NCBI GenBank assembly: GCA_001780285.1
Contig: MFGN01000005.1
Coordinates: 74,200 to 138,199 of the forward strand
Reading direction: 5' to 3'
DNA from: Candidatus Falkowbacteria bacterium RIFOXYD12_FULL_34_57
Lineage (GTDB): Bacteria; Patescibacteriota; Patescibacteriia; Patescibacteriales; UBA12075
DNA length: 64,000 bases
Part shown: in pieces, positions 1 to 64,000 of the stretch
How the letters are laid out: each line of letters opens with the position of its first letter
How positions within the stretch are numbered: position 1 is the first letter of the stretch
Program-made: the position numbers and the translations under genes
Notes under the pieces: model-generated
Told to the model about the DNA's origin: nothing
The model's database searches: none
What the model saw: only the letters and a program-made list of their open reading frames with translations

Positions 1-2
1 TT

Positions 3-1343
3 AGTCCTATTAATAATGTTTCTTTGATTGTGGGATATAATGATTTAAATGTAAATCCTCTCTATATTAATGCTATAGATCCGCAAAATAATCATATTGA
101 TTATTTACTTATCAACCCCTTGCCGCAGGGACTTGTCGCCACTAAAATAAATGATCGCGTTTATAGAATTAATGGAGTGCCCAACGGTGCAACTCCGATA
201 AATACAAATTATGATAATATTGTTAGGGCTACGGATGAGTATGGTGCAGAGTCCAGCGCGCCATTTTCTATTATGGTCAGAAATAGAAAACCAATCATGA
301 ATCCGGTTAATTGTGTGCCGCAGATTAGAACTGGTCAAGCTTTCTCATGTACAGTTAGCGCTACGGATCCGGACGGTCACGCAATTGTCAATTATAGTTT
401 TGGCGCCGGTTCGTTTCCCCCGGGATTTTCTATAAATGCCGCCGGATTAATAACGGGTCCTTCATTTGCACCCGGAAATTATTCAGGGGAGATTGTGGCT
501 ACCGATCAATATGGAGCGGTAAGCGATGGCGCTTTATTCACAATTAGAGTAGTAAGTTTTTGTGGAGATAATATTACTCAAAGCCCTAATATGGAAGGCC
601 GCGGAGGACCGCTGGATGACGGAAATGAAATATGTGATAATCCGCTGGATGTAGCGCCAAATCCGGCTTTGAGCAGTATAAATAGGCAATACGAATGTTT
701 TAATAATTGCCCCCAAGTTGGAAACTGCCTGAATACTTGTATATTTACAGGCGGATATTGCGGCGACGGCAGCGTGCAAGCTGCTCACGGCGAACAATGC
801 GAGGCGCCGGGCAATGGCAGCAGTGTGAATAATCAATGGGCGTGCGCTGCCTGCAGATGGGATGGTGGGTGGTGTGGAAATGCTGTTTGTGATATTTTGT
901 ATGAACAATATGATATTTGTCTAGCTGATTGTGGTTGGAATATTTCTTATTCTAATTTTCAGTATTGTACTAATGAGCCCGTTGCGCAGCCCGGCTGTTA
1001 TGCTGGTTCTCCAAACCCAAGGCTGGAATGGAGTTTTTCGGGAGTGCAAAGCGAATTTTGTGATTGCGATAATACTCCTGCAAGTGATTGCCCGCTTGGA
1101 TCTCCATGTCCGCCATCAACGCAGGTTGCATATTATATACAAGTTGATAACAATCCTAATTTTTCTTCACCGGAGATAGATAGTGGAATCATAGTAAGCG
1201 GTAACCATTTTCATAATGTGGTCGGAGCAGCATTAAATACAAACACCGCATATCACTGGAGAATTATGATTCGGGATAATTACGGAGTTTGGGGCCGTTG
1301 GGCTAAATGTACCGGACCGTTCACAACTTCTCCTGGATGTTGA
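3..1343 (+). CDS. Secreted Cys-rich repeat surface protein, 5'-truncated by the window edge (cadherin/Ig-like repeats, CGDG-type Cys-rich repeats, C-terminal Fn3-like module)
   Basis: Frame is open from base 3 (SPINNVSLIVGYND...). Repeated (V)ATD(E/Q)YGA motifs, CGDN/CGDGSVQAAHGEQCE Cys-rich repeats, and a NNPNFSSPEID...YHWRI...WGRW Fn3-like tail. Confidence 0.6.
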   Translation, partial: SPINNVSLIVGYNDLNVNPLYINAIDPQNNHIDYLLINPLPQGLVATKINDRVYRINGVPNGATPINTNYDNIVRATDEYGAESSAPFSIMVRNRKPIMNPVNCVPQIRTGQAFSCTVSATDPDGHAIVNYSFGAGSFPPGFSINAAGLITGPSFAPGNYSGEIVATDQYGAVSDGALFTIRVVSFCGDNITQSPNMEGRGGPLDDGNEICDNPLDVAPNPALSSINRQYECFNNCPQVGNCLNTCIFTGGYCGDGSVQAAHGEQCEAPGNGSSVNNQWACAACRWDGGWCGNAVCDILYEQYDICLADCGWNISYSNFQYCTNEPVAQPGCYAGSPNPRLEWSFSGVQSEFCDCDNTPASDCPLGSPCPPSTQVAYYIQVDNNPNFSSPEIDSGIIVSGNHFHNVVGAALNTNTAYHWRIMIRDNYGVWGRWAKCTGPFTTSPGC

Positions 1344-1455
1344 TTTGGCAACTTATTATCTTAAAAATCACAGTGAGTTGTTGCTTAATTTAAACTTGAA
1401 AAAAGCCCAGAAACATGTTAATCTTTTTAATATACTTAATACTAAATATTTAAAA

Positions 1456-1830
1456 ATGACCCTGAAAAAATATTTAATTATTATGATTGTTATGACCCTC
1501 CTTTGTTGGTTTGGCTTTATTTATGTTATTTTTTCTATAAATCCTGATATTACTAATTGGATAGGTTTTTCTTTATTTTATGTATCTCTGTTTTTAGCGC
1601 TTGTGGGAACATCGGCACTTATTGGTTTTGTAGTTAGATTTATTAGCTTGAAGCAGGAGTTAGTTTTTTATTTGGTAAAAGAGGCGTTCCGGCAGTCATT
1701 TTTATTTTCATCATTAATCGTGATTAGCTTGCTTTTGTTATCCCGTGGTTTGTTTACCTGGATGAATTTGTTTTTTTTAATAGCTTCTTTATCTATTTTG
1801 GAGTATTTTTTATTGAGTTATGATAAATAA
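1456..1830 (+). CDS. Hypothetical multi-pass membrane protein
   Basis: I use the ATG at 1456 (MTLKKYLIIMIV...) rather than the TTG at 1345. Four hydrophobic helices; no recognisable family. Confidence 0.45.
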   Translation: MTLKKYLIIMIVMTLLCWFGFIYVIFSINPDITNWIGFSLFYVSLFLALVGTSALIGFVVRFISLKQELVFYLVKEAFRQSFLFSSLIVISLLLLSRGLFTWMNLFFLIASLSILEYFLLSYDK

Positions 1831-1856
1831 ATATCATTTTAACATGATTTAATTAT

Positions 1857-2909
1857 ATGCAAAATAAAATTATTAAATTAAAAGAGGAATTCTTGGATAA
1901 ATTGGAGAATATTGGATCAGAGGATGATCTTAAGAGTTTAGAAGTTGAATATTTAGGCAGAAAAGGAAAATTGACGCAAATTCTTAGAGGTTTATCCGGC
2001 CTTAGCCTTGAAGATAAGAAAAAAATTGGAAAATTGTCTAATGATGTAAAAAGAGAATTAGAAGATAAAAACAAGGAGGCAATGGAAAAAATCATGCAAA
2101 ATTCATTAAATGATTTTGTAGATGTTACCTTGCCGGGCAAAAAAATTACAAAAGGGCATATTCATCCGATTACGCGTATTCAAAATGAACTTGAAGACTT
2201 GTTTATTGCTATGGGGTTTATGGTGTTGGACGGACCGGAATTAGAAAGTGATTTTTATTGCTTTGAAGCTTTAAATATTTTAAAAAATCATCCAGCAAGG
2301 GATATGCAGGATACTTTTTATATAGACCCTGCTTCTATTAAAAATTCAAAAGGTAGTTTTGATAAGAATGGAGAATATGACATGGTAATGCGTACTCATA
2401 CTTCTCCGGTTCAGGTGAGGGCTATGCAAAAGTATGGGGCGCCACTCAGGGCTATAGTCCCGGGACGATGTTTTAGGAATGAAGCAACTGATGTAAGGCA
2501 TGAACATACTCTGTATCAAATAGAAGGGCTAATGATTGACAGAGATATTAATTTTAGTCATTTAAAGGCAATGCTCGAGATAGTTGGAAAAAAGCTTTAC
2601 GGAGAAGACACGCGCCTCCGTATGCGTCCAAAGTTTTATCCTTTTGTGGAGCCGGGTTCAAATGGGGAATATACTTGTTTTATTTGCAGGGGAAGGGGTT
2701 GTAAATTATGCAAGTATTCCGGCTGGTTGGAGATATTGGGATGCGGCATGATTCATCCCAATGTTCTTAGAAATGGCGGGATAGATCCTGAAAAATACTC
2801 CGGTTTTGCTTTTGGCTTCGGACTCAGCCGTTTAGCCCAACTTAAATACGGAATTGATGATACTAGACTTTTTATGAGTGGAGATATGCGGTTTTTGGAA
2901 CAGTTTTAG
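1857..2909 (+). CDS. pheS: Phenylalanine--tRNA ligase alpha subunit
   Basis: 350 aa. Class II aaRS motifs FRNEATDVRHEHTLYQIEGL and GFAFGFGLSRLAQLKYGIDD; pheT lies nearby. Confidence 0.95.
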   Translation: MQNKIIKLKEEFLDKLENIGSEDDLKSLEVEYLGRKGKLTQILRGLSGLSLEDKKKIGKLSNDVKRELEDKNKEAMEKIMQNSLNDFVDVTLPGKKITKGHIHPITRIQNELEDLFIAMGFMVLDGPELESDFYCFEALNILKNHPARDMQDTFYIDPASIKNSKGSFDKNGEYDMVMRTHTSPVQVRAMQKYGAPLRAIVPGRCFRNEATDVRHEHTLYQIEGLMIDRDINFSHLKAMLEIVGKKLYGEDTRLRMRPKFYPFVEPGSNGEYTCFICRGRGCKLCKYSGWLEILGCGMIHPNVLRNGGIDPEKYSGFAFGFGLSRLAQLKYGIDDTRLFMSGDMRFLEQF

Positions 2910-2920
2910 AAAAATTTTAT

Positions 2921-3679
2921 ATGGAAAGTAGAAATAAAATAGTTAAATTTTGTGAAGACTATTTAAAGGTAAAAGATTTTACTGATTATTGTCATAACGG
3001 ACTTCAAGTAGAGGGATCGGAAGAGATTAATAAAATTATTACCGGAGTAAGTTTTTCGCGGAAATTAATAGAAAAAGCGAATCCGCCAACCGGCGGAAAA
3101 AAAGCGCAAATGATAATCGTGCATCATGGTATTTTTGGTAATCAAATTCCTAGCCCTTTGCAACTTAAAGGGATTGTTAAAAATAGAATCAAGTTAATTT
3201 TAGAAAATGATATTAATTTATGCGGGTTTCATCTGCCTTTGGATGCGCATCCGATAATCGGGAATAATATTTTACTTTGTAAATTATTAGGAGTTAAAAA
3301 AGTAAAGCCTTTTGATGTTGGTTTTATAGGAGAACTTGACAGGCAGGTTGATTTTAAAAAATTTGTCGATTTGGTAAATAAAAAATTAGGTGTTCAGTCT
3401 TTTGTTTTGGAAAACGGAAAAAAACAAATCAAAAAAGCAGCTATTATTTCCGGAGGGTCATCGCCTGATTTTGAGAAAGCAGCTCGATTGGGGGCGGATG
3501 TCTATATTTGCGGAGATATAAGAGAAGAGGTTGTAAGAGGCACGGAAGAAGCAGGTATAAATCTAATAAACGCCGGCCATTATAATACTGAGAAGTTAGG
3601 TATTCAGAATTTGGGAAAATTAATCGCGAAAAAGTTTAAGGTGAAGGTGGAATTTGTGGATATACCATGTGAGGTATAA
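2921..3679 (+). CDS. Nif3-like dinuclear metal center protein (YbgI/YqfO, DUF34 family)
   Basis: IIVHHGIFG, GFHLPLDAHP and NAGHYNTEK ligand motifs typical of the NIF3 family. Confidence 0.8.
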   Translation: MESRNKIVKFCEDYLKVKDFTDYCHNGLQVEGSEEINKIITGVSFSRKLIEKANPPTGGKKAQMIIVHHGIFGNQIPSPLQLKGIVKNRIKLILENDINLCGFHLPLDAHPIIGNNILLCKLLGVKKVKPFDVGFIGELDRQVDFKKFVDLVNKKLGVQSFVLENGKKQIKKAAIISGGSSPDFEKAARLGADVYICGDIREEVVRGTEEAGINLINAGHYNTEKLGIQNLGKLIAKKFKVKVEFVDIPCEV

Positions 3680-3718
3680 TTAATTATCAATTAAAAATTA
3701 CGAATTACGAAATTAAAT

Positions 3719-3892
3719 CTCCCTTAAAAAGGGGAGTACCCCGAAGGGGGGAGGGATGTAAAAGACGTGAATATCAGAAAAAACGTTAAATATTTTAGGT
3801 CACGTGCAACATCCCCCGAGTTCAGGCTAACTTGCGCTTTGTGCAACCTGCCTAAACATTCCCCCTTTACTAAGAGGGAATTATTATTTTTT
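3719..3892. other. GC-rich multi-hairpin element between nif3 and pheT (candidate cis-leader or small RNA; strand unresolved)
   Basis: Five hairpins: 3719-3736, 3739-3749, 3753-3815 (GGGATGT/ACATCCC plus ACGTGA/TCACGT), 3823-3850, 3858-3881. Terminator-like on the + strand (ATTCCC...GGGAAT then TTATTATTTTTT, 3856-3892) and on the - strand (GGGGTACTCCCC then TTTTT, 3724-3746). Confidence 0.4.
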
Positions 3893-3936
3893 AATTTCAT
3901 AATTCATACTAATAAGTAATTAAATAATTAAGAAAT

Positions 3937-6405
3937 ATGTACTTGTCTTTAAATTGGTTAAAAGATTTTGTAAAAATTGATAATAAAATTACACCCGAAG
4001 AAATTGGTGCTAAATTAAATTTGCACACCGTGGAGGTGGAGGGAATTATAAGAAGCGGCGATAAATTTAAGAATGTGGTAGTGGGGGAAATATTGGAAGT
4101 AAAGAAACATCCTAACGCCGACCGATTGCGACTTGCCACGGTAGATGCGGGTGGCAAGAAATTACATATTGTGTGCGGAGCGCCGAATATAGAGGCGGGT
4201 CAAAAGGTGCCAGTAGCCTTGGTGGGAGCAGTACTGCCTAGCGGTTTAGAAATTCAAGAAGCTAAAGTGCGCGGAGAGGTGTCCGAGGGAATGCTTTGCG
4301 CCGAAGATGAGCTGGGACTAGGACAGGATCATGCCGGAATTTTGATTTTGAGCAAAGATGCCAAAATAGGGCAGGATTTAGCAAAATATTTAAAACTGGA
4401 TGATGTGGTTTTTGAGGTAGATAATAAATCGCTTTCTAATCGCCCCGACCTTTGGGGACATTATGGCATGGCGCGTGAATTGTCGGTACTTTTTGATATA
4501 GAATTGAAAGAAGTTTATGGATCCATGATTCCCCTTCTCCGCCAGCCGGCGGATATGGAGCCCCAGGATAACAAGAAGGGGAATAAATTAAAAGTAAGCG
4601 TGAAAGATAAAAGATTGTGTCCGCGCTATACAGCTATCAGTGTGTCAGGCATTGAAATAAAAGATTCTCCAAAATGGATACAAGACCGTTTATCCGCTGT
4701 CGGATCTCGTCCAATTAATAATATAGTAGATATTACAAATTATGTCATGTTGGAGCTTGGGCAACCTCTTCATGCTTTTGATGCCAGCTTGGTGGATAAT
4801 ATCATAGTCAGACAAACTAAAAAAGACGAACAGATTGAAACTCTGGATGGAAGAATGAGAGAACTGGAGCCCGGAATGCTGGTAATTGCTGATTCTGAAA
4901 AACCAATTGCGATTGCCGGGATAATGGGAGGAGCTAACAGTGAGATTAGCGAGAAAACAAGCGAAATAATTTTAGAAGCAGCTAACTTTGAGCCGGTGCA
5001 GATTAGAAAAACCGCCAATAAGTTATCGCTTCGAACTGATGCTTCTTCCCGTTTTGAAAAATCATTAGATCCTAAATTAACCGAGATTGCTTTAGCGCGG
5101 ACGATAGAACTAATTCTGGAATCTTGTCCGAAAGCGCAGATTAACAATGAATTAATTGATATAAATAATTTTAAATTAAACCAAGGACCAATCAAGCTTG
5201 ATATGGATTGGCTTAACAAAAAAATTGGAAAAGAAATTGACCCCAAAGAGGTGATTAGAATTTTGGAAAAGTTGGGTTTTTCAACAAGTCGAAAGTCTAT
5301 AAAGTCGAAAGTCGAAAGTCATAATAATATTTTAGAAGTTAAGATTCCTACTTGGCGGGCGACTAAAGATGTGGCTATTAAAGAAGATTTACTGGAAGAG
5401 GTGGTGCGTATTTTGGGGTATAATAATATTGAATCAACTATGCCGTGCGTTGCTATGGAATTTCCCAGATTCAACCAAGAAAGGATATTGGAACGAAATA
5501 TAAAAGAAATTTTAGCTCTTGGCGCAAAAATGACCGAAGTTTATAATTATTCCTTTGTGGATGAAAAACAATTAATAAAGCTGGGTTTTGATATTTCTTC
5601 TTGTGTACGCATTGCTAATCCGATTAATGAAAATCAGGCGCTACTTCGTAGTTCTTTGGTTTCTGGTTTGCTTGAAAATATACATAAAAATCAAGCCAGA
5701 TTTAATAGCTTAAGTTTTTTTGAAATCGGAAGCATCTTTTTAAATTTAGAAGGAGATATCGCTAAGGAAACAAGCGGAAAAGAAAAATTGCCATATCAGG
5801 AAAAAAGATTGGGAATGATTTTTGCCGGAACAAAAACAGAAGAAGAGTTTTATTATGGAAAGGGATGTTTAGAATTTTTATTTTCAAAATTAAACCTCAA
5901 TTTCTTTTTTGATTTGAGTGAAACTGCGCCGAATTGGGCAAATAATCAAATATATGCAAAAATTTATGTAGAAAAGCAAGAGATTGGCTATATTTGCGCC
6001 TTAAAGAATGAGACACAGAAAAAGATGGGTTTAAAAAAACAGTTAATCATATCTGAAATAAATTTTATAAAGTTGTTTCAGATAGTTAATACTAGGAGTG
6101 AAAAAAAATACAAACAAACAGAAAAATTTCCGCAAGTTTCAAGGGACTTAGCTTTTGTAATTAATAATAAGATTTTGTATAATAATATTATGGAGGAAAT
6201 TTTAAATTCTCATGAATATGTGCGTGCTGTTGAGTTGTTTGATGTGTATAAAGAAGAAAATCTTGGTAAAAGCAACAAAAGCATGGCTTTCCACATTGCT
6301 TATCAAGCAGATAAGACTTTAGAAGCCAAGGAAATAGATAGCCTGCAGAAAGAACTAATTAAAAAATTAGAGAAGAAGTTTAATGCAAAAGTGAGAGATT
6401 TTTAA
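3937..6405 (+). CDS. pheT: Phenylalanine--tRNA ligase beta subunit
   Basis: 822 aa. N-terminal OB tRNA-binding domain (GEILEVKKHPNADRLRLATVDAG), B3_4 (CPRYTAISVSGIEIKDSPKWIQDRL...DITNYVMLELGQPLHAFD), B5 and FDX-ACB-like C-terminus. Confidence 0.95.
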   Translation: MYLSLNWLKDFVKIDNKITPEEIGAKLNLHTVEVEGIIRSGDKFKNVVVGEILEVKKHPNADRLRLATVDAGGKKLHIVCGAPNIEAGQKVPVALVGAVLPSGLEIQEAKVRGEVSEGMLCAEDELGLGQDHAGILILSKDAKIGQDLAKYLKLDDVVFEVDNKSLSNRPDLWGHYGMARELSVLFDIELKEVYGSMIPLLRQPADMEPQDNKKGNKLKVSVKDKRLCPRYTAISVSGIEIKDSPKWIQDRLSAVGSRPINNIVDITNYVMLELGQPLHAFDASLVDNIIVRQTKKDEQIETLDGRMRELEPGMLVIADSEKPIAIAGIMGGANSEISEKTSEIILEAANFEPVQIRKTANKLSLRTDASSRFEKSLDPKLTEIALARTIELILESCPKAQINNELIDINNFKLNQGPIKLDMDWLNKKIGKEIDPKEVIRILEKLGFSTSRKSIKSKVESHNNILEVKIPTWRATKDVAIKEDLLEEVVRILGYNNIESTMPCVAMEFPRFNQERILERNIKEILALGAKMTEVYNYSFVDEKQLIKLGFDISSCVRIANPINENQALLRSSLVSGLLENIHKNQARFNSLSFFEIGSIFLNLEGDIAKETSGKEKLPYQEKRLGMIFAGTKTEEEFYYGKGCLEFLFSKLNLNFFFDLSETAPNWANNQIYAKIYVEKQEIGYICALKNETQKKMGLKKQLIISEINFIKLFQIVNTRSEKKYKQTEKFPQVSRDLAFVINNKILYNNIMEEILNSHEYVRAVELFDVYKEENLGKSNKSMAFHIAYQADKTLEAKEIDSLQKELIKKLEKKFNAKVRDF
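5286..5322 (+). repeat. In-frame tandem word repeat (AAGTCGAAAGTC / TATAAAGTC units) inside pheT
   Basis: aagtcgaaagtctataaagtcgaaagtcgaaagtcata encodes SRKSIKSKVESH in a variable loop. The same words occur in intergenic DNA at 61243-61270 (reverse strand), 63481-63500 and 52421-52450. Confidence 0.6.
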
Positions 6406-6498
6406 ATATATAATGCGAATATCGCAAATTGTATGCGAATTCACAAATTACGAATTATAAGAATTAAATAAACATTATTTTCATAATTTAATAATATT

Positions 6499-6798
6499 AT
6501 GTTTGAAACAAGTCGAGACATTTTGAATATTGTGATTGCGATATCTGTTGCAGGTGTTGCTTTTTTTGTTTGTTGGCTTCTTTTTTATTTTGTGATGACA
6601 ACAAAACAAACCTTTACTATTATCAGGGAAATGAGGGATAGATTCCGAAAGGTGGATGAATTTGCTTCTAGTTTTAAGCAAAAATTAGATCATAGCTCCG
6701 CCTACCTACTCTTAATTGGCGAGGGAGTCAAGAAGTTGGTGGAAATTGCTAAGGATTACAAAGAAGGGAAGCCAAAGAAGAAAAGAAAAAATAATTAA
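6499..6798 (+). CDS. Hypothetical small membrane protein with Lys-rich tail
   Basis: 99 aa, one N-terminal TM helix (ILNIVIAISVAGVAFFVCWLLFYFV), C-terminal KKKRKNN. No family recognised. Confidence 0.4.
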   Translation: MFETSRDILNIVIAISVAGVAFFVCWLLFYFVMTTKQTFTIIREMRDRFRKVDEFASSFKQKLDHSSAYLLLIGEGVKKLVEIAKDYKEGKPKKKRKNN

Positions 6799-6815
6799 TT
6801 TTTCATAACTTGGAA

Positions 6816-6899
6816 CTTATAACTCATAACTTTTTAATATTGAGTCGCTTTGCGGCAATATTTTAAAGTTAAGATAAGTTATAAGTTATGAGTTATAAG
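6816..6899. repeat. Nested inverted repeat filling the 6799-6905 spacer (word-repeat arms plus GC core hairpin)
   Basis: Perfect 15-bp arms CTTATAACTCATAAC (6816-6830) / GTTATGAGTTATAAG (6885-6899). Inner AATATTG/CAATATT (6836-6842 / 6856-6862). Core GTCGC-TTT-GCGGC (6844-6856) followed by AATATTTT. Confidence 0.6.
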
Positions 6900-6905
6900 A
6901 AATAG

Positions 6906-7364
6906 ATGAAAAATTTTTTATACATTTTAATTGTTTTAATTATTGGAACTTTTTTCTTTTCCGAATTCAGGAAAAGTATTGCGCCAACCATGTCAAAAAT
7001 TGATACTCCCTATATAGTAATTAATGATATTACTATTCCGGTTGAGCTGGCCGTAGATCAGGAAAAACAGTGGCAAGGTCTTAGTAAAAGAGAATTTCTA
7101 AAAGAAACAGATGGGATGTTGTTTGTTTTTCCCAGAAAACAGATTAGATCTTTTTGGATGAAAGACATGAACTTTCCTTTGGATATTATTTGGATTAGCG
7201 ATAATAAAATAATAAAAATCGATAAAGATCTGCAGCCGGAAGGGGAAAATCCTAAAAATAAATATCAAACCATTCAAAGAGTAGATAAGGTTTTGGAGGT
7301 GAACAGCGGCTTTACGGATAAATACAAAATCAAAGCGGGAGATGAGGTGAAGTTTTATTATTAG
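6906..7364 (+). CDS. DUF192 domain-containing protein (COG1430-like), N-terminal signal/anchor
   Basis: GMLFVFP...FWMKDMNFPLDIIWISDN pattern typical of DUF192; N-terminal hydrophobic segment. Confidence 0.65.
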   Translation: MKNFLYILIVLIIGTFFFSEFRKSIAPTMSKIDTPYIVINDITIPVELAVDQEKQWQGLSKREFLKETDGMLFVFPRKQIRSFWMKDMNFPLDIIWISDNKIIKIDKDLQPEGENPKNKYQTIQRVDKVLEVNSGFTDKYKIKAGDEVKFYY

Positions 7365-7385
7365 AGATGAATATTATATTGAAAT

Positions 7386-7421
7386 AAAAAAATCAGTTCG
7401 CATGTGAACTGATTTTTTTTG
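7386..7421. terminator. Bidirectional intrinsic terminator between convergent genes
   Basis: AAAAAA-ATCAGTTC-gcatgt-GAACTGAT-TTTTTTTT. Confidence 0.8.
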
Positions 7422-7441
7422 TCGTATAGGAATTTCTATTT

Positions 7442-8206
7442 TTAATATTCTTTAGAGATATGCCACAGACCATCAAAGAGCGCCAGCATGGTATCGTGTA
7501 CTTCTCTGGATTGGATAAGAATGGCGCTGGATTCTTTTAGTGAAGATATAATGGCTACTTTATCATCAAATATTATAATAATAGATTTAAATTTCCCATA
7601 CATTATATTCGGCAATATTCTTGGCTGCCTTTGTTTTAAATCTTCAGGGGTTAATACTTTTTTGTCGGCTTTTGATTCCCAAAGAGATCTAGCACTGATT
7701 TTTTTTCTTTTTCTGGTATTCATAAAATATTCAGCATATTTTTTATCAAAATCAGAAAAGAAGTTTTTGGGAGGAGCAATAACATCCCAATGCCTTGATT
7801 TGCAGTAAAGGGCCTCTTCAATTACTAATTTTATTCCCTCTATACCGTCAAAATGAGCTACATTAAAATTAGCTTCTTCTTTTTGCTGATGTTGATTTAA
7901 GAGGGGGATGATTTCATCTAATTCTGTTTTTTGGTTTTCCAGAATTTCTATTTCTTTATTCAACAGTCTTTGGATATTTTCCGGCCTGGTCATCATAAAT
8001 ACTAATTTTGCGCCGGTGTCTTTCTTGGAAACCAATCCTTTTTTAGAGAGAGTATTGATGGCATGATAGATGGTCGTTCTCTTGATCTTGGTTTCTTTTT
8101 CCAGGCGGTTTACTCCGATAGAGGAATATTGCAGTCCGGTCAGATAAATGTTTGTTTCAGTATCGGTTAATCCGATATTTTTTAATATTAAATTTATTTT
8201 TTCCAT
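7442..8206 (-). CDS. TrmB-family transcriptional regulator (N-terminal wHTH)
   Basis: N-terminus GLTDTETNIYLTGLQYSSIGVNRLEKETKIKRTTIYHAINTLSKKGLV matches the TrmB HTH pattern. Divergent from the CoaB-fusion operon. Confidence 0.65.
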   Translation of the reverse strand: MEKINLILKNIGLTDTETNIYLTGLQYSSIGVNRLEKETKIKRTTIYHAINTLSKKGLVSKKDTGAKLVFMMTRPENIQRLLNKEIEILENQKTELDEIIPLLNQHQQKEEANFNVAHFDGIEGIKLVIEEALYCKSRHWDVIAPPKNFFSDFDKKYAEYFMNTRKRKKISARSLWESKADKKVLTPEDLKQRQPRILPNIMYGKFKSIIIIFDDKVAIISSLKESSAILIQSREVHDTMLALFDGLWHISKEY

Positions 8207-8394
8207 ATTTTTAAGTATATATTAAATTTATAATTTTGTCAATATTATATTGTAAATAAAAGTGTTTAATATTAGTTAAAAATTAAATTTGTCAGATAGT
8301 TATTATAAACACATATTATAATAAGTTTATATTCAGGGTATATTTAAAACGTAATATGTGATCTTTAAAAATTAAAAAACAGGGAGGAATAATT

Positions 8395-10392
8395 ATGAAA
8401 AAATTAAGAGTTATCATCACTAGTGGAGGCACTATTTCCCGGATAGACGATGTGCGGCATATCGGTAATTTCAGCAACGGCACTACCGGGATGTTGATCG
8501 CGGAAGAGTTTTTACGTAATGGCTGTGAAGTTCATTATATACATAACAAACAAGCTAAAAGACCTTTTAGGGATGCTTTAAGACTAAATCCTGAAAAAAT
8601 TTTTGCCAAAGAAATCGACAGAATAGAGAAATCATGGGAAGAATTTAATAAATGCAAAAATAATCTTTACGAATATTCTTTTGAGACTTTTGAGGAGTAT
8701 TACGATTTAGTTAAGGATTTGACTATGCGTGTTGGGGCGGATGCGATTGTTTTAGCGGCTGCTGTTTCTGATTATGGAGCTAAAAGAGTATCGGGAAAGA
8801 TTAGTTCAGATAATGATAAGCTAAATATTGAATTGCAGAAATACCCCAAAGTGATCTCTGAGATCAAGAAGTGGAACCCTAAAATTTTTCAAGTGGGTTT
8901 TAAGCTCTTATCTGATGTAAGCACTAAAGAATTAATTGATACAGCGTATTTGCACGGTATTAAGAATAGATCGAATTTGACCGTTGCTAATGTAGCTCAA
9001 GCCGGTAACTTTTCTAAGCGGATTAATATTTTAATCACACCGGAGAAAGGATTAAAATTTGTAGATCTGAATAAAGTGCATGTTGAGATTTTCAAGACAG
9101 TTGATCGTAGGTTATCTCAAAAGCATTTTAGAACTATAACAGAAACAGATATAAATTTTGTTGATAATTATTATGCCGAGATTCTGAAATTCAAAGAAAT
9201 GATAAAAAGTTTTTGGTCATTATCTATGTTTGAGGAATATTATGAAGGAGCTTGCAAGCACTTCGGTGCCGTGGCTATGAGGATGTCTGATGGCGGATTT
9301 TTAACCACTGCCCGCGGCAGCAACAAAAAAGATATCGGTCATGAAGATATTGTTTATGTAAGATCAGTAGATTTTAATCATCGGGAGATTCAGGTATTAT
9401 CCCTGGGCAAGAAAGCCTCTCTTAATGCGCCGGTTATGGCCAAAATTTTTGATAATCGCAGTGATGCTTCCCTGATTCTTCATTCCCATATTGATTTGAA
9501 TTTGCAGAATACTACCGAAGATGATTATGAGCCGGGAACAGAAGAAGACATTGCAGAAATAGAAAAACACTTAAAAGATAAAAAAATCGTAAAATTGAAG
9601 AACCATGGCCTGATAGCGGTTGGTAGAGATATAAAGGAAATTATAAAAATAATCGGAGATAAACATGCTTATAACATTTTTCCAGAATATTATGATATCA
9701 TTTATAAGCGTTTCCAAAAGTCGGATGATTTTCTTCGTTTAGTTTTTAAGCACTCAGAAAAAATTTATCCGATTTTGGATGTTTGCGCAGGAACCGGCGA
9801 TGTATCCGAACACCTAGCTCGCGCCGGATATAATAATATTTACATGGTTGATAAAAGCACTTACATGATGCGAATAGCCAGGGAGAGGTTATATGCCTAT
9901 AAAAAAATTTATGTATCCTGCTATGTGGATGAGGCGTCCGAATTTAATATTGATGATAAATTTCATGCTATTGTTATGCGGCAGGCTATTAATTATGCCA
10001 TGAATTATGAAGGATTAATTAAAATATTAAAAAATGTTTATAGGCATTTAAGATCAGGCGGCAAATTTATATTTAATGCCCCGAGTTATATCGAAAGTCA
10101 AAGATTCAGTACAACCAGAGAGTATGATTATGAGGAACAGGGCTATGATGTCAGGATTTTTGAAAATAATTCCATGGCCGGAAGAATATTAACCCACACA
10201 CAGAATTGTATTTTGATTTCAGAAAAAGGAATAAAAAAATATTATGATCTGAATAGGTTCGGCATGTTTACCAAAAATGAATTTGAAAAAGCAATTAAGG
10301 AAGCCGGATTTTCTTCGCATGAGTTTTTTGGTAAGGGTTTATTAGAATATAATCAAAAGTCTAATTCTATTTATGCAATATGTATAAAATAG
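8395..10392 (+). CDS. Triple-domain fusion: phosphopantothenate--cysteine ligase (CoaB)-like / class II aldolase-adducin-like / class I SAM methyltransferase
   Basis: aa 1-235: ITSGGTISRIDDVRHIGNFSNGTTG, AAAVSDYG, VGFKLL, TVAN (stand-alone CoaB type). aa ~265-440: GAVAMRMSDGGFLTTARGS, LILHSH, KLKNHGLIAVGRD (aldolase II fold). aa ~455-665: ILDVCAGTGDVSEHLARAGY, LRSGGKFIFNAP (MTase). SD AGGGAGG upstream. Confidence 0.7.
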   Translation: MKKLRVIITSGGTISRIDDVRHIGNFSNGTTGMLIAEEFLRNGCEVHYIHNKQAKRPFRDALRLNPEKIFAKEIDRIEKSWEEFNKCKNNLYEYSFETFEEYYDLVKDLTMRVGADAIVLAAAVSDYGAKRVSGKISSDNDKLNIELQKYPKVISEIKKWNPKIFQVGFKLLSDVSTKELIDTAYLHGIKNRSNLTVANVAQAGNFSKRINILITPEKGLKFVDLNKVHVEIFKTVDRRLSQKHFRTITETDINFVDNYYAEILKFKEMIKSFWSLSMFEEYYEGACKHFGAVAMRMSDGGFLTTARGSNKKDIGHEDIVYVRSVDFNHREIQVLSLGKKASLNAPVMAKIFDNRSDASLILHSHIDLNLQNTTEDDYEPGTEEDIAEIEKHLKDKKIVKLKNHGLIAVGRDIKEIIKIIGDKHAYNIFPEYYDIIYKRFQKSDDFLRLVFKHSEKIYPILDVCAGTGDVSEHLARAGYNNIYMVDKSTYMMRIARERLYAYKKIYVSCYVDEASEFNIDDKFHAIVMRQAINYAMNYEGLIKILKNVYRHLRSGGKFIFNAPSYIESQRFSTTREYDYEEQGYDVRIFENNSMAGRILTHTQNCILISEKGIKKYYDLNRFGMFTKNEFEKAIKEAGFSSHEFFGKGLLEYNQKSNSIYAICIK

Positions 10393-10401
10393 GAGGAGGA
10401 A

Positions 10402-10614
10402 ATGAAAGTATTAGAAGATAATAACTATATAAGAGTAACTTGTTCTAAATGTAAAAGTATTTTAGGGGTTTATGCTCGTGATATTTATTATGATGATGTG
10501 GGGCATTATGTTGGATGTTCAGTAATATGTGCATCTTGTGGAACTATTATTCGTATTGCTGATAAAGATATTCCTTCTGCCTGGCGATCGATTATATTTG
10601 ATGATGGTTTTTGA
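10402..10614 (+). CDS. Small zinc-ribbon protein, hypothetical
   Basis: 70 aa with CSKC...CASC pairs. Strong SD (AGGAGGAGGA) 9 nt after the upstream stop, suggesting translational coupling. Confidence 0.5.
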   Translation: MKVLEDNNYIRVTCSKCKSILGVYARDIYYDDVGHYVGCSVICASCGTIIRIADKDIPSAWRSIIFDDGF

Positions 10615-10724
10615 TTAATACTGTCACTTCGTTCCTCCTCGCAATGACTCGGGTTTTATTGCTAATTTAATTATGAATGATGTATAATTATTATGTTAGT
10701 CTAATCAAGAAAGGAGCATAAAAT

Positions 10725-11588
10725 ATGATCATAGATATTCATGCGCATACTTCTAACCACAAGATGTTGGGATTACATTCTCAAACCGCATCCATTGATG
10801 ATTTGGAAATGTATGCTAAAAAATATAATATAGAGAAGATAGTTCTAATGGCTACTTATTTTCCTTTTAAAGGAACCGGTCTTTCTAATTATGAACTGTT
10901 AAAAAGGATTCAGGGGAAAGATTTATTCCTTATGTTCGGTAGTCTGGATATTAGCAGTGATTTTGAAAAAGGACTTAATGAGTTAGAAGAGTTAGCCAGA
11001 GATAAGAAAATATTCGGTATTAAGCTTTATCCCGGTTATCAGATATTTGATTGTGCTGATAAAAATATTTTTCCGATTTATGAATTAGCTCGTAAATATA
11101 ATTTACCGGTAAAATTTCATACCGGAGAACTTCATCATTGTTGTCCTGGAGAAAATCGAAAAAAAGGAGAATTTCGTTGCGGGAGTTATTGTCGTATAGA
11201 TAAATATGGTGATCTTTCAATGCCGAAGAATATTTTCCCTGTTGCTAAAAAGTTTAGTGATGTTACATTTATTTTGAGTCATTTGGGTAATCCTTATTTT
11301 GACCAATTGCAGGAAGTAATGAGAGAATGTCTTAATGTCTATACAGATATTTCCGGACAGTTTGTATCAGCTACTGATGAAGATACACCGGGTTATCGGG
11401 AGGTTATCAAAAAAGAGATCGAAAAATTTTTAAATTTATCTCATGGAATAGATCGTATAATGTTCGGTACTGATTTCCCGATTCAGTCTTATAAAGATTC
11501 TTTGGAAATTATTGATAGTTTGAATTTAAGTGATTTGGATAAAGATAAAATATTATATCAAAATGCCAAGAAATTATTAAAATTATAA
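10725..11588 (+). CDS. Amidohydrolase-2 / TIM-barrel metal-dependent hydrolase family protein
   Basis: IIDIHAHT N-terminal metal motif, HLGNPYF, MFGTDFP; SD AAAGGAG upstream. Confidence 0.7.
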   Translation: MIIDIHAHTSNHKMLGLHSQTASIDDLEMYAKKYNIEKIVLMATYFPFKGTGLSNYELLKRIQGKDLFLMFGSLDISSDFEKGLNELEELARDKKIFGIKLYPGYQIFDCADKNIFPIYELARKYNLPVKFHTGELHHCCPGENRKKGEFRCGSYCRIDKYGDLSMPKNIFPVAKKFSDVTFILSHLGNPYFDQLQEVMRECLNVYTDISGQFVSATDEDTPGYREVIKKEIEKFLNLSHGIDRIMFGTDFPIQSYKDSLEIIDSLNLSDLDKDKILYQNAKKLLKL

Positions 11589-11598
11589 GAGGTGGGAT

Positions 11599-12138
11599 AT
11601 GAATATTTTATTCGGAGTAACTGGTAGTGTGGCTGCAGGTTTAGTGCCTAAGATGGTTGCGGAATTATTGAAAAATAAGCATGATATAGTAATAGTGCCA
11701 ACTAAAAATTCTTTGTATTTTTGGGATAAAGAATCTGTAAATATACAGATATATGAAGAAGAACATGAATGGCCAGGAAAAAAATATGAAAAAGGCTCTG
11801 ATGTGTTGCATATTAATTTGCGTGATTGGGCCGATGTGTTATTATTGGCCCCATTAACGGCAAATACTTTAGCTAAAATTGCCAACGGTTTGGCTGATAA
11901 TTTATTAACCAGCATTATCCGTGCCTGGGATGTAAAAAATGAGATTATTATCGCGCCGGCCATGAATACCAAAATGTGGGAGCATCCGGCAACTAAAGAA
12001 CATTTGGACAGATTGAACAGATGGTATAAACTGAATATTATTCATCCTGTTTCCAAAAAACTTGCCTGTGGTGAAACCGGAGTGGGCGCCATGGCTCCGA
12101 TATCAGAAATAGTCAAGGAGATTAATAAATTAAAATAA
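11599..12138 (+). CDS. coaC: Phosphopantothenoylcysteine decarboxylase (stand-alone HFCD flavoprotein, HAL3/PPCDC-like)
   Basis: ILFGVTGSVAA, APLTANTLAKIANGLADNLLTSIIRAWD, APAMNTKMWEHPAT, KLACGETGVGAMA motifs as in CoaC/HAL3. Confidence 0.8.
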   Translation: MNILFGVTGSVAAGLVPKMVAELLKNKHDIVIVPTKNSLYFWDKESVNIQIYEEEHEWPGKKYEKGSDVLHINLRDWADVLLLAPLTANTLAKIANGLADNLLTSIIRAWDVKNEIIIAPAMNTKMWEHPATKEHLDRLNRWYKLNIIHPVSKKLACGETGVGAMAPISEIVKEINKLK

Positions 12139-12141
12139 AAT

Positions 12142-12175
12142 AAAAAATGAACATACATAAGTATGTTCATTTTTA
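12142..12175. terminator. Bidirectional intrinsic terminator (coaC / topA convergent)
   Basis: AAAAA-ATGAACATAC-ataa-GTATGTTCAT-TTTT. Confidence 0.8.
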
Positions 12176-12200
12176 ATTGTATAGAAATTTCTAATAAAAT

Positions 12201-14444
12201 TTATTTTTCATTTTTATGCCCGCATTCTTTATTGGAGCATTTGGAGCCGTTTTTTGTTTCTATCATTAGTGATTTGCATTCCGGGCATTTTTCTCCGGTT
12301 GGTTTGGAGTAAAAAGCGTTTTTGCAGTCAGGATAAGCATCACAAGCATAAAATGTGCCGCGTTTGCTTCTTTTTTGCACTATTTCTCCCTTGCCGCATT
12401 TAGGACACTTTATTCCGGTTGAGTTATTATTCTCTTCAATACTTTTAATGTTCTTGCATTTGGGATAGGCGGTGCAAGCCAGAAACGGGCCGAATTTTCC
12501 GTTCTTTACAATCATTTTTTCCCCGCATTTGTCACAGGTTTCGGTGCCGTATTTTTGTCTTAAATTTTCTAATTCTTCATTTTTTTCCCTGTCTACTTCG
12601 CCGTTGGCGTTAAGATTTTTAACATTTTTACATTCAGGATAATTAGAACAGGCTAAAAATTTGCCGTAGCGTCCGATTTTTATAATCATGGGATATTTGC
12701 ACTTTTCGCAAATTTCCTTTGTTTTTTCTTCAGGCATAATATCTTTTTTATTAACTTCTTTATCTTTTTTTATAAGATTTTTATGGAAAGGTTCATAAAA
12801 ACTTTTGATAACTTCCTGCCATTTGTGTTTTCCCTCAGCAATACTATCCAGTCTTTCCTCCATGTCGGCGGTAAATTGGTAATTCACAATATCTTGAAAA
12901 TGATTTTTTAAAAGGTTGGTTACGGTGAAAGCAATTTCGGTCGGCATGAGCTTTTTTTGCTCGTCTCGAACCACATAGTTTCGAGCTTCAATGGTTGCAA
13001 TGGTCGGCGCATAAGTAGAAGGGCGCCCAATTCCGTATTGTTCTAAAACTTTTACTAATCCGGCATCTGAATATCTTCCGGGTGGTTTTGTGAAATGCTG
13101 GTCTTTGGTTATTTCATGTAATTCTAGCACCTCATCTTTTTTAACTATCGGCAGTTCCACTTCTTTTGATTTTTCCGGGTAGATTTTCAAGTATCCGTCA
13201 AATTTTAATATTTGTCCGTTAGCGCGGAAAGAGAAGTCGGTGTTCCGAGCTTCTATATCAATAATCGTATTATCCAGATTAGCTTCGGGCATTTGACTGG
13301 CAAGAGACCTTTGCCAAATAAGAGTATAAAGCCTTAATTGATTTTTGTCGAGTTTTTTTATGGTATCCGGATTTTGGGCGACATCTGTGGGTCTAATTGC
13401 TTCATGCGCCTCCTGTGCTCCCTTGGATTTAGTTTTAAAGATACGCGGTTTAATTAAAGCATATTCCTCTCCCAGAGAGTTGTGCAGGTATTTTTTTGCG
13501 TCTGTTAAAAATTTATCAGAAAGAGATACGGAGTCGGTGCGCATGTAGGTGATATGCCCCTTTTCGTATAATTTTTGCGCCACTATCATGGTCTGCTTGG
13601 CCGAGAAACCCAGCCAGCGATTAGCGGTTTGCTGTAGCGTGGAAGTTGTAAAGGGCCGGGGAGGGTTTTTTTTGGTTTGTTTAATGTTAACATCGCTTAT
13701 GACATATTCGGCTTTTTCAAGTTTGGCCGTAATTTTTTCAGCTGATTCCCGGTCTTTGATGGCAAATTTATCCAATGTCTCTCCCTTGATTTTATTTAGC
13801 CGAGCTTTGATTGTTTTAGTAGCTGCTTTTTCGCTGACTCCCGCTTCGTCAAGCTTGCTTAGGGATGCTTCAATAGACCAGTATTCTTCCGGCTTAAAAG
13901 CCCTGATTTCTTCTTCTCTTTCAATTACAAGCCTTAGAGCTACACTTTGTACGCGTCCGGCTGATAGGCCGAAAGTAACCTTTTTCCATAAGAAAGGTGA
14001 TAATTCAAAACCAACAAGCCTGTCGAGTACGCGTCTGGCTTGTTGAGCATTTACCATCTCCATGTCTACTTTTCGTGGATTTTCAAGTGCTTCCAGAATG
14101 GCATTTTTGGTAATTTCATGAAAAACAATTCTTTTTGTTTTGCTCGGGTCAATTTTTAGAGCCTCAGTCAGATGCCAGGCAATAGCTTCTCCTTCACGGT
14201 CTTCGTCGGGAGCAAGTATGATTTCGTCAGCCTTTTTAACTAAAGCGCGAAGTTTTGCCACATTTTTTTCACATTTTTCAGGAATTATATATTTAGGTTT
14301 GAAATTGTTTTCAATATCAATTCCTTTATTTTTCTTTTCCAAATCCCTTATATGACCAAAAGAGGATTCTATTTGGTATCCGGAACCAAGAAATTTTGTA
14401 ATAGTTTTTGCCTTAGTGGGGGACTCAACGATAATTAATTTCAT
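12201..14444 (-). CDS. topA: DNA topoisomerase I with multiple C-terminal C4 zinc ribbons
   Basis: Start placed at MKLIIVESPTKAKTI (Toprim). Active-site region ITYMRTDS. Four CxxC...CxxC ribbons at the C-terminus. The tracked start at 14519 adds 25 non-conserved aa. Confidence 0.95.
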   Translation of the reverse strand: MKLIIVESPTKAKTITKFLGSGYQIESSFGHIRDLEKKNKGIDIENNFKPKYIIPEKCEKNVAKLRALVKKADEIILAPDEDREGEAIAWHLTEALKIDPSKTKRIVFHEITKNAILEALENPRKVDMEMVNAQQARRVLDRLVGFELSPFLWKKVTFGLSAGRVQSVALRLVIEREEEIRAFKPEEYWSIEASLSKLDEAGVSEKAATKTIKARLNKIKGETLDKFAIKDRESAEKITAKLEKAEYVISDVNIKQTKKNPPRPFTTSTLQQTANRWLGFSAKQTMIVAQKLYEKGHITYMRTDSVSLSDKFLTDAKKYLHNSLGEEYALIKPRIFKTKSKGAQEAHEAIRPTDVAQNPDTIKKLDKNQLRLYTLIWQRSLASQMPEANLDNTIIDIEARNTDFSFRANGQILKFDGYLKIYPEKSKEVELPIVKKDEVLELHEITKDQHFTKPPGRYSDAGLVKVLEQYGIGRPSTYAPTIATIEARNYVVRDEQKKLMPTEIAFTVTNLLKNHFQDIVNYQFTADMEERLDSIAEGKHKWQEVIKSFYEPFHKNLIKKDKEVNKKDIMPEEKTKEICEKCKYPMIIKIGRYGKFLACSNYPECKNVKNLNANGEVDREKNEELENLRQKYGTETCDKCGEKMIVKNGKFGPFLACTAYPKCKNIKSIEENNNSTGIKCPKCGKGEIVQKRSKRGTFYACDAYPDCKNAFYSKPTGEKCPECKSLMIETKNGSKCSNKECGHKNEK

Positions 14445-14522
14445 ATAAGATAAATTTTTAATTCTTAAAGCATTGTTTTTATTTATAGCTGATTTATAAA
14501 AAAAATGCAAATTTTGCAATTT

Positions 14523-15635
14523 TTAACTAATTTTAATATATTTCATTCCCCCTATATTTTTTATCATCCCCTTCATTTCCATAATTGTAAGGCAGGAGCT
14601 TATGGTTTGTGGCTTTTCTTTTAATTTACGGATTATTTCATCAATATGTACCGGTTCGTGTGATAAATTTTCCATGATTTTTTTCTCTTCCTTTGTTTCC
14701 GGTAATATTTTTTTACTTTCGTTTTGCATATTAATTTGTTCCAAGTTTAAACTTTCCAGTATTTCTTCGGTGCTGGTAGTTATTTTTGCTCCTTGCTTAA
14801 TTAAATTATTTGGTCCCGCAGAGGCACTGGAAAAAATATTTCCCGGAATAGCAAAAACATCGCGGTTTTGTTCAAGGGCAAAGTCGGCAGTAATTAAAGC
14901 GCCGGATTTAGCGCCGGCTTCTATCACCAGCGTCCCCAAAGAAAGCCCGGAAATTATTCGGTTTCTTTGGGGGAAGTTATATTTCAGGGGGAGCGTATCC
15001 AGGGGAAATTCAGAAATCAACAAGCCTCCGTTTGCCGTTATTTTTTCGGCTAAATATTTGTTTTGAGAAGGGTAGATGCTGCCGGCATTAATCCCTGTGC
15101 CAAGCACCGCAATAGTTCGACCATTGTTATTCAGGCATGCGAGGTGCGCGCAAGTATCCACGCCCAGAGCTAAGCCGCTAACAATGGTTAGATCATTTTG
15201 GACAAGCTCTCTGGTTATTTTTTCGGTAACGAGTTTGCCGTATGCGGTGATTTTCCTTGTTCCCACAATAGCAATACAATTAGTATGGCAAATATTGAAA
15301 TCACCTTTATAATATAAAACTTCAGGATGAATAATTGTTTCTTTCAAAAGAGCGGGAAAATTTTTATCATCACTGGAAATAAAATCAATATTTTCTTTTT
15401 GTAGAATTTCTAGAATCTTATCCGGATTGATTTCATTTCTTTTTAATACAAATTCTTTTGCTATTTTTTCGGGAATACCGATTGATTCTAATTTCTGCTC
15501 CGAGGCATAAAAAGCATCCTTTATATCTTTAAATGATGCTTTAATTTTTCTTATGCTCCTTGGTCCAAATTTGGAAAAATGAGAAATAGCTATTAAATAT
15601 TTATGTTTTTTTAAATTGTTTTGGCTTGTTGACAT
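14523..15635 (-). CDS. dprA: DNA processing protein DprA (Smf)
   Basis: GTRKITAYG, SGLALGVDTCAH, GGLLISEFP, FPQRNRIISGLS motifs. The dprA-topA adjacency is a common conserved arrangement. Confidence 0.9.
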   Translation of the reverse strand: MSTSQNNLKKHKYLIAISHFSKFGPRSIRKIKASFKDIKDAFYASEQKLESIGIPEKIAKEFVLKRNEINPDKILEILQKENIDFISSDDKNFPALLKETIIHPEVLYYKGDFNICHTNCIAIVGTRKITAYGKLVTEKITRELVQNDLTIVSGLALGVDTCAHLACLNNNGRTIAVLGTGINAGSIYPSQNKYLAEKITANGGLLISEFPLDTLPLKYNFPQRNRIISGLSLGTLVIEAGAKSGALITADFALEQNRDVFAIPGNIFSSASAGPNNLIKQGAKITTSTEEILESLNLEQINMQNESKKILPETKEEKKIMENLSHEPVHIDEIIRKLKEKPQTISSCLTIMEMKGMIKNIGGMKYIKIS

Positions 15636-15668
15636 TTTTTTTGCGTTATGTTAAGGTGGGTTAACATT

Positions 15669-15775
15669 AGCTTGCAAATTTCTGCTTGTTTAAGGGCGTT
15701 TACTTGTGGGTACCTCCTCCTCCTTGGTATTTACCAGCAAATTGTCCCTTTCGAGCAAGCAGAAATCTGCAAGCT
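15669..15775 (-). promoter_or_regulatory. Structured 5' leader of dprA-topA: 20-bp closing stem around a 67-nt interior containing GGAGGAGGAGG
   Basis: Arms 15669-15688 / 15756-15775 are complementary except at one position, which is A:C in + sense but G:U in - sense. Lies just downstream of a - strand TTGATA-17-TATTAT promoter and upstream of the dprA ATG. Confidence 0.5.
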
Positions 15776-15791
15776 AAAAGCATTTAAATTT

Positions 15792-15820
15792 ATAATAACA
15801 AAAATATTTACATTTATCAA
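15792..15820 (-). promoter_or_regulatory. Candidate sigma70-type promoter for dprA-topA
   Basis: On the - strand: TTGATA (15820-15815), 17-nt spacer, TATTAT (15797-15792). Confidence 0.5.
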
Positions 15821-15835
15821 AGTGTTTAATATCTA
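15807..15835 (+). promoter_or_regulatory. Candidate promoter for the + strand small RNA
   Basis: TTTACA (15807-15812), 17-nt spacer, TATCTA (15830-15835). Back-to-back and overlapping with the - strand promoter. Confidence 0.4.
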
Positions 15836-15842
15836 AACATTT

Positions 15843-15972
15843 GCCTAGAAGTTGTCAGCGTAAAATCTCCCCTCCTTTGATTTTGCGCTTCAAGGTATAT
15901 CCTTAACTTTTAGGCAGATGTGTGGAATATTAAAAGTATTAAAAAATCGAGTAATTGTTTACTCGATTTTTA
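15843..15972 (+). ncRNA. Candidate ~130-nt sRNA with a C-rich anti-SD-like loop and intrinsic terminator
   Basis: Outer stem 15843-15853 / 15905-15915, inner stem 15857-15867 / 15879-15889, side hairpin AAGG-tatat-CCTT. Both non-WC pairs are G:U in + sense. 11-nt loop UCCCCUCCUUU. Terminator hairpin 15946-15967 plus U-run. No + strand CDS downstream. Confidence 0.45.
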
Positions 15973-15975
15973 TTT
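15941..15975. terminator. Bidirectional intrinsic terminator
   Basis: AAAAAA-ATCGAGTA-attgtt-TACTCGAT-TTTTATTT. Serves the - strand gene 15977-16447 and the + strand sRNA candidate. Confidence 0.75.
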
Positions 15976-15976
15976 G

Positions 15977-16447
15977 TTATTTTACAAGTTTTCCGTCTTC
16001 AAAACTGAATATGAAATTTTGTTTTTTTTTAAAACTTCTAAAAAAAATAATCTCTTCCGAAGTTAAGCCTAGATATTCCAATAATTCTTCTTGAAATTTA
16101 AACATTTTTCTGAGACAAGCTTCGCAGTGTCTTATTTTTTCCTTATGTATGGGGGTTTGGCAATTTTCACATCGGCCTTCTTTGAATTTTCGGAAAGGTA
16201 ATTTTTGATTTATATCTTTTGAAAAACTATTTTTTAGAAATAATTTCCATGTTAAAAATGAATTTTTAATCCAATCGTATTCATTTTTTGTTTTTACTTT
16301 TGCAGATTCGGATATTAGCAAATCTATAAATTCAGTTATTCTTTGTTTTATTTCTTTGTATTCTTCATTTTGAGAAACATTTCCATGAATATGTATTTTT
16401 TCTGCTATTAAATCTGCATTTTGATTTTTTAAATCTCTGATTGCCAT
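15977..16447 (-). CDS. Hypothetical protein with CxxC...CxxC zinc-ribbon
   Basis: 156 aa; CENCQTPIHKEKIRHCEAC. No family recognised; a terminator follows. Confidence 0.45.
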   Translation of the reverse strand: MAIRDLKNQNADLIAEKIHIHGNVSQNEEYKEIKQRITEFIDLLISESAKVKTKNEYDWIKNSFLTWKLFLKNSFSKDINQKLPFRKFKEGRCENCQTPIHKEKIRHCEACLRKMFKFQEELLEYLGLTSEEIIFFRSFKKKQNFIFSFEDGKLVK

Positions 16448-16512
16448 TATTCTCTCCTTTTTTGTTAACGAACTTTTAGATTATTAGAATATATCAACAA
16501 ATAAACAAGAAG

Positions 16513-17070
16513 TCAATTTAGTATTGTGTTATTTTCCAATATTTCATTTATCATTTTTTTTATTATTACCATTTCTTCTTTGGAGAATTTTTGCAGGACA
16601 TATTTTTCTGTCGGCATTTGATTGGGCTTGTTGCCTTTAATTCCAATTCTTAAACGGACAAAATTTTTAGTTTTGAGGTGGTTAATTATGGATCTTACGC
16701 CATTATGTCCCGCCGCGCCCCTGTCGATTGCTTTCTTATATTTTCCAAAATTTATATCCAGATCGTCGTGTAGTATTATTAGGGTATCAGAAAGATTGCT
16801 ATTTTTTTGTTTAAGGATTCCCAGTTTTTTTGGAAGTAAGTTGTAATAAGATAATGCGGCTTGCACTGATTGTCCTGAGTTGTTCATAAAAGTTTGCGGT
16901 TTTACAAGAAGACCATCCGATGTTTCGCAAATTTCAGCTTCAAACTTCTTATTTTCTTGCCATTGCGCATGGTGTTTTTCAGCTAAAGCATCAATAAGCA
17001 TAAATCCGGCGTTATGTCTGGTATTTTTATATTGTTCTCCTGGATTTCCCAGGCCAACTATTATTTTCAT
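16513..17070 (-). CDS. pth: Peptidyl-tRNA hydrolase
   Basis: MKIIVGLGNPGEQYKNTRHNAGF and GAAGHNGVRSI motifs. Confidence 0.95.
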   Translation of the reverse strand: MKIIVGLGNPGEQYKNTRHNAGFMLIDALAEKHHAQWQENKKFEAEICETSDGLLVKPQTFMNNSGQSVQAALSYYNLLPKKLGILKQKNSNLSDTLIILHDDLDINFGKYKKAIDRGAAGHNGVRSIINHLKTKNFVRLRIGIKGNKPNQMPTEKYVLQKFSKEEMVIIKKMINEILENNTILN

Positions 17071-17082
17071 GGCTTATGATGA

Positions 17083-18594
17083 TTAATTTTGATCTTTGAT
17101 TTTTGTATTTTCATTTATTATTTCATGTTTTCCGTGTATTCTTTTATTTTTATCAACATAAATAGTCAGGGGGGTGCCGTGAAAACCGAATTTTTCCCTA
17201 AGTCTGTTTTTTATAAATTGTAGATACGAGAAATGAATAGTATCTTTGGCGCCGATTCGAATTGAAAATTTTGGTGGATTAACAGTTTCTTGTTTAAGTT
17301 CAAAAATATGAGGATGTTTTGTTCCTCTGGCTTTGACTGGTCTGTGTTTTTTGATAATTTTTGCTAAAAATTTATTTAAAGGATTTGCATCAATTTTTAC
17401 TATTCTTTGTTCGTATATTTCTAATATCAAATCAAGTGTTTTTTGTACTTTATTTCCGGTTTTGGCTGATAAAAATTGGATGGGCGCCCAAGCGGCAAAG
17501 GGCAATGCATAATATATGTTTTCTGTATATTTTTTAGTATTCTTTTCCTTTATCAAGTCCCATTTATTGCCTATAATAATAAGACTAATATTCCTGTTTA
17601 CTATTTCTTCCACCAACTTGGAGTCTTGATGGGTTAAACCCTCATTTATATCCAAAACCAAAAGAGCGATATTGGAGCGATTCAGTATCCATAAAGTTTT
17701 TTCAATGCTTTGTTTTTCCAGAGCCTTTTTAAATTTTATTTTTTTTGCTCCTCTTTGGCCCTGCTTGCTGATACCAGCAGTGTCTATTAGATTTATTTTT
17801 TTGTTTTTATAGATAATTTCTGTATCTTGCGGTTCGCGAGTAGTGTGCGGGGTCGCACTGACAATAACCCGCTCTTCTCCCAATATAGCATTTATCAGGC
17901 TGGATTTTCCCACATTGGGTTTTCCCAGAATACAAACATTTATACAATCTTCTTTTTCTATTGAAGTTTCTTTTAATTCATTTTTTTTGACAGGCTTTGA
18001 GTCGCGAAGTAAAACAGATGAGGTTTTTTTTGTTTTTACCCAAGGGGCGCTTTGTAATTTTTTTATCACAATATCCAGCATGTCTCCAGTTCCGGATCCG
18101 GTGGTAGCAGATACATTAACAGGTTCTCCCAGTCCAAGCTTGTTAAATTCAGCTGTTTCTTTCTGCAGGCTGGGACTATCTGTTTTGTTAGCGATTAATA
18201 TTACCTTTGTTTTATTTTTGGGGATTATTTTTTTTAAAATCAAAGCCATTTCTTTGTCGGGCGGGAGCAGTCCTGTCCTGGTATCCACAAGAAACAATAT
18301 TAAATCAGCGCGCATTAAAAATTCACGAGCTTGATTTTGTACTTTAGTGTCTATATCGTCTGTTAGTACCTTTTTTTTGGATAAATTTTTAATATTCATG
18401 ATTCCGCCGGTATCCACTAATTTAAATTTTTTTCCATTCCATTCCACTGTTCCAATATTACTATCTCTGGTTGTACCTGCAATATCGGATATAATTGCTT
18501 TATTCTGCTCTATTAAACAATTAAAAAGTGTTGACTTGCCAACATTGGTGCGACCAAAGAGAACTACAAGAGGAAGATTGTTTTTGGTTTGCAT
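17083..18594 (-). CDS. der: Ribosome-biogenesis GTPase Der (EngA), tandem GTPase domains plus KH-like C-terminus
   Basis: Two P-loops (GRTNVGKST, GKPNVGKSS), DTGG/DTAG, NKTD/NKWD. A Lys-rich linker insert separates the G-domains. Confidence 0.95.
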   Translation of the reverse strand: MQTKNNLPLVVLFGRTNVGKSTLFNCLIEQNKAIISDIAGTTRDSNIGTVEWNGKKFKLVDTGGIMNIKNLSKKKVLTDDIDTKVQNQAREFLMRADLILFLVDTRTGLLPPDKEMALILKKIIPKNKTKVILIANKTDSPSLQKETAEFNKLGLGEPVNVSATTGSGTGDMLDIVIKKLQSAPWVKTKKTSSVLLRDSKPVKKNELKETSIEKEDCINVCILGKPNVGKSSLINAILGEERVIVSATPHTTREPQDTEIIYKNKKINLIDTAGISKQGQRGAKKIKFKKALEKQSIEKTLWILNRSNIALLVLDINEGLTHQDSKLVEEIVNRNISLIIIGNKWDLIKEKNTKKYTENIYYALPFAAWAPIQFLSAKTGNKVQKTLDLILEIYEQRIVKIDANPLNKFLAKIIKKHRPVKARGTKHPHIFELKQETVNPPKFSIRIGAKDTIHFSYLQFIKNRLREKFGFHGTPLTIYVDKNKRIHGKHEIINENTKIKDQN

Positions 18595-18771
18595 ATATTA
18601 TGATTAATTAATTTTGAATTTCAAATCAACTTAGAATGAATTAATTTTTAATTATTGAAACCAAGAAAAATGTAATAAATAAAGGAATAATTAAATAGGT
18701 TTATCATTAAAACATTAGATATTAAATCATTCAATCAAAGTTTTTAATAATTACAATAGAGTTATTATAAA

Positions 18772-20274
18772 TTATTCTGCCAGATTAGCCGGATTGGGAG
18801 TTCCTGATTTTGTGGAGTCGGCATTTTGTCCGATAATAATAACAAAATCTGGTTGGACAGGTTTCTTTTCTCCCTGTATATCTTTTTTAATGTCTTCTAC
18901 CAACCAGTCTGGAAGCCCAAAAGAAACATTAGCATCTATTCTGCTTTTTAATACAGAAAGAGATTTGGCTTTGTCTCCATATGTTAGATCATAAATAACG
19001 GTTTTTTGAAAATCTTTTCGACTACTATTTCCTACTCGAACAATGGTAAATCCGTATTTTTCTAAATCTAGTGCCGCCTTAGAAGCAAGACCATTAATCC
19101 ATGTTCCGTTCCTGATTTCAATACTAGCCCTTTCACTAAATACATTGTTTTTGTCTTGTGTTGGTGCATCGGAAAATATATTGTTAACAAAATATTCTAT
19201 TTCAGAAAAATCTCCGCTCTTTGGCACCAAAATATATGCCCCGTCGGAAGAATATGTTTCTACCAATAAACCGTTTGGACTATTATCTAATACTTTGTTG
19301 ATAATATCTTTTTGTTCGATATCTTTTACTATTTCCCAGAGTTTTACCATTTCCCATATTTTTAGATTGGTGCTGATGTGTTCATTGAGTTGATTAATGA
19401 TGCCGGTTATCATTTTTGGTTTAAAAATTGTTTTTAACGAAAGAACATTTTCTTTTACGGCTTCAATTACTTTTTGTTGTCTTTTGGCCCGGGCAAAATC
19501 AGATCCTTCTGCGCCCAAAGAGTGTCTGGAACGAACATATTTTAAAGCTAATTCGCCGTCCATTTTCTGCCACCCGCTTTCTATGTAGAGATGTTCAAAT
19601 CTTGATGCATAGTTTTCCGCCTGTTCCATCCCTCTAACCGGATATTGTTGGTCATTGATAACATTTTCCACATTAACAGAAATACCGCCTAATTCATCTA
19701 CAATATTTATAAAACCCTCAAAGTCAACACGAACATAATAATCAATCGGTATATTTAAAATATCGCTAACCGTCTGACTAATGGCAAGTCCGCCACTATC
19801 TTCTTTATCTATTTCAGCAAAAGCGTTAACAGAGTTTATTTTTTTCCATCCCATATTTTCAATAGGAATAGCCATGTCGCGGGGAATGGAAACGAGAGAA
19901 ACTTTTTTAGTGGATGGTTCAATGCTGGCAAGAATTAAGGTATCGGTTAAATATCCGCCTTCATGTTGCCTTCCGCCCATTCCCAGAAGTAGAATATTTA
20001 TACGATTATCAATCTCTCCTTTTAATTGGCGGTCCGCACTTTCTGCTAAATGTTTTATTTGTCTGATTATGGGGAGTTGAGAGAACCAAGAGGCGGAGCT
20101 TTGCTGCGAAACCATTACCTGACTGGAAAAAACCGCTAAACTGGTAATAATAAATATAATAAAAAAGCTAAAGATTTTTATTATTTTTTTTCTCTTTTTA
20201 TATTTAATATTATTTGTTGTTTCGGTGATTTTTGCTTGGGCCTCTATGTATTTTTCTTTGATATTAATATCCAT
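18772..20274 (-). CDS. LytR-CpsA-Psr (LCP) family phosphotransferase with C-terminal LytR_C domain
   Basis: N-terminal TM; NILLLGMGGRQHEGGYLTDTLILASI...SIPRD LCP core; C-terminal IEIRNGTWINGLASKAALDLEKYGF. Confidence 0.85.
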   Translation of the reverse strand: MDINIKEKYIEAQAKITETTNNIKYKKRKKIIKIFSFFIIFIITSLAVFSSQVMVSQQSSASWFSQLPIIRQIKHLAESADRQLKGEIDNRINILLLGMGGRQHEGGYLTDTLILASIEPSTKKVSLVSIPRDMAIPIENMGWKKINSVNAFAEIDKEDSGGLAISQTVSDILNIPIDYYVRVDFEGFINIVDELGGISVNVENVINDQQYPVRGMEQAENYASRFEHLYIESGWQKMDGELALKYVRSRHSLGAEGSDFARAKRQQKVIEAVKENVLSLKTIFKPKMITGIINQLNEHISTNLKIWEMVKLWEIVKDIEQKDIINKVLDNSPNGLLVETYSSDGAYILVPKSGDFSEIEYFVNNIFSDAPTQDKNNVFSERASIEIRNGTWINGLASKAALDLEKYGFTIVRVGNSSRKDFQKTVIYDLTYGDKAKSLSVLKSRIDANVSFGLPDWLVEDIKKDIQGEKKPVQPDFVIIIGQNADSTKSGTPNPANLAE

Positions 20275-20394
20275 AACTTAAAAATACTACCATATGTGGT
20301 AGAATGATATAACTTGAGAAATTTCAAGTTGTTTTTTGAAATTATTCTATTTTGATTATAACTACATTTTAATGTTTTGGCAATAGAGGAATTA

Positions 20395-20500
20395 TGCAAA
20401 CATTTTAGCATTTTAATATGTTAATATGATAAATTTTATATTATTTTTAATGCCAATATGCTAATATTTTAAAATGTTTGTATGTTAAAATGTTTTTGTT
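20395..20500. repeat. Array of degenerate 8-nt tandem words (ACATTTTA / AATATGCT / TAATATGA family) in the LCP-lepB divergent spacer
   Basis: Shares exact strings with other spacers: aaacattttagcat (also 36136-36149), taatatgataaattt (also 37253-37267), aatatgctaatat (also 37238-37250). Confidence 0.65.
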
Positions 20501-20594
20501 GATTTTTTTTTGATTTAATGTTATAGTGGATATATTATAAAGCTAAATTTAAACAATAAGGTATTTTATTCGCCTTATTATTTTTTGCAATCTC

Positions 20595-21158
20595 ATGTTG
20601 AAAAATTTTTTTATTTTTGTATTTGAATTATTGAAAATCGTAGTTATATCATTGGTTATTATTGTGCCAATAAGATATTTTTTAATACAACCATTTTATG
20701 TAAAAGGAGCTTCAATGGAACCGAGTTTTTACGATCATGAATATTTGATTATTGATGAGATTTCTTATAGGTTTAATGAACCAGAAAGAGGGGATATAAT
20801 TGTTTTTAGATATCCGCGAAATCCGCAAGAATATTTTATAAAAAGATTGATTGGTTTTCCCGGGGAGGATATACAAATCAAAGATGGAGAAGTAATAATA
20901 TTTAACAAGGAAAATAAAGAGGGAATGATTTTGGATGAACCTTATTTGCCGGATGATGTAAAAACCTACGGAATGAGCAGTGACAAGGTAAAATTGGGCG
21001 AGAATGAATTCTTTGTTTTGGGGGACAATAGAAATTCCTCTAAAGATTCACGAAGCTTTGGTCCCGTAAACAGAAGTTATTTAATTGGCAAAGTTCTTTT
21101 TCGCGGATTTCCATTTGATCGAATACAGATATTTGAAGCACCTAAGTATAGTTTTTAG
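20595..21158 (+). CDS. lepB: Signal peptidase I
   Basis: VKGASMEPSF (catalytic Ser), RLIGFPGE, GDNRNSSKDSR (catalytic Lys box). Confidence 0.9.
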   Translation: MLKNFFIFVFELLKIVVISLVIIVPIRYFLIQPFYVKGASMEPSFYDHEYLIIDEISYRFNEPERGDIIVFRYPRNPQEYFIKRLIGFPGEDIQIKDGEVIIFNKENKEGMILDEPYLPDDVKTYGMSSDKVKLGENEFFVLGDNRNSSKDSRSFGPVNRSYLIGKVLFRGFPFDRIQIFEAPKYSF

Positions 21159-21180
21159 TTTAATTTTAAATTTTAATAAT

Positions 21181-22569
21181 ATGCCAAGAACAGCAAAAAA
21201 AAATCAAAAAGCTAAACCGGTTAAAAATGTTATAAACAAGGCGGTAAAGAAGAGAAAAGACAAATTTTCTCGTTTAAGGGGAATGAAGGATGTATTATTT
21301 GATGAACAAAAATATTGGGATTTGGTCGTGAGAAAGGCAAATGATTTGTCTTGTTTTTATGGTTTTAAGAAAATACAAACTCCGATTTTAGAAAAACTTG
21401 AATTATATGAAAGGTCTACTGGAAAAGTAACAGATATTGTTTCCAAGGAAATGTATTCTTTTATTGATAAGAGCGGGGAAAAAATTGCCCTTAGGCCGGA
21501 AGCCACACCCGGTTTGGTTAGGTCTTATATTGAGCATGGGATGTTTAGCTTGCCACAGCCGGTTAAAATGTTCTGGATGGGACCTCTTTTTAGACATGAA
21601 AAACCACAATCCGGTCGCTATAGGCAACACACCCAATTTGATTTAGAAATATTTGGTGAAGCAAGTCCAATTGCTGATGCACAGTTAATTTTAATTGCTT
21701 ATAATTTTTTTTCAGAACTGCAGATAAACGTTCAAATTCACATTAATAGCGTTGGATGCAAAGAATGCCGCAAAACATATTTAGAAAAATTAATTGAATT
21801 TTACAAGGAGCGTGGAAAGAGGTCAAAGTTTTGCAATGATTGCAAGAAAAGATTTGCAACAAATCCTTTGCGCCTGTTAGATTGTAAAGAAGAAAGTTGT
21901 CAAGAAGTAAGAGAAGATGCCCCACAACTTGTTGATTATTTATGTGATGATTGCCGAGATCATTTTATTAAGGTTTTGGAGTATTTGGATGAATTAGATA
22001 TTCCGTATAATTTAAATTCGTTTTTGGTCCGAGGGCTTGATTATTACACTCGTACTGTTTTTGAGGTTATATCTCTTGAGGAGATGGAAGAAAAAGGTGT
22101 CTCCCAAAAGAGGCAAATATCTCTCGGTGGAGGAGGTCGTTATGATGATTTGGTGGAATATATGGGCGGGCAGCCCACCCCTGGTTGCGGATTCGGGATT
22201 GGCCTAGAAAGAGTTATTCTGAAAATTAAAGAAAAAAATATTCCAATCAAAGGCGATGGTGGCGATTTTATTTTTTTGGCCCAACTTGGAGAACAGTCGC
22301 GTCGAAAAATGTTTTTATTATTTGAAGAGATGAGAAGGGCTGGTTTTAATGTTCGCCAGGCATTTACCAAAGATAGTTTAAAGGCCCAATTAGAGGAAGC
22401 AGATCGTTTGGGTACTAAGTATACTCTGATTTTAGGACAGAAAGAACTGCTTGATGGCACAATAATTATTCGTGATATGGAATCAGGAATTCAAGAGGTG
22501 ATTGATTACAAAAAAATATATACAGAATTAAACAAAAGAATTGAGGAACGCAAAAATATTGACAAATAG
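21181..22569 (+). CDS. hisS: Histidine--tRNA ligase (with ~24-aa Lys-rich N-terminal extension)
   Basis: RGMKDVLFDE, RPEATPGLVRSY, FRHEKPQSGRYRQHTQF, GGGGRYDDL, anticodon-binding C-terminus. Start set to the ATG at 21181, since the tracked 21085 start overlaps lepB by 74 nt. Confidence 0.93.
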   Translation: MPRTAKKNQKAKPVKNVINKAVKKRKDKFSRLRGMKDVLFDEQKYWDLVVRKANDLSCFYGFKKIQTPILEKLELYERSTGKVTDIVSKEMYSFIDKSGEKIALRPEATPGLVRSYIEHGMFSLPQPVKMFWMGPLFRHEKPQSGRYRQHTQFDLEIFGEASPIADAQLILIAYNFFSELQINVQIHINSVGCKECRKTYLEKLIEFYKERGKRSKFCNDCKKRFATNPLRLLDCKEESCQEVREDAPQLVDYLCDDCRDHFIKVLEYLDELDIPYNLNSFLVRGLDYYTRTVFEVISLEEMEEKGVSQKRQISLGGGGRYDDLVEYMGGQPTPGCGFGIGLERVILKIKEKNIPIKGDGGDFIFLAQLGEQSRRKMFLLFEEMRRAGFNVRQAFTKDSLKAQLEEADRLGTKYTLILGQKELLDGTIIIRDMESGIQEVIDYKKIYTELNKRIEERKNIDK

Positions 22570-22710
22570 TTAAAAATTATTTAGTATAAACTAGACTTGG
22601 GTTTACATATCCCGAGTCTATTAATTATTGATTTTTCGTGCTATTTTAAATTATTTAAAATAGGCATCTAAAGTTTTATATAACACAACTAGAAAGGAAG
22701 GTGCATAAGA

Positions 22711-22944
22711 ATGATAGATTTTAAAAGAAAAAAAGGTGAAAATTTTGAGGGTTTTTTAAGAAGATTTAATAAATCTTTAATAAAAAGCAGAAGACTCAAC
22801 GAGGTTCGCCAAAGAAAATTCTTACAACCAAAGAAAAACAAGAATCAACAAAAAGAATATGCTTTAATTAGCATGAAAATGCGCGCCAAAAAAGAATACT
22901 TGAAAAAAATCGGCAAACTAAAAGAAGAACAGAATAGATGGTAA
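22711..22944 (+). CDS. rpsU: 30S ribosomal protein S21
   Basis: 77 aa, basic. ENFEGFLRRFNKSLIKSRRLNEVRQRKF matches the S21 pattern (ALRRFKR...EVRRREFY). SD AAGGAAGGTG upstream. Confidence 0.8.
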   Translation: MIDFKRKKGENFEGFLRRFNKSLIKSRRLNEVRQRKFLQPKKNKNQQKEYALISMKMRAKKEYLKKIGKLKEEQNRW

Positions 22945-23034
22945 TAATGAACAATGTTCAATAATCAATGATTATTCAAGTAACTAATTTTAAATTTACT
23001 GATCATTGAGAATTGATGATTGTCAATTAAATTT

Positions 23035-23484
23035 ATGGCTAATTTATTTTTAGAGATTAATAATGATTTGAAGCAGGCGATGCGCGATAAAAAAGCATTG
23101 GAATTGTCTGTTTTGCGCATGCTTTTAGCCTCTTTAAAAAATAAAAAAATAGAATTAATAGTTCCAGAATTAAACGATGATCAAGTGGTTATGGTAATAA
23201 AGACGGAAGTAAAAAAAAGGAAAGATTCAGTTATGGCCTATAAAAATGGAAATAGGGAAGATTTAGCCGAAAAAGAATTAGCAGAAATAAAAATTTTGGA
23301 AAAATATATGCCCGAACAGATGGGTGAAGAGGAGGTTGAAAAAATAGTAAAAGAAACCATTGATTCTATGGGAGAAGTTACTATGCAGGATTTTGGGAAA
23401 ATAATGGGAGCGGTAATGAATAAGACTAAGGGGCAAGCGGACGGTAATGCAGTAAGCGCGATTGTGAAAAAAATATTAAAATAG
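23035..23484 (+). CDS. yqeY: GatB/YqeY domain-containing protein
   Basis: DLKQAMRDKKALELSVLRMLLASLKN...KRKDSVMAYKNGNREDLAEKELAEIKILEKYMP...KTKGQADGNAVSAIVKKIL. ATG at 23035 preferred over the TTG at 23020. Confidence 0.8.
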   Translation: MANLFLEINNDLKQAMRDKKALELSVLRMLLASLKNKKIELIVPELNDDQVVMVIKTEVKKRKDSVMAYKNGNREDLAEKELAEIKILEKYMPEQMGEEEVEKIVKETIDSMGEVTMQDFGKIMGAVMNKTKGQADGNAVSAIVKKILK

Positions 23485-23508
23485 ATTTATGGGTGCGTCA
23501 TGCAGTAT

Positions 23509-23552
23509 AAAAACAAAAACAGTCCTTTCTATATGAGGACTGTTTTTGTTTA
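23509..23552. terminator. Bidirectional intrinsic terminator (yqeY / rel convergent)
   Basis: AAAAACAGTCCT-ttctatatg-AGGACTGTTTTT, flanked by A- and T-runs. Confidence 0.85.
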
Positions 23553-23586
23553 TTGTGTTGGTGTGAAATTAATGGTTTAGCAGTCT

Positions 23587-25053
23587 TTACTTTTTCATTC
23601 CCGGGATCATTTTGTGTAATTGTGATAGTCTATAGAGCCTGGTTGACTGTTTTATTTTTTCTTTAGCTCTTCTGGTTTGCACAAATTTTAACCAGTCCTG
23701 GTTTGGATATTTTCGTTTTTTCTCTATAATGATTTCTACTAAATCACCATTTTGTAGTCTTTTGTCCAAAGTAGACATTTTGTCATTGATTAATACGCCG
23801 GTTGCCTTGTTGCCAATTTCGGTATGTACCAGAAATGCAAAATCTATCGGCGTTGAACCTTCCGGCAAATCAAATACATCCCCCTTGGGAGAGAAAACAA
23901 AAATTCTATCATGAAAAACATCAAGTTTTACTTTGTCTATAAAGTCATTAGTGTTTTTTTCCTGGCTCTGAAGCTGAAGTATTTCTTCTACCCACTTAGG
24001 CTGTTTTTGATAGTTAGATCCGCCCTTTTCTTTGTAGTACCAATGCGCGGCAATACCGTATAATGATTCTTCGTGCATTTCTTTGGTTTTTATCTGGAAT
24101 TCGGTTGCTTTGTTTCCCGGCCCATAAACCGTAGTATGCAGGCTGCGGTATCCGTTCGGTTTGGGGATGGCGATGTAGTCTTTGATGCGGTCCGGCTTTG
24201 GTTTCCATAAAGAATGAATAATACCCAGTGTTTTATAACAGTCAGATATGGTGGGCACCATAACCCTTAAGGCAAAAACATCATAGATTTCATGGAATTT
24301 TCGATCAGTTCGCTGCATTTTTTTATAAATACTATATAAGGGCTTCAGTCTATCTTCTATCTCATGTTTTATCTTTTCTTTTTTTAATTCTTTTTCTAAA
24401 ATCTTTTTTACTTCTCTTGAGTATTGGTTTCTTTCCACCTTTTTTTCCACCTCGTATTTATATTCTAATTTCTTGTATTCTTCTGGATGCAGATATTTGA
24501 AACATATGTCTTCCATTTGCGATTTTAAACTCCAAATACCAAGTAGACCAGCAATTGGTACATAAACCTCCATCGTTTCTTTTGCAATACGCAGTCTTTT
24601 TTCCTCGGGCAGAGCTTCTAGTGTTCTGATATTGTGTAATCTATCACAAAATTTTATTAAAATTACACGCATGTCATTAGCCATGGCTAAAAACATTTTA
24701 CGCAGATTTTCACGATACCTCTCTACTCCGCGATATTTAATTTTGCTTAATTTAGTTATTCCTTCAACAAGTGTTGCCACATCTGATCCAAATTCTTTTT
24801 TTATATCTTCAAGTGTATATTCCGTGTCTTCCGGCACATCATGTAGAATGCCTGCGATAATCGTGTTAAAATCGGCTTTGATTTGTGCAAGTACAAAAGC
24901 AGTATGCAGAGCATGCTCAAGATATGGCCCTCCGGTTTTTCTCTTTTGTCCTTTATGGGCTTTTTTTGCAAATTCATAAGCCTTTTTCAAAATTTCAATG
25001 TCAGCGTTTTTATTGTTTTCTTTAATGCGATTAATGATTTGTTCAATAGTCAT
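23587..25053 (-). CDS. rel: RelA/SpoT-family (p)ppGpp synthetase/hydrolase (HD + synthetase + TGS; no ACT region)
   Basis: HKGQKRKTGGPYLEHALH...HDVPEDT (HD), DYIAIPKPNGYRSLHTTV (synthetase), IFVFSPKGDVFDLPEGSTPIDFAF (TGS). Only 488 aa. Confidence 0.9.
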   Translation of the reverse strand: MTIEQIINRIKENNKNADIEILKKAYEFAKKAHKGQKRKTGGPYLEHALHTAFVLAQIKADFNTIIAGILHDVPEDTEYTLEDIKKEFGSDVATLVEGITKLSKIKYRGVERYRENLRKMFLAMANDMRVILIKFCDRLHNIRTLEALPEEKRLRIAKETMEVYVPIAGLLGIWSLKSQMEDICFKYLHPEEYKKLEYKYEVEKKVERNQYSREVKKILEKELKKEKIKHEIEDRLKPLYSIYKKMQRTDRKFHEIYDVFALRVMVPTISDCYKTLGIIHSLWKPKPDRIKDYIAIPKPNGYRSLHTTVYGPGNKATEFQIKTKEMHEESLYGIAAHWYYKEKGGSNYQKQPKWVEEILQLQSQEKNTNDFIDKVKLDVFHDRIFVFSPKGDVFDLPEGSTPIDFAFLVHTEIGNKATGVLINDKMSTLDKRLQNGDLVEIIIEKKRKYPNQDWLKFVQTRRAKEKIKQSTRLYRLSQLHKMIPGMKK

Positions 25054-25164
25054 AAGGGGGTTTGAAAGTTTATAAAATCAAAAGTCAAGAGTTAGGATTA
25101 GCTAGAGCGACATTTAGCTGCGCCTTTTGAAATTTTAGCTTAAGAGGTAAGTGCTCGCTAAGCA

Positions 25165-25273
25165 TGAGATGTTTATGATTTTTGGAATATTTAAGATTTT
25201 TAGGATATATTTTGTGGTTATTATCTCAAAAATCATAATTATCTCAAAAGTCTCAAATATCACAAATATCACA
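25165..25273. repeat. Degenerate ~9-nt tandem word arrays upstream of the surface-protein island
   Basis: gagatgttt/atgattttt/ggaatattt/aagattttt, then tatctcaaaa/atctcaaaag/tctcaaatat/cacaaatat/cacag. Confidence 0.55.
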
Positions 25274-25350
25274 GTGAACAATGGTTTGTATTTTTTTTCT
25301 TTTTTATGTTATAATAATATTATAAAATTGTGGATTAGTCAATTTGTAAA

Positions 25351-27987
25351 ATGAGTAAAAAATATCAAAATTTATTTAATAATCAGATAATCAAAATATC
25401 TCTTTGTTTCATTTTGATTATTATTTTTTTATTTGGAGTAAGTGATTTTGTTTTTGCGCAAACAGGTGCCAATAATTTACTTTGGGGCGGACAAGCCGGA
25501 AATATTCAGTCTGGTACGGGTCTCGGGAGTACTGATATTCGAATTGTTATTGCCAGAGTAATTCAAATCTTTTTGGGATTTTTGGGAATTATAGCGATAG
25601 TATTAATTGTGTATGCCGGTTGGCTCTGGATGAGTAGTGCGGGAGATTCAAGTAAGATCGATAAGGCTAAAAAAACATTAATTGCCGCCATTATCGGTTT
25701 TATTATTATTTTGGCTTCATTTGGAATTGTAAGCTTTCTTCTAAAGGTATTAAATGACGGAACAGGCGGTCTGGGCGGAGGATCAAGACAGAATTTGCCG
25801 ATTAGGGGAACGGGTGCAATTGGTAATTGTGTTGTGGAGACAGTCTATCCCGTGCCAAACCAGCAGGATGTTCCAAGAAATGTAAATATTATTGTTACAT
25901 TTAAAGAAGAAATAGATCCAACTTCTATTCGTGATGGCGCCGGAAATGTTCTACCTGGAAGTGTGCAAATATTTAAAAGAGGAACAAATCCTATGATTCC
26001 GGCCAATTTAATTACCGATATTCAGGTTTCTGTTACTCCTGATAATAAAACTTTTGTTTTTGACCCGACAAATTATCTTGGTTCACCGTCGGAATATGTT
26101 TGGTATACGGTTTTACTTACAAATAATATAGATAAAGCTGATGGTGATTCGGCTTTTGATGATTGTTTTGATAAATTTTATGAATGGGATTTTGAGGTAA
26201 ACAACAGATTGGACTTGGTGCCGCCGCAAGTTAGAAATGTCATTCCGGCTCCGGATAATTCAGTAGACATAAGCGCGATTATTCCGGCTAGTCCGGCAAT
26301 TGGAACTATCACCGTAACCGGTGTGCCGGATGAATACGCGGCAGCTTCGCATGTTGGCGTGAATTGGGTTGGGGCATTGCCTGCAAAGCCTGCTACTGTA
26401 ACCATGAATCCTCATTGTACGGAGAGCGGCGTATTAACCGTTTCGGTTTCGGCAGATGCCAGCTCAGCTCAGCTCAGCAGGGGAGGAGTGAGTTTGGGAT
26501 CCGCATCTATAAATGGCGCTTCTGTTATTTTTAATAATTTTTTAACATTAACCTTAAGCAACTATCCGGCAGACTATTTTGAAGCCGGCAACAGTTGGAA
26601 TATTACCGGAGTTACAGCCGAGGTGCAGGCTGATTATTTGATAGTAGGAAATAAGAGATATGTCTTTGGGGTGGATATAGCCTCAAATCCCGTGTTTTCC
26701 GTGGTTGCGCAAAATATTGCTAATGCCCTGATTTCAAATACCCAGATAGATGTTTTTCCTGCGTTTGTGCCTGGAAATAATTTCATTAGCTTAATGGCTA
26801 AGGTTGCGGGAATTACTGGAAACAGTATTGAATTGTCTACAAATGATAGTGCTATATTTAATTTTATCCTCATGAATGGGGGAGTTGATTTGGTGGAAAA
26901 TATAACAATAAACAGCAGGGAGGACGAGCCGAGAAATGTGGTAATTCAAATTAATTTTAACGAAGCGATTAACCCCATGAATGTTTCTGGAGACGCTGTT
27001 AGTTTACAAAATTATTTAAAGGTAAAATGTATAGGTGGACTAAACTGTAATGCGGGAAATCCAAATCTTTTTGCTTGTGGGGCGGATTTATGTGTTCAGG
27101 GCGAGTTTGTAATTTCAAATGTTTATAGAACGGTTGAATTTGTTTCAAATAATGAATGTGCAGTAAATGCTTGCGGGGACACGATTTATTGTTTGCCGGC
27201 AGATAGTAATATAGAAGTGGATATAAATGCCGCAACTCTTGATGGATGCGTTAATTGTAATACTAAATCACCATATACCGCTTGCATAGCCGATGCTTTG
27301 GCAGTAAATCATTGCCATGACTCTTCTTTGGGAATTATGTATCCTTTAGCTTCATTTGCCGGAGGGCTTCCTGATGGAGTTGTGGATGCGGCTGGAAACT
27401 CTTTAGATGGAGATAGAAGCTCCGATGCTGAAGGACCAATGGAATTTTATAATGAAAATAGTATAGCGCCCCCAGGTCCTGTGCCATTGCCTGGCGCTGG
27501 AGACAGTTTCCGATGGTCATTTTTTATAAATAGCAAGATAAACCTAACTCCGCCGGAAATAAAAGATATTGATGCAAATCATGAACATTTAGATAATAAT
27601 GTTTCTCTTTCTGATCCGGTGTTGATAGATTTTGATATTCCGATAATGTCTAATACTTTAAGTACCGGAGAAACAAACTCCAATGGAACGAAACACAAGA
27701 AAGTTAATTTATGGAGTGCAACCGGTATAGGGGCTGGGTATTGGGTGTCTAATATTGGATTTGATGATAGTCCTCCAGATGGAAAAGAAGATTGGACGCG
27801 CGTCCAGATTAATCATTCTGATTTTGCCCAGTCCACTACTTATCGCACACAAATCGGATCAGGAATAAAATCTATTTATCAAAATTGTTTCAAGCCTAGT
27901 TGGAGTAATACTTGCTCTGGAATCCCGACAGAGGTTTCATGTTGTGGGGAAGTGCCAACAGCAGCAGAGAGTTGTCCTGGGTTTTAA
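25351..27987 (+). CDS. Large surface protein: signal peptide plus VirB2/T4SS-pilin-like two-helix N-terminal module, Big_5/SbsA-type Ig-like domains, Cys-rich C-terminal region
   Basis: N-terminal 135 aa is paralogous to that of the next gene (LLWGGQAGNIQSGTGLG...GWLWMSSAGDSSKIDKAKKTLIAAIIGFIIILASFGI). VYPVPNQQDVPRNVNIIVTFKEEIDPTSI and EPRNVVIQINFNEAINPMNV are Big_5-like. Confidence 0.75.
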   Translation: MSKKYQNLFNNQIIKISLCFILIIIFLFGVSDFVFAQTGANNLLWGGQAGNIQSGTGLGSTDIRIVIARVIQIFLGFLGIIAIVLIVYAGWLWMSSAGDSSKIDKAKKTLIAAIIGFIIILASFGIVSFLLKVLNDGTGGLGGGSRQNLPIRGTGAIGNCVVETVYPVPNQQDVPRNVNIIVTFKEEIDPTSIRDGAGNVLPGSVQIFKRGTNPMIPANLITDIQVSVTPDNKTFVFDPTNYLGSPSEYVWYTVLLTNNIDKADGDSAFDDCFDKFYEWDFEVNNRLDLVPPQVRNVIPAPDNSVDISAIIPASPAIGTITVTGVPDEYAAASHVGVNWVGALPAKPATVTMNPHCTESGVLTVSVSADASSAQLSRGGVSLGSASINGASVIFNNFLTLTLSNYPADYFEAGNSWNITGVTAEVQADYLIVGNKRYVFGVDIASNPVFSVVAQNIANALISNTQIDVFPAFVPGNNFISLMAKVAGITGNSIELSTNDSAIFNFILMNGGVDLVENITINSREDEPRNVVIQINFNEAINPMNVSGDAVSLQNYLKVKCIGGLNCNAGNPNLFACGADLCVQGEFVISNVYRTVEFVSNNECAVNACGDTIYCLPADSNIEVDINAATLDGCVNCNTKSPYTACIADALAVNHCHDSSLGIMYPLASFAGGLPDGVVDAAGNSLDGDRSSDAEGPMEFYNENSIAPPGPVPLPGAGDSFRWSFFINSKINLTPPEIKDIDANHEHLDNNVSLSDPVLIDFDIPIMSNTLSTGETNSNGTKHKKVNLWSATGIGAGYWVSNIGFDDSPPDGKEDWTRVQINHSDFAQSTTYRTQIGSGIKSIYQNCFKPSWSNTCSGIPTEVSCCGEVPTAAESCPGF

Positions 27988-28013
27988 TAATTTTTTAACA
28001 TGAATTATGAATT

Positions 28014-31000
28014 ATGATTTTTAGTTTAAAAAAATATATATTCATAGTATTTTTTATAGCATCATTTTTTGTGGTAGTTGATTTTACTTTGGCTGGTGAT
28101 GCTAATACTTTGCTTTGGGGAAATCAAGCTGGAAATATTCAGGCTAACACCGGTTTGGGTACAACAGACCCCAGAATAATTATTTCTCAAATTATCAATA
28201 TTATTCTTGGTTTTTTAGGAATTGTGGCTGTAGTGATTATTTTGTATGGCGGATGGCTTTGGATGACCAGCCAGGGAGATGCAAATCAGATAGAAAAGGC
28301 AAAAAAGATTTTAATTTCGGCGATTATCGGCCTGGTTATTATTATGTCCGCATTTGGTATAGCTCAATTTGTGTTAAATAGATTATATGACGCTACCGCT
28401 GGTTGTACTCCTGGTGATTTTAAGAATTGTGGATGCGGTGGAATGGGTACTCAAACCTGTAATGCAGGTGGCACTTGGGATGCTTGTTTCGGTGGTGATT
28501 GTATAGTTGGGGAAAGTTGTTGTTTTGGCGGTTTTTGTGCTGCAGATTGCGCCGCTCCGCCCAGCTTTGTAATTACCAATACTTCTCCGGCAGACGGAAG
28601 CATAAATTTGCCCAGAAATGCTAAAATTAGATTTAGAACCAATTTACCAATTAATGCCGGTACGGTTGGTTTGGGGGTGGGGGGAACTTTTCATGTGGTA
28701 GACGGCGGAGGTGTTGATATACCAGGAAACATTACCCCAATTACCGGCAGAATTATAGAATATACTCCAAGCGGCGCTTGTCCTGCTAATATTTGCGGAG
28801 CCACAGAGTGTTTGCCCGGAGGTGAAATTATAACTGTTACAGCCGATAACGGCATACTTAGCGTGGGCGGCAATAATTTAACTTGCAACATATTAAATCC
28901 TTGCGTGATAACTTTTACCACCAGTAATGTGGTAGATTGTGATAACCCTAATATTAGCCTTGATTTTGATCAAATTTGTTCTATCCCCAACAATGAAATT
29001 TATGCTAATTCTTCCGATGATTCCGGAGTATGGCAGATAGAATATTTTGTGAACAATGTGCCGATTGTAAACAATCCCCCCATAAGCGGTCCCAATCCGA
29101 TTATTAATCCATTTCCAGCTCCGGGAGCTTTTAATACCAGGGCTTTGTTTATGCCCAGTGTTTTTGATGGTACTGTTTTTGTTCCAGGGGATACACTTAG
29201 TCTGAGGGCAACCGTCTACGATGTAGATGCTCATAGTTCATCTGATACTAAAAATACAATTTTAAGGCCGGCGCATTGTTGTAGCGGCATTCTGGACGGG
29301 GATGAAGAAGGAGTAGATTGCGGAGGAAGTTGTGCTCGCTGTAACGGGGCTGCTTGCGGTGCAAGCCTTAATGATGCTTGTGTTGCTGGTGACTGTAGCG
29401 CCAATAATAATCTTTGTGCTTCGCAATTTTGTAATTGTACTACGCCGGCAGCTCCTGGTTGCCAGACAGCCGGATATGCTGCTGGTATCAATGATTGTTG
29501 CTTGTGTCAACAAGCACCGATTATTGATTGGATTACTCCGATTGGCGGTTTTTGTGATGGTGTGGGCGGAGAAAATATCTCTTGTACCGAGGATAATGAA
29601 ACAATAAATTGCGCCGCTTTCGGGGGAATTTGTAATACAGATATAGCTAACGGAGCTTCGGGTAATTTAATAACTATAGGAGGAAGGTGGTTTGGGAGCG
29701 TGCCGGGCATAGTGCAAATCGGGGGAGTAAATGCAGATTTAGCCTCAGTAGTAAATCCAGCTTGTGTAAATAGTTGGACTGATAATCAAATTATAGTAGA
29801 GGTGCCGGCCGGTCTGCCACTTGGAGCGCAAATTGTTTTAGTGAGAAATTCTGCTTTACTAGAAGATGCTAATAATGATGCTCGGGGACCAAGCGTTGAT
29901 TTTAATATTAACACTATTGTTCGTCCCGGACTTTGTTTAATAAATCCTGATAACGGACAAATAGGGGATGTGATTCAATATAATGGAGTGAGACTTAATA
30001 ATAATTCAGCTTTTTTTGGAAATATAAATACAAATGTGCCAGCGACTGCAAATATATTTGCAGCTAATTTATTAGGTCAGGCTAATGTGCCGAATATTAC
30101 GAACGGACATACAACAACTTTTACCGTGAGCCCTGGTCCGGATGTTGTTAGCAGTAATTATTTAAGATTTCGTAAAACAGCAGAGCCTGAGGCGGGTCCT
30201 AGGATTATATCATTTGAGCCCGTGCAGGGAAATGAAGGTCAATATGTAACTATTTTCGGAGAAGGTTTTGGTGGTAGCCGCGGAACAAGCAATGTGCGTT
30301 TTGATTTAGTGGACGCTGATTTTAATTTTCCCGATGTTTGCAGTGATAATTTATGGAGTGATACTCAAATTATCGTAAAAGTTCCAGCACTCGCAAATGG
30401 TCCTTATACTATTTTTATTGATTTAGATTCGGGGCCAACAATAGATACAACTCTTTTAAGTCCTAATGTATTTACTTTTAATAATGCACTTCCTTTATTG
30501 CCTAGTTTGTGTAAAATTGAGCCAAAAATTGGTCCTAATAATAGTTCTGTGAGCCTGTTTGGGGAATATTTTGATGCTTATAATGCGAATAGTAAGGCAA
30601 GGTTTCATTTAAATAGAGATCAGACGGGTCCCGCAATACCTGCGCCAATAGGACCAATACAAAAATGGCAATTAAATGGCGATCATTATGAGGTGGAAGT
30701 ATTGGTGCATCAGTTGGCTGTAAGCGGACCGGTAAGAATCGTAAAGGATTTTCCAGAACAGGTTGGAAACGGACTTAATTTTAGAGTGGGTTCCTGTAAT
30801 AAGGAGACTAATCCTAATGAAGCTTGTGGAGCTGGTAATGTTTGTTGCCCCACAGGAAGTTATAATGAAGGACAATGTGTAGTTAATTCTGATGATTGTA
30901 ATCTGGGTTTTGAAACTTCTGTTTATGAATGGGATTTTAGTACCAATATTACCGGAGGACAAATCGGAGATCCTTGCGATGATGACTTGGTTATGCCCGC

Positions 31001-34000
31001 CTGTCAGGCTTCTTCCACGATGTGCGCTTTGCCGCTTGAATGTAATACTACAACATGTACTTGCCAGCCCGCACCAGGAGAATCATGTTCCGGGGTGGGG
31101 CTCTCTGAATGTAATTTGGTAACATTTTGTCCGAATTCTCCGGGGCAGTGCTCGACTTATCCCGGGGGGCAGCCAGAGCAAATCGGTTCTTGTATTTTTA
31201 GCTGCGAGGGAGTGGGGGGGTGTACTGCCGCTATTTGTGATTATAACAATGTTTTAGATAGATGCGTGCTTACAGGGTTAAGTTGTGATATGACTCAGCC
31301 GGCAGTAGATGCTCTATTAAATCCAATTACTTCGTATTGTGCAGATTACGGAGGGGTCGGCAGATGGCACATAAATACTCCAATGAGCTGCCCCTTAGGC
31401 TGGACCCAAATATTTGGCGGAAGGTGTGTTAATCTTGCTGCGAATTGTGATATCTGTAATGCCGGATTTGTTTGTTCCGGCGGCCTATGTGCGGTAGACC
31501 GAGATATTTGTCCGGCAAGCAGTATTTGTAATAACACTGATGAATGTGTTGCAAGCGATGTTGCTGCATGTGAGTGCTGTTGTGAGATTGGTCAGGATGC
31601 CCGTGATTGTTGTTCTCCTTTAACCTGCGAAGGGACATGCGGTGATGATTTAGTTGATGATGGCGCTGGATTTGGCGAGTGCTCCGGATGTGCTAATGCC
31701 GGAGTGACACAAGCTGATCATGACAATGCTTGTAATTGTTCGGGGCATATCGGCAAATTTTGCGAAACAACTGATCCTGCTTTTCCAAATGGGGTTTGCC
31801 GTGACTGTACCCGTCTTTCAAATGAGCCGGAATGTGATTTGCATAATACTTGCTGCACGGACGCTATGCAAGGAGGCGCTTGTCGCGGAGGAGATGGTGC
31901 TGTGGCAGGACTTTTGGGAGACTGCGCTTATTACAATTGTGTTCAACCGAATAATGATGTTTGTAATGTGAATCCTGTTAATTCCGGGGATTTTAGAGAT
32001 TTAGGAACTTGTAACACCAAGTGCGTTCCCGGTCCCGCTGGCCTCGGGCTTAGCTGTGCTTCTACTTCCACTGACCCCTTCATTTCTAATGTTTGTAATA
32101 CCATAATATGCAATCCTCCATTTGAATGCTTAAATGCTTCCGGCGCCGGAGCTACACCACCGGATGATTGCGGTTTTTGTTGTTGTGATCCAACGGTTGG
32201 TAATGTGTGCGGACCACTACTTACCTGTGACCCAGATAATGCGCCATGTTCTGGCGCTGGACGCGGGCTTTGTTGTGGTTGTGATGCAGATATAGATTGT
32301 AATAATGTGGCGATGATGGGTTGTGGCCGAGATGCTTGTTGCAGACAAAGACCAAGCGTAGTTCCGAATTCCGAAGTACCCGCAGATGAACCGCCCGGAC
32401 TTCCGGGAATGGGTAGGATATGTCGCAATGCTTTAATTTCAGCTACATTCGACCAATTAATGGATACTGCCAGTTTTTCCGGAAATATGATAGTAATAGG
32501 AGACTATGGAGGAAATACATGTCCGGCCGGCACAGAATACTTAATTACCAAAAAAGAAGAAAAATATAATAATATATTTGAATTTATAGTTTTAAAAATT
32601 AAAAAATTAGCTAGCTTTCTGCCTGGTAAGTTTGCAAATGCTTACACAATTCCAAATGCTTTAAATCACTATTGCGCAGTTGCCGGCACAGTAAGCTCTG
32701 AGGTAAATGGTCTTGGTAACAGTGTTATAAAGTTTGCTCCTAAAAACGCCCTAGACGCAGATAGACTATATTATGTGATTATAAAAGGAGATGAGTCTTT
32801 GGATAGTAGCAAGGGGGTTTTAAATAATTGGGGAATAGGCATGAATGGCCCCTTTAACGCTAATAATGTATTTAATAGTATAGTTTATAACAATGCCCAT
32901 ATTTGGTCATTTAGAACCCTACCAGAGACAGCAACCAATGATGGAATCTGTCTACTGGGAGAAGTAGAGCTTAATCCATATTCTTATTTATTTAAAACCA
33001 CTAAAAATAATCCACAAGAAAATGATATTAATAAAAATGATTCTACTTTTGATACCTTAGCCGATCAAGACAAGGTTTTTGTGGCCACTACAAAAAGTTT
33101 ATCAGGTCAAATAATTGTTCCTATTGCAGGTGTTTATGACTGGGCTTGGACATGGACAGTGACTGATCCGACTGTAGCTAATTTTGCCGCCATAAATCCA
33201 TTTACACCAGTAATAGAAGATTATAAAAGATTAATTGTAGCAGATGCGGGGGAGACGGATGGATATACTGAATTGACCACTAGGGCCACCATTACTTTTG
33301 GTCTTCCTGGTTCTCCGATAGGCACTTTTTTTAGTGACACATCCGATATATATGTTTTTGTGTGCGCAAATCCTTGGCCGCCTATTGTTTTAGGAACTTG
33401 GCAGCCGTGGCGCGACGCGAATTATTCAGCGCCAGCTAGTTGTGTTGCCGGATCAGGAGCTTGTCATAATACTAATTATGAATTTTATTATTGCCGTGAC
33501 AAAGGAGGAGAGGGAACATATGATGACTTACCATCTATTGCAAGTGGGGCCGTTATTAGAGGCGATAATAACCCTGAAATATTAAAAGAAGCTTATTTCT
33601 TACGAAATCCAGCACCAGTGGCAACTACCACACTTACCATTGTAGACCCTCAAACCGGAGGAGTGCTTGATGTTTCATGGGCGCCAGCTGTCGCTGGAGC
33701 AAACGGATATAAATTGTATTGGGGGAGTGCAAGCGGTATTTACAGTGAATACGCCGATGTGGGCAATGTGAATAATTATTCTATTTCCGGACTTACTAAT
33801 AATACAGTTTATTATATTAATATTACAGCATATTTTAATACTGGCGCAGAGAGCGCTTATCACGGAGAAATATTCGGAATTCCAACAGATCAAACCGCTC
33901 CGCTTCCTCCAATAGGGCTTACGGCTGTAGCTGGAGATGAAAGTATAGAATTATCATGGAATTTAGATGTGGTAGGGGATGTAGTGAGTTATAATATTTA

Positions 34001-34172
34001 CTACGGAGTTTCATCTGGTAATTACGGAGGATCAGTAAATGAAGGTTTAATTAATTCTGTTTCCATAGAAGGACTCACAACCGGTGAAGATTATTTTTTT
34101 GTAGTCACCGCTTTAGATGAATATGATAATGAAAGTGTTTATTCACTTGAAGTAAGCGGAATACCTAATTAG
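28014..34172 (+). CDS. Giant (2052 aa) surface protein: pilin-like N-terminal anchor, Big_5-like, IPT/TIG repeats, very Cys-rich central region, two C-terminal Fn3 domains
   Basis: N-terminus LLWGNQAGNIQANTGLG...GWLWMTSQGDANQIEKAKKILISAIIGLVIIMSAFGI. CSGILDGDEEGVDCGGSCARC motif. IPT-like PRIISFEPVQGNEGQYVTIFGEGFG. Fn3 LDVSWAPAVAGANGYKLYWG / IELSWNLDVVGDVVSYNIYYG. Confidence 0.8.
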   Translation: MIFSLKKYIFIVFFIASFFVVVDFTLAGDANTLLWGNQAGNIQANTGLGTTDPRIIISQIINIILGFLGIVAVVIILYGGWLWMTSQGDANQIEKAKKILISAIIGLVIIMSAFGIAQFVLNRLYDATAGCTPGDFKNCGCGGMGTQTCNAGGTWDACFGGDCIVGESCCFGGFCAADCAAPPSFVITNTSPADGSINLPRNAKIRFRTNLPINAGTVGLGVGGTFHVVDGGGVDIPGNITPITGRIIEYTPSGACPANICGATECLPGGEIITVTADNGILSVGGNNLTCNILNPCVITFTTSNVVDCDNPNISLDFDQICSIPNNEIYANSSDDSGVWQIEYFVNNVPIVNNPPISGPNPIINPFPAPGAFNTRALFMPSVFDGTVFVPGDTLSLRATVYDVDAHSSSDTKNTILRPAHCCSGILDGDEEGVDCGGSCARCNGAACGASLNDACVAGDCSANNNLCASQFCNCTTPAAPGCQTAGYAAGINDCCLCQQAPIIDWITPIGGFCDGVGGENISCTEDNETINCAAFGGICNTDIANGASGNLITIGGRWFGSVPGIVQIGGVNADLASVVNPACVNSWTDNQIIVEVPAGLPLGAQIVLVRNSALLEDANNDARGPSVDFNINTIVRPGLCLINPDNGQIGDVIQYNGVRLNNNSAFFGNINTNVPATANIFAANLLGQANVPNITNGHTTTFTVSPGPDVVSSNYLRFRKTAEPEAGPRIISFEPVQGNEGQYVTIFGEGFGGSRGTSNVRFDLVDADFNFPDVCSDNLWSDTQIIVKVPALANGPYTIFIDLDSGPTIDTTLLSPNVFTFNNALPLLPSLCKIEPKIGPNNSSVSLFGEYFDAYNANSKARFHLNRDQTGPAIPAPIGPIQKWQLNGDHYEVEVLVHQLAVSGPVRIVKDFPEQVGNGLNFRVGSCNKETNPNEACGAGNVCCPTGSYNEGQCVVNSDDCNLGFETSVYEWDFSTNITGGQIGDPCDDDLVMPACQASSTMCALPLECNTTTCTCQPAPGESCSGVGLSECNLVTFCPNSPGQCSTYPGGQPEQIGSCIFSCEGVGGCTAAICDYNNVLDRCVLTGLSCDMTQPAVDALLNPITSYCADYGGVGRWHINTPMSCPLGWTQIFGGRCVNLAANCDICNAGFVCSGGLCAVDRDICPASSICNNTDECVASDVAACECCCEIGQDARDCCSPLTCEGTCGDDLVDDGAGFGECSGCANAGVTQADHDNACNCSGHIGKFCETTDPAFPNGVCRDCTRLSNEPECDLHNTCCTDAMQGGACRGGDGAVAGLLGDCAYYNCVQPNNDVCNVNPVNSGDFRDLGTCNTKCVPGPAGLGLSCASTSTDPFISNVCNTIICNPPFECLNASGAGATPPDDCGFCCCDPTVGNVCGPLLTCDPDNAPCSGAGRGLCCGCDADIDCNNVAMMGCGRDACCRQRPSVVPNSEVPADEPPGLPGMGRICRNALISATFDQLMDTASFSGNMIVIGDYGGNTCPAGTEYLITKKEEKYNNIFEFIVLKIKKLASFLPGKFANAYTIPNALNHYCAVAGTVSSEVNGLGNSVIKFAPKNALDADRLYYVIIKGDESLDSSKGVLNNWGIGMNGPFNANNVFNSIVYNNAHIWSFRTLPETATNDGICLLGEVELNPYSYLFKTTKNNPQENDINKNDSTFDTLADQDKVFVATTKSLSGQIIVPIAGVYDWAWTWTVTDPTVANFAAINPFTPVIEDYKRLIVADAGETDGYTELTTRATITFGLPGSPIGTFFSDTSDIYVFVCANPWPPIVLGTWQPWRDANYSAPASCVAGSGACHNTNYEFYYCRDKGGEGTYDDLPSIASGAVIRGDNNPEILKEAYFLRNPAPVATTTLTIVDPQTGGVLDVSWAPAVAGANGYKLYWGSASGIYSEYADVGNVNNYSISGLTNNTVYYINITAYFNTGAESAYHGEIFGIPTDQTAPLPPIGLTAVAGDESIELSWNLDVVGDVVSYNIYYGVSSGNYGGSVNEGLINSVSIEGLTTGEDYFFVVTALDEYDNESVYSLEVSGIPN

Positions 34173-34186
34173 TATTTTACATATTA

Positions 34187-34277
34187 GCATTTAAACATTT
34201 AAACATGTTAAGGTAATTTTATAGTGAAATATATATACCTTTATCTTGTCATATTTAAATGTTTAAATGTTTAAATG
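34187..34277. repeat. Inverted repeat of tandem CATTTAAA words; right arm ends on the start codon of the next gene
   Basis: Left arm gcatttaaacatttaaacatg (34187-34207). Right arm catatttaaatgtttaaatgtttaaATG (34250-34277). 19 nt of perfect complementarity. Confidence 0.6.
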
Positions 34278-35018
34278 ATAATATTTATGTTTGAAGAACT
34301 TGAAAAAAAGCAAATTAATAAAAACAATTCAACTCAAATATCGCCCCCTGCTACCCCCCCCTTGATTAATCAGGGAGATATATCTAAACATAAAAACGAA
34401 CATGAAGACAAACAAGAAATAGAAGATATTTTTGCTGATATAGAAAAGGCGGATACTCTTAAAATTAAAAATACACAGAATGGTTTTAAGAAGGAAGAAG
34501 ATGTATCAAACAACAAAAAAGAATCAATAAAGAAAATATTGTTTTTGTTGTCTTTTTTAATTATTTTTATCTTAATTATTGGTGGATTTTTTTTGGCTTA
34601 TAAATTAGTTTTTAACAATAAACAAGAAGAACAGCAAATTCCTTTTGAAGATTTAAAAGAAGAAAATGCTCCAATAGAATCAATGCAAAATACTTCTACA
34701 AATCAAAAACAGGTTCAAATAGAACCGCTGTCAGGACAAACAGAACAAAAAAATAAAGAAAACGAAATAATTGAGAGCAGTAAAGCTCTATTAGATACTG
34801 ATCAAGATGGCTTAACCGATGAGGAGGAACTTGGCTTGGGTTTGAATATTAATAAAAATGATAGTGATGATGATGGTTTATTTGACAGAGAAGAGCTTCG
34901 AGTTTACAAAACAGATCCGCTCAATAAAGACACGGACGGAGATGGTTATTTGGATGGAGCAGAGGTAAAAAATGGTTTTAATCCTAATGGGGCTGGTAGA
35001 TTATACGATATTAATTAG
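34275..35018 (+). CDS. Single-pass membrane protein with thrombospondin type-3-like Ca-binding repeats
   Basis: TM helix ILFLLSFLIIFILIIGGFFLAY. C-terminal DTDQDGLTDEEE, DSDDDGLFDREE, DTDGDGYLDGAE repeats. Confidence 0.7.
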   Translation: MIIFMFEELEKKQINKNNSTQISPPATPPLINQGDISKHKNEHEDKQEIEDIFADIEKADTLKIKNTQNGFKKEEDVSNNKKESIKKILFLLSFLIIFILIIGGFFLAYKLVFNNKQEEQQIPFEDLKEENAPIESMQNTSTNQKQVQIEPLSGQTEQKNKENEIIESSKALLDTDQDGLTDEEELGLGLNINKNDSDDDGLFDREELRVYKTDPLNKDTDGDGYLDGAEVKNGFNPNGAGRLYDIN

Positions 35019-35057
35019 TTTTGTTTATTTTTTGAATTTATTTAATATATTTGTATT

Positions 35058-36110
35058 ATGGAAAACACATTACAGGGAAACATGAATCAAAACATATCCT
35101 TAGGCCAGAATAGATTAAAGGAAGAAGATATAGTTATTCATACTATGCCGAAAATATTTTCTTCTGTTTTTGGTGTCAATAAATCAGGAGAAAAGGCTAA
35201 AAGTGTGGGTTTGTTTGTTTTAATTGGAGGAATTTTTTTATTAATTTGTGTACTTGGATTCTTTTATTATTTTTTAACAAAAGGAGAAAAAATAACAATA
35301 AACGAACAGGGTTTATTGGAAATTACTAAGAATGTCCAACCCGCTACAACAGGAAAAGATCAAGAATTAACACCCAAAGAAATATCTTCCGCTTCTCAGG
35401 TAATTCCAGAGAAAAATCAACAAGAAGTTAGTAAGATTTTAGAAGAAAAAGCCACCTCTACCCTTGAGATTTTAGAGTCAAATACAGAGAACCCTCAAAT
35501 TACCACCTCTACCCCGCCCCAAAAAGCCACATCCACAATTCCAAAAACACAAAACAGAATAGTGGTGGATACCGACCAAGACGGATTATCAGATATAGAG
35601 GAGGTGATACTTGGAAGTAATGCGAATTTAAAAGACAGCGACGGGGATGGTTATGCAGATTTAACAGAGACACTTGGCTTATATAATCCGGCAGGAGAAG
35701 GTAATATTTTAGTTAATTCCAGCATTGAGAAATATACAAACTCTAAGTATAAATATTCTTTATATTATTCTTCTTTTTGGCCAATAGAAACTATGGGAGG
35801 GGAAGAATCTATTATGTTTAAATTGAATAATAATCAGTTTATTAATATCATAATAGAGCCCAATGAAGATCAGTTAAATATAAATGAATGGTACCAAAAA
35901 CAATTTAATAATATACTAATTAAACCAGAACAAGTAGTTAGCAAAAAGGGTTGGACCGGAATAAAAAGCGATGATGGTTTGATTGTTTACCTGATGCATC
36001 CAATGAGTAATAATATATTTGTTTTATCTTATAATTTAGGCTTGGAAGCAACAGAGAACTATAAAAATATATTTAAAATGATGATAGAGAGTTTGAGGTT
36101 GGAAGAATAA
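35058..36110 (+). CDS. Single-pass membrane protein with TSP3-like repeats and an uncharacterised C-terminal domain
   Basis: TM helix VGLFVLIGGIFLLICVLGFFYYFL; DTDQDGLSDIEE, DSDGDGYADLTE repeats. Confidence 0.7.
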   Translation: MENTLQGNMNQNISLGQNRLKEEDIVIHTMPKIFSSVFGVNKSGEKAKSVGLFVLIGGIFLLICVLGFFYYFLTKGEKITINEQGLLEITKNVQPATTGKDQELTPKEISSASQVIPEKNQQEVSKILEEKATSTLEILESNTENPQITTSTPPQKATSTIPKTQNRIVVDTDQDGLSDIEEVILGSNANLKDSDGDGYADLTETLGLYNPAGEGNILVNSSIEKYTNSKYKYSLYYSSFWPIETMGGEESIMFKLNNNQFINIIIEPNEDQLNINEWYQKQFNNILIKPEQVVSKKGWTGIKSDDGLIVYLMHPMSNNIFVLSYNLGLEATENYKNIFKMMIESLRLEE

Positions 36111-36214
36111 AAGTTATTCAAGTATTTGGATTTATAAACATTTTAGCATGATAATTTTTATATATTTAACCATAAAAGAGTTTTTGTTATTGATGTGTTA
36201 AAGTGATAATAGTT

Positions 36215-36631
36215 ATGATAGAAATAAATAATCAGACCAAGAGTAAAATTAACAATAATTTAATTAAAGAAACTGTTTTAGGTTTTTTAAAATATTTTAA
36301 AGTTAAAAAAGGGGAAGTGTCCATTGCTTTTATTGGAGATGCTAAAATGAGAAAGTTGAATAAAATATACAGGGGATGCGACAAAACCACCGACATCTTA
36401 TCTTTTTCCGAAGAAGAAAATAAAACCTATTTAGGAGAAGTGCTTATAAATTATAATCAAATAAAAAGACAAGCAAAAAAATATTCATCCAGCATAAAAG
36501 AAGAATTATTGTTTATATTGGTTCATGGCCTCCTGCATTTACTGGGTTACGAGGATGACACTGAGAAAGGAAGGGAAAAGATGAACGCGCTTGCTGATAA
36601 TTTTTTTAAAAATATAAAGTTGTCAAGATAA
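36215..36631 (+). CDS. ybeY: rRNA maturation endoribonuclease YbeY
   Basis: HGLLHLLGYEDD zinc motif and TDILSF. ATG at 36215 preferred to the GTG at 36203. Confidence 0.9.
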   Translation: MIEINNQTKSKINNNLIKETVLGFLKYFKVKKGEVSIAFIGDAKMRKLNKIYRGCDKTTDILSFSEEENKTYLGEVLINYNQIKRQAKKYSSSIKEELLFILVHGLLHLLGYEDDTEKGREKMNALADNFFKNIKLSR

Positions 36632-36652
36632 TAAAAAGCTATTTAAACTGCT

Positions 36653-37012
36653 ATGATTAATTTTTTAAGACTCATGAAAAGTTTTCAATATGCATTCCGT
36701 GGATTATTAAAAATTTTTAATGAAGAGCAAAATTTAAAAGTTCATTTATTAATAACTTTAGCGGTGCTTATATTTGGATTTATCTTCCATGTTTCGCGTT
36801 TTGATTGGATTATATTAATATTGATAATTAGTTTAGTATTTTTAATGGAAATAATAAACAGTGCTGTTGAAAGGGTCTCCGATGCTTTAAAACCTCGTAT
36901 TGATAATTATGTAAAAGAAATAAAAGATATTTCTGCAGCAGCTGTTATGTTTGCATCTATAATAGCTATCTTGGTGGGCGTATTAATTTTTTATCCTTAT
37001 ATAACACACTAA
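36653..37012 (+). CDS. dgkA: Diacylglycerol / undecaprenol kinase family protein
   Basis: 119 aa, three TM helices; FRGLLKIFNEEQNLKVH and EIINSAVERVSD motifs. Confidence 0.85.
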   Translation: MINFLRLMKSFQYAFRGLLKIFNEEQNLKVHLLITLAVLIFGFIFHVSRFDWIILILIISLVFLMEIINSAVERVSDALKPRIDNYVKEIKDISAAAVMFASIIAILVGVLIFYPYITH

Positions 37013-37096
37013 TTGTATTTTTATACTATACCCGCCTTAAGAAAAAAATTTAATAAAAAATATAAAAAAGCGTAAAAGACAAATTGTATAACTAGT

Positions 37097-37119
37097 GGTG
37101 TATAAAAAAATTATACAGT
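37097..37119. promoter_or_regulatory. Conserved 23-nt palindromic motif upstream of ftsA
   Basis: GGTGTATAAAAAAATTATACAGT; 21/23 identical to 38576-38598 upstream of ftsZ. Internal palindrome TGTATAA...TTATACA. Confidence 0.5.
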
Positions 37120-37161
37120 GGAATTGTTTATTGAATAATGATATAATAGAACTAAAGTATA

Positions 37162-37267
37162 TTAACACTTTAACATTTTAACATTTTAAAATGATAGAGG
37201 ATGGATATTTAACTATAAAATAATCTTTTATTATTTTAATATGCTAATATGCTAATATGATAAATTT
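37162..37267. repeat. Two 8-nt tandem word arrays immediately upstream of ftsA
   Basis: ttaacact/ttaacatt/ttaacatt/ttaaaatg (37162-37193) and taatatgc/taatatgc/taatatga/taaattta (37236-37267), abutting the ATG at 37268. Confidence 0.65.
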
Positions 37268-38527
37268 ATGAAAGAAACAATTATAGCCGGATTAGATATA
37301 GGTTCTACATCAATTAGATTGGTGGTCGGGCAACAAGTGAAAGATGATAATCAGCTTCAAATTATTGGCGCCGTAAGCGTTAAAGCTAAAGGAATCATCA
37401 AGGGGGCTGTAAAAAGCATAGAGGATGTTACATCTTCTATTTCAGAGTGTTTAGAAAAAGGCGAAAGATTGGTTGGTATCCCCATGGAAAGCGTTTGGAT
37501 TAGTATTAATAGTCCCTATATTAAGTGTGAGAAAAGCCGAGGGGTGGTAGCTGTTGGTAAAAGTGACGGAGAAATAAGCCAAGATGATGTAGAAAGAGCA
37601 TTAGAAGCGGCTAGGGCTTTGTCGGTTCCGCCTAACTATGAGATATTGCATGTTATTCCTATTAAATTTACAGTAGACAGCCAGGACGATATAAAAGATC
37701 CAATAGGCATGACCGGGGTTAGGCTTGAAGTAGAAACATTAATTATTCAGGGACTCTCCAGTCAAATTAAGAATTTAACCAAAGCTGTTTTTAGAACAGG
37801 TCTTGATATAGAAGATTTAGTTTTATCTCCTTTGGCTGCCGCAGAGGCGGTAATGGATTCAGAGCAAAAAGAATTGGGTTCAGCGCTTGTAAATATTGGT
37901 TTATCCACCACCAGTTTAGCGGTTTTTGAAGAGGGGGAATTGTTGCATACTGCGGTTATTCCTATCGGTTCCAGTCATATTACCTCTGATATAGCTATCG
38001 GACTTCGTTGCCCGATTAATTTAGCTGAAAAAATAAAGATAAAATATGGTTCAGCAAGTTCGGAAAATTTTAATAAAAAAGATGAAATTGATACAAGCGA
38101 ATTATTTGAAGATGGGGAGCAGGAAGAGGAAATCGGTATGGTGTCCAAAAAATATTTAGCAGAAATAATAGAGGCCCGCGTAGAAGAAATATTTGAAAAA
38201 ATTGATGAAGAATTTAAAAAAATAGATCGTTCAGGAATGCTTCCAGGCGGAGTTTTCTTAATAGGTGGTGGAACCAGGCTTCACGATTTGGTTAATGCGG
38301 CCAAGAAGAAACTTAGACTTCCTGTTTGTTTGGGCGCTAATAAAAAAATATCGACCATTATTGACAAAGTAAATGAAACTGAATTTTTAAATGCCTTAGG
38401 CCTAGTTGTTTGGGGTAGTCAGGTAATGAAAGACAATACCAAGGACGGTTTTAAAATATTTGGAAAAGACACTGTGGGTAAGATGACTCAAAAGGCAAAA
38501 GATTGGTTTTCCTCTTTAATCCCGTAA
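37268..38527 (+). CDS. ftsA: Cell division protein FtsA
   Basis: Actin-fold motifs GLDIGSTSIRLVVG and LIGGGTRLHDL; upstream of ftsZ. Confidence 0.93.
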   Translation: MKETIIAGLDIGSTSIRLVVGQQVKDDNQLQIIGAVSVKAKGIIKGAVKSIEDVTSSISECLEKGERLVGIPMESVWISINSPYIKCEKSRGVVAVGKSDGEISQDDVERALEAARALSVPPNYEILHVIPIKFTVDSQDDIKDPIGMTGVRLEVETLIIQGLSSQIKNLTKAVFRTGLDIEDLVLSPLAAAEAVMDSEQKELGSALVNIGLSTTSLAVFEEGELLHTAVIPIGSSHITSDIAIGLRCPINLAEKIKIKYGSASSENFNKKDEIDTSELFEDGEQEEEIGMVSKKYLAEIIEARVEEIFEKIDEEFKKIDRSGMLPGGVFLIGGGTRLHDLVNAAKKKLRLPVCLGANKKISTIIDKVNETEFLNALGLVVWGSQVMKDNTKDGFKIFGKDTVGKMTQKAKDWFSSLIP

Positions 38528-38575
38528 ATTATTTAAAGGTATAAAGTTAAAAGTCCATAAAATTTATAATTTATA

Positions 38576-38598
38576 GGTGTACAAAAAATTTATACAGT
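38576..38598. promoter_or_regulatory. Conserved 23-nt palindromic motif upstream of ftsZ
   Basis: GGTGTACAAAAAATTTATACAGT; second copy of the motif at 37097-37119. Confidence 0.5.
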
Positions 38599-38727
38599 AA
38601 TTGCAAGGGGTTCTTGATATATTTTTTTAAATATTGTAAAATAAGAGTAATAAATTTGTTTAGTTTTTTATATTTGTAAAATGTAAAATTAGGCAACTAA
38701 TTAACTAATATTTAGTATATTAATTAT

Positions 38728-39921
38728 ATGGCAGAAGTAAAACCAGCAGTAGAAACATTTGCTAAAATTAAGGTTGTTGGCTGTGGAGGAGCAGGCGGCA
38801 GTGTGGTTAACCGCATGGTTGATGCCGGTGTAAAAGGAGTAGAGTTTATTGCTGTAAATACGGATGTGCAGGCTTTGCACTATAATAAAGCGACTACAAA
38901 GCTGCATATTGGGAAATCTATTACCCGCGGACTTGGTGCCGGCATGAATCCTGATTTAGGCAGAGAGGCAGCAGAAGAATCACAAAATGAGATTAGGGAT
39001 GCGCTTAAAGATGCTGATATGGTTTTTGTGACTTGCGGTTTGGGTGGAGGAACCGGTACGGGGTGTTCGCCAATTGTGGCAGAAATTGCCAGAGACTTAG
39101 GAGCATTGACCGTAGCGGTAATTACCAAACCCTTTGCTTTTGAGGGTGCACAGAGAAGAAATATTGCCGAGCGCGGTTTAACCGAATTAACTGACAAAGT
39201 AGATACTATTATTACTATTCCCAATGATAAATTATTACAGGTTATTGATAAAAAAACAACATTACTAGACTCATTTTTTGTTGCAGATAAAATTTTGCAT
39301 CAAGGGGTGCAGGGAATTGCAGAGCTTATTACTATCCCAGGACTTATTAATGTTGATTTTGCCGATGTGAAAGCAGTAATGGCTAATGCTGGATCAGCTT
39401 TAATGGGTATCGGGCAGGCATCAGGAGAAAATAAGGCCATAGAGGCGGCAAAAGCCGCTATTAATTCCCCCTTACTTGAAATGTCTATTGATGGCGCTAG
39501 GGGGGTTTTGTTTACTATAACCGGAGGAATTAATTTGGGAATGAATGAAGTGAACGAAGCCGCTAAAATTATTACTGCAGCAGCCGATGATGATGCTAAA
39601 ATTATTTTTGGGGCAGTAATTGATGAAAAAATGAAAGATGAAGTTAAAATAACCGTTGTGGCTACTGGTTTTGATGGGCGAATCGGCGGAGAGTCTATAA
39701 ACAATGAAAGAAGTTATACAAAAAATAGCTTTATTGCCGAAGAAGAAAAAAAAGAAAAAAAAGAAGAAAGAGTAATGATGGAAAAAAAGAAAAATAAAGT
39801 TTCTCCCCTGAAAGCAGCTCAAGCCGAACCAGCTATAAAAAACAGAACAATAAAAGACTCTATTGAGAAAGAGGACGAAGAACTGGGAATTCCGGCATTT
39901 ATTCGGAAGAAGATGATGTAA
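38728..39921 (+). CDS. ftsZ: Cell division GTPase FtsZ
   Basis: GCGGAGGSVVNRM, GLGGGTGTGCSPIVAEIA (tubulin signature), T7 loop NVDFADVK, C-terminal conserved peptide LGIPAFIRKK after a Lys/Glu-rich linker. Confidence 0.97.
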   Translation: MAEVKPAVETFAKIKVVGCGGAGGSVVNRMVDAGVKGVEFIAVNTDVQALHYNKATTKLHIGKSITRGLGAGMNPDLGREAAEESQNEIRDALKDADMVFVTCGLGGGTGTGCSPIVAEIARDLGALTVAVITKPFAFEGAQRRNIAERGLTELTDKVDTIITIPNDKLLQVIDKKTTLLDSFFVADKILHQGVQGIAELITIPGLINVDFADVKAVMANAGSALMGIGQASGENKAIEAAKAAINSPLLEMSIDGARGVLFTITGGINLGMNEVNEAAKIITAAADDDAKIIFGAVIDEKMKDEVKITVVATGFDGRIGGESINNERSYTKNSFIAEEEKKEKKEERVMMEKKKNKVSPLKAAQAEPAIKNRTIKDSIEKEDEELGIPAFIRKKMM

Positions 39922-39947
39922 GATAAATATTTGTATACTAAAATATG

Positions 39948-39977
39948 AAAAATAAGACAATTTTGTCTTATTTTTTA
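39948..39977 (+). terminator. Intrinsic terminator after ftsZ
   Basis: TAAGACA-attt-TGTCTTA followed by TTTTTT. Confidence 0.75.
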
Positions 39978-40042
39978 ATTTAATTTGACCTTTTATTAAT
40001 TAAGATGTAAATTATAATTATAATTATTAAATTAAAATCGTT

Positions 40043-40555
40043 ATGAAAAATAATATAAATTTTGGAAGAGAGGGTGTTATTGATTCATCTTCCGAAGATT
40101 TAACGGAAGAATTAGAAGATAATCATGGTGAAATAATGGAAGTAGAACAGACAGAAGATTTAAATTTTAAACAGGAAAAAGAAATAAGCAACATAGTGCA
40201 GAAAGTCGCTGGTTTGATTGAGCAGCAGGGATTCAAAATATCCGATGGATTAATAAGCAATGAAGGCAAGCTGGAAAAAATGTGTAAAAAAATGGAAGCC
40301 GTGCATGGTATAAATGTGTCCCGCAAAAAAATAGTAATAGCGGCGCTTGAGCAGATATACAATGAACAGGGCGGTGTTTTTCCCGGAAACCTTCAATACA
40401 AATATGTAGATTTAGTGGCGGAAGACATAGAAAAAGAAGTAAAAAAAGGAAAAGATTTTATAGAGATAATGAAAAGTAAGTCGAAAGAATTAAGGGGAAA
40501 AGGAATCAGCATAGACAAAGAACTTAATCAGAGATTGAAAAATTTAAGAGCATAA
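40043..40555 (+). CDS. Hypothetical acidic protein
   Basis: 170 aa ORF with its own terminator; no family recognised. Confidence 0.4.
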   Translation: MKNNINFGREGVIDSSSEDLTEELEDNHGEIMEVEQTEDLNFKQEKEISNIVQKVAGLIEQQGFKISDGLISNEGKLEKMCKKMEAVHGINVSRKKIVIAALEQIYNEQGGVFPGNLQYKYVDLVAEDIEKEVKKGKDFIEIMKSKSKELRGKGISIDKELNQRLKNLRA

Positions 40556-40569
40556 ATTGAATTTAAATA

Positions 40570-40607
40570 AAAAAATCAACGATAATGGTATGCGTTGATT
40601 TTTTTAT
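40570..40607 (+). terminator. Intrinsic terminator
   Basis: ATCAACG-ataatggtatg-CGTTGAT followed by TTTTTTT. Confidence 0.75.
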
Positions 40608-40736
40608 TCCTATTTATAGGAATTCAATAAAATTATTGACACCTTACTTTGACAAAAATGATTAAATTTGGTAAAAATAGGGCACGAAAAAAGTACTTTA
40701 AAAATTTATGTAAAACTGCTAAAGGAGATAGTTGTC

Positions 40737-41417
40737 ATGGAAAATGAACACAGAATTGAGGAATTTAAGATTGGGAAGGATGCCTGGAGAGTTTTGAATT
40801 ATCAGGCGGAGTTTGTAAACGGAGTAAACAAATTGAATGAATTAGAGCTTGAAAAAGCTGTTACTATTTTTGGCTCAGCCCGGACTAGTCCGGAGAATAA
40901 TGATTATAAGACAGCTCAAAAGCTGGGATTTTTATTTGCTAAAAATAATTATGCTATTGTGACCGGCGGCGGCGGTGGTATTATGGAAGCCGCAAATCGC
41001 GGTGCGCATAAAGCAAAAGGAAAATCAGTGGGCCTGAATATTATTCTTCCCTTTGAACAAAAACCTAATAAATATTCGAATATCAGGATTGATTTTAAAT
41101 ATTTTTTTATTCGTAAAGTTAATTTAGTGCGTTATTCAAAAGCTTTTATTGTTATGCCCGGAGGTTTTGGCACCTTAGATGAATTATTTGAAGTGCTAAC
41201 GCTAATCCAGACCAAAAGAATGAAAAAATGTCCGATCGTTTTAGTGGGTAGCCAATATTGGCAAGGGCTTTTTGATTGGATCAAATCTTCGCTTTTGAAG
41301 CACGGGAATATTTCCGCAGAAGATTTGGGTTTGTTTAAAATATTGGATGATCCAAAAGAAATCTTTAAATTTATAAATAATTATAATCACTTAAAACGAA
41401 AAGGAGATAAAAATTGA
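40737..41417 (+). CDS. LOG family protein (TIGR00730 / lysine-decarboxylase-like Rossmann fold)
   Basis: TGGGGGIMEAANRGA and PGGFGTLDELFE motifs. ATG at 40737 has SD AAAGGAG upstream; the tracked TTG at 40668 is unlikely. Confidence 0.85.
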   Translation: MENEHRIEEFKIGKDAWRVLNYQAEFVNGVNKLNELELEKAVTIFGSARTSPENNDYKTAQKLGFLFAKNNYAIVTGGGGGIMEAANRGAHKAKGKSVGLNIILPFEQKPNKYSNIRIDFKYFFIRKVNLVRYSKAFIVMPGGFGTLDELFEVLTLIQTKRMKKCPIVLVGSQYWQGLFDWIKSSLLKHGNISAEDLGLFKILDDPKEIFKFINNYNHLKRKGDKN

Positions 41418-44362
41418 CAAAAAAACAAATAAAAAATGGTCAGAGGATTCATGGATTCATTGTGAGACGTATTGCTAATATAAAAGATATTCAGAGTATT
41501 TTTTATGAATTGGAACATGAAAAAACCGGAGCCAGATATATACATTTGGCTAACAGGGATACTGAAAATGGTTTTTGCACCCTGTTCAAGACGATTCCGC
41601 AGGATTCTACCGGCGTGGCGCATATTTTAGAGCACACAGTGCTTACCGGATCAGAAAAATATCCGGTAAGAGATCCGTTTTTTTCCATGACCAGGAGAAG
41701 CCTTAATACTTTCATGAACGCTTTTACCAGCTGCGATTGGACAGCCTATCCTTTTTCATCGGAGAATGAAAAAGATTTTTATAATTTATTGGATGTTTAT
41801 CTGGATGCGGCTTTTTTCCCGAATATTTCTGAACTTAATTTCAGGCAGGAGGGCCATCGTCTGGAATTCAATAAAGATACCGGCAAATTGGAATTCAAGG
41901 GGGTAGTATATAATGAAATGAAAGGCGCCATGTCTTCCGAGGACAGCATTATCGCCCATGAAATTCAATCTGCTCTTTTGCCGAGCGGCACTTATGCCTA
42001 TAATTCCGGAGGCGATCCGGATGTGATTCCCGATTTGACGCATGAGCAGTTAAAAGCATTTCATGCCAGGTTTTATCATCCTTCAAATTCCTATAATTTT
42101 TCTTATGGCAATTTCCCGTTGGAAAAGCACTTGGAAGTAGTTGATAGGGTTTTGTCCAGATTTGAAAAGATAGATCCGCGCGCAAAAGTGCCGCCTGAGC
42201 CGAGATGGAAAAATTCCAAGGAAATGGAATTTTATTATCCCTTGGGAAAAGATGAAGACCCCGGACAAAAATATCAGGCCGGATTAGCCTGGCTTACCGC
42301 CAGAACCGATGAACCATTCGAGGTTTTGAGTCTGGAATTTTTAAATGAGATACTTTTAGGAGATACCGAAGCTCCGCTTTATAAAGCTTTAGTCAATTCA
42401 GGACTAGGAACCTCTTTTATGGGCGGAGGCTTTGATGACGATTATTTTGATAAGATTTTTGTCTGCGGACTTAAAGGCATCAAAAGGAAAGACGCTAAGA
42501 AAGTGGAAGAAATAATTATGGATACGTTGCGCGGATTAGCGCAAAAAGGAATCAACAAGGAATTGATCGCGGCTGCTTTTAATAACTTTAAGATTTCCAG
42601 AAAAGAAATTTCCCGCAGCCATTATCCTTATTTTATCAGCTTGTTTTTCAGATTTGCTTCTTCCTGGATTCATGGCAGCGATCCTCTGCTGTGTCTGGAT
42701 TCGGATAAAGATATGGAAAAGCTTGATCAAAAAATAAAAGAAGGATTTTTGGAGAAGCAGATTGAAAAATATTTTCTTAATAATAAGCATATGTTATCCC
42801 TGCTGTTTGTTCCCGATCAGGAAATGAACGATTTTTTAGAACAGCAGGAGCAAAAAAGGCTTGCCCGCATTGAAGATGAATTAAGCTACGAAGATAGATT
42901 GCGGATCATGAAAACAGCTGAGGATTTGGAAAAATTGCAGGATTTTGATGAAGATTTATCCTGTTTGCCGACTTTGTCGTTATCAGACATTCCTGTTTCC
43001 GTTAAAACCAGCAAGGGCGTCCGCCTGTCCCATGATGCCGGGATCGTCAGATATAAAAAGCCGACCAACGGCTTGTGTTATGCTGATATTCTGTTCGATT
43101 TTGATATTGAAATGATAGATACTACTGTTTGGCCGCTTTTTCCTATTTTTTGCAGGGCGCTGCCGATAATGGGAACGAAAAATTTTTCCAGCGAATATAT
43201 GGTGCGCCTGATATCTAGATATACAGGAGGCATCAGCGCGGGACAGAGCATTATGCGGAAATTTGATTCTTCCCGGGAGCTTGTAAGCTTTTTTTCATTG
43301 GCTGTGCAGTGTCTGCCGGAAACTAAAAAAAACACATTTGATATCATTGAAGAGCTTTTGAATAATTTTTGTTTTGCAGATTTAGATAAGCTGAAAACCA
43401 TTATTTTGCAAATGAAAGACAGGATGGAGGAGGCAATTGTCGGAAACGGCCATGGTTTTGCTTATTCTTTGGCTAAACGAGGATTCGATAAGGAATTTAA
43501 AATACAGGAAATGTGGAGCGGCGTCCATAATTTAAAATTTTTAAAAGAGCTGGCGCGTGATTTAGACGAACAGAAATTAAAAAATATTGCGGAAGATTTG
43601 GTGTATTTGGGCAGATCAATAATCAATAGAGAAAAAATGCGTATTATTTTGGCGGCTAGCCGCGATCAGGACATCAAAGAACTTTCCGAACTGGCATTGA
43701 GGCTGAAAAAAAATATTCCCTTGAGATACGATCAAATTTATCATTTTGAAGATTTTAAACAAAATAATATGAAAGAATGCTGGACTACACCAACCAATGT
43801 TTCTTTTGTAGCTGATTGTTTCCGTGTTGCAGATATGAGAAATGAGGATGCTCCGGTACTGGATGTAATCGCCAAGGTCATGAAAAGCTGTTTTATACAT
43901 AAAGAAATAAGGGAAAAAGGCGGAGCCTACGGCGGTTATGCTGTTTATGATAAAGCGACCGGCATATTCAGTTTTCAGTCTTATCGCGATCCCAATATTT
44001 CTAAAACTATAAGTGTGTTCAGGGAAGGGGCGGTGGAATATATTTGCTCAGGAGATTTTCCGGAAGAAAAAGTTAAGGAAGCTATATTGCAGGTTTGTTC
44101 TGTTTTAGACCGGCCATCTTCTCCGCACGCAGAAGCATTCAGCGATTTTTATCGCAGAATAATCGGTTTGTCGGATGAGGCCAGAAAAGAATATAAAAAA
44201 AGGCTGTTAAGTGTTACCCGGAATGATATTATCATGACGGCTAAAAAGTATTTTACTGAAGGAGGTTTTCAAAATCGTTCTTTGGCGGTCATATCTTCAG
44301 ATAGCAAAATAGAAAAAGAAAACAAAAAAATGTCAGAACCTTTAGAAATTAGAAAAATATAA
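41414..44362 (+). CDS. M16-family zinc metalloprotease, PreP/M16C-like (~980 aa)
   Basis: HILEHTVLTGSEKYPVRDPFFSMTRRSLNTFMNAFT (HxxEH) and YNEMKGAMS. TTG start with AAGGAG 8 nt upstream; 4-nt overlap with the LOG gene. Confidence 0.85.
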   Translation: MTKKQIKNGQRIHGFIVRRIANIKDIQSIFYELEHEKTGARYIHLANRDTENGFCTLFKTIPQDSTGVAHILEHTVLTGSEKYPVRDPFFSMTRRSLNTFMNAFTSCDWTAYPFSSENEKDFYNLLDVYLDAAFFPNISELNFRQEGHRLEFNKDTGKLEFKGVVYNEMKGAMSSEDSIIAHEIQSALLPSGTYAYNSGGDPDVIPDLTHEQLKAFHARFYHPSNSYNFSYGNFPLEKHLEVVDRVLSRFEKIDPRAKVPPEPRWKNSKEMEFYYPLGKDEDPGQKYQAGLAWLTARTDEPFEVLSLEFLNEILLGDTEAPLYKALVNSGLGTSFMGGGFDDDYFDKIFVCGLKGIKRKDAKKVEEIIMDTLRGLAQKGINKELIAAAFNNFKISRKEISRSHYPYFISLFFRFASSWIHGSDPLLCLDSDKDMEKLDQKIKEGFLEKQIEKYFLNNKHMLSLLFVPDQEMNDFLEQQEQKRLARIEDELSYEDRLRIMKTAEDLEKLQDFDEDLSCLPTLSLSDIPVSVKTSKGVRLSHDAGIVRYKKPTNGLCYADILFDFDIEMIDTTVWPLFPIFCRALPIMGTKNFSSEYMVRLISRYTGGISAGQSIMRKFDSSRELVSFFSLAVQCLPETKKNTFDIIEELLNNFCFADLDKLKTIILQMKDRMEEAIVGNGHGFAYSLAKRGFDKEFKIQEMWSGVHNLKFLKELARDLDEQKLKNIAEDLVYLGRSIINREKMRIILAASRDQDIKELSELALRLKKNIPLRYDQIYHFEDFKQNNMKECWTTPTNVSFVADCFRVADMRNEDAPVLDVIAKVMKSCFIHKEIREKGGAYGGYAVYDKATGIFSFQSYRDPNISKTISVFREGAVEYICSGDFPEEKVKEAILQVCSVLDRPSSPHAEAFSDFYRRIIGLSDEARKEYKKRLLSVTRNDIIMTAKKYFTEGGFQNRSLAVISSDSKIEKENKKMSEPLEIRKI

Positions 44363-44371
44363 AAATAAAAT

Positions 44372-44410
44372 AAAAATTCCGGAAATAATTTTCGGAATTT
44401 TTTATTTTTT
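44372..44410 (+). terminator. Intrinsic terminator after the M16 protease gene
   Basis: AATTCCG-gaaataatttt-CGGAATT followed by a T-run. Confidence 0.75.
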
Positions 44411-44445
44411 ATACTTAATACTTTATATTTAACACTAAATCAGAG

Positions 44446-44462
44446 TTATCCACTTATACACA
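44446..44462 (+). promoter_or_regulatory. Two abutting DnaA-box-like 9-mers
   Basis: TTATCCACT (8/9 to TTATCCACA) overlapping TTATACACA (fits TTATNCACA), ~100 bp upstream of the nrdR promoter. Confidence 0.35.
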
Positions 44463-44551
44463 GGAGAGAAGTATTGATTTTTTAAAAAATGGTGTTATTA
44501 TTATAAATATCTAGTAAGTATTTTACTAAAATAAGCTTAAAAATAAAAGGG

Positions 44552-44579
44552 TTGACCCTACAACATGTTGTGGTATAAT
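44552..44579 (+). promoter_or_regulatory. Promoter of the nrdR-nrdD-nrdG operon
   Basis: TTGACC (44552-44557), 16-nt spacer, TATAAT (44574-44579). The spacer is NrdR box 1. Confidence 0.7.
44558..44573. promoter_or_regulatory. NrdR box 1
   Basis: CTACAACATGTTGTGG, a 16-nt palindrome of the acaCwAtATaTwGtgt type, lying between -35 and -10. Confidence 0.7.
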
Positions 44580-44589
44580 AATAGTAGAG

Positions 44590-44605
44590 ACACAACATGT
44601 AGTGG
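44590..44605. promoter_or_regulatory. NrdR box 2
   Basis: ACACAACATGTAGTGG, centre-to-centre 32 bp from box 1 (about three helical turns, as usual for tandem NrdR boxes). Confidence 0.7.
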
Positions 44606-44741
44606 AAGGGGGAAAATTTAAAATACCTAAGAAAACCAACAGAAATAACCAATGGTTTGTAAACTTTTAGGTGTTTTTTTGTCCCCAAAAAACAGTTTTT
44701 GATTAAAAAATTAATTAATTTTTAGTAATTTTAGGCTTATT

Positions 44742-45212
44742 ATGAAATGTCCAGTTTGTTATTATCAAGATACTAAGGTTATTGATTCTAGAGTAGCCAG
44801 CGACGGATTATCTATTAGGCGCCGAAGAGAATGCTTGAAATGCGGGTTTAGATTTTCTACTTATGAATCAATAGAAATACTTGATTTGACAGTAGTGAAA
44901 AGAGACGGTAGTAAAGAACTTTATAATCGAGATAAATTGATTCGCGGCTTGAAAAGATCTTTGGAAAAAAGACCGATTACCGAAGATAAATTTAAAAAAT
45001 TAATTGGTTCTATCGAGCGCGACTTGCAGGTACTAAGAAAAGCAGAAGTAACCAGCAGTAGAGTGGGGCAGATTATCATGAAGCATCTTCGAAAAATAGA
45101 TCAAATCGCCTATATCCGTTTCGCTAGTGTATATCAAGCTTTTGACAATATAGAGACTTTTAGGAAAGAATTAGATAAACTAGTTTCTAAAAAAAAGAGA
45201 AATAATAAATAA
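44742..45212 (+). CDS. nrdR: Transcriptional repressor NrdR (Zn-ribbon plus ATP-cone)
   Basis: MKCPVCYYQDTKVIDSRVASDGLSIRRRRECLKCGFRFSTYE plus ATP-cone. Confidence 0.95.
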   Translation: MKCPVCYYQDTKVIDSRVASDGLSIRRRRECLKCGFRFSTYESIEILDLTVVKRDGSKELYNRDKLIRGLKRSLEKRPITEDKFKKLIGSIERDLQVLRKAEVTSSRVGQIIMKHLRKIDQIAYIRFASVYQAFDNIETFRKELDKLVSKKKRNNK

Positions 45213-45330
45213 GATTTTTGGGATGTTTAAGATGTTTGAGATCTTTAGGATTAAGTTAAAATATTTGTATTTAATTTTTAAATATCCCAAACATCTTGAT
45301 GATCTTAATTATCCTATTAAATAAATTCCC

Positions 45331-47526
45331 ATGTCGAAAATAAAACAAATTAAAAAAAGAAATCGAGAAATAGTCGATTTTGATCAGGAAAAAATCGTAA
45401 ATGCTATTCTGAAGTCGCTTAACGCCGTAGAGCGTTTGGATTCTAATGAAAAACGCGCCAGAAAATATAGCAACGAGGTAGTGTCTATTCTTAATAAGAA
45501 ATTTCACAGAGAAACTATTCCATCCGTAGAAGAAATTCAGGACATAGTGGAAGAAGTGCTTATTTCTAATAGAGAAATAAAAACAGCCAAAGCATTTATT
45601 CTTTTTCGTGATCAAAAAGCCCGAATTAGGGAATTGGATTCCCGCATAGATTCTAATGATATTATGGAGAGCTACTTAAAACGCTCAGATTGGCGCGTCA
45701 AAGAGAATTCTAACATGAGTTATAGTTTACAGGGTTTGAATAATCATTTAGCATCAGTTATTTCTTCTAATTATTGGCTTTCTAAGGTTTATTCTGCTAA
45801 TATTAGGGAAGCTAGGCAAAATGGGGAAATTCATATTCATGATTTACAATTACTCGCACCGTATTGCGCCGGTTGGGATTTGAAAGATTTATTAATACGT
45901 GGATTTAAAGGCGTTTCTGGCAAGATAGAGTCTAAGCCGCCCAAGCATTTTAGGACTGCCCTCGGACAAATTATCAACTTTTTTTACACTATTCAGGGAG
46001 AAGTGGCCGGAGCTCAGGCATTTTCCAGCTTTGATACTTATTTAGCACCATTTATTCGTTATGATGATTTAAATTATAGAGAAATAAAACAAGGTATTCA
46101 GGAATTTTTGTTTAATATCAATGTGCCGACCAGGGTTGGTTTTCAGACACCTTTTACCAACATCACCATGGATATTACTCCATCTAAATTGATTGGAGAA
46201 GAATATGTGATTATTGGAGGAGAGCTGCAAAAAGAAAAATATAAGGATTTTCAGAAAGAAATGGATATGCTGAATTTGGCTTTTGCTGAAGCAATGATGG
46301 ATGGAGATGCTAAGGGGCGGGTTTTTACTTTTCCGATTCCGACATATAATATTACTAAAAATTTTGCATGGGATTCTCCGGTAGCTGAAAAAGTTTTTGA
46401 TATGACTGCTAAATATGGTATTCCTTATTTTTCTAATTATATTAATTCTGATATGGATCCGGATGATGCTCGTTCTATGTGTTGCCGTTTGCGTCTTGAT
46501 AATCGTGAGCTTCGGAAAAGAGGCGGGGGGTTATTTGGCGCAAATCCCTTAACCGGTTCAATCGGCGTAGTTACCGTGAACTTGCCCCGAGTTGGGTATT
46601 TATCGAAAACACGGGAAGATTTTTTCAAAAGACTGGATAATACTATGCAGATTTCCAAAGAAAGCCTGGAAATGAAGAGAAAGGTTTTGGAGGATTTGAC
46701 CGAGAGAGGGCTTTATCCTTATGCGCGTTATTATTTATCCGATATAAAGGAAAGGTTTGGTACTTATTGGCAGAATCATTTCGCTACTATCGGTATAGTG
46801 GGAATGAATGAAGCTTTGCTCAATTTTAAACTCATTGGCAAAGATATTACCACTCCGGAAGGGAAAGCGTTTGCGATAGAAGTTTTGGACTATATGCGGG
46901 AAAGAATGATGGATTTTCAAAATGATACTAATAATTTATACAATTTAGAAGCAACTCCGGCTGAAGGGACATCCAGAAGGCTGGCGCAAATTGATAAAAA
47001 TAAATATCCGGATATTATTGTGGCCAATGAGGTGGATGTGCGGGAAAAGGGCGCTACCCCCTATTATACTAACTCCTCCCAGCTTCCGGTCGGTTTTACC
47101 GATGATTTGTTCGAGGCGCTTGATTTGCAGGATGATGTACAAACCAGATATACCGGCGGTACGGTTCTGCATGGATTTTTAGGAGAGGCTATGCCTAACT
47201 CTGAATCTGTAAAAAAATTAGTGAAAAATATTGCCACTAATTATACTTTGCCGTATTTTACTATTACGCCAACATTCTCAATTTGTCCCAAACACGGATA
47301 TATTTCCGGAGAACATCATTTTTGTCCAAAGTGCGACGCAGAGATGGGATATAATGAAAAGAATAGTAAAACTAGAGTAGAGGTAAAATTTGAAGAAGAT
47401 GAAGAAGGGGTTATAAATAACGAAAGTCAAGCTATGAATATTGAAACTGCATCTAATGAAAACATTGATTCTCTGACCAAACCAGCCTTTGATATAGAAA
47501 GGAATTTGATACAGGCAATAGCTTAG
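45331..47526 (+). CDS. nrdD: Anaerobic ribonucleoside-triphosphate reductase large piece (ATP-cone, core, Zn site) lacking the glycyl-radical motif
   Basis: ATP-cone N-terminus, NrdD core (SMCCRLRLDNRELRKRGGGLFGANPLTGSIGVVTVNLPR, LYNLEATPAEG, YYTNSSQLPV), Zn site ICPKHG...FCPKCD. The last ~60 aa are acidic and non-homologous, with no RVxGY. Confidence 0.88.
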   Translation: MSKIKQIKKRNREIVDFDQEKIVNAILKSLNAVERLDSNEKRARKYSNEVVSILNKKFHRETIPSVEEIQDIVEEVLISNREIKTAKAFILFRDQKARIRELDSRIDSNDIMESYLKRSDWRVKENSNMSYSLQGLNNHLASVISSNYWLSKVYSANIREARQNGEIHIHDLQLLAPYCAGWDLKDLLIRGFKGVSGKIESKPPKHFRTALGQIINFFYTIQGEVAGAQAFSSFDTYLAPFIRYDDLNYREIKQGIQEFLFNINVPTRVGFQTPFTNITMDITPSKLIGEEYVIIGGELQKEKYKDFQKEMDMLNLAFAEAMMDGDAKGRVFTFPIPTYNITKNFAWDSPVAEKVFDMTAKYGIPYFSNYINSDMDPDDARSMCCRLRLDNRELRKRGGGLFGANPLTGSIGVVTVNLPRVGYLSKTREDFFKRLDNTMQISKESLEMKRKVLEDLTERGLYPYARYYLSDIKERFGTYWQNHFATIGIVGMNEALLNFKLIGKDITTPEGKAFAIEVLDYMRERMMDFQNDTNNLYNLEATPAEGTSRRLAQIDKNKYPDIIVANEVDVREKGATPYYTNSSQLPVGFTDDLFEALDLQDDVQTRYTGGTVLHGFLGEAMPNSESVKKLVKNIATNYTLPYFTITPTFSICPKHGYISGEHHFCPKCDAEMGYNEKNSKTRVEVKFEEDEEGVINNESQAMNIETASNENIDSLTKPAFDIERNLIQAIA

Positions 47527-47692
47527 TAAAAATTACAAACAACAAATTTAAAATTAGAACCAATTAATCCTCTATGGGGGAGGGGTTTATATATTAATTT
47601 AATAAAAAAACAGAGTGTAAAAATATTGTCGCCGCAGGCGACTCCTAAAGTTTTTAACTTTTAGTTTTGCATTTTAAGTTTTATAAAATATT

Positions 47693-47836
47693 ATGACACC
47701 AACAAAAACAAAAAGACAAGCTTGCGAGGTTTATAGCCGCGTATCCGGATATTTGCGTCCGGTAAGCCAATGGAACGACGGCAAACAGGCAGAATATGCG
47801 AATCGTAAGACTTTTAATGTTTGTGATTGTAAATAA
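47693..47836 (+). CDS. 47-aa ORF encoding the NrdD C-terminal glycyl-radical motif (not in the ORF track)
   Basis: MTPTKTKRQACEVYSRVSGYLRPVSQWNDGKQAEYANRKTFNVCDCK. EVYSRVxGYxRPVxxWNxGKxxE is the class III RNR glycyl-radical segment. Different frame from nrdD, with an in-frame TAA 6 nt upstream of the ATG. Confidence 0.6.
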   Translation: MTPTKTKRQACEVYSRVSGYLRPVSQWNDGKQAEYANRKTFNVCDCK

Positions 47837-47909
47837 AACATGTAATAGATAGCGGGTAACAAGTAACATTTTATCTTGTTGCTTGTTACTTATTATTTGT
47901 TACCTGTTT

Positions 47910-48653
47910 ATGGTAATCGGCGGTTTGCAAAAATTCAGCACCTTGGATTATCCCGGAAGTTTGTCGGCAATTGTTTTTACGCAAGGGTGTAATTTCCGTT
48001 GCCCGTTTTGTTATAACCCTATGCTTGTCTGCCCGAAAACGGGTAGTGATAAAATAGATTCCACTTTGCAAATATGCGAAGAGGGCAAAAAAGTTCATTC
48101 CCAAATAATTGAGGATGACTTTTTTGTTTTTTTAAAAACGCGTCAAGGAAAATTGGATGGAATAGTAGTGACTGGAGGAGAACCAACGATACATTGTGAT
48201 TTGCCCGAATTTATCAAAAAAATCAAGAATATGGGCTTTAAAGTAAAAATTGATACCAATGGTACTAATCCGGACATTTTGAGTAAATTAATCAAAAATA
48301 AAATGATTGATTATGTGGCCATGGATATAAAATCTTCATCAAAAAAATACGAAGAGGCAATTGGTGCCAGATTTGATTTGAGAAAAGTGTTAAAAAGTGT
48401 TAAAATAATAAAAGATAGCCGAATTCAGCATGAATTTCGCACTACTGTTATTCCTGGATTAGTAGAAAAGCACGACATAGAGGAAATAGGGGGGGTGGTA
48501 GAAGGGGCTAATCAGTGGTTCTTGCAGAGTTTTAAATCTGACACAGATTTACTTGATAATAATTTCAAAGAAGTAATTCCGTATTCTACTAAAATTTTAG
48601 AAGAAATGCGGGAAATTGGCGAGAAATTTGTTGAAAAATGTAGTACGCGTTAA
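47910..48653 (+). CDS. nrdG: Anaerobic RNR activating protein (radical SAM)
   Basis: GGLQKFSTLDYPGSLSAIVFTQGCNFRCPFCYNP (CxxxCxxC) and VTGGEPT. ATG at 47910 preferred to the TTG at 47883. Confidence 0.9.
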   Translation: MVIGGLQKFSTLDYPGSLSAIVFTQGCNFRCPFCYNPMLVCPKTGSDKIDSTLQICEEGKKVHSQIIEDDFFVFLKTRQGKLDGIVVTGGEPTIHCDLPEFIKKIKNMGFKVKIDTNGTNPDILSKLIKNKMIDYVAMDIKSSSKKYEEAIGARFDLRKVLKSVKIIKDSRIQHEFRTTVIPGLVEKHDIEEIGGVVEGANQWFLQSFKSDTDLLDNNFKEVIPYSTKILEEMREIGEKFVEKCSTR

Positions 48654-48655
48654 TT

Positions 48656-48958
48656 ATGACGGAGTTTGAATTTAAAGTATTAGAAACTATAAAAAAAATA
48701 CCCAAAGGAAGAGTAACAACATACGGGGAGGTGGCGAAAGCAATTAGGTCGCCGAAATCTGCCAGGGCGGTAGGAAATGCCTTGCATAAAAACCCCTGGG
48801 CCCCCAAAGTCCCGTGTCATCGGATTGTAAATAGCAATGGAACACTTGGCGGGTATGCCGGAGGCGTAGCCAAGAAAATAAATATTTTAAGAAAAGAGGG
48901 TGTGGATGTAAGAAGGGGGAGAGTTATAAATTTTAAAAACATTTTATATAAATTTTAA
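48656..48958 (+). CDS. MGMT-family protein (methylated-DNA--protein-cysteine methyltransferase DNA-binding/active-site domain only)
   Basis: 100 aa; IPKGRVTTYGEVA and VPCHRIVNSNGTLGGYAGG (PCHR active-site Cys). Starts 2 nt after the nrdG stop. Confidence 0.8.
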   Translation: MTEFEFKVLETIKKIPKGRVTTYGEVAKAIRSPKSARAVGNALHKNPWAPKVPCHRIVNSNGTLGGYAGGVAKKINILRKEGVDVRRGRVINFKNILYKF

Positions 48959-48978
48959 ATAATTTTCGTGTTGTATGT

Positions 48979-49377
48979 ATGAATAATAATTTATCACAAA
49001 CCACCACCCCCGTGAAGTCTGGAGATAAAACGACTGATGCGCGGATGCATGAGAATATGCGGGAGATGTTGGAGCAGAATATTGCTATATCTGAAGAGAT
49101 TAAAAAGAATACCAAATATATAAAAAGATATATTATTTTTTCGCAGATTTTCAGTGTAATTAAAATTTTAATAATTTTGGTTCCGATAACCTGGATAGTG
49201 CTTTATGCACCGCGCGTTATAAATGATATTAAAAAAGATCCTAACATACTTTTTAATAATTCTATTTTTAGCGGCTTGGTAAACAGCATCACGGGAGCGG
49301 TATCGAGCGAAGTAAATAAGAATATCCCGATTAATACAAAGAATATTCCGCCGGAAGTCCAGAAATATTTAAAATAA
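48979..49377 (+). CDS. Hypothetical membrane protein
   Basis: 132 aa, one central TM (IIFSQIFSVIKILIILVPITWIVLY); no family recognised. Confidence 0.4.
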   Translation: MNNNLSQTTTPVKSGDKTTDARMHENMREMLEQNIAISEEIKKNTKYIKRYIIFSQIFSVIKILIILVPITWIVLYAPRVINDIKKDPNILFNNSIFSGLVNSITGAVSSEVNKNIPINTKNIPPEVQKYLK

Positions 49378-49395
49378 GTAAATTTTTACAAAATT

Positions 49396-49430
49396 TAAAA
49401 AACCCCTCAATTTGCACGAAGGGTTTTTTG
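49396..49430. terminator. Probable bidirectional terminator
   Basis: AAAAAACCC-ctcaatttgcacgaa-GGGTTTTTT. The stem is short (5-6 bp). Confidence 0.5.
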
Positions 49431-49442
49431 ATTTATACTAGA

Positions 49443-49925
49443 TTACTTTGCCTTGTTCATCAAATATTCTTTTTTGAAAATTTTTTTTAGAACAAACAAG
49501 ATTGCAATCCAAAATAACCATACCAATGTTAGAATGTTTATTATATTAATCAGTGAAAATTGGGATAAGATTATTTGGACTAAAAAATTAGTCGCAATAA
49601 TTATAGCGGATATCAACCAAGCGGTTTTTGCGGTAATTTGCGTAAAGTGTTTTTTCCAGAATGCTTTTATTTTTTCTAGGATTTCTTTATGTTCCTGATT
49701 AGTTGCGGACCTGTTATTTTTTTTAAGCATTTGATAAGTGTTCAAAGCGTGATAAAATAGCCATCCAAAGGCAGAAACGATAATCATGGTCGATGTATCT
49801 TGTGCTACAAGAGACCATACCCCTAAATGCAGTATAGCAACCATAATGGATAATTTTTTCTGTTCAGGCGTAAAGGTTTTTACAAAATTGAACATTTCTC
49901 CAATAAAACTTTTCCCTCTTTCCAT
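49443..49925 (-). CDS. Hypothetical multi-pass membrane protein
   Basis: 160 aa with 3-4 hydrophobic helices; no family recognised. Confidence 0.4.
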   Translation of the reverse strand: MERGKSFIGEMFNFVKTFTPEQKKLSIMVAILHLGVWSLVAQDTSTMIIVSAFGWLFYHALNTYQMLKKNNRSATNQEHKEILEKIKAFWKKHFTQITAKTAWLISAIIIATNFLVQIILSQFSLINIINILTLVWLFWIAILFVLKKIFKKEYLMNKAK

Positions 49926-49944
49926 TTTTACCTCCGTTTATTGT

Positions 49945-51150
49945 TTATAATGTAAATTCACCATCTATGTAAATTACTTTTTTTATTCCGTTTTTTAAAT
50001 AGGCGCTTACTCTTTTTCTTTCTGTATTTACCAGGTCCCAGTGAATAGCAGAGTCGTTGAAGCCTATTTTTTTCATGAGATTTTTGGTCAAGGATTCTTT
50101 CCCGGTATAAAGGTCGGTAAAGGATGATCCCGGGGCGATGTGGCAATTTCCGTATTCGCCGCCGGTATTTTCGTCATAAAGCGTATTGGCCATAAAATGG
50201 GAAATGCGGGAATGGCGCCTGTCAGTCAGGGAAAATTCACCAAGCATGGCAGCTCCTTTATCGGCAGAGAATATTTCTCTGATGAAATTTTCTTCTTTTT
50301 CAGCTGAAACATCGATTATTTTACCTTTTTTAAATTCCAGGCGCATTCCTTCTGTTAGTTTTCCGCCATGGAATGATTTCATGTTGGCATAATAAATACC
50401 GTGGGTTTTCCGGCAGTCCGGAGAGGTAAAAATTTCAAAACTGGGTATGTTGCAGCCGCGGCCGCTGGCCCATCTTCTCTGTTCGCCGGGATAAACAAAA
50501 AGATCGATATTATCAGATTCAATATGCAGTTTTTCAATATCCATGGATTGGAGCCATTTGATTATTTCTCCAGACTGTCTTTTGGTTTCTTCCCATCTGG
50601 CAATCGGGTCAGGCATATCAAGATAGCAGGCTTTGATAACTTCATTTGTATAATCCTTTAAGGATAATCCTGCCATATCAGCCAGAGCTTTTGTGGGCAG
50701 CGTGGCCAGTGTCCAGCAGTAACTTCCTTTTTGTGCCAGTTTTTTTCGAATATCTTTTAGAGGTTTTTTTGATTTAGCGCCGAAGGCAATTTTGTGCGGA
50801 TCTACATTCTTGAGATGGTCAAGGGATGCGGGAGCACAAAGATTGATAGAGCCTTTAATATTTTTTGTTTGCATTTTTGCCCATGGAGGCATAAAGGTAA
50901 GCTGTTCTTCCGAGGCCAGTTCATAAAACCAAAGCTGCATTATGGGAGTAGAAAGCATATTGTAGATAGGATGAAATCCCATTTTAATTAATTTTGTAAA
51001 TATTATTTCTGCTAGCGATAGTGCTTTGGCATCGAAATTAATTTGAATAATATCGCCCTTTTTAAATTCTCCATTGACTTCTTTAAGCGATTCACCAAGT
51101 CCCCAAATCATTACTTCTGCGTATTTTTTCAAAATTTCATTAGTAAACAT
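49945..51150 (-). CDS. Aminopeptidase, M29 (AmpS/PepS/aminopeptidase T) family
   Basis: GCNIPSFEIFTSPD, GEYGNCHIAPGSSF and IHWDLV motifs. Confidence 0.85.
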   Translation of the reverse strand: MFTNEILKKYAEVMIWGLGESLKEVNGEFKKGDIIQINFDAKALSLAEIIFTKLIKMGFHPIYNMLSTPIMQLWFYELASEEQLTFMPPWAKMQTKNIKGSINLCAPASLDHLKNVDPHKIAFGAKSKKPLKDIRKKLAQKGSYCWTLATLPTKALADMAGLSLKDYTNEVIKACYLDMPDPIARWEETKRQSGEIIKWLQSMDIEKLHIESDNIDLFVYPGEQRRWASGRGCNIPSFEIFTSPDCRKTHGIYYANMKSFHGGKLTEGMRLEFKKGKIIDVSAEKEENFIREIFSADKGAAMLGEFSLTDRRHSRISHFMANTLYDENTGGEYGNCHIAPGSSFTDLYTGKESLTKNLMKKIGFNDSAIHWDLVNTERKRVSAYLKNGIKKVIYIDGEFTL

Positions 51151-51319
51151 TTTGAAACTCCTTTACTGCTTGTTTGATTTAATATTTAGTTGTTATAGTG
51201 CAAAATATTGTTGTAACTTAGCATTTTTAAGTATTTTTGTCAATAGATTTTTTTGGTTTTATTGGGTATAATGGGAGTAGTTAAATTGTTTTGGTAAAAG
51301 ATTTATAAAAGTTAAAAGT

Positions 51320-52414
51320 ATGGAGAATTTACTTAAAAAAATCGAAGACCTTAGAGAAAAATTCCTGGAAACATGGAAGCTTTTGGATATTGATAGAAAA
51401 AAATTAAAGATCGAAGGCCGAAGATTGCAAATTAACGATCCTGATTTTTGGAATAACCGCGAAAAAGCCGTGGAAATTACCAGAGAAATCGACGAAAGAG
51501 AGAAAGAGATCAATGAATGGGATGGATTGAGATCAGAAATCAGGTCTTTGGAAGAGTTGGTGGCGATGGCCCAGGAGGAAAATGATGATTCATTGGCACA
51601 GGAAGTGGATAAAAAATACGAGGAATTGAAGAATAAATATGAAAAATTAGAATTTTTGGTTTTGTTTTCGGAAAAATACGATGAGAGCAACGCGATTATT
51701 TCCGTGCATGCCGGAACCGGAGGAGTGGACGCCCAGGACTGGGCCGAGATACTAGAGCGGATGTTTTTGCGTTTTGCGGAAAAAATGAATTGGAAAGCAG
51801 AAGCACTGGATAGGACTGCGGGCAGTGAAGCCGGAATAAAAAATACAATGATCCATATTAAAGGTAGATGGGCTTATGGCTACTTAAAAAGCGAATCAGG
51901 AGTACACCGCTTGGTACGAATATCGCCTTTTGATGCAGAAGCGATGCGCCACACCTCTTTTGCGCTGGTAGAGGTGATTCCGGAGTTGCCGGAGACGGTC
52001 GAAATCGAAATCAGCGATTCTGACCTTAAGGTGGATGTTTACAGATCTTCCGGACCAGGAGGTCAAAGCGTCAATACTACGGATTCGGCCGTGAGAATGA
52101 CCCATCTTCCAAGTGGAATCACAGTATCCTGCCAGAATGAAAGATCACAGCATCAAAATCGCGAGACAGCGCTAAAAATATTAAAATCTAAATTACATAA
52201 ATTGCAGATTGAGGAAAAAGAAAAAGAAGAATTAAAATTAAAAGGCGAGGCGCAAAAAGCCGAATGGGGCAAGCAGATTCGTTCATATGTGATGCAACCC
52301 TACAAAATGGTCAAGGATCATCGCACTAATCATGAAACACAAGATATAGACGGAGTATTGAACGGAAACTTAGAATCTTTTATGGAGGAATATTTGAGAT
52401 GGATAAGAAAATAA
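51320..52414 (+). CDS. prfB: Peptide chain release factor 2 (single uninterrupted ORF, no +1 frameshift site)
   Basis: SPF tripeptide (VRISPFDA) and GGQ (SGPGGQSVNTTDSAVRMTHLPSGI). Confidence 0.95.
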   Translation: MENLLKKIEDLREKFLETWKLLDIDRKKLKIEGRRLQINDPDFWNNREKAVEITREIDEREKEINEWDGLRSEIRSLEELVAMAQEENDDSLAQEVDKKYEELKNKYEKLEFLVLFSEKYDESNAIISVHAGTGGVDAQDWAEILERMFLRFAEKMNWKAEALDRTAGSEAGIKNTMIHIKGRWAYGYLKSESGVHRLVRISPFDAEAMRHTSFALVEVIPELPETVEIEISDSDLKVDVYRSSGPGGQSVNTTDSAVRMTHLPSGITVSCQNERSQHQNRETALKILKSKLHKLQIEEKEKEELKLKGEAQKAEWGKQIRSYVMQPYKMVKDHRTNHETQDIDGVLNGNLESFMEEYLRWIRK

Positions 52415-52529
52415 ATTTCTAGTAAAAAGTTGAAAGTCAAAAGTTCATAAAGCTTTTTGTTTTGACACTTAATCTTAAAAGTTGTAGAATATTATTGCAA
52501 TAATTAATGCCGTAAAATATAGGGGGGGA

Positions 52530-52706
52530 ATGGTTAAAAATAAAAAACAAAAATTTAATCTGATAATTATAGCAGAAGTTGAATCGCTGGTGATTCGCAA
52601 GGACAAAGCAATAATTGACAGCCCGGAAATGGGATGGAAAGAGCTGCTGCAGGCAGTAGAAAGAGGGGATATAAAAATTAAAATCAAAAAAGTAAATTAC
52701 AAATAA
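52530..52706 (+). CDS. Possible 58-aa protein (below the ORF-track cutoff)
   Basis: MVKNKKQKFNLIIIAEVESLVIRKDKAIIDSPEMGWKELLQAVERGDIKIKIKKVNYK. A G-run precedes the ATG (spacing is short) and a terminator follows at 52716-52743. The overlapping - strand ORFs have junk-like F/Y/N-rich composition. Confidence 0.35.
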   Translation: MVKNKKQKFNLIIIAEVESLVIRKDKAIIDSPEMGWKELLQAVERGDIKIKIKKVNYK

Positions 52707-52715
52707 AATAAACCT

Positions 52716-52743
52716 AAAAAAGGACCAAAAAGTCCTTTTTTTC
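52716..52743 (+). terminator. Intrinsic terminator
   Basis: AAAAAGGAC-caaaaa-GTCCTTTTTTT. Confidence 0.7.
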
Positions 52744-52774
52744 ATAAAAGGTGAATTACGAAGAAGTTAAATAG

Positions 52775-54268
52775 ATGCAGAAAATTAGCTTATCAAAATA
52801 TAAAATTTTTTTATTTTGTTTGATTTTTTTTATTTTGGGGATATTAATAACTTCCTTTTTTAATTTAATGTCTTTTGAATTTATTTTATTTGTTTGCATC
52901 ATTTTATGCTTAATAGGTATTACTTTTTTAAAGAATAAAAAAAATTTAGTAATTTTATTTTTATTTGTTTTATCTTTGTTTTTTGGCATGTGGCGTTATA
53001 TTATAAGCTTACCTATAAACAATATAGATCAGATTCAGTATTATAACGGACAAAATGTTGTTCTTGAGGGAATTATAAATAAAAATCCGGGCAGAGGCAT
53101 AAAAAGCCAACAATTAGAAATTGAAAATATTAATATTAATAATAAAAATATCAATGGTAAGTTATTGGTTGCCACCGATTTGTATCCAAAATTTAATTAT
53201 GGAGACAGGCTTAGGCTTAAGTGTTCACTTGAGGAGCCGAGTGATTTTGAGGGATTTTCTTATCAGAGATATTTGGCTCGATATAATTTATATTCAATTT
53301 GTTTTTATCCGAAGATTGATGCCTTGGAGACTGACCAGGGAAACGTTTTTTATGCCCAAGTTTTCAAAATAAAAAATAAACTGCAGAATATAATTAATCG
53401 AAGCTTGGAAGAACCGGAAGCAGGGCTTCTCTCCGCCATGATTTTGGGAGAGAAAAAAGCAATCAACGAAGATTTGCGCGTGATTTTTTCATGTACGGGA
53501 CTCAGCCATATTATTGCTATTTCCGGAATGCATATTAGCATTCTTTCATTTTTATTGATAATATTTTTGGTTGAGATCGGATTTTCGCGCAAGTGTGCTT
53601 ATTGGGTCGTATTGTTTTTGTTGTTTGTTTATATTGTACTGATCGGCGCGCCAGCGAGTGCTGTTCGCGCCGGATTTATGGGGGCTATGGTCGGCTTTGC
53701 TTTTCTAATCGGTCGGATCGGCAAGGCCATGAATGTTTTACTGTTTACCGCTTTTGTTTTGCTGATGATTAATCCCAAATTATTGCGTGATGATATTGGT
53801 TTTCAGTTGTCGTTTTTGGCGATAAGTGGAATTATTATTTTTTATCCGATAATAGAAAAATATTCTGCGGGGTTTAATTTTTTAAAATATAAGCCCATTC
53901 GCGACATTTTGAATATGACTGTTTGTGCTCAGATTTTAACTTGGCCGTTTATAGTCTATTATTTTTCTTTTTTTTCTATTGTGTCGATTATTTCTAATTT
54001 ATTGGTCTTGTGGGCGCTACCCGCCATAATCGTGTTTTCTATGTTTGCTTTGCTTTTAAGTTGGATTTTGCCGTTTTTTTCTATTTTGTTGTTTGTGCCG
54101 GTATATTTTTTATTAAAATATATAGTAGTGGTGGCTTCGGTTCTGGAAAAGATTCCTTTTGTCTGTCCGAGTTTAAACCAGGTGAATATTTTTTATTTTT
54201 TAAGTTATTATTTTTTGTTACTAATTTTTTATTTAAAAATAAAAAAATCCCGTAAAGGATTTTTTTAA
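52775..54268 (+). CDS. comEC: ComEC/Rec2 DNA-uptake channel protein (DUF4131 plus Competence domain; no fused MBL domain)
   Basis: TGLSHIIAISGMHISILSF competence-domain motif, many TM helices, OB-like N-terminal region. Ends without a beta-lactamase domain. Confidence 0.85.
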   Translation: MQKISLSKYKIFLFCLIFFILGILITSFFNLMSFEFILFVCIILCLIGITFLKNKKNLVILFLFVLSLFFGMWRYIISLPINNIDQIQYYNGQNVVLEGIINKNPGRGIKSQQLEIENININNKNINGKLLVATDLYPKFNYGDRLRLKCSLEEPSDFEGFSYQRYLARYNLYSICFYPKIDALETDQGNVFYAQVFKIKNKLQNIINRSLEEPEAGLLSAMILGEKKAINEDLRVIFSCTGLSHIIAISGMHISILSFLLIIFLVEIGFSRKCAYWVVLFLLFVYIVLIGAPASAVRAGFMGAMVGFAFLIGRIGKAMNVLLFTAFVLLMINPKLLRDDIGFQLSFLAISGIIIFYPIIEKYSAGFNFLKYKPIRDILNMTVCAQILTWPFIVYYFSFFSIVSIISNLLVLWALPAIIVFSMFALLLSWILPFFSILLFVPVYFLLKYIVVVASVLEKIPFVCPSLNQVNIFYFLSYYFLLLIFYLKIKKSRKGFF

Positions 54269-54287
54269 TAATATTCTTAATAAGTTT

Positions 54288-54692
54288 TTATTTTTTTTGA
54301 AATCTTGCCGACAAGTCATTTATAATTTCATCCATATTCTTTGGTTCTGACTTTGTTGTTTCTTGGATTGGAGATGTTTCTTCGGGTGTTGTTTGTTTTT
54401 TATGAATTGGGAGAATATCGTCAATTGTTTCTGTTGGGGGAGTTGGCTTGGAAATAGCTTCTGGTGTATAATTTTTTTCCATTTTTTTAATGTTTTTAAC
54501 TCTTAATTTGGCTAATTCAATTACATGATGAAACAGCTCCGGATTTATTTTTAATTTTTTTAACCTTTCTTCCAGTTGTTCTTGTGATGGTTTATTATTA
54601 TTGCACAAAAACATATCTGCCAATACCTGTGTAGCATTTTTTATTTTATTTTCCGGCCATGGTTTGCTAAAGGTTTTTTCAAAATTCATCAT
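54288..54692 (-). CDS. Hypothetical protein
   Basis: 134 aa ORF with a Pro/Thr-rich middle; no SD, no family recognised. Confidence 0.35.
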   Translation of the reverse strand: MMNFEKTFSKPWPENKIKNATQVLADMFLCNNNKPSQEQLEERLKKLKINPELFHHVIELAKLRVKNIKKMEKNYTPEAISKPTPPTETIDDILPIHKKQTTPEETSPIQETTKSEPKNMDEIINDLSARFQKK

Positions 54693-54854
54693 ACTTTTTG
54701 CAAAAGTTATTAATAGTATTTTTTAATTATAAAATATTTTTAATTTTTTGTCAAGGCAATTGACCTTTTTTATATTTTATGTTAAAAATATAAAAATAAA
54801 CAGATCTTTTATATTATAATTTATTAACCCAACAAAAACAAGGAGTATTAACAA

Positions 54855-55409
54855 ATGGGCGAGTTAAATTTAACTGAAATAATCCAGGATCTTAAGCCGA
54901 TAGAGATTTTGTGCTTGATGCATTATGCAAAAAAAGAAAAAATGTATCTTTGTGATAAACTTGTAGCAATTTTAGCTTGTTTAGATTCAAACAGGCTTAT
55001 TATTCAAAATGAAGACGGAAGCTATGAGCGTACAGCAAAAACCATAATGCCGGATTTGCGCGATTACGAGCAAAAATTTTTAAAAGATATTGAAGAAGAT
55101 TATGAAATTAGCGGAGTGGGTTTAGTTTGTTCTTTGAATTTTTCTAAAGAATTTATAGAAAAAGGATTTTTTGTGAAAAAGTTTATTTTTAAAGTTAAGA
55201 CAGAGAAATTTGAAGAAATTATAAAACGGTTAACCAGATTAAGGGAGCTTTTAAGAAGGGCTATAAAAAACAACAAACTGGCACCTGAGTTGGAAAAATT
55301 TATTTATGCTTTTCCCAGTATTGTTCCGGACAATAATCCATATATAAAATATGCTAATTATCTTATTGAAAAATATACTTTTAGTTATACTTTTATAGTG
55401 GTGGGTTAA
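54855..55409 (+). CDS. Hypothetical protein
   Basis: 184 aa; SD AAGGAG 9 nt upstream; a terminator follows. Confidence 0.5.
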   Translation: MGELNLTEIIQDLKPIEILCLMHYAKKEKMYLCDKLVAILACLDSNRLIIQNEDGSYERTAKTIMPDLRDYEQKFLKDIEEDYEISGVGLVCSLNFSKEFIEKGFFVKKFIFKVKTEKFEEIIKRLTRLRELLRRAIKNNKLAPELEKFIYAFPSIVPDNNPYIKYANYLIEKYTFSYTFIVVG

Positions 55410-55411
55410 AT

Positions 55412-55450
55412 AAAAAAACAAGAGGTAAACTATTTACCTCTTTTTATTTT
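55412..55450. terminator. Bidirectional intrinsic terminator
   Basis: AAAAAAACA-AGAGGTAAA-ctat-TTACCTCT-TTTTATTTTT. Confidence 0.8.
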
Positions 55451-55674
55451 TATTTTTTATTGTCTAAAAACTCTTCCCCAATTTTTTCGCCTCCCTTTTC
55501 TTTTTCCGTGTTTTGAGTTGTTGTTTGCTGTTTATTTTCTTCTGATTTTTTATTTTTGTATTTTTCTTCTAATTCTCTTTGTTCGCGAGCCTTGATTTGA
55601 AATCTTAATTTAAGTAATCCCAATTTTCCTCCTTTTTTGGTGTTAAAAATTTTGAACCATTGTTTATGGCTCAA
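55450..55674 (-). CDS. Hypothetical Lys/Glu-rich small protein
   Basis: 74 aa low-complexity ORF with no SD. Weak call. Confidence 0.3.
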   Translation of the reverse strand: MSHKQWFKIFNTKKGGKLGLLKLRFQIKAREQRELEEKYKNKKSEENKQQTTTQNTEKEKGGEKIGEEFLDNKK

Positions 55675-55807
55675 GAAATAATAATATAGAGTATATAGAA
55701 TTATTATTTTTAGGTCAAGGGGCCTAATTTGTCTTTTTTATTATATATTTTTTTCATAATATTTGTTATAATAAGTTTAAATATATAGCTTTAAGTTTAT
55801 AAATTTT

Positions 55808-57499
55808 ATGACCACCTCTATTTTTATTGACATCAGTGTTATTTTGGGAATTGCTATTGGTATTGCTTTTTTGGTGCAGCTTTTAAAACAGCCGATGATT
55901 ATTTCTTATATTATTACCGGAATTATTTGCGGTCCGGTATTTCTGAATTTGATTAACAGCAATCAGGAATTTTTTGATGTTTTTGCCAATTTCGGCGTGA
56001 TTTTACTTTTATTTTTAGTTGGTTTAAGTTTAAATATCGGTTATTTAAAAAGAATAGGAAAAGTGGCGGCCATAACCGGTATTGGCCAGGTTATTTTTAC
56101 TTCTTTGTTCGGTTTTTTTATTTTGTTTGCGATTGGTTTCGATAAGTATCCAGCTATTTTTTTGGCAATTTCCATCACCTTTTCTTCCACGATCATTATT
56201 ATGAAGCTACTTTCTGATAAGAAAGATTTGCAAACGGTATATGGGCGTTATACAGTGGGGCTTATGTTGGTACAGGATATTATCGCTATTGTGATTATGA
56301 TTATGTTACCGATTTTTCAAAATAGCGATTCGATTTTAGCTACCGTTTTTGTTCTTTTTGTAAAAGTTTTTTTGTTTCTGCTTGCTGTTTATTTGTTGGC
56401 GAACTTGATTTTGCCGGTGATATTGAATAGAGCGGCTAGATCCGGTGAATTTTTGCTGATGTTTACTTTGGCTTGGTGCTTTGCAATTGCCGGATTTGGC
56501 GAGATGGCCGGAATATCACTTGAGGTGGGAGCAATTTTGGCCGGCCTTGCCCTAGGGTCTTCCAGATATCAAATGGAGATCAGTAGCCGTGTTAGACCGA
56601 TTAGGGATTTTTTTATAGCCTTGTTTTTTATTATTTTGGGTTCCGAAATGTATATTGAAAATTTTCAGACAATAATCCTGCCAGGGATTATTCTTTCCAT
56701 TTTTGTATTGGTGGGCAATCCACTAATTCTTTATTTATTATACCGAAGGATGAAATTTACCAGACAAAGCAGTTTTTTGGCAGGACTTACGGCGGCACAG
56801 GTTAGTGAGTTTGGTTTTGTATTTTTGTTTGTGGCCAAGCAATTTGGATTTATAGATGATAATATATTGTCTATTTTTACGGTAGTGGCGCTTATTACGA
56901 TTTTTGTCTCCTCTTATTTAATTACTTACAATACACAAGTTTACGATTTTATTCTTCCATTTTTTCGCATTTTTGGAAGAGATAAATTTCATTCCCCAAA
57001 AGAAGAAAATATTGTTTATGATGTTTTTGTTTTCGGGTATCATCGTTTGGGTTGGAAGATATGCGAGGCCTTAAAAGAGATGAATGTATCTTTTGTGGTT
57101 GTTGATTCTGATCCGCTAGCAACAGATAAATTGGAATCCAGAGGAATACCTTATTATTTTGGCGACGCTATGGATGTGGAATTTTTAAGCGAATTACCTA
57201 TTAATAAGGCCAAATTAATTATTTCTACATTGCCGGGAGCTGATAGTCAAAGCACCCTTATAAAGCATATAAGAATAGAAAACGAAAAAACATTAATTAT
57301 AGCGAATTTATCGCATATCAAGTTTTTGGATGATTTATACGGCGCCGGAGCCGATTATGTAATGATGCCACATTTGATCAGCGGACACTGGATGGCAAAT
57401 ATACTTAAAACACAAAATTGGAATAAAGATACTTTTAGGAAGCTTTACGAAGAACAAAAGGAAGAAATGAGGCTTCGTTTTACCCTGGGACATCATTAG
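55808..57499 (+). CDS. Cation:proton antiporter (CPA2/Kef-type) with C-terminal RCK/TrkA-N domain
   Basis: ~11 TM helices of Na_H_exchanger type (GPVFLNL..., LLFLVGLSLN), then a Rossmann-like VFVFGYHRLGWKICEALKEMNVSFVVVDSDP. Confidence 0.85.
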   Translation: MTTSIFIDISVILGIAIGIAFLVQLLKQPMIISYIITGIICGPVFLNLINSNQEFFDVFANFGVILLLFLVGLSLNIGYLKRIGKVAAITGIGQVIFTSLFGFFILFAIGFDKYPAIFLAISITFSSTIIIMKLLSDKKDLQTVYGRYTVGLMLVQDIIAIVIMIMLPIFQNSDSILATVFVLFVKVFLFLLAVYLLANLILPVILNRAARSGEFLLMFTLAWCFAIAGFGEMAGISLEVGAILAGLALGSSRYQMEISSRVRPIRDFFIALFFIILGSEMYIENFQTIILPGIILSIFVLVGNPLILYLLYRRMKFTRQSSFLAGLTAAQVSEFGFVFLFVAKQFGFIDDNILSIFTVVALITIFVSSYLITYNTQVYDFILPFFRIFGRDKFHSPKEENIVYDVFVFGYHRLGWKICEALKEMNVSFVVVDSDPLATDKLESRGIPYYFGDAMDVEFLSELPINKAKLIISTLPGADSQSTLIKHIRIENEKTLIIANLSHIKFLDDLYGAGADYVMMPHLISGHWMANILKTQNWNKDTFRKLYEEQKEEMRLRFTLGHH

Positions 57500-57531
57500 G
57501 AGAAAAATTCAATTAATTAATATTTAATAAT

Positions 57532-57563
57532 AAAAAATCGACAACTTATTGCCGATTTTTTTA
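57532..57563. terminator. Bidirectional intrinsic terminator
   Basis: AAAAA-ATCGACAA-ctta-TTGCCGAT-TTTTTT (one mismatch in the stem). Confidence 0.65.
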
Positions 57564-57575
57564 TAATGTAATAAT

Positions 57576-58208
57576 TTAATTAATTCCAAGTTGTTTGAGC
57601 CTATCTATAAAATTGGATTGGATGTCATCCGGGTCAATTAATTTTTCTTCGTGATTATTTTTTAGAGGTTGATTGTGGTGTTTAAGGTTGATTTTTGTTT
57701 CATCCGGGTGTTCTATAGGGATAATTCTATTTGTTTTTAGTTTTTTTTCGTGGTCAGAAGGTTGAATGGTTCGTATTTTTGATTTTTGCGGAAAAGATAA
57801 ATCTTCATTGGATATTATGATTGGTGGCACTTTTTTCTTATCCTCATCGCTTATAAATATTCTATCTTTTTTTAATATCCTTTCTTCATTATTTGCGTGT
57901 TCAACAAGGGGTGATTTCGGAGGAGCAACATCTTCCTTTTTAATTTTTTCCCGCTCATCATTTTGGGTGGATTTTCCATTTTCAACTTGTATCTCGGCGT
58001 TTTTTTTCCTTTTTATTTTTGCAGGTAGTTTTTTTTCTATAATAACAAGCTCCTCCTTTTCTTTGATTGCCGGAAGATTGCTATGTTCATGATCGGTGAT
58101 AGCGGGCAACATGCTTTCCGGTGCAAAATTGTTTCCTCTGACAGGGAGGTTGTTTGGAGGGGGAACCTCTTTAGTTCTTATAAATTGTTCTTCATTTATT
58201 CTTTCCAT
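57576..58208 (-). CDS. Hypothetical Lys/Pro/Glu-rich, probably disordered protein
   Basis: 210 aa low-complexity ORF; no family recognised. Confidence 0.35.
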   Translation of the reverse strand: MERINEEQFIRTKEVPPPNNLPVRGNNFAPESMLPAITDHEHSNLPAIKEKEELVIIEKKLPAKIKRKKNAEIQVENGKSTQNDEREKIKKEDVAPPKSPLVEHANNEERILKKDRIFISDEDKKKVPPIIISNEDLSFPQKSKIRTIQPSDHEKKLKTNRIIPIEHPDETKINLKHHNQPLKNNHEEKLIDPDDIQSNFIDRLKQLGIN

Positions 58209-58363
58209 ATATTCATTTTATCATTTGACAGCGATTTTGACAATTGATAATTTTTAAAGCACAATTTAAGTATAAATTTACTTTTTTTAATTTTTGTTCT
58301 TTATAATTTAAATATTTTGTTTAATATTTTTGAGTTAGCCATAGAAAAGAGGGGGATGTAATC

Positions 58364-59521
58364 ATGGATATTACTTTGAAAGATTTAGGGCTTTCAGGCC
58401 AGCCCAATGAAAGTATTTATAAAAATTTAATGAAGTTCAGTAATTTTTTATTAAACACTGTGTTGGCAAATACTTTTGAAATGAGCGGAGAAGAAAATTT
58501 ACGCGAAGATTGTTTTCAAATATTTTTGTGTAATCATCTGTATTATACTGATCCGGTTCTGGCGCAAATGGCCATAGTCTTGGCCAGTCAAAATGATAAC
58601 CCTATTCCAGCTCCGGCTTATAAGACCTATGTAAAACATAAGATTCTGGGGCCAATAATGGTCAGCTTGTTTTCTTTCCCGATCTACGGCAAGGAAGACG
58701 GGTATACGCAAAGAGAAAATTCCCTGCAATATTGCTTTCAGTGTTTTTTGCGCCAACAGAGAATACTTATATTTCCAGAGGGGCAAATTGCGCATGATGG
58801 AGAATTTATTACTGGAAAGTTTGGCGCAGCAGAAATAGCCTGGCGCGCATACCACGCCCTAAACGATATTAAAAGCGGAAACTATAAGGAGAAGATCAAG
58901 ATAATTCCTATGAATATCTCGTATTATCCCACTCCGGGAGTGCCACTTTCCGAAACAGGAAAAATATCCGTACAATTTGGCCGAGCTATTGATGTTAAAG
59001 AGGATTTTATAGACAGGTTTTATTCACCATTTCATCCGTTCAGCGACGAGATAAAGCTAAAAAGAAGCCTGCAGGCCAAGTTAATGAAAAAGGTAACTCA
59101 CGAAATAGGCTTATTAACCACCATTAATATTAATCAGGTAATTTCCTGGATTATTTACGAGCTGGCTCAAAATAAGCATTTAATGATAGATAAATATAAA
59201 TTTGATAATTTACTTTTTGATATCATTGACAGACTCAAAGAAGAAAAGAAAATTCATTTGATTAATCATTTGACAGATTGCGACCTTACTCTCCGCGCCT
59301 ATGATGTTTTTATGGAAAAACTTTTCAGAGAGAATATTATAGCCAGGCACATAACTCGCAGACGGGAAGAGGTTATTGGTTTTAATTTCGATTATATACT
59401 CAAAGAGTATAAATTTGAAGATGTACGGGATAAAAATATTATTTTCTATAATCGAAATTTGATTAATCATTTAGATGATTTCAAAAGAATTTCTCAAAAA
59501 AAAATTAATAAAGAATTATAG
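58364..59521 (+). CDS. Lysophospholipid (PlsC-like) acyltransferase with long C-terminal extension
   Basis: HX4D motif (CNHLYYTDP), FPEGQ, GKFGAAEIA. SD GAGGGGGA upstream. Confidence 0.65.
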   Translation: MDITLKDLGLSGQPNESIYKNLMKFSNFLLNTVLANTFEMSGEENLREDCFQIFLCNHLYYTDPVLAQMAIVLASQNDNPIPAPAYKTYVKHKILGPIMVSLFSFPIYGKEDGYTQRENSLQYCFQCFLRQQRILIFPEGQIAHDGEFITGKFGAAEIAWRAYHALNDIKSGNYKEKIKIIPMNISYYPTPGVPLSETGKISVQFGRAIDVKEDFIDRFYSPFHPFSDEIKLKRSLQAKLMKKVTHEIGLLTTININQVISWIIYELAQNKHLMIDKYKFDNLLFDIIDRLKEEKKIHLINHLTDCDLTLRAYDVFMEKLFRENIIARHITRRREEVIGFNFDYILKEYKFEDVRDKNIIFYNRNLINHLDDFKRISQKKINKEL

Positions 59522-59595
59522 ATTAAACAAAATATTTATCAAAAATAACCTTTCTAAAATTAGAAAGGTTATTATTTTTGTGATATAATATTTTT

Positions 59596-60432
59596 ATGCA
59601 AAAATTACATAAAATATTAATAATTTTTGGAATAGTCCTTATTTTAAGCGGAGTTTTTTACTTTGCTTTTAATAGAGCATTGGCAGATTCAAGCAGTCTG
59701 GAGGTAAGTTTTTTAAATGTGGGGCAGGGAGATGCTATATTGATTGAGACGCCTGAAGGGCAGAATATTTTGATTGACGGAGGACCGGATAAGAAAGTGA
59801 TAGATTGCTTATCAGAAGAGTTTCCTTTTTGGGATCGGACTATTGACCTGATGATTTTGACCCACCCCCACGATGATCATGTCAGGGGACTAATAGATGT
59901 TTTACAAAGATATAATGTGAAGAAAGTTTTATATACTGGAGCAGAGGACGGGGCCGCTGCATATAATGCCTGGAAGAATTTAATCAAAGAGCTGGCAATA
60001 CCCCTGGTAATTATCGACAGACCGCAGATTGTTAACCTGGGAAAGAATTGTTTTTTAGATATTTTGTATCCGCGGACAAGCTTTTTGGGCAAAGAAGAAA
60101 AAAATTTGAATAATACTTCCATAGTCTCTAAGCTAGACTGCCGGGGTAGAAAATTTTTGTTTACGGGAGACGCGGAGGCAGAAGTGGAGAGAGAACTATT
60201 GGAAGAAAAAACGGACTTAAGAGCGGATATTTTAAAAATCGGCCACCATGGATCGAATAATGCCAGTAGTGAATATTTTTTGCAGATCATAAGTCCAAAG
60301 GAAGCCGTGATTCAGGTTGGCGCTGAAAATGATTTCGGCCATCCGACACTGAGGATACTTAGAAGGCTTGAGAAAATGAATATTAGTATTTTTCGGAATG
60401 ATAAAGATGGGACAGTACGATTTGTTTATTAA
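59596..60432 (+). CDS. Stand-alone ComEC-type metallo-beta-lactamase-fold hydrolase with N-terminal membrane anchor
   Basis: VSFLNVGQGDAILIE, ILTHPHDDHVRGL and KIGHHGSNNASS, as in the C-terminal domain of full-length ComEC. Confidence 0.85.
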   Translation: MQKLHKILIIFGIVLILSGVFYFAFNRALADSSSLEVSFLNVGQGDAILIETPEGQNILIDGGPDKKVIDCLSEEFPFWDRTIDLMILTHPHDDHVRGLIDVLQRYNVKKVLYTGAEDGAAAYNAWKNLIKELAIPLVIIDRPQIVNLGKNCFLDILYPRTSFLGKEEKNLNNTSIVSKLDCRGRKFLFTGDAEAEVERELLEEKTDLRADILKIGHHGSNNASSEYFLQIISPKEAVIQVGAENDFGHPTLRILRRLEKMNISIFRNDKDGTVRFVY

Positions 60433-60460
60433 AAAAAAGTTGCATTACACAACTTTTTAT
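60431..60460. terminator. Bidirectional intrinsic terminator
   Basis: AAAAAAAAGTTG-cattaca-CAACTTTTT. Confidence 0.65.
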
Positions 60461-60466
60461 TTGTAA

Positions 60467-60733
60467 TTAAAATATTAATTTTGCTATCCACATCGGTATG
60501 CAAAAATCCGCAGTCACAATAATAGACATTATAAAAAATGCTACATTCCCGCCTGTTCCCGGTAAGAAGGGTACATTTAAACAAATAAAAATAATTATTG
60601 CTATAGCGGTTAATACTGATACGGTGGTAAGAGGAGCTAAAGCCCCTATAATTATTCCCAGTATTGCAATTATTAAACTTACTGCAACAATAATTTTATT
60701 TCTGGATAAAAATTTAATAAATCTATCAAGCAT
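60467..60733 (-). CDS. Hypothetical small membrane protein
   Basis: 88 aa, three hydrophobic helices. Confidence 0.35.
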   Translation of the reverse strand: MLDRFIKFLSRNKIIVAVSLIIAILGIIIGALAPLTTVSVLTAIAIIIFICLNVPFLPGTGGNVAFFIMSIIVTADFCIPMWIAKLIF

Positions 60734-60746
60734 TTTTTCTCCTTAT

Positions 60747-61067
60747 TTATGATTTATGCGCCTTTTTATATTCTGCTAAAGCCATCTTATATCCTACTCG
60801 ATTGCAATAGCATGGATATCTTTTTTCAAATAAACCTTGTTTTTTAAATTTTTCTTTACACACAAGATAGGTTTGATAAGTATCCTCCCCAAAATGAGTT
60901 AATGGTAGCGTGAGTATGATAATAAAAAATAAAAATGCGGTTAAGACTGAAGACCAAGGAGAGGGGCTTGTAAAAATTATTACAAAAAATAAGCACGGTA
61001 GAGCCATGAAGCCCGCCAGAGAAAATTTGTTCCAGTAAATAGCTTTTAATCTTTTTTTATTAATCAT
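60747..61067 (-). CDS. Hypothetical membrane protein
   Basis: Start placed at MINKKRLKAIYWN. Two TM helices, Cys-containing basic tail. Confidence 0.35.
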   Translation of the reverse strand: MINKKRLKAIYWNKFSLAGFMALPCLFFVIIFTSPSPWSSVLTAFLFFIIILTLPLTHFGEDTYQTYLVCKEKFKKQGLFEKRYPCYCNRVGYKMALAEYKKAHKS

Positions 61068-61242
61068 TGTTCCCCCAGATTTATTGTAAAAAAGCATATA
61101 TAATTTATCATACTAATATTTTTTACTAGTTATGTCAATATTGATTTTTTCTTTAAAAAATGGTAGATTATATATAGGTTTTATAGTAAATATAGTTTTA
61201 AGTGATCGAAAATTAAATATAATAATATATTTTGATTAAATA

Positions 61243-61290
61243 GCTTTCGACTTTACAAACTTTATAGACTTGTTACTTGTAAATTTTGTA
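61243..61290. repeat. Word-repeat spacer (TTTCGAC / TTTATAGAC / TTGTTAC units)
   Basis: The reverse complement of 61244-61270 (agtctataaagtttgtaaagtcgaaag) matches the pheT in-frame repeat. cttgttacttgt is shared with 47889-47900. Confidence 0.55.
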
Positions 61291-61311
61291 GTGAGAACGA
61301 AAAAATTTACT

Positions 61312-63444
61312 ATGTCTAATACAAATAATAATTCTGGATTGAGCCAGAATATACTTAATAAATTAGCTCATATATTACCGGCCACCAAACAGGGGGTTAC
61401 GGGGCAGGTGATAGAATTTATTATTGAACAAACATTATTTGAACTTGGACAAAATAAGACATTAAAAGAAATTTCTGCCGGCATTGGCAGTATTTTTTTA
61501 CTCAAATTTTCCTCCGAAGAAGTATCAGAAATCCTAGAGAAGCTACAAGAAAAAAATCATATTATCAAATCCAGTTCGCATAAATATTCTTTAAGAGATG
61601 TGTATGTCTCTAAATTTAAAGAGCTGCACCAAAATATTGAATTAACAGAACAGAAAATATTTTCCGAGTGGGCTGGTTATATAAAAAGTAAATATTCTAA
61701 ATTATCTAAAGAAGAAATACTGAGCCTAGAAAAAGATTTGCATTTTTATATCAATCGCATGTTCTGCAAACACGGAGCTGAGTGTGCAGTTCTTCTGTAT
61801 CCTGATAATCAAAAAATAAATAATTTAATAAATAAATATTCAGAGGGAAAAATAAATAAATATTTGCCGCCACGCACCAATTATGTGATGAGTGTTCGCC
61901 GCACCGAGTTTCCGCTATTTTTTAAAAATAGCAATATTGAGAAACGCCGGTATTTTACCGGCATGTTGGACGGTACTTTTATTTATAACCTGATTCAGAT
62001 TGATCCGCATACCAAAAAATATTTAAAGGAGAATTTTAGAAATTATAAATTTTATTTGGATACCAACATTTTATATTCCCTTTTTGATTTAACCGACCCC
62101 AAGGGAAAGAATGTTGTTGAAAATGTTTTAAAAAAATGTGAGCATTTTGGCATCAAATTAGCAGTAACCGAAAAAACAATAACAGAGATGAAGTTGTCTA
62201 TAAAAACCAAAAGCCGAGAACTTTTGAACAGTAAGCCGATTAAAAGAGAGTTAGCCGGAGCCGCTGCCGATTTGGTTTCAGAGGATAGTTTTATTGCCGC
62301 TTATTGGCGCCTGTTCCATAAAACCGGAATTAAGAAACAAGACTTTATTCAAAAATTTAATTATATTGAAGAACTTTTAAAGGCGCGCGGAATTGAAATA
62401 GAGTATCAGTATCATAAATTTTTAGAAGAAGAAATATTGGAAGAAATAAAAATTCTTCAGAACACGAGCGCCGGAAACAAGGCAGAGGTGGTAGCAGAAC
62501 ATGATGTTTTTTATCGTTTATTAATTAGATATCTGCGCGATAAAGCAAAATACGAAAAAAGTGACAAGCGTTATTGGTTTTTGACATTTGACAGTCAACT
62601 TTTGCCATACAGTCTTGAAACTCGCAATGAACATGAGTCGCCATTTATTATTTTTCCACATCAGATTTTTCAAATACTTCGTCCATTTACAGAGAGGACT
62701 GACAATTTTGACCAAACTTTTATTGAACTTTTTAGCAGGCCCCATATTAAATCATCGGAGGGGATATTGCCGCACGATATTGCCGAGAGAATTCTCTCTA
62801 CTATTTCCAGTTATAAAGATTTACCGACCAATGTGGCGATTGATATTATTATGGATGCCAATTTTCAAGAAGCAATACTATCAGAAGAATCAAAAAAAAT
62901 ACAACTAGAAACCATAGAGGAACATATAGACAATGCTATGTCCCATAAGGTAAAAAAGTTAGAGCAAAAAATAATGGATTTGGAAGCTAGCTTGAAAAAG
63001 AAAGAGCTGTTGAGACGGGGAAAAGGGGAAAATAAGCATGTTAAAAACGATAAAAGGGGTAAAGAATTCGAAAAAAAACACAACCAGTTAATTGAAAAAA
63101 GCAAAGAACTCTCTAAAAAAAGAAAAGAACTAAATAAAAAGAATCAGGAGCTACAGAAACATCGGGAATGGTTTACGGAAAAAGACAAAGAAAACAAAAA
63201 ATTAAGAATGTTCCTGTTTTTTATTTCTTTGTTATTTTTAATTGTTACTAATGTTTTTTTGTTCTATTATTTTTGGATGAAGATAAGCGCGGTAATTAAG
63301 GAGTTGTGGGTGGCAACGGATATTATATTGATAATTTTTATTTTAAAAATAAAGTGGCGCCTATCCTTGAGTATTCAGATAGTTTTGGGACTTTTGGCAT
63401 TATTGCAATTTATCCCATGGCTTATTAGTTTTTTGCCGAAATAA
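61312..63444 (+). CDS. Membrane-anchored PIN-like domain protein (N-terminal wHTH-like region, PIN-like core, Lys-rich coiled coil, C-terminal TM helices)
   Basis: FYLDTNILYSLFDL (PIN acidic motif 1), AEHDVFYRLLIRYL, RYWFLTFDSQL (PIN C-terminal motif). KKKELLRRGKGENK...KKRKELNKKNQELQ coiled coil. About 3 TM helices in the last ~90 aa. ATG at 61312 preferred to the TTG at 61270. Confidence 0.55.
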   Translation: MSNTNNNSGLSQNILNKLAHILPATKQGVTGQVIEFIIEQTLFELGQNKTLKEISAGIGSIFLLKFSSEEVSEILEKLQEKNHIIKSSSHKYSLRDVYVSKFKELHQNIELTEQKIFSEWAGYIKSKYSKLSKEEILSLEKDLHFYINRMFCKHGAECAVLLYPDNQKINNLINKYSEGKINKYLPPRTNYVMSVRRTEFPLFFKNSNIEKRRYFTGMLDGTFIYNLIQIDPHTKKYLKENFRNYKFYLDTNILYSLFDLTDPKGKNVVENVLKKCEHFGIKLAVTEKTITEMKLSIKTKSRELLNSKPIKRELAGAAADLVSEDSFIAAYWRLFHKTGIKKQDFIQKFNYIEELLKARGIEIEYQYHKFLEEEILEEIKILQNTSAGNKAEVVAEHDVFYRLLIRYLRDKAKYEKSDKRYWFLTFDSQLLPYSLETRNEHESPFIIFPHQIFQILRPFTERTDNFDQTFIELFSRPHIKSSEGILPHDIAERILSTISSYKDLPTNVAIDIIMDANFQEAILSEESKKIQLETIEEHIDNAMSHKVKKLEQKIMDLEASLKKKELLRRGKGENKHVKNDKRGKEFEKKHNQLIEKSKELSKKRKELNKKNQELQKHREWFTEKDKENKKLRMFLFFISLLFLIVTNVFLFYYFWMKISAVIKELWVATDIILIIFILKIKWRLSLSIQIVLGLLALLQFIPWLISFLPK

Positions 63445-63524
63445 ATGATTTTGTGCTAAAATTATATCATATTAAAGTAACTTTCGACTCTCGACTTCTA
63501 AGCGATAGCGGAAAAATTTTCTTC

Positions 63525-63878
63525 ATGAACAATAAAAAAATACTAATTTCTATTATTTTTTATATCAATCCTTATTATTACTTGTATTTTTTTATATTTC
63601 ATAGGCTTAATTACAAGGCATCGGGGTCATTAAAATTAAAAGATATCTCAAACAGATCTATTGGCACAAAAGAAATAAAAGAAATGACTAGTAGAAAAAT
63701 AGATTTAGATTTGTGTGTGGATGTTAAAGCGGAAAAAAAAGATGAATGCTATTTGGCCTTATCTCAGAAAAATAATGATATTGATTTATGTGAAAATATA
63801 GGTGATCTCACAACACAGGATAGTTGTTTTAATTTTTTTGCGTTAAATAGTAAAATTTTTTATTGTGTTCAAAAATAG
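63525..63878 (+). CDS. Hypothetical anchored Cys-repeat protein, ending at an in-frame TAG that interrupts the repeat pattern
   Basis: N-terminal hydrophobic segment, then C-[FY]-x2-[ILF]-A...LC...C repeats. The same repeat continues in frame after the TAG (63876-63878) to the window end. Confidence 0.4.
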   Translation: MNNKKILISIIFYINPYYYLYFFIFHRLNYKASGSLKLKDISNRSIGTKEIKEMTSRKIDLDLCVDVKAEKKDECYLALSQKNNDIDLCENIGDLTTQDSCFNFFALNSKIFYCVQK

Positions 63879-64000
63879 GGGACAGTAGTATTCGCGACGG
63901 ATGTTATGCGGAAATAGCCATGGCAACAAATAAAACAGAGTTATGTTCAAAAATTAAGAATGATAAATTTCGAATTTCGTGCATGAATGGCAAATCCGCA

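Follow-up and report, generated by a model that had tools for sequence, protein, structure and literature searches.

The intergenic spacer at 15636-15976 (341 nt) of the 64-kb stretch of DNA analysed here, referred to as the window, lies between dprA on one side and, on the other, a 156-aa ORF that faces it with its 3' end. The question raised by this locus is which strand encodes the two structured elements in the spacer, D1 and D2, and what their products might do. In the preliminary description, D1 was read on the - strand as the 5' leader of a dprA-topA transcript, presenting a mimic of the Shine-Dalgarno (SD) sequence in its loop, and D2 was read as a + strand sRNA that would pair with this leader. 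The flanking genes and the elements between them are as follows.

14523-15635, - strand: dprA, 370 aa, Pfam DNA_processg_A (1.3e-79) and DprA_WH; divergent from D1 and D2, with topA next.
15669-15775, + strand: D1, putative 107-nt rod-like hairpin RNA (match to covariance model R1, covariation, G:U counts, alignment fold).
15826-15932, + strand: D2, putative three-way-junction (3WJ) RNA (fold z score, matches to models R2 and R3, covariation, G:U counts).
15827-15853 / 15905-15932, + strand: P1, the closing helix of D2, the outer part of which covaries in relatives.
15857-15867 / 15879-15889, + strand: P2 of D2, with the 11-nt loop UCCCCUCCUUU at 15868-15878.
15892-15895 / 15901-15904, + strand: P3 of D2.
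15977-16447, - strand: 156-aa ORF, convergent with D2; it comes after pth and der.

No tRNA or tmRNA was identified by ARAGORN, and there was no + strand CDS downstream of D2 or of the terminator behind it. The closest relatives of the DprA protein, at 39-59% identity, belonged to metagenome-assembled Patescibacteria labelled as Falkowbacteria, Parcubacteria or Paceibacterota. An identical DprA protein occurs in Rifle aquifer metagenomes (groundwater).

D1 has a 20-bp basal helix formed by the inverted repeat 15669-15688 / 15756-15775, with one mismatch. This repeat, noted in the preliminary description, is real; none of 100 shuffles gave two such matches, and the fold of the region (on the - strand) had a z score of -5.9 relative to dinucleotide shuffles. 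The inner part of D1 comprises a conserved inner helix and an internal loop (CUGCUUGUUUAAGGG / UCCCUUUCGAGCAAGCAG). The apical loop reads UCCUCCUCCUU on the + strand (15715-15725) and contains an anti-SD-like motif, as does the loop of D2. The fold of the D2 region, on the + strand, had a z score of -9.35 against dinucleotide shuffles. The 3WJ with its 11-nt loop was thus present as had been described, and its reading as a + strand sRNA was backed by the comparative data; its closing helix was longer than described, pairing 15827-15853 with 15905-15932.

Homologues of the regions upstream of dprA were found by nhmmer and blastn with the spacer as the query, and the search covered 64 kb of the source genome and stretches of about 10 kb from each relative. 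Among related Patescibacteria, 27 distinct loci carried D2 and 16 carried D1, always between pth and dprA and with D1 lying on the 5' side of D2, in the same orientation. The two were found as a tandem pair in the window and in loci L007, L008 and L017, and D2 was found without D1 in many relatives (L003-L005, L010, L011, L014 and others). The gene order der-pth-[D2<-D1]-dprA-topA was kept among the related loci. Covariance models were built for D1 (R1) and D2 (R2, and R3 as an improved model). R1 scored the D1 of the window at 117.7 bits on the + strand vs 44.5 on the - strand, the former value not being independent, as R1 had been built from six sequences that included the D1 of the window. 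The D2 of the window was matched on the + strand by R2, from which it had been left out, at 55.9 bits, and by R3 at 68.4 bits, which is likewise not an independent score because the window D2 was included in the alignment of R3. R3 reached loci with a DprA at least about 50% identical to that of the window, plus L020 at 46%, and it found no members in loci with a more distant DprA. A scan of metagenome contigs for the D2 pattern, performed without regard to context, gave 17 matches, all 17 of them in the order der-pth-RNA-dprA-topA; in 11, D1 immediately preceded D2 in the same orientation.

Covariation in related genomes, which had been proposed earlier as a check on the structures, was present in both RNAs. 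As the MAFFT alignments of D2 misplaced the inner hairpins, the D2 sequences were realigned to a model made from four sequences of equal length, and the pair counts on this alignment lean towards the model. In the model-fitted alignments of the two RNAs, 93% of the cells were paired for D2 (24 distinct sequences), with compensatory changes in 38/45 pairs, and 90% were paired for D1 (16 sequences), with compensatory changes in 29/42 pairs. Pairing and compensation as high as observed were seen in 0/500 shuffles for each RNA, and sliding the partners by 1-3 columns reduced the paired cells to 36-54% (D2) and 33-48% (D1). When 12 D2 sequences were aligned with MAFFT alone and folded with RNAalifold, a 26-bp closing helix emerged, in which 17/26 P1 pairs were compensatory and many pairs were G:U in the + sense.

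Against this background of covarying stems, a few segments hardly change. The CCCTCCT of the D2 loop was invariant in 12/12 sequences. The D1 loop in the relatives, in the + orientation of the window, reads YUUCCUCCUUG, within which UCCUCCUU was nearly invariant while the flanking stems covary. The CCUCCU of the apical loops varied little or not at all over 16 homologues of D1 and 24-27 of D2. Two pairs of helix sequences were also nearly invariant, at the junction of D2 (UGCCUAGGAG / CUUCUAGGCA) and at the internal loop of D1 (ACUUGCUUAAGGG / UCCCUUCUAAGCAAGUAG), and the other stems of both RNAs covary.

These data bear on the possibility that the elements are a non-functional repeat, a MITE or other palindromic element, or mere terminator or insulator hairpins. 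Long inverted repeats in an intergenic site would suit such a reading. However, the 64-kb window contains one D1 and one D2, every one of the 17 context-free matches was syntenic, the G:U pairs make the compensatory changes specific to one strand, and the loop is invariant. Three viral contigs that fitted the patterns by chance were matched by neither covariance model. The covariation and synteny effectively refute this reading, which we consider scarcely credible.

The coding strand was assessed from the counts of G:U or U:G cells vs A:C or C:A cells, the latter being G:U pairs if the other strand were the one transcribed. For D2, the ratio was 196:14 among homologues, which agrees with the preliminary description in that the wobble pairs of the 3WJ are G:U in the + sense. 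For D1, it was 67:27, a clear strand signal that is weaker than that of D2. Counts taken locus by locus also favoured the + strand. The RNAalifold energies of the alignments were -52.5 (+) vs -5.5 (-) for D2, with the + strand more stable in 24/24 sequences, and -41.1 (+) vs -21.9 (-) for D1, with the + strand more stable in 15/16. The - strand assignment of D1 had been based on a single pair of the basal helix that is G:U in the - sense. While that pair is as stated, the whole hairpin of the window has 43 pairs, 6 of them G:U, on the + strand (-49.9 kcal/mol) vs 37 pairs, 2 of them G:U, on the - strand (-45.0 kcal/mol).

The transcription signals in and around the spacer, all predicted from the sequence, are listed below.

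15629-15657, + strand: candidate promoter of D1, TTGACA (15629-34), 17-nt spacer, extended -10 TGT-TAAGGT (15649-57).
15677-15648, - strand: candidate alternative proximal promoter of dprA, TTGCAA (15677-72), 18-nt spacer, TAACAT (15653-48).
15767-15796, + strand: candidate proximal promoter of D2, CTGCAA (15767-72), 18-nt spacer, TATAAT (15791-96).
15820-15792, - strand: promoter-like TTGATA-17-TATTAT, 10/12 matches, TG-extended, of uncertain status.
15942-15971, both strands: predicted bidirectional intrinsic terminator, 13-bp stem with T-runs on each strand.

The candidate D1 promoter would start transcription near 15664. A TTGAC[AT]-17-TA(A/G)(T/G)(A/G)T element was observed at the homologous site upstream of D1 in 14/16 loci (95 nt scanned), and in the two other D1 loci the promoter was slightly farther upstream; all point away from dprA. 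The consensus is of the sigma-70 type, TTGAC[AT]-17-TGnTAAKRT, and the TGnTAAGGT variant of the -10 box seen in the window recurs in L008, L017 and L044. In 8/16 loci, the D1 stem runs straight into a U-tract in the + orientation. The D1 of the window has no such tract, so read-through from D1 into D2 is plausible here. For D2, the candidate promoter has a predicted start near 15803. It is the positional homologue of a conserved element, ATAATAACATATTT, in the D1-D2 linker of the relatives, which forms TTGACA/TTGGCA/TTGCAA-16/17-TAACAT (TAGCAT in L050). A terminator hairpin is found after D2 in the relatives as well. In the window, the hairpin at 15942-15971 had been described as the terminator of the sRNA with no CDS downstream, which holds; it is bidirectional and would serve D2 on the + strand as well as the 156-aa ORF that converges on it from the - strand.

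The preliminary description had placed two other, divergent promoters in the spacer. Both sequences exist, but their placement does not fit the boundaries of the conserved RNAs. The + strand candidate, TTTACA (15807-12)-17-TATCTA (15830-35), was not called by the promoter scan, and its start near 15842 is disfavoured because its -10 box lies inside the conserved 5' strand of P1, so that the covarying outer helix would be lost. The -10 box of the - strand candidate, TTGATA-17-TATTAT, coincides with the AT-rich stretch that reads TATAAT on the + strand, and inspection by eye of the linkers between D1 and D2 in the relatives showed no counterpart. The region has no excess of promoter-like sites, with 2 observed vs 3.0 expected.

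Taken together, the G:U/A:C counts, the fold energies of the alignments and the conserved promoters and terminators place both RNAs on the + strand. Judged on this comparative evidence, D1 and D2 are very probably conserved structured sRNA genes of that strand, and we infer that both are transcribed away from dprA, towards the end of the pth operon.

The reading of D1 as a dprA-topA leader on the - strand, with AAGGAGGAGGAGG as an SD mimic and the 3WJ sRNA pairing with it to regulate dprA, must be weighed against this. It draws on the promoter-like TTGATA-17-TATTAT, which is directed at dprA, and on the - strand also folding as a long hairpin. In addition, the gap between D1 and the dprA ATG is only 33 nt in the window, so a long dprA 5' UTR would cross D1 in antisense. 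The comparative data, however, place the selected structure on the opposite strand, with 16 loci conserving the RNA there behind its own promoter directed away from dprA and the U-tract of half of them in the + orientation. In the relatives, D1 is at least 100 nt from dprA, which leaves space for a separate dprA promoter. The proposed SD mimic is then the D1 loop read on the wrong strand, the + strand reading being the CCUCC-type UCCUCCUCCUU.

The complementarity that had been noted between the D2 loop and the leader does exist, with a duplex of -20.5 kcal/mol, but it does not in itself point to a regulatory pair. The D2 loop is complementary to the antisense of D1 because D1 and D2 are paralogues that carry the same motif on the same strand. 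Since many relatives have D2 without D1, D2 cannot depend on a target antisense to D1, and regulation of a dprA leader by D2 is not sustained.

The absence of an SD sequence before dprA, correctly noted earlier, is no special property of this gene. An SD core was present in 9/45 long ORFs of the window (~20%), which makes a dprA without SD ordinary here. In about 7/45 genes, a -10 box lies 6-8 nt before the start codon, a leaderless signature, and the alternative dprA promoter matches this near-start pattern. Its TAACAT is 12 nt before the ATG, and transcription from it would leave about 6 nt of 5' UTR, a nearly leaderless mRNA. The presence of such a site is a further point against the leader reading, which is very unlikely. 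In this window only, D1 may be overlapped in antisense by a long dprA 5' UTR.

A related reading is that the role of D1 is specific to the window and local, in that transcription from its promoter interferes with dprA, or D1 pairs with read-through dprA transcripts, the RNA itself being secondary. The -35 box of the D1 promoter (TTGACA, 15629-34) overlaps the dprA start codon (ATG 15633-35, CAT on the + strand), and the orientation divergent from dprA is retained in every locus. Interference, however, would not select 38 covarying pairs in D2 and 29 in D1 along with an invariant loop, and the spacing between the elements and dprA varies widely between loci, D2 being ~870-900 nt distant in L009 and L020. 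We regard this reading as improbable, and only slightly less so than the leader.

With both RNAs assigned to the + strand, their relationship to each other was considered. Each RNA was also recognised by the models of its partner, D1 at 34.6-38.6 bits and D2 at 27.8 bits, and the helix strand CUUCUARGCA is common to both. On this sequence similarity, D1 and D2 are classed as putative tandem paralogous sRNA genes. Each combines a long closing helix (~20 bp in D1, ~27 bp in D2) with an apical loop of 8-13 nt, and the sole invariant single-stranded sequence is the near-invariant CCUCCU of the apical loops, which equals the anti-SD core of 16S rRNA. The mechanism that we propose is that the loops would pair with purine-rich SD sites of the AGGAGG type, that such pairing would block binding of the 30S subunit and stop initiation, and that the genes affected would be the SD-led minority in these genomes. 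The conserved helix sequences UGCYUARG / CUUCUARGCA would probably serve as an additional recognition site for a protein or RNase III. SD pairing by the two loops is put forward tentatively, at somewhat less than an even chance, and this mechanism limits the confidence in the interpretation as a whole. It has a precedent in RsaE and RNAIII of S. aureus, whose unpaired UCCC motifs attach to SD regions and keep initiation complexes from forming (PMC2790875).

Targets were predicted from duplex energies over the 45 translation start regions of the window. The SD-led start regions ranked at the top, at -16.3 to -10 kcal/mol, with a median of -3.3 for all 45, and the best predicted partner, at -16.3 kcal/mol, was caGGGAGGAau, which precedes the gene at 8395. 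The prediction is not discriminating, as random 45-mers reached -12.5 kcal/mol at the 5th percentile. The top rank of the SD-led regions is consistency with the proposed mechanism, not proof of it, and a generic anti-SD seed of 6-7 nt gives no target specificity.

The same features could instead reflect decoys of the 16S rRNA 3' tail, in which the ligand of the CCUCCU loops and conserved helices would be a protein and not an mRNA. Candidate partners would be KH-domain proteins, maturation factors or nucleases that normally recognise the 3' end of 16S rRNA or single strands rich in C/U. Near-invariant helices next to the junction or internal loop, among stems that otherwise covary, are typical of a protein-binding site, and the invariant part of the loop is the generic anti-SD core only. 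The near-invariant helix sequences, and closing stems of 20-27 bp that are unusual for base-pairing sRNAs, suggest a protein partner or processing by RNase III. The neighbouring der and pth are translation-related, though this may merely reflect a conserved gene order. The main 16S determinant of Era is GAUCA; the loops of D1 and D2 lack it, and the partner protein remains at the level of candidates. Moreover, C-rich motifs presented in loops have been found by experiment to pair with mRNA in other bacteria. We consider a decoy, the main alternative to SD pairing, unlikely, though well within reason. To a similar degree, it is conceivable but unlikely that D1 and D2 are Patescibacteria-specific mimics of the 16S 3' tail that would compete with the 30S subunit for all SD-led mRNAs, or titrate a tail-binding factor, and so shift the balance of SD-dependent vs SD-independent or leaderless translation, in lineages in which SD use is confined to a minority of genes.

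Other known RNA classes were considered for these elements. Hammerhead and other ribozymes were rejected as there were no conserved cores and no Rfam match; 6S RNA, as there was no central bubble and the elements are too short; SRP RNA, as there was no GNRA-capped domain IV and the strand was wrong; and a retron ncRNA, as there was no RT. No conserved antisense ORF indicative of a type I toxin-antitoxin pair was noticed in an unsystematic look, and an Era-binding mimic was rejected for want of GAUCA.

A search of the whole window against Rfam 15 at the gathering thresholds gave 0 matches, which covers the models of 6S, SRP, tmRNA, RNase P, ribozymes and r-protein leaders. At E <= 10, the spacer with its surroundings (15000-16600) and two relatives (including L046, 9900-10400) gave chance-level matches only. 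RsaE/RoxS (RF01820) was unmatched at the gathering threshold in the window and at E <= 10 in 15000-16600 and L046 9900-10400, so the Rfam scan did not bear out membership in that family. The sub-threshold scores (gathering thresholds in brackets) were 16-21 bits for BTnc231 (80), 25 for L10_leader (44) and 28 for Spot_42 (80). BTnc231 recurred weakly on D2 plus terminator in two divergent loci, at 16 and 21 bits, which we take as a similarity of shape only. No description of the D1 and D2 RNAs was found in the literature, within an incomplete coverage of subscription journals.

We rate D1 and D2 as a new RNA family, the kind of which would, on our analysis, be that of C-rich-loop SD-targeting regulators. 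The family traits, namely a long covarying closing helix, an apical CCUCCU loop and a site in the pth-dprA spacer with an orientation divergent from dprA, are all present in the window. The family is well defined by its strong covariation, its constant place in the genome and the exact anti-SD core displayed in two loops. Most members of the Candidate Phyla Radiation (CPR) have not been cultured, their genomes are tiny and their ribosomes unusual, and to our knowledge almost nothing is known of RNA-based regulation in them. A conserved tandem pair with the anti-SD core in an SD-sparse CPR lineage is of more interest than a single sRNA would be and, if the loops bind SD sequences, it would be a compact regulator acting on a regulon that can be defined by its SD-led genes. 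For annotation, two putative RNA genes are unannotated at this locus, and its reading as a dprA leader should not spread.

The nearest known systems are the C-rich-loop sRNAs, and the likeness to RsaE/RoxS that had been pointed out earlier is upheld, as the apical loops carry CCUCCU and are complementary to SD sequences. As in D1 and D2, the RsaE/RoxS and RNAIII loops present SD-complementary C-rich motifs unpaired in hairpin loops (Geissmann et al. 2009, PMC2790875). RsaE/RoxS also resemble D1 and D2 in that the motif is their most conserved part and in being separate sRNA genes with their own promoter and terminator, and more than one C-rich loop per locus is shared by RsaE/RoxS/RNAIII and the D1-D2 pair. 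However, the motif of RsaE is UCCC and that of D1 and D2 is the full anti-SD core CCUCCU, with no homology of sequence or structure. The scaffolds of D1 and D2 are far more structured than those of RsaE/RoxS, with closing helices of 20-27 bp, a 3WJ and conserved helix sequences. The hosts differ as well, being Staphylococcus and Bacillus for RsaE/RoxS and Patescibacteria for D1 and D2, with ~20% of the genes SD-led in the window.

The CiaR-dependent csRNAs of Streptococcus are another case of several paralogous sRNAs, some in tandem, with an unpaired sequence complementary to the SD and AUG. They are short, with two stem-loops and the anti-SD sequence between the stems, and are defined by the CiaR promoter repeat. 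Unlike these, D1 and D2 carry the anti-SD sequence in an apical loop, the CiaR repeat is absent, the candidate promoters are of the sigma-70 type (TTGACA-17-TGnTAAKAT), and there is no Rfam match. SD-sequestering leaders, RNA thermometers and riboswitch platforms share with D1 and D2 a CCUCC-type anti-SD segment within a stable hairpin beside a gene start. All of these act in cis on the strand of the gene that they regulate, whereas D1 and D2 lie on the other strand from dprA, with a terminator at the end and no CDS beyond it. Finally, covariation and conserved loops and context are shared with orphan ncRNA motifs such as raiA and the others among 224 motifs (Weinberg et al. 2017, PMC5737381), a paper that makes no mention of Parcubacteria, candidate phyla, dprA or CCUCC. 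A function that is at best conjectural is common to both; D1 and D2 differ in that they fall outside the Rfam 15 families and carry an obvious functional clue in the anti-SD loop.

The genes for D1 (a rod-like hairpin RNA) and D2 (a three-way-junction RNA) are separated from pth by an ORF encoding 156 aa.

15977-16447, minus strand: 156-aa ORF between pth and the D1/D2 RNA genes

The ORF had no match in Pfam; a gene call is present at this position in public assemblies. The start codon is preceded by a clear Shine-Dalgarno (SD) sequence (aaaaaggagagaata ATG), and the bidirectional terminator is common to the ORF and D2. Because a tblastn search with the ORF matched none of the 17 metagenome loci carrying a D2 match, including L038, in which D2 directly follows pth, the ORF looks like a lineage-specific insertion.

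In L011, one of the dprA loci of related Patescibacteria, D2 (2218-2351) was followed after 4 nt by two tRNA genes on the same strand.

1996-2351 of L011, minus strand: D2 and two tRNA genes

This arrangement suggests that D2 is co-transcribed and processed with the tRNAs. One of the tRNA matches was unusually long (113 nt; 2102-2214), which suggests an insertion. L004 contains an insertion of ~170 nt (around 3600-3800) in the stretch from the upstream promoter to D2; its close relatives L003 and L005 do not have it. G/C-rich palindromes (CCCCCTTCAAAAGGGGG; CCCCTCCTTTAGAAGGAGGG) are present in the insertion, which is possibly a small mobile palindromic element.

Inspection by eye of the 30-80 nt beside the dprA start in L001, L002, L003, L005 and L012 showed short tandem repeats of 7-8 nt adjoining the start codon in several relatives.

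L002, beside the dprA start: GAATTAC, four copies
L003 and L005, beside the dprA start: ATGAATT-like repeats
L001, beside the dprA start: TAACGCR repeats

No such tandem repeats were seen by eye at the dprA start of the window. The repeats of the relatives might represent the binding array of a regulator.

Translation starts were surveyed in all 45 window ORFs of at least 120 aa (e.g., 59596, 37268, 38728, 35058 and 57576), with the first ATG crudely taken as the start codon of each. On this basis, an SD core was present upstream of only 9 of the 45 genes. In about 7 of 45, a TATAAT-like box ended 6-8 nt upstream of the ATG, as is characteristic of leaderless mRNAs. Translation initiation in this Falkowbacteria genome seems to be largely SD-independent. 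The start of topA was ambiguous.

12201-14519, minus strand: topA, start ambiguous

The ORF list placed it at a TTG at 14519 (772 aa), and the first ATG, which would give 747 aa, is at 14444; the proteins called in public assemblies were of 769 and 747 aa. The G+C content was 0.40-0.43 at 26000-34200, compared to about 0.30-0.35 elsewhere in the window, and this rise coincided with ORFs of 2052 aa (28014-34172) and 878 aa (25351-27987).

D2 and its terminator showed weak, sub-threshold matches to BTnc231 (RF04180), a Bacteroides sRNA family, at two divergent loci.

15820-15972 of the window: sub-threshold BTnc231 match
10143-10310 of L046: sub-threshold BTnc231 match

The matches scored 16.3 and 21.3 bits, compared with the family's gathering score of 80.4, and the resemblance to BTnc231 is probably one of shape only.

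Follow-up and report, generated by a model that had tools for sequence, protein, structure and literature searches.

A putatively split class III ribonucleotide reductase whose glycyl-radical motif lies on a separate 47-aa open reading frame in Candidatus Falkowbacteria

Among ribonucleotide reductases (RNRs), class III is frequently discussed as being near the ancestral form, and to our knowledge all descriptions so far have placed its glycyl radical on the catalytic chain itself. The canonical one-piece NrdD and its activase NrdG (T4, E. coli, T. maritima, P. copri and S. thermophilus; PF13597, TIGR02487, NF006126) combine an ATP-cone, a barrel with finger-loop cysteines, a Zn ribbon and an RVxGY loop with an adjacent radical-SAM activase and NrdR control. 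On exposure to oxygen a glycyl radical is destroyed as the chain is cleaved at the glycine. For pyruvate formate-lyase (PFL), small stand-alone proteins that are essentially a glycyl-radical domain are known in GrcA/YfiD of E. coli and Y06I of phage T4; the cognate activase, a radical-SAM protein, activates them, and they take their place in the barrel enzyme in trans. According to reviews, such spare-part proteins are so far known only for PFL, and their existence for other glycyl-radical enzymes is an open question (PMC8683613, 2021; PMC13450708, 2026). A C-terminal functional module encoded by a separate downstream gene is found in the split class II RNR NrdJa/NrdJb of Pseudomonas aeruginosa, where NrdJb comprises a Zn finger and a redox tail, and an extra C-terminal element of NrdJa has been proposed to contact NrdJb (PMC9669993). 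Very small partner chains also occur in multi-subunit glycyl-radical enzymes, namely benzylsuccinate synthase (beta/gamma) and 4-hydroxyphenylacetate decarboxylase (gamma); in these the radical resides on the catalytic large chain, whereas FeS or regulatory proteins make up the small subunits (see also PMC12590467). Full-text literature searches, whose scope left out most subscription papers, returned no account of an NrdD divided in two, nor of an autonomous radical protein of the NrdD type.

The locus presented here lies in contig MFGN01000005.1 of the groundwater Candidatus Falkowbacteria bacterium RIFOXYD12_FULL_34_57, within a 64,000-nt stretch that was analysed as a whole and is referred to as the window. 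All the canonical traits listed above are shared by this locus, and every profile position of the one-piece enzyme is present; unlike in canonical NrdD, the radical loop is carried by a separate predicted 47-aa gene product. The features are the following:

44552..44605, + strand, promoter-like site (TTGACC, 16 nt, TATAAT; 11 of 12 matches with TG, promoter scan)
44558-44573, + strand, palindrome CTACAACATGTTGTGG, presumed NrdR box, overlapping the promoter-like site
44590-44605, + strand, palindrome ACACAACATGTAGTGG, presumed NrdR box, 32 bp from the CTACAACATGTTGTGG box and also overlapping the promoter-like site
44742..45212, + strand, nrdR, 156 aa, transcriptional repressor of RNR genes (Pfam Zn_ribbon_NrdR E 4.8e-21, ATP-cone E 1.7e-16)
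45331..47526, + strand, nrdD large subunit, 731 aa (Pfam NRDD E 8e-184; NF006126 1048 bits)
47284..47343, + strand, Zn-site segment of nrdD (C652-P-K-H655 ... C665-P-K-C668-D-A-E671)
47344..47526, + strand, acidic C-terminal tail of nrdD, aa 672-731, clade-specific, without family match
47527..47692, + strand, AT-rich spacer of 166 nt with two small GC hairpins
47693..47836, + strand, glycyl-radical subunit, 47 aa, MTPTKTKRQACEVYSRVSGYLRPVSQWNDGKQAEYANRKTFNVCDCK (Pfam NRDD 531-562 of 562, E 6e-10)
47837..47909, + strand, near-perfect hairpin of 73 nt occupying the whole spacer between the small ORF and nrdG
47910..48653, + strand, nrdG radical-SAM activase, 247 aa (TIGR02495 NrdG2 E 3.5e-60; Pfam Radical_SAM E 7.6e-22)

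The earlier note on this DNA, made without database searches, had described nrdG, nrdR and the NrdR boxes as intact, and the profile matches of both genes bear this out (for nrdG, 202.6 bits against TIGR02495, with a curated cut-off of 131), as do the two palindromes, which we take to be NrdR boxes by resemblance to the known consensus alone. The region that contains them is likely the control region of the nrdR-nrdD-grd-nrdG cluster. The hairpin preceding nrdG displays an MFE of -32.1 kcal/mol and z = -8.8, none of 200 shuffles being as stable; it was scored as terminator-like and could be an attenuator, a terminator or a processing site uncoupling nrdG expression. It is not kept in the relatives, where the spacer measures 0-200 nt and in some cases harbors long hairpins of its own, and blastn of this second spacer found nothing similar, either among the 160 related loci or in the remainder of the window.

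The large ORF is composed as the earlier note had described it, with an ATP-cone (aa 6-97 by Pfam), a catalytic core and a Zn site. Pfam NRDD aligns to aa 125-671 over profile positions 1-530 of 562, and TIGR02487 over positions 1-549 of 581 (527 bits, cut-off 326); the NF006126 score likewise exceeds its cut-off of 548. A protein of Candidatus Falkowbacteria bacterium RIFOXYB2_FULL_34_18 matches the large subunit with 100% identity. The finger loop SMCCRLRLD lies in the catalytic barrel, and both C384 and C385 were invariant in 30 homologues, as were the Zn-site residues C652, H655, C665, C668, D669 and E671, for which metal binding is only predicted. The profile match stops at E671 of CPKCDAE (47341-47343), and as nothing in the large ORF beyond the Zn site aligns to NrdD profiles, the break falls directly after that site. 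The RVxGY motif is absent from this chain and lies on the separate ORF at 47693-47836, as had been claimed. The remaining tail matches no family in profile searches, so that its alignment to a glycyl-radical domain, an outcome the earlier note had named as refuting the split, was not observed.

This tail is nevertheless unlikely to be a chance extension, in agreement with what had been argued from its lack of stops: given the local base composition, 60 codons would stay open by chance with a probability of about 0.002. The tail closes with the conserved motif ERNLIQAIA (47497-47523), followed by TAG and then TAA. Among the 120 closest homologues the tails vary in length between 20 and 60 aa and most finish in ..ERxIIxAxA, and the entropy of the last nine codons, 1.42 at third positions as opposed to 1.00 and 0.51, shows purifying selection on the terminal motif at the protein level, up to the stop codon. 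An AlphaFold2 (AF2) model in which the two chains were joined predicted the tail to be disordered (pLDDT <50, residues 678-737).

The 47-aa ORF, in the +1 frame relative to nrdD, supplies the segment that follows the Zn site, which is what the earlier note had inferred. The alignment to NrdD profiles proposed there maps the break to E671 and places this ORF at positions 549-580 of 581 in TIGR02487; as the Pfam matches cover positions 1-530 and 531-562 of 562, a single NrdD profile runs through both ORFs in exact colinearity. The small ORF contains the motif SRVSGY with the predicted radical glycine G19 (47747-47749), and R8, C11, E12, S15, R16, G19, Y20, P23, W27, N28, K31, E34 and R38 were invariant in 58 stand-alone homologues. 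Altogether 130 stand-alone homologues of 41-79 aa were found, and 149 of the 150 best representative clusters matching the small ORF consist of proteins of 48-115 aa. Its N-terminus is also conserved, an MSP-type start (MSPIxTxRQxC) being present in 53 of 83 small ORFs, with MTPTKTKRQ in the window. Codon entropy over 76 distinct sequences (1.55 at the third position vs 0.81 and 0.62) shows purifying selection on the protein. A Pfam scan at E <= 1 returned PF13597 alone, without PF01228, and NCBIfam returned NrdD models alone; Pfam, NCBIfam and PHROGs hold no dedicated model for a partner of 41-115 aa, whose matches are confined to the C-terminal end of models for full-length NrdD. No Shine-Dalgarno motif was found before the small ORF, and only 10 of the 42 long ORFs of the window have one; as about three-quarters lack it, its absence is uninformative on translation. 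Translation is inferred from conservation alone, with no expression, proteomic or biochemical evidence.

A recent disruption leaving a pseudogene, or an assembly or frameshift artefact, had been listed in the earlier note among the options; metagenome-assembled genomes do contain frameshift errors, and the tail is acidic and of low complexity. Conversely, the ENA, Logan (SRR4389122) and JGI (3300002096) assemblies, which were separately sourced, agree with the window at every base of 46493-49036, and the 47-aa ORF was found on 24 contigs. Furthermore, RVxGY is missing and a tail present in every one of the 120 closest homologues (70-78% identity), the same split was found at 82 other loci, complete chromosomes such as CP066698.1 included, and both pieces are under purifying selection. 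The chance that the split is an error or a decayed gene is, in our judgement, practically negligible.

From a set of 160 related loci, 83 were split, the window included, and about 72 contiguous. The 82 further split loci belong to Patescibacteria (CPR), DPANN archaea, Elusimicrobia and Bacillota, and a small downstream ORF with the glycyl-radical domain (GRD) was present in every split locus having enough downstream DNA. Contiguous relatives read CPxCGAxCEVYSRVVGY at the break, with a linker whose length varies by 2-8 residues, and MSPQKLERQKC occurs internally in contiguous forms (P0402). Approximately 12 changes between the split and contiguous states were counted on a neighbor-joining (NJ) tree, and the split architectures are distinct: in addition to the MSPI type, there is a Zn-ribbon type in Moraniibacteria (L067, L076), another with repeat-rich sequence at both new ends (L071), and the gene order nrdD-nrdG-grd in Bacillota. 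As read from the tree and these architectures, fission is a repeated event.

An intron or other intervening sequence was a further option of the earlier note, and more generally the two reading frames might be joined at the RNA or translation level (by a group I or II intron, an intervening sequence, bypassing, frameshift or read-through) to yield one canonical NrdD chain. A group I intron is known in T4 nrdD, and the 166-nt gap of the window does contain the GC hairpins noted before (47568-47584 and 47628-47642), although they are weak and the whole gap folds at z = -2.0. In addition, GAGGT, encoding the '..EV' that had been remarked on at both sides of the break, occurs at 47380-47384 and 47726-47730, flanking a 346-nt segment whose excision would restore the frame. 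The repeat is real; nonetheless GAGGT occurs four times in a 3.6-kb stretch, the tails and small ORFs of the relatives differ at the junction positions with no junction repeat seen, and we treat it as a coincidence. Neither GAGGT boundary yields the U...G ends of a group I intron, and an Rfam scan of 47250-47900 at E <= 10 gave chance matches only and no intron; the T4 nrdD type thus finds no counterpart here, with no ribozyme core by covariance model and a spacer that is absent or overlapped in many relatives. Across the split loci the distance from stop to ATG ranges from -14 to +811 nt (median 85), the ORFs abut or overlap in 17 loci (spacing of -14 to +30 nt), the ATG directly follows the stop codon in one (L026), and all three relative frames are represented (34/26/23). 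The spacers of the relatives are unrelated in sequence, and blastn of the gap and tail against the 160 related loci and the window found no similarity. Because frames and distances vary in this manner, recoding or ribosomal bypass was ruled out. Joining is also opposed by the two consecutive stops that end the large ORF, by the protein-level selection on the last nine codons of the tail up to the stop, and by the conserved ATG and MSPI start of the small ORF, and we consider it very improbable.

Insertion of a mobile element with a 5-bp GAGGT duplication was rejected, as there are no terminal inverted repeats and no other copy in the window, and GAGGT is locally frequent. The promoter scan of the window gap yielded weak matches only, one of them overlapping the ATG. 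A sister clade has a conserved promoter-like motif in the gap.

Post-translational joining by a split intein or another ligation would also give a single chain, and the small-ORF profile does match DnaE split-intein N-fragments in the PDB weakly (E 0.07-0.1). These matches are not significant, however, and they align the radical-domain core, itself homologous to NrdD C-termini. Moreover, the large chain has no conserved Cys/Ser/Thr after the break, the small ORF has no HN-C/S/T junction, no Pfam intein or Hint match was found in the two ORFs, and the disordered tails of 20-60 aa are both too short and too variable for an intein fragment, which leaves this explanation scarcely credible.

We therefore return to the first option of the earlier note, a two-polypeptide NrdD with a detachable radical domain, which the clade-wide split, the selection on both pieces and the conserved start all favor. 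We hold with considerable confidence that this is a genuine, naturally split class III RNR, with a detachable glycyl-radical peptide for which activation by NrdG and docking into the core are inferred. The support is direct for the colinear split, the conservation of and selection on both pieces, the operon context, the recurrent fission and the occasional contiguous forms. Compared with canonical NrdD, the large chain has gained a conserved DxExGY segment and the acidic tail, and the small chain an N-terminus of the MSPIxTxRQ type. The comparison with GrcA/YfiD that had been drawn holds in function, as a small stand-alone glycyl-radical domain with activation and insertion in trans (both inferred here), and the likeness to Y06I extends to NrdD-type copies on phage contigs. 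It does not hold in homology, the small ORF belonging to the NrdD C-terminus family PF13597 and not to the PFL family PF01228, or in the role of a spare: unlike GrcA, which exists beside a full-length PFL, the small ORF accompanies a large ORF without GRD and is the sole radical domain of the window, which gives it the part of an obligate subunit, not of a backup, although another RNR in the genome is not excluded. The class II pair NrdJa/NrdJb differs in being B12-dependent and without a glycyl radical, and its detached part serves re-reduction, not radical storage.

In the proposed enzyme, the large chain would consist of the ATP-cone, a ten-stranded barrel with the finger-loop cysteines, the Zn ribbon and the disordered acidic tail, and the small chain would contribute the glycyl-radical loop with G19 and the short C-terminal segment that follows this loop in one-piece NrdDs. 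Both proteins would be translated separately; NrdG, the activase that would place the radical on the 47-aa subunit, would abstract with S-adenosylmethionine the C-alpha hydrogen of G19; the peptide would then sit non-covalently in the barrel at the canonical radical-domain position, and the radical would move to the finger-loop cysteine, with catalysis proceeding as in ordinary NrdD. Non-covalent assembly, activation of the free peptide, radical formation and NTP reduction are all inferences, as is any repair advantage. In the joined AF2 model, pLDDT reached 74-83 for residues 741-770, within the small ORF, and the best structural matches were NrdD structures; as the chains were covalently fused and contiguous homologues were in the alignment, docking at the canonical site is partly built into the model. 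A run with a shallow alignment was uninformative, with a mean pLDDT of 65.

Less certain is what the arrangement would be for. The damaged part may be a cheap, replaceable cartridge of 47 residues, such that the 780-residue enzyme need not be remade, and a free peptide may give the activase easier access. There is no direct support for a repair advantage, and the split could be a selectively neutral fission: the two-subunit enzyme would be real and working, with a linker break fixed by drift in the small populations of CPR/DPANN and a permanently bound peptide without a role in repair, exchange or regulation. Gene fission is common in reduced genomes, the break falls in a linker between two structural modules that varies in length by those 2-8 residues, and the split and contiguous states interconvert on the tree, with contiguous forms that contain the small-ORF N-terminal motif. 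Against neutrality, several unrelated lineages have undergone fission at this same linker and differ in the parts they added, new conserved sequence lies on both sides of the break (DxExGY and the tail motif, and MSPIxTxRQ), one locus retains a full-length enzyme together with an extra autonomous copy under purifying selection, and phages carry orphan copies. These four observations suggest that the module is useful in its own right when free; we incline against the neutral account while regarding it as a serious possibility.

The locus just mentioned (L148) encodes a full-length NrdD and a second, autonomous Zn-ribbon and GRD ORF, the only case in which such coexistence was seen for NrdD; the duplicate GRD is identical in protein, and its seven nucleotide differences are all protein-neutral. 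Orphan GRD mini-genes were found in 67 of 81 viral-contig loci, in phage contexts and with no NrdD core within 3.5 kb. As a search of GenBank phage records for the orphan radical-domain protein gave just two weak matches, the phage copies are so far known from metagenomic viral contigs alone. On comparative grounds, L148 and the viral-contig orphans support action in trans. We advance only as a conjecture, to which we give somewhat less than an even chance, that NrdD-type GRDs are widespread exchangeable 'radical cartridges', acting as obligate subunits in CPR/DPANN, as spare parts where a full-length NrdD is also present (the L148 case) and as auxiliary genes in phages. Phage GRD genes may keep the anaerobic dNTP supply of the host running during infection, which would parallel Y06I of phage T4 for PFL and cyanophage psbA for the damage-prone D1 protein.

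A widespread natural two-chain form implies that the radical domain is workable as a separable module, its assembly being inferred, and it bears on annotation, as large ORFs of Patescibacteria are named 'ribonucleoside triphosphate reductase' without a radical site. With the split NrdD, the duplicate in L148 and the orphans of phages, the spare-part question becomes directly testable by means of a synthesizable 5-kDa peptide; the system constitutes a natural test of whether radical segments swap like spare parts and a minimal substrate for how activases recognise and radicalise a glycine loop. Were the cartridge reading true, class III RNR would become the first glycyl-radical enzyme after PFL with a spare-part system, and the radical-bearing element of class III RNR could be loaded, swapped and supplied in trans. 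The finding may indicate a novel type of auxiliary gene in phages, and it suggests a cheap route of DNA-precursor maintenance for oxygen-exposed, genome-reduced CPR/DPANN organisms.

The anaerobic RNR genes of the window lie in a cluster at 44.5-48.7 kb, in which NrdD is encoded by two separate ORFs:

RNR cluster of the window (window positions)
44742-45212, + strand: nrdR
45331-47526, + strand: nrdD large ORF, 731 aa
47693-47836, + strand: small ORF, 47 aa, with the glycyl-radical domain
47910-48653, + strand: nrdG

The earlier note had placed the RVxGY motif on a separate ORF after a break at the Zn site, and the profile alignments bear this out: residues 125-671 of the large ORF correspond to positions 1-530 of the 562 positions of the Pfam NRDD profile, and residues 8-41 of the small ORF to positions 531-562, a colinear picture also obtained with TIGR02487 and NF006126. 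The break lies directly 3' of the Zn site (C652-x2-H655 ... C665-x2-C668-D-A-E671), past which the large ORF continues into an acidic tail of 60 residues without any family match, closed by TAG TAA; at the local base composition, the chance probability of a 60-codon open run is ~0.002. The small ORF follows 166 nt 3' of the large ORF, in the +1 frame; its protein contains the peptides QACEVYSR and VSGYLRPVSQWNDGK, and the large chain ends in NLIQAIA. The '..EV' reading shared by both pieces is present on both sides of the break (GAGGT at 47380 and 47726), but this 5-mer occurs 4 times in the neighbourhood, and no such junction repeat was seen in the tails and small ORFs of relatives, where the sequences differ.

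A recent disruption or an assembly error, which the earlier note had left possible, is contradicted by 2.5 kb around the small ORF that are base-for-base identical in 3 assemblies (ENA scaffold, Logan SRR4389122 and JGI 3300002096), and by the absence of RVxGY from 120 of the 120 best large-ORF homologues (70-78% identity, 688-723 aa). All 120 carry a variable tail past CPKCDxE, in most cases with a ..ERxIIxAxA end. The 47-aa protein is recorded on 24 contigs, and the large protein matches one of Candidatus Falkowbacteria bacterium RIFOXYB2_FULL_34_18 (Patescibacteria/CPR) at 100% identity. Mean entropy per alignment column was 0.81, 0.62 and 1.55 at the first, second and third codon position of the small ORF (76 distinct sequences), and 1.00, 0.51 and 1.42 for the last nine tail codons (ten distinct ERxIIxAxA-type tails); thus, translation of the large ORF continues to its stop codon, and the small ORF is a genuine gene. 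Judged from these alignments, selection acts at the protein level on both pieces. That the small ORF of the window lacks a preceding Shine-Dalgarno motif carries no weight, since such a motif precedes merely 10 of the 42 long ORFs there; in several relatives, a strong one stands before the small ORF.

We further compared 160 related loci, 80 of them taken from GTDB species representatives and the other 80 from metagenomes; together with the window, 83 loci were split vs ~72 contiguous. The split also occurs in complete genomes (CP066698.1 and OW818634.1). In every split locus with enough downstream DNA, the radical motif was present on a small ORF, as SRVxGY or, for one large subclade, as SRVVGW. 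The small ORFs had a length of 38-115 aa (median 48), and an MSP-type N-terminus (MSPIxTxRQxC) in 53 of the 83. The distance from stop codon to ATG ranged from -14 to +811 nt (median 85; <=30 nt in 17 loci), and the three relative frames of the two ORFs occurred 34, 26 and 23 times. The genes overlap in L031, L044 and L080, and in a Nanobdellota locus (L026) the ATG directly follows the stop codon. Contiguous NrdDs of Bathyarchaeia, Syntrophales, Syntrophomonas and some Patescibacteria read CPxCGAxCEVYSRVVGYLRPV, which locates the break in the short linker between Zn ribbon and radical loop. An intron or intervening sequence was the remaining alternative of the earlier note; the Rfam search of the window found no intron at E <= 10, and the window spacer resembles neither related loci nor any other part of the window. 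As general mechanisms, intron splicing, bypassing, frameshifting and read-through are ruled out because of the variable spacing, the use of all frames, the overlapping or abutting genes and the linker position in relatives. A likeness to split inteins was also considered: the profile of small ORFs gave weak, non-significant matches in the PDB (E 0.07-0.1) to Npu DnaE N-fragments (..ECTVYS...PVAQWHD..), which we judged to be chance. With conservation across relatives and selection on both ORFs, the two-polypeptide option is upheld, and we consider it highly probable that the window encodes a functional two-polypeptide NrdD.

Within the SRVVGW subclade, the spacer (L005, L006, L007, L008, L010, L011, L013, L014, L028, L109, L112 and L118) contains a conserved promoter-like TTGTAATTT, ~14 nt and TTTATAAT, spotted by eye and neither aligned nor scored, which suggests that the small subunit (and nrdG) is transcribed separately from the large one. 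Just 5' of the small ORF, the window has TTTTAAC/TTTTAAG repeats at 47652-47683; at the same place, six relatives (L001, L083, L091, L093, L105 and L117) have ~7-nt tandem repeats, e.g., (TAATCCC)x4 and (TAGTTTC)x3, as well as TGAAAAT-like and TAACTTT-like runs.

With the 47-aa protein as query, a word-indexed search retrieved 130 proteins, every one of them 41-79 aa long; NCBI labels some of these 'anaerobic ribonucleoside-triphosphate reductase'. Among 1.84 billion cluster representatives, searched exhaustively with a profile, 4938 matched at E <= 0.001, and stand-alone proteins of 48-115 aa made up 149 of the best 150 of these. A neighbour-joining tree built from the catalytic core shows the main Patescibacteria clade as nearly all split, with further split forms in DPANN archaea, an Elusimicrobia genome, a Bacillota genome and Moraniibacteria. 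Parsimony gave ~12 state changes on this tree, whose topology is rough, the number being merely indicative. Lineages differ in the architecture of the split:

Types of split NrdD
MSPI type: window and most CPR loci
Zn-ribbon type: small ORF with its own CxxC...CxxC ribbon (L067, L076; sister genomes L046, L060 and L078 contiguous)
L071 type: new ends REEIEKQIALLEEQL and NIENKISELKTKLEN, which resemble coiled-coil heptads, judged by eye alone
Bacillota type: order nrdD-nrdG-grd (grd, radical-domain gene), a 45-aa ORF after a strong ribosome-binding site

Some contiguous NrdDs keep split-type sequence, namely P0402, with an internal MSPQKLERQKC (CPKCDEDDMSPQKLERQKCEVYSRV), and P0437, with CDEEMGY...RRRCEVFSR (CPKCDEEMGYVKGLVPDESRRRCEVFSR); both are likely re-fusions or pre-fission intermediates, and the existence of such forms shows that the split and contiguous states are functionally interchangeable. 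One 66-aa protein (P0241) has two tandem radical-domain motifs (..CEVYSRVVGYLSPVSHWNEGKKEEW, repeated), which may be a genuine duplication or may stem from misassembly.

A metagenome contig (Ga0116171_10004588; L148:3490-3890) carries a full-length contiguous NrdD, ~30 nt, an 85-aa ORF consisting of a Zn ribbon (CxxC...CxxC) and a radical domain, and lastly nrdG. The radical domains of the two ORFs have the same protein sequence across 34 residues, with 7 synonymous nucleotide differences. This second ORF is a candidate for a true spare part of a class III RNR, and by analogy the arrangement is GrcA-like and could plausibly represent a precursor of the Moraniibacteria split. Moreover, orphan radical-domain mini-genes (41-160 aa) were found in 67 of the 81 viral-contig loci (IMG/VR), and neither an NrdD core nor nrdG lies within 3.5 kb of them. 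The loci concerned are L163-L242 (IMG/VR viral contigs), L161 and L162, and the orphans include subfamilies with a CPR-type MSPIKTKRQEC start, with an N-terminal ..NGDLVLDNGVIIPAEKRQxC extension, and with Zn ribbons. They lie among phage genes for replication, head, tail and lysis, such as a replication initiator, DnaB-like helicase, primase and UvsX-like recombinase (L168), the anti-repressor Ant together with an HNH endonuclease and a peptidase (L190), or P1-like Pmg head proteins and a tape-measure-like protein (L199); GenBank phage records gave merely two weak matches to an orphan radical-domain protein. As far as gene content can indicate, the metagenomic locus, the viral orphans and their phage context point to a biological use of action in trans.

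For structure prediction, a first AF2 run with joined chains and a shallow alignment gave a mean pLDDT of 65; a second run, also joined, with 25 contiguous homologues added, reached 81.6 (pTM 0.75), and its best structural matches were the NrdDs of P. copri, S. thermophilus, T. maritima and T4. Tail residues 678-737 were below 50, save for a low-confidence helix across the terminal motif, and residues 741-770 (small ORF) had a pLDDT of 74-83. The model is consistent with the peptide in the canonical radical-domain site, a support that is merely weak because the chains were covalently joined and the alignment contained one-piece proteins.

The terminus of the large subunit (47497-47523, and homologue tails) reads ..(I/L)(I/V)xA(L/I/M)A-COOH, which resembles ssrA-type C-terminal ClpX recognition signals (..ALAA) and may act as a degron or as a docking helix. 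A cysteine pair (CDCK, CGC, CPTC, CSTC or NCC) closes many radical-domain C-termini (window, 47822-47833; small ORFs or contiguous relatives L016, L019, L081, L082, L111, L116, L124 and L142; proteins P0386-P0388), and some large-subunit tails likewise have one (CSTC, CPEC, CGEC); these recall the C-terminal redox-shuttle cysteine pairs of class I and II RNRs.

Regarding the rest of the cluster, the promoter scan placed a strong promoter-like site 5' of nrdR (TTGACC, 16 nt, TATAAT; 44552-44579), overlapped by two palindromes 32 bp apart (44558-44573 and 44590-44605) that fit the known NrdR-box consensus and are putative NrdR boxes on this ground alone. Distinct from these boxes, a 10-bp inverted repeat, AAGATGTTTG / CAAACATCTT (45229-45238 and 45288-45297), flanks ~50 nt between nrdR and nrdD, just 5' of nrdD. 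The 73-nt spacer between small ORF and nrdG (47837-47909) forms, over its entire length, a single near-perfect hairpin with a folding energy of -32.1 kcal/mol (z = -8.8), extending up to the nrdG start codon; unrelated long hairpins occupy this place in L017, L083, L093, L100 and L104, and other relatives have just 0-20 nt.

The window system departs from canonical NrdD/NrdG only in that the chain is broken and both new ends have gained sequence. The small ORF shares its functional idea with GrcA/YfiD and T4 Y06I, but the families differ (PF01228 vs PF13597), and those proteins are backups whereas the window peptide is an obligate subunit. In the split class II RNR NrdJa/NrdJb, a C-terminal module also lies on a second gene (PMC9669993). 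According to Andorfer et al. (2021; PMC8683613), the only validated spare parts are YfiD and Y06I, and others may exist for different glycyl-radical enzymes. No split, truncated or fragmented nrdD was found in the full-text literature searched, a scope outside which most subscription journals fall, and no NCBIfam or PHROGs model exists for the small protein. Sequence databases already contain the small proteins, though without remark.

We propose a two-subunit class III RNR in which NrdG would radicalise the predicted radical glycine (G19) on the free or loosely bound 47-aa peptide. On the inferred assembly, the peptide would sit in the barrel facing the finger-loop cysteines C384/C385 of the large chain, and catalysis would proceed as in one-piece NrdD. 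The reason for the split is less certain, and neutral fission, i.e., separation of the chains without benefit, is a serious rival explanation. Oxygen breaks the chain of glycyl-radical enzymes at the glycine that bears the radical, and PFL can be rescued by GrcA/YfiD, an autonomous radical protein. Only tentatively, and short of favouring it, we suggest that the split allows the radical module to be replaced or exchanged: if this subunit is detachable, oxygen damage would amount to the loss of one 47-residue peptide.
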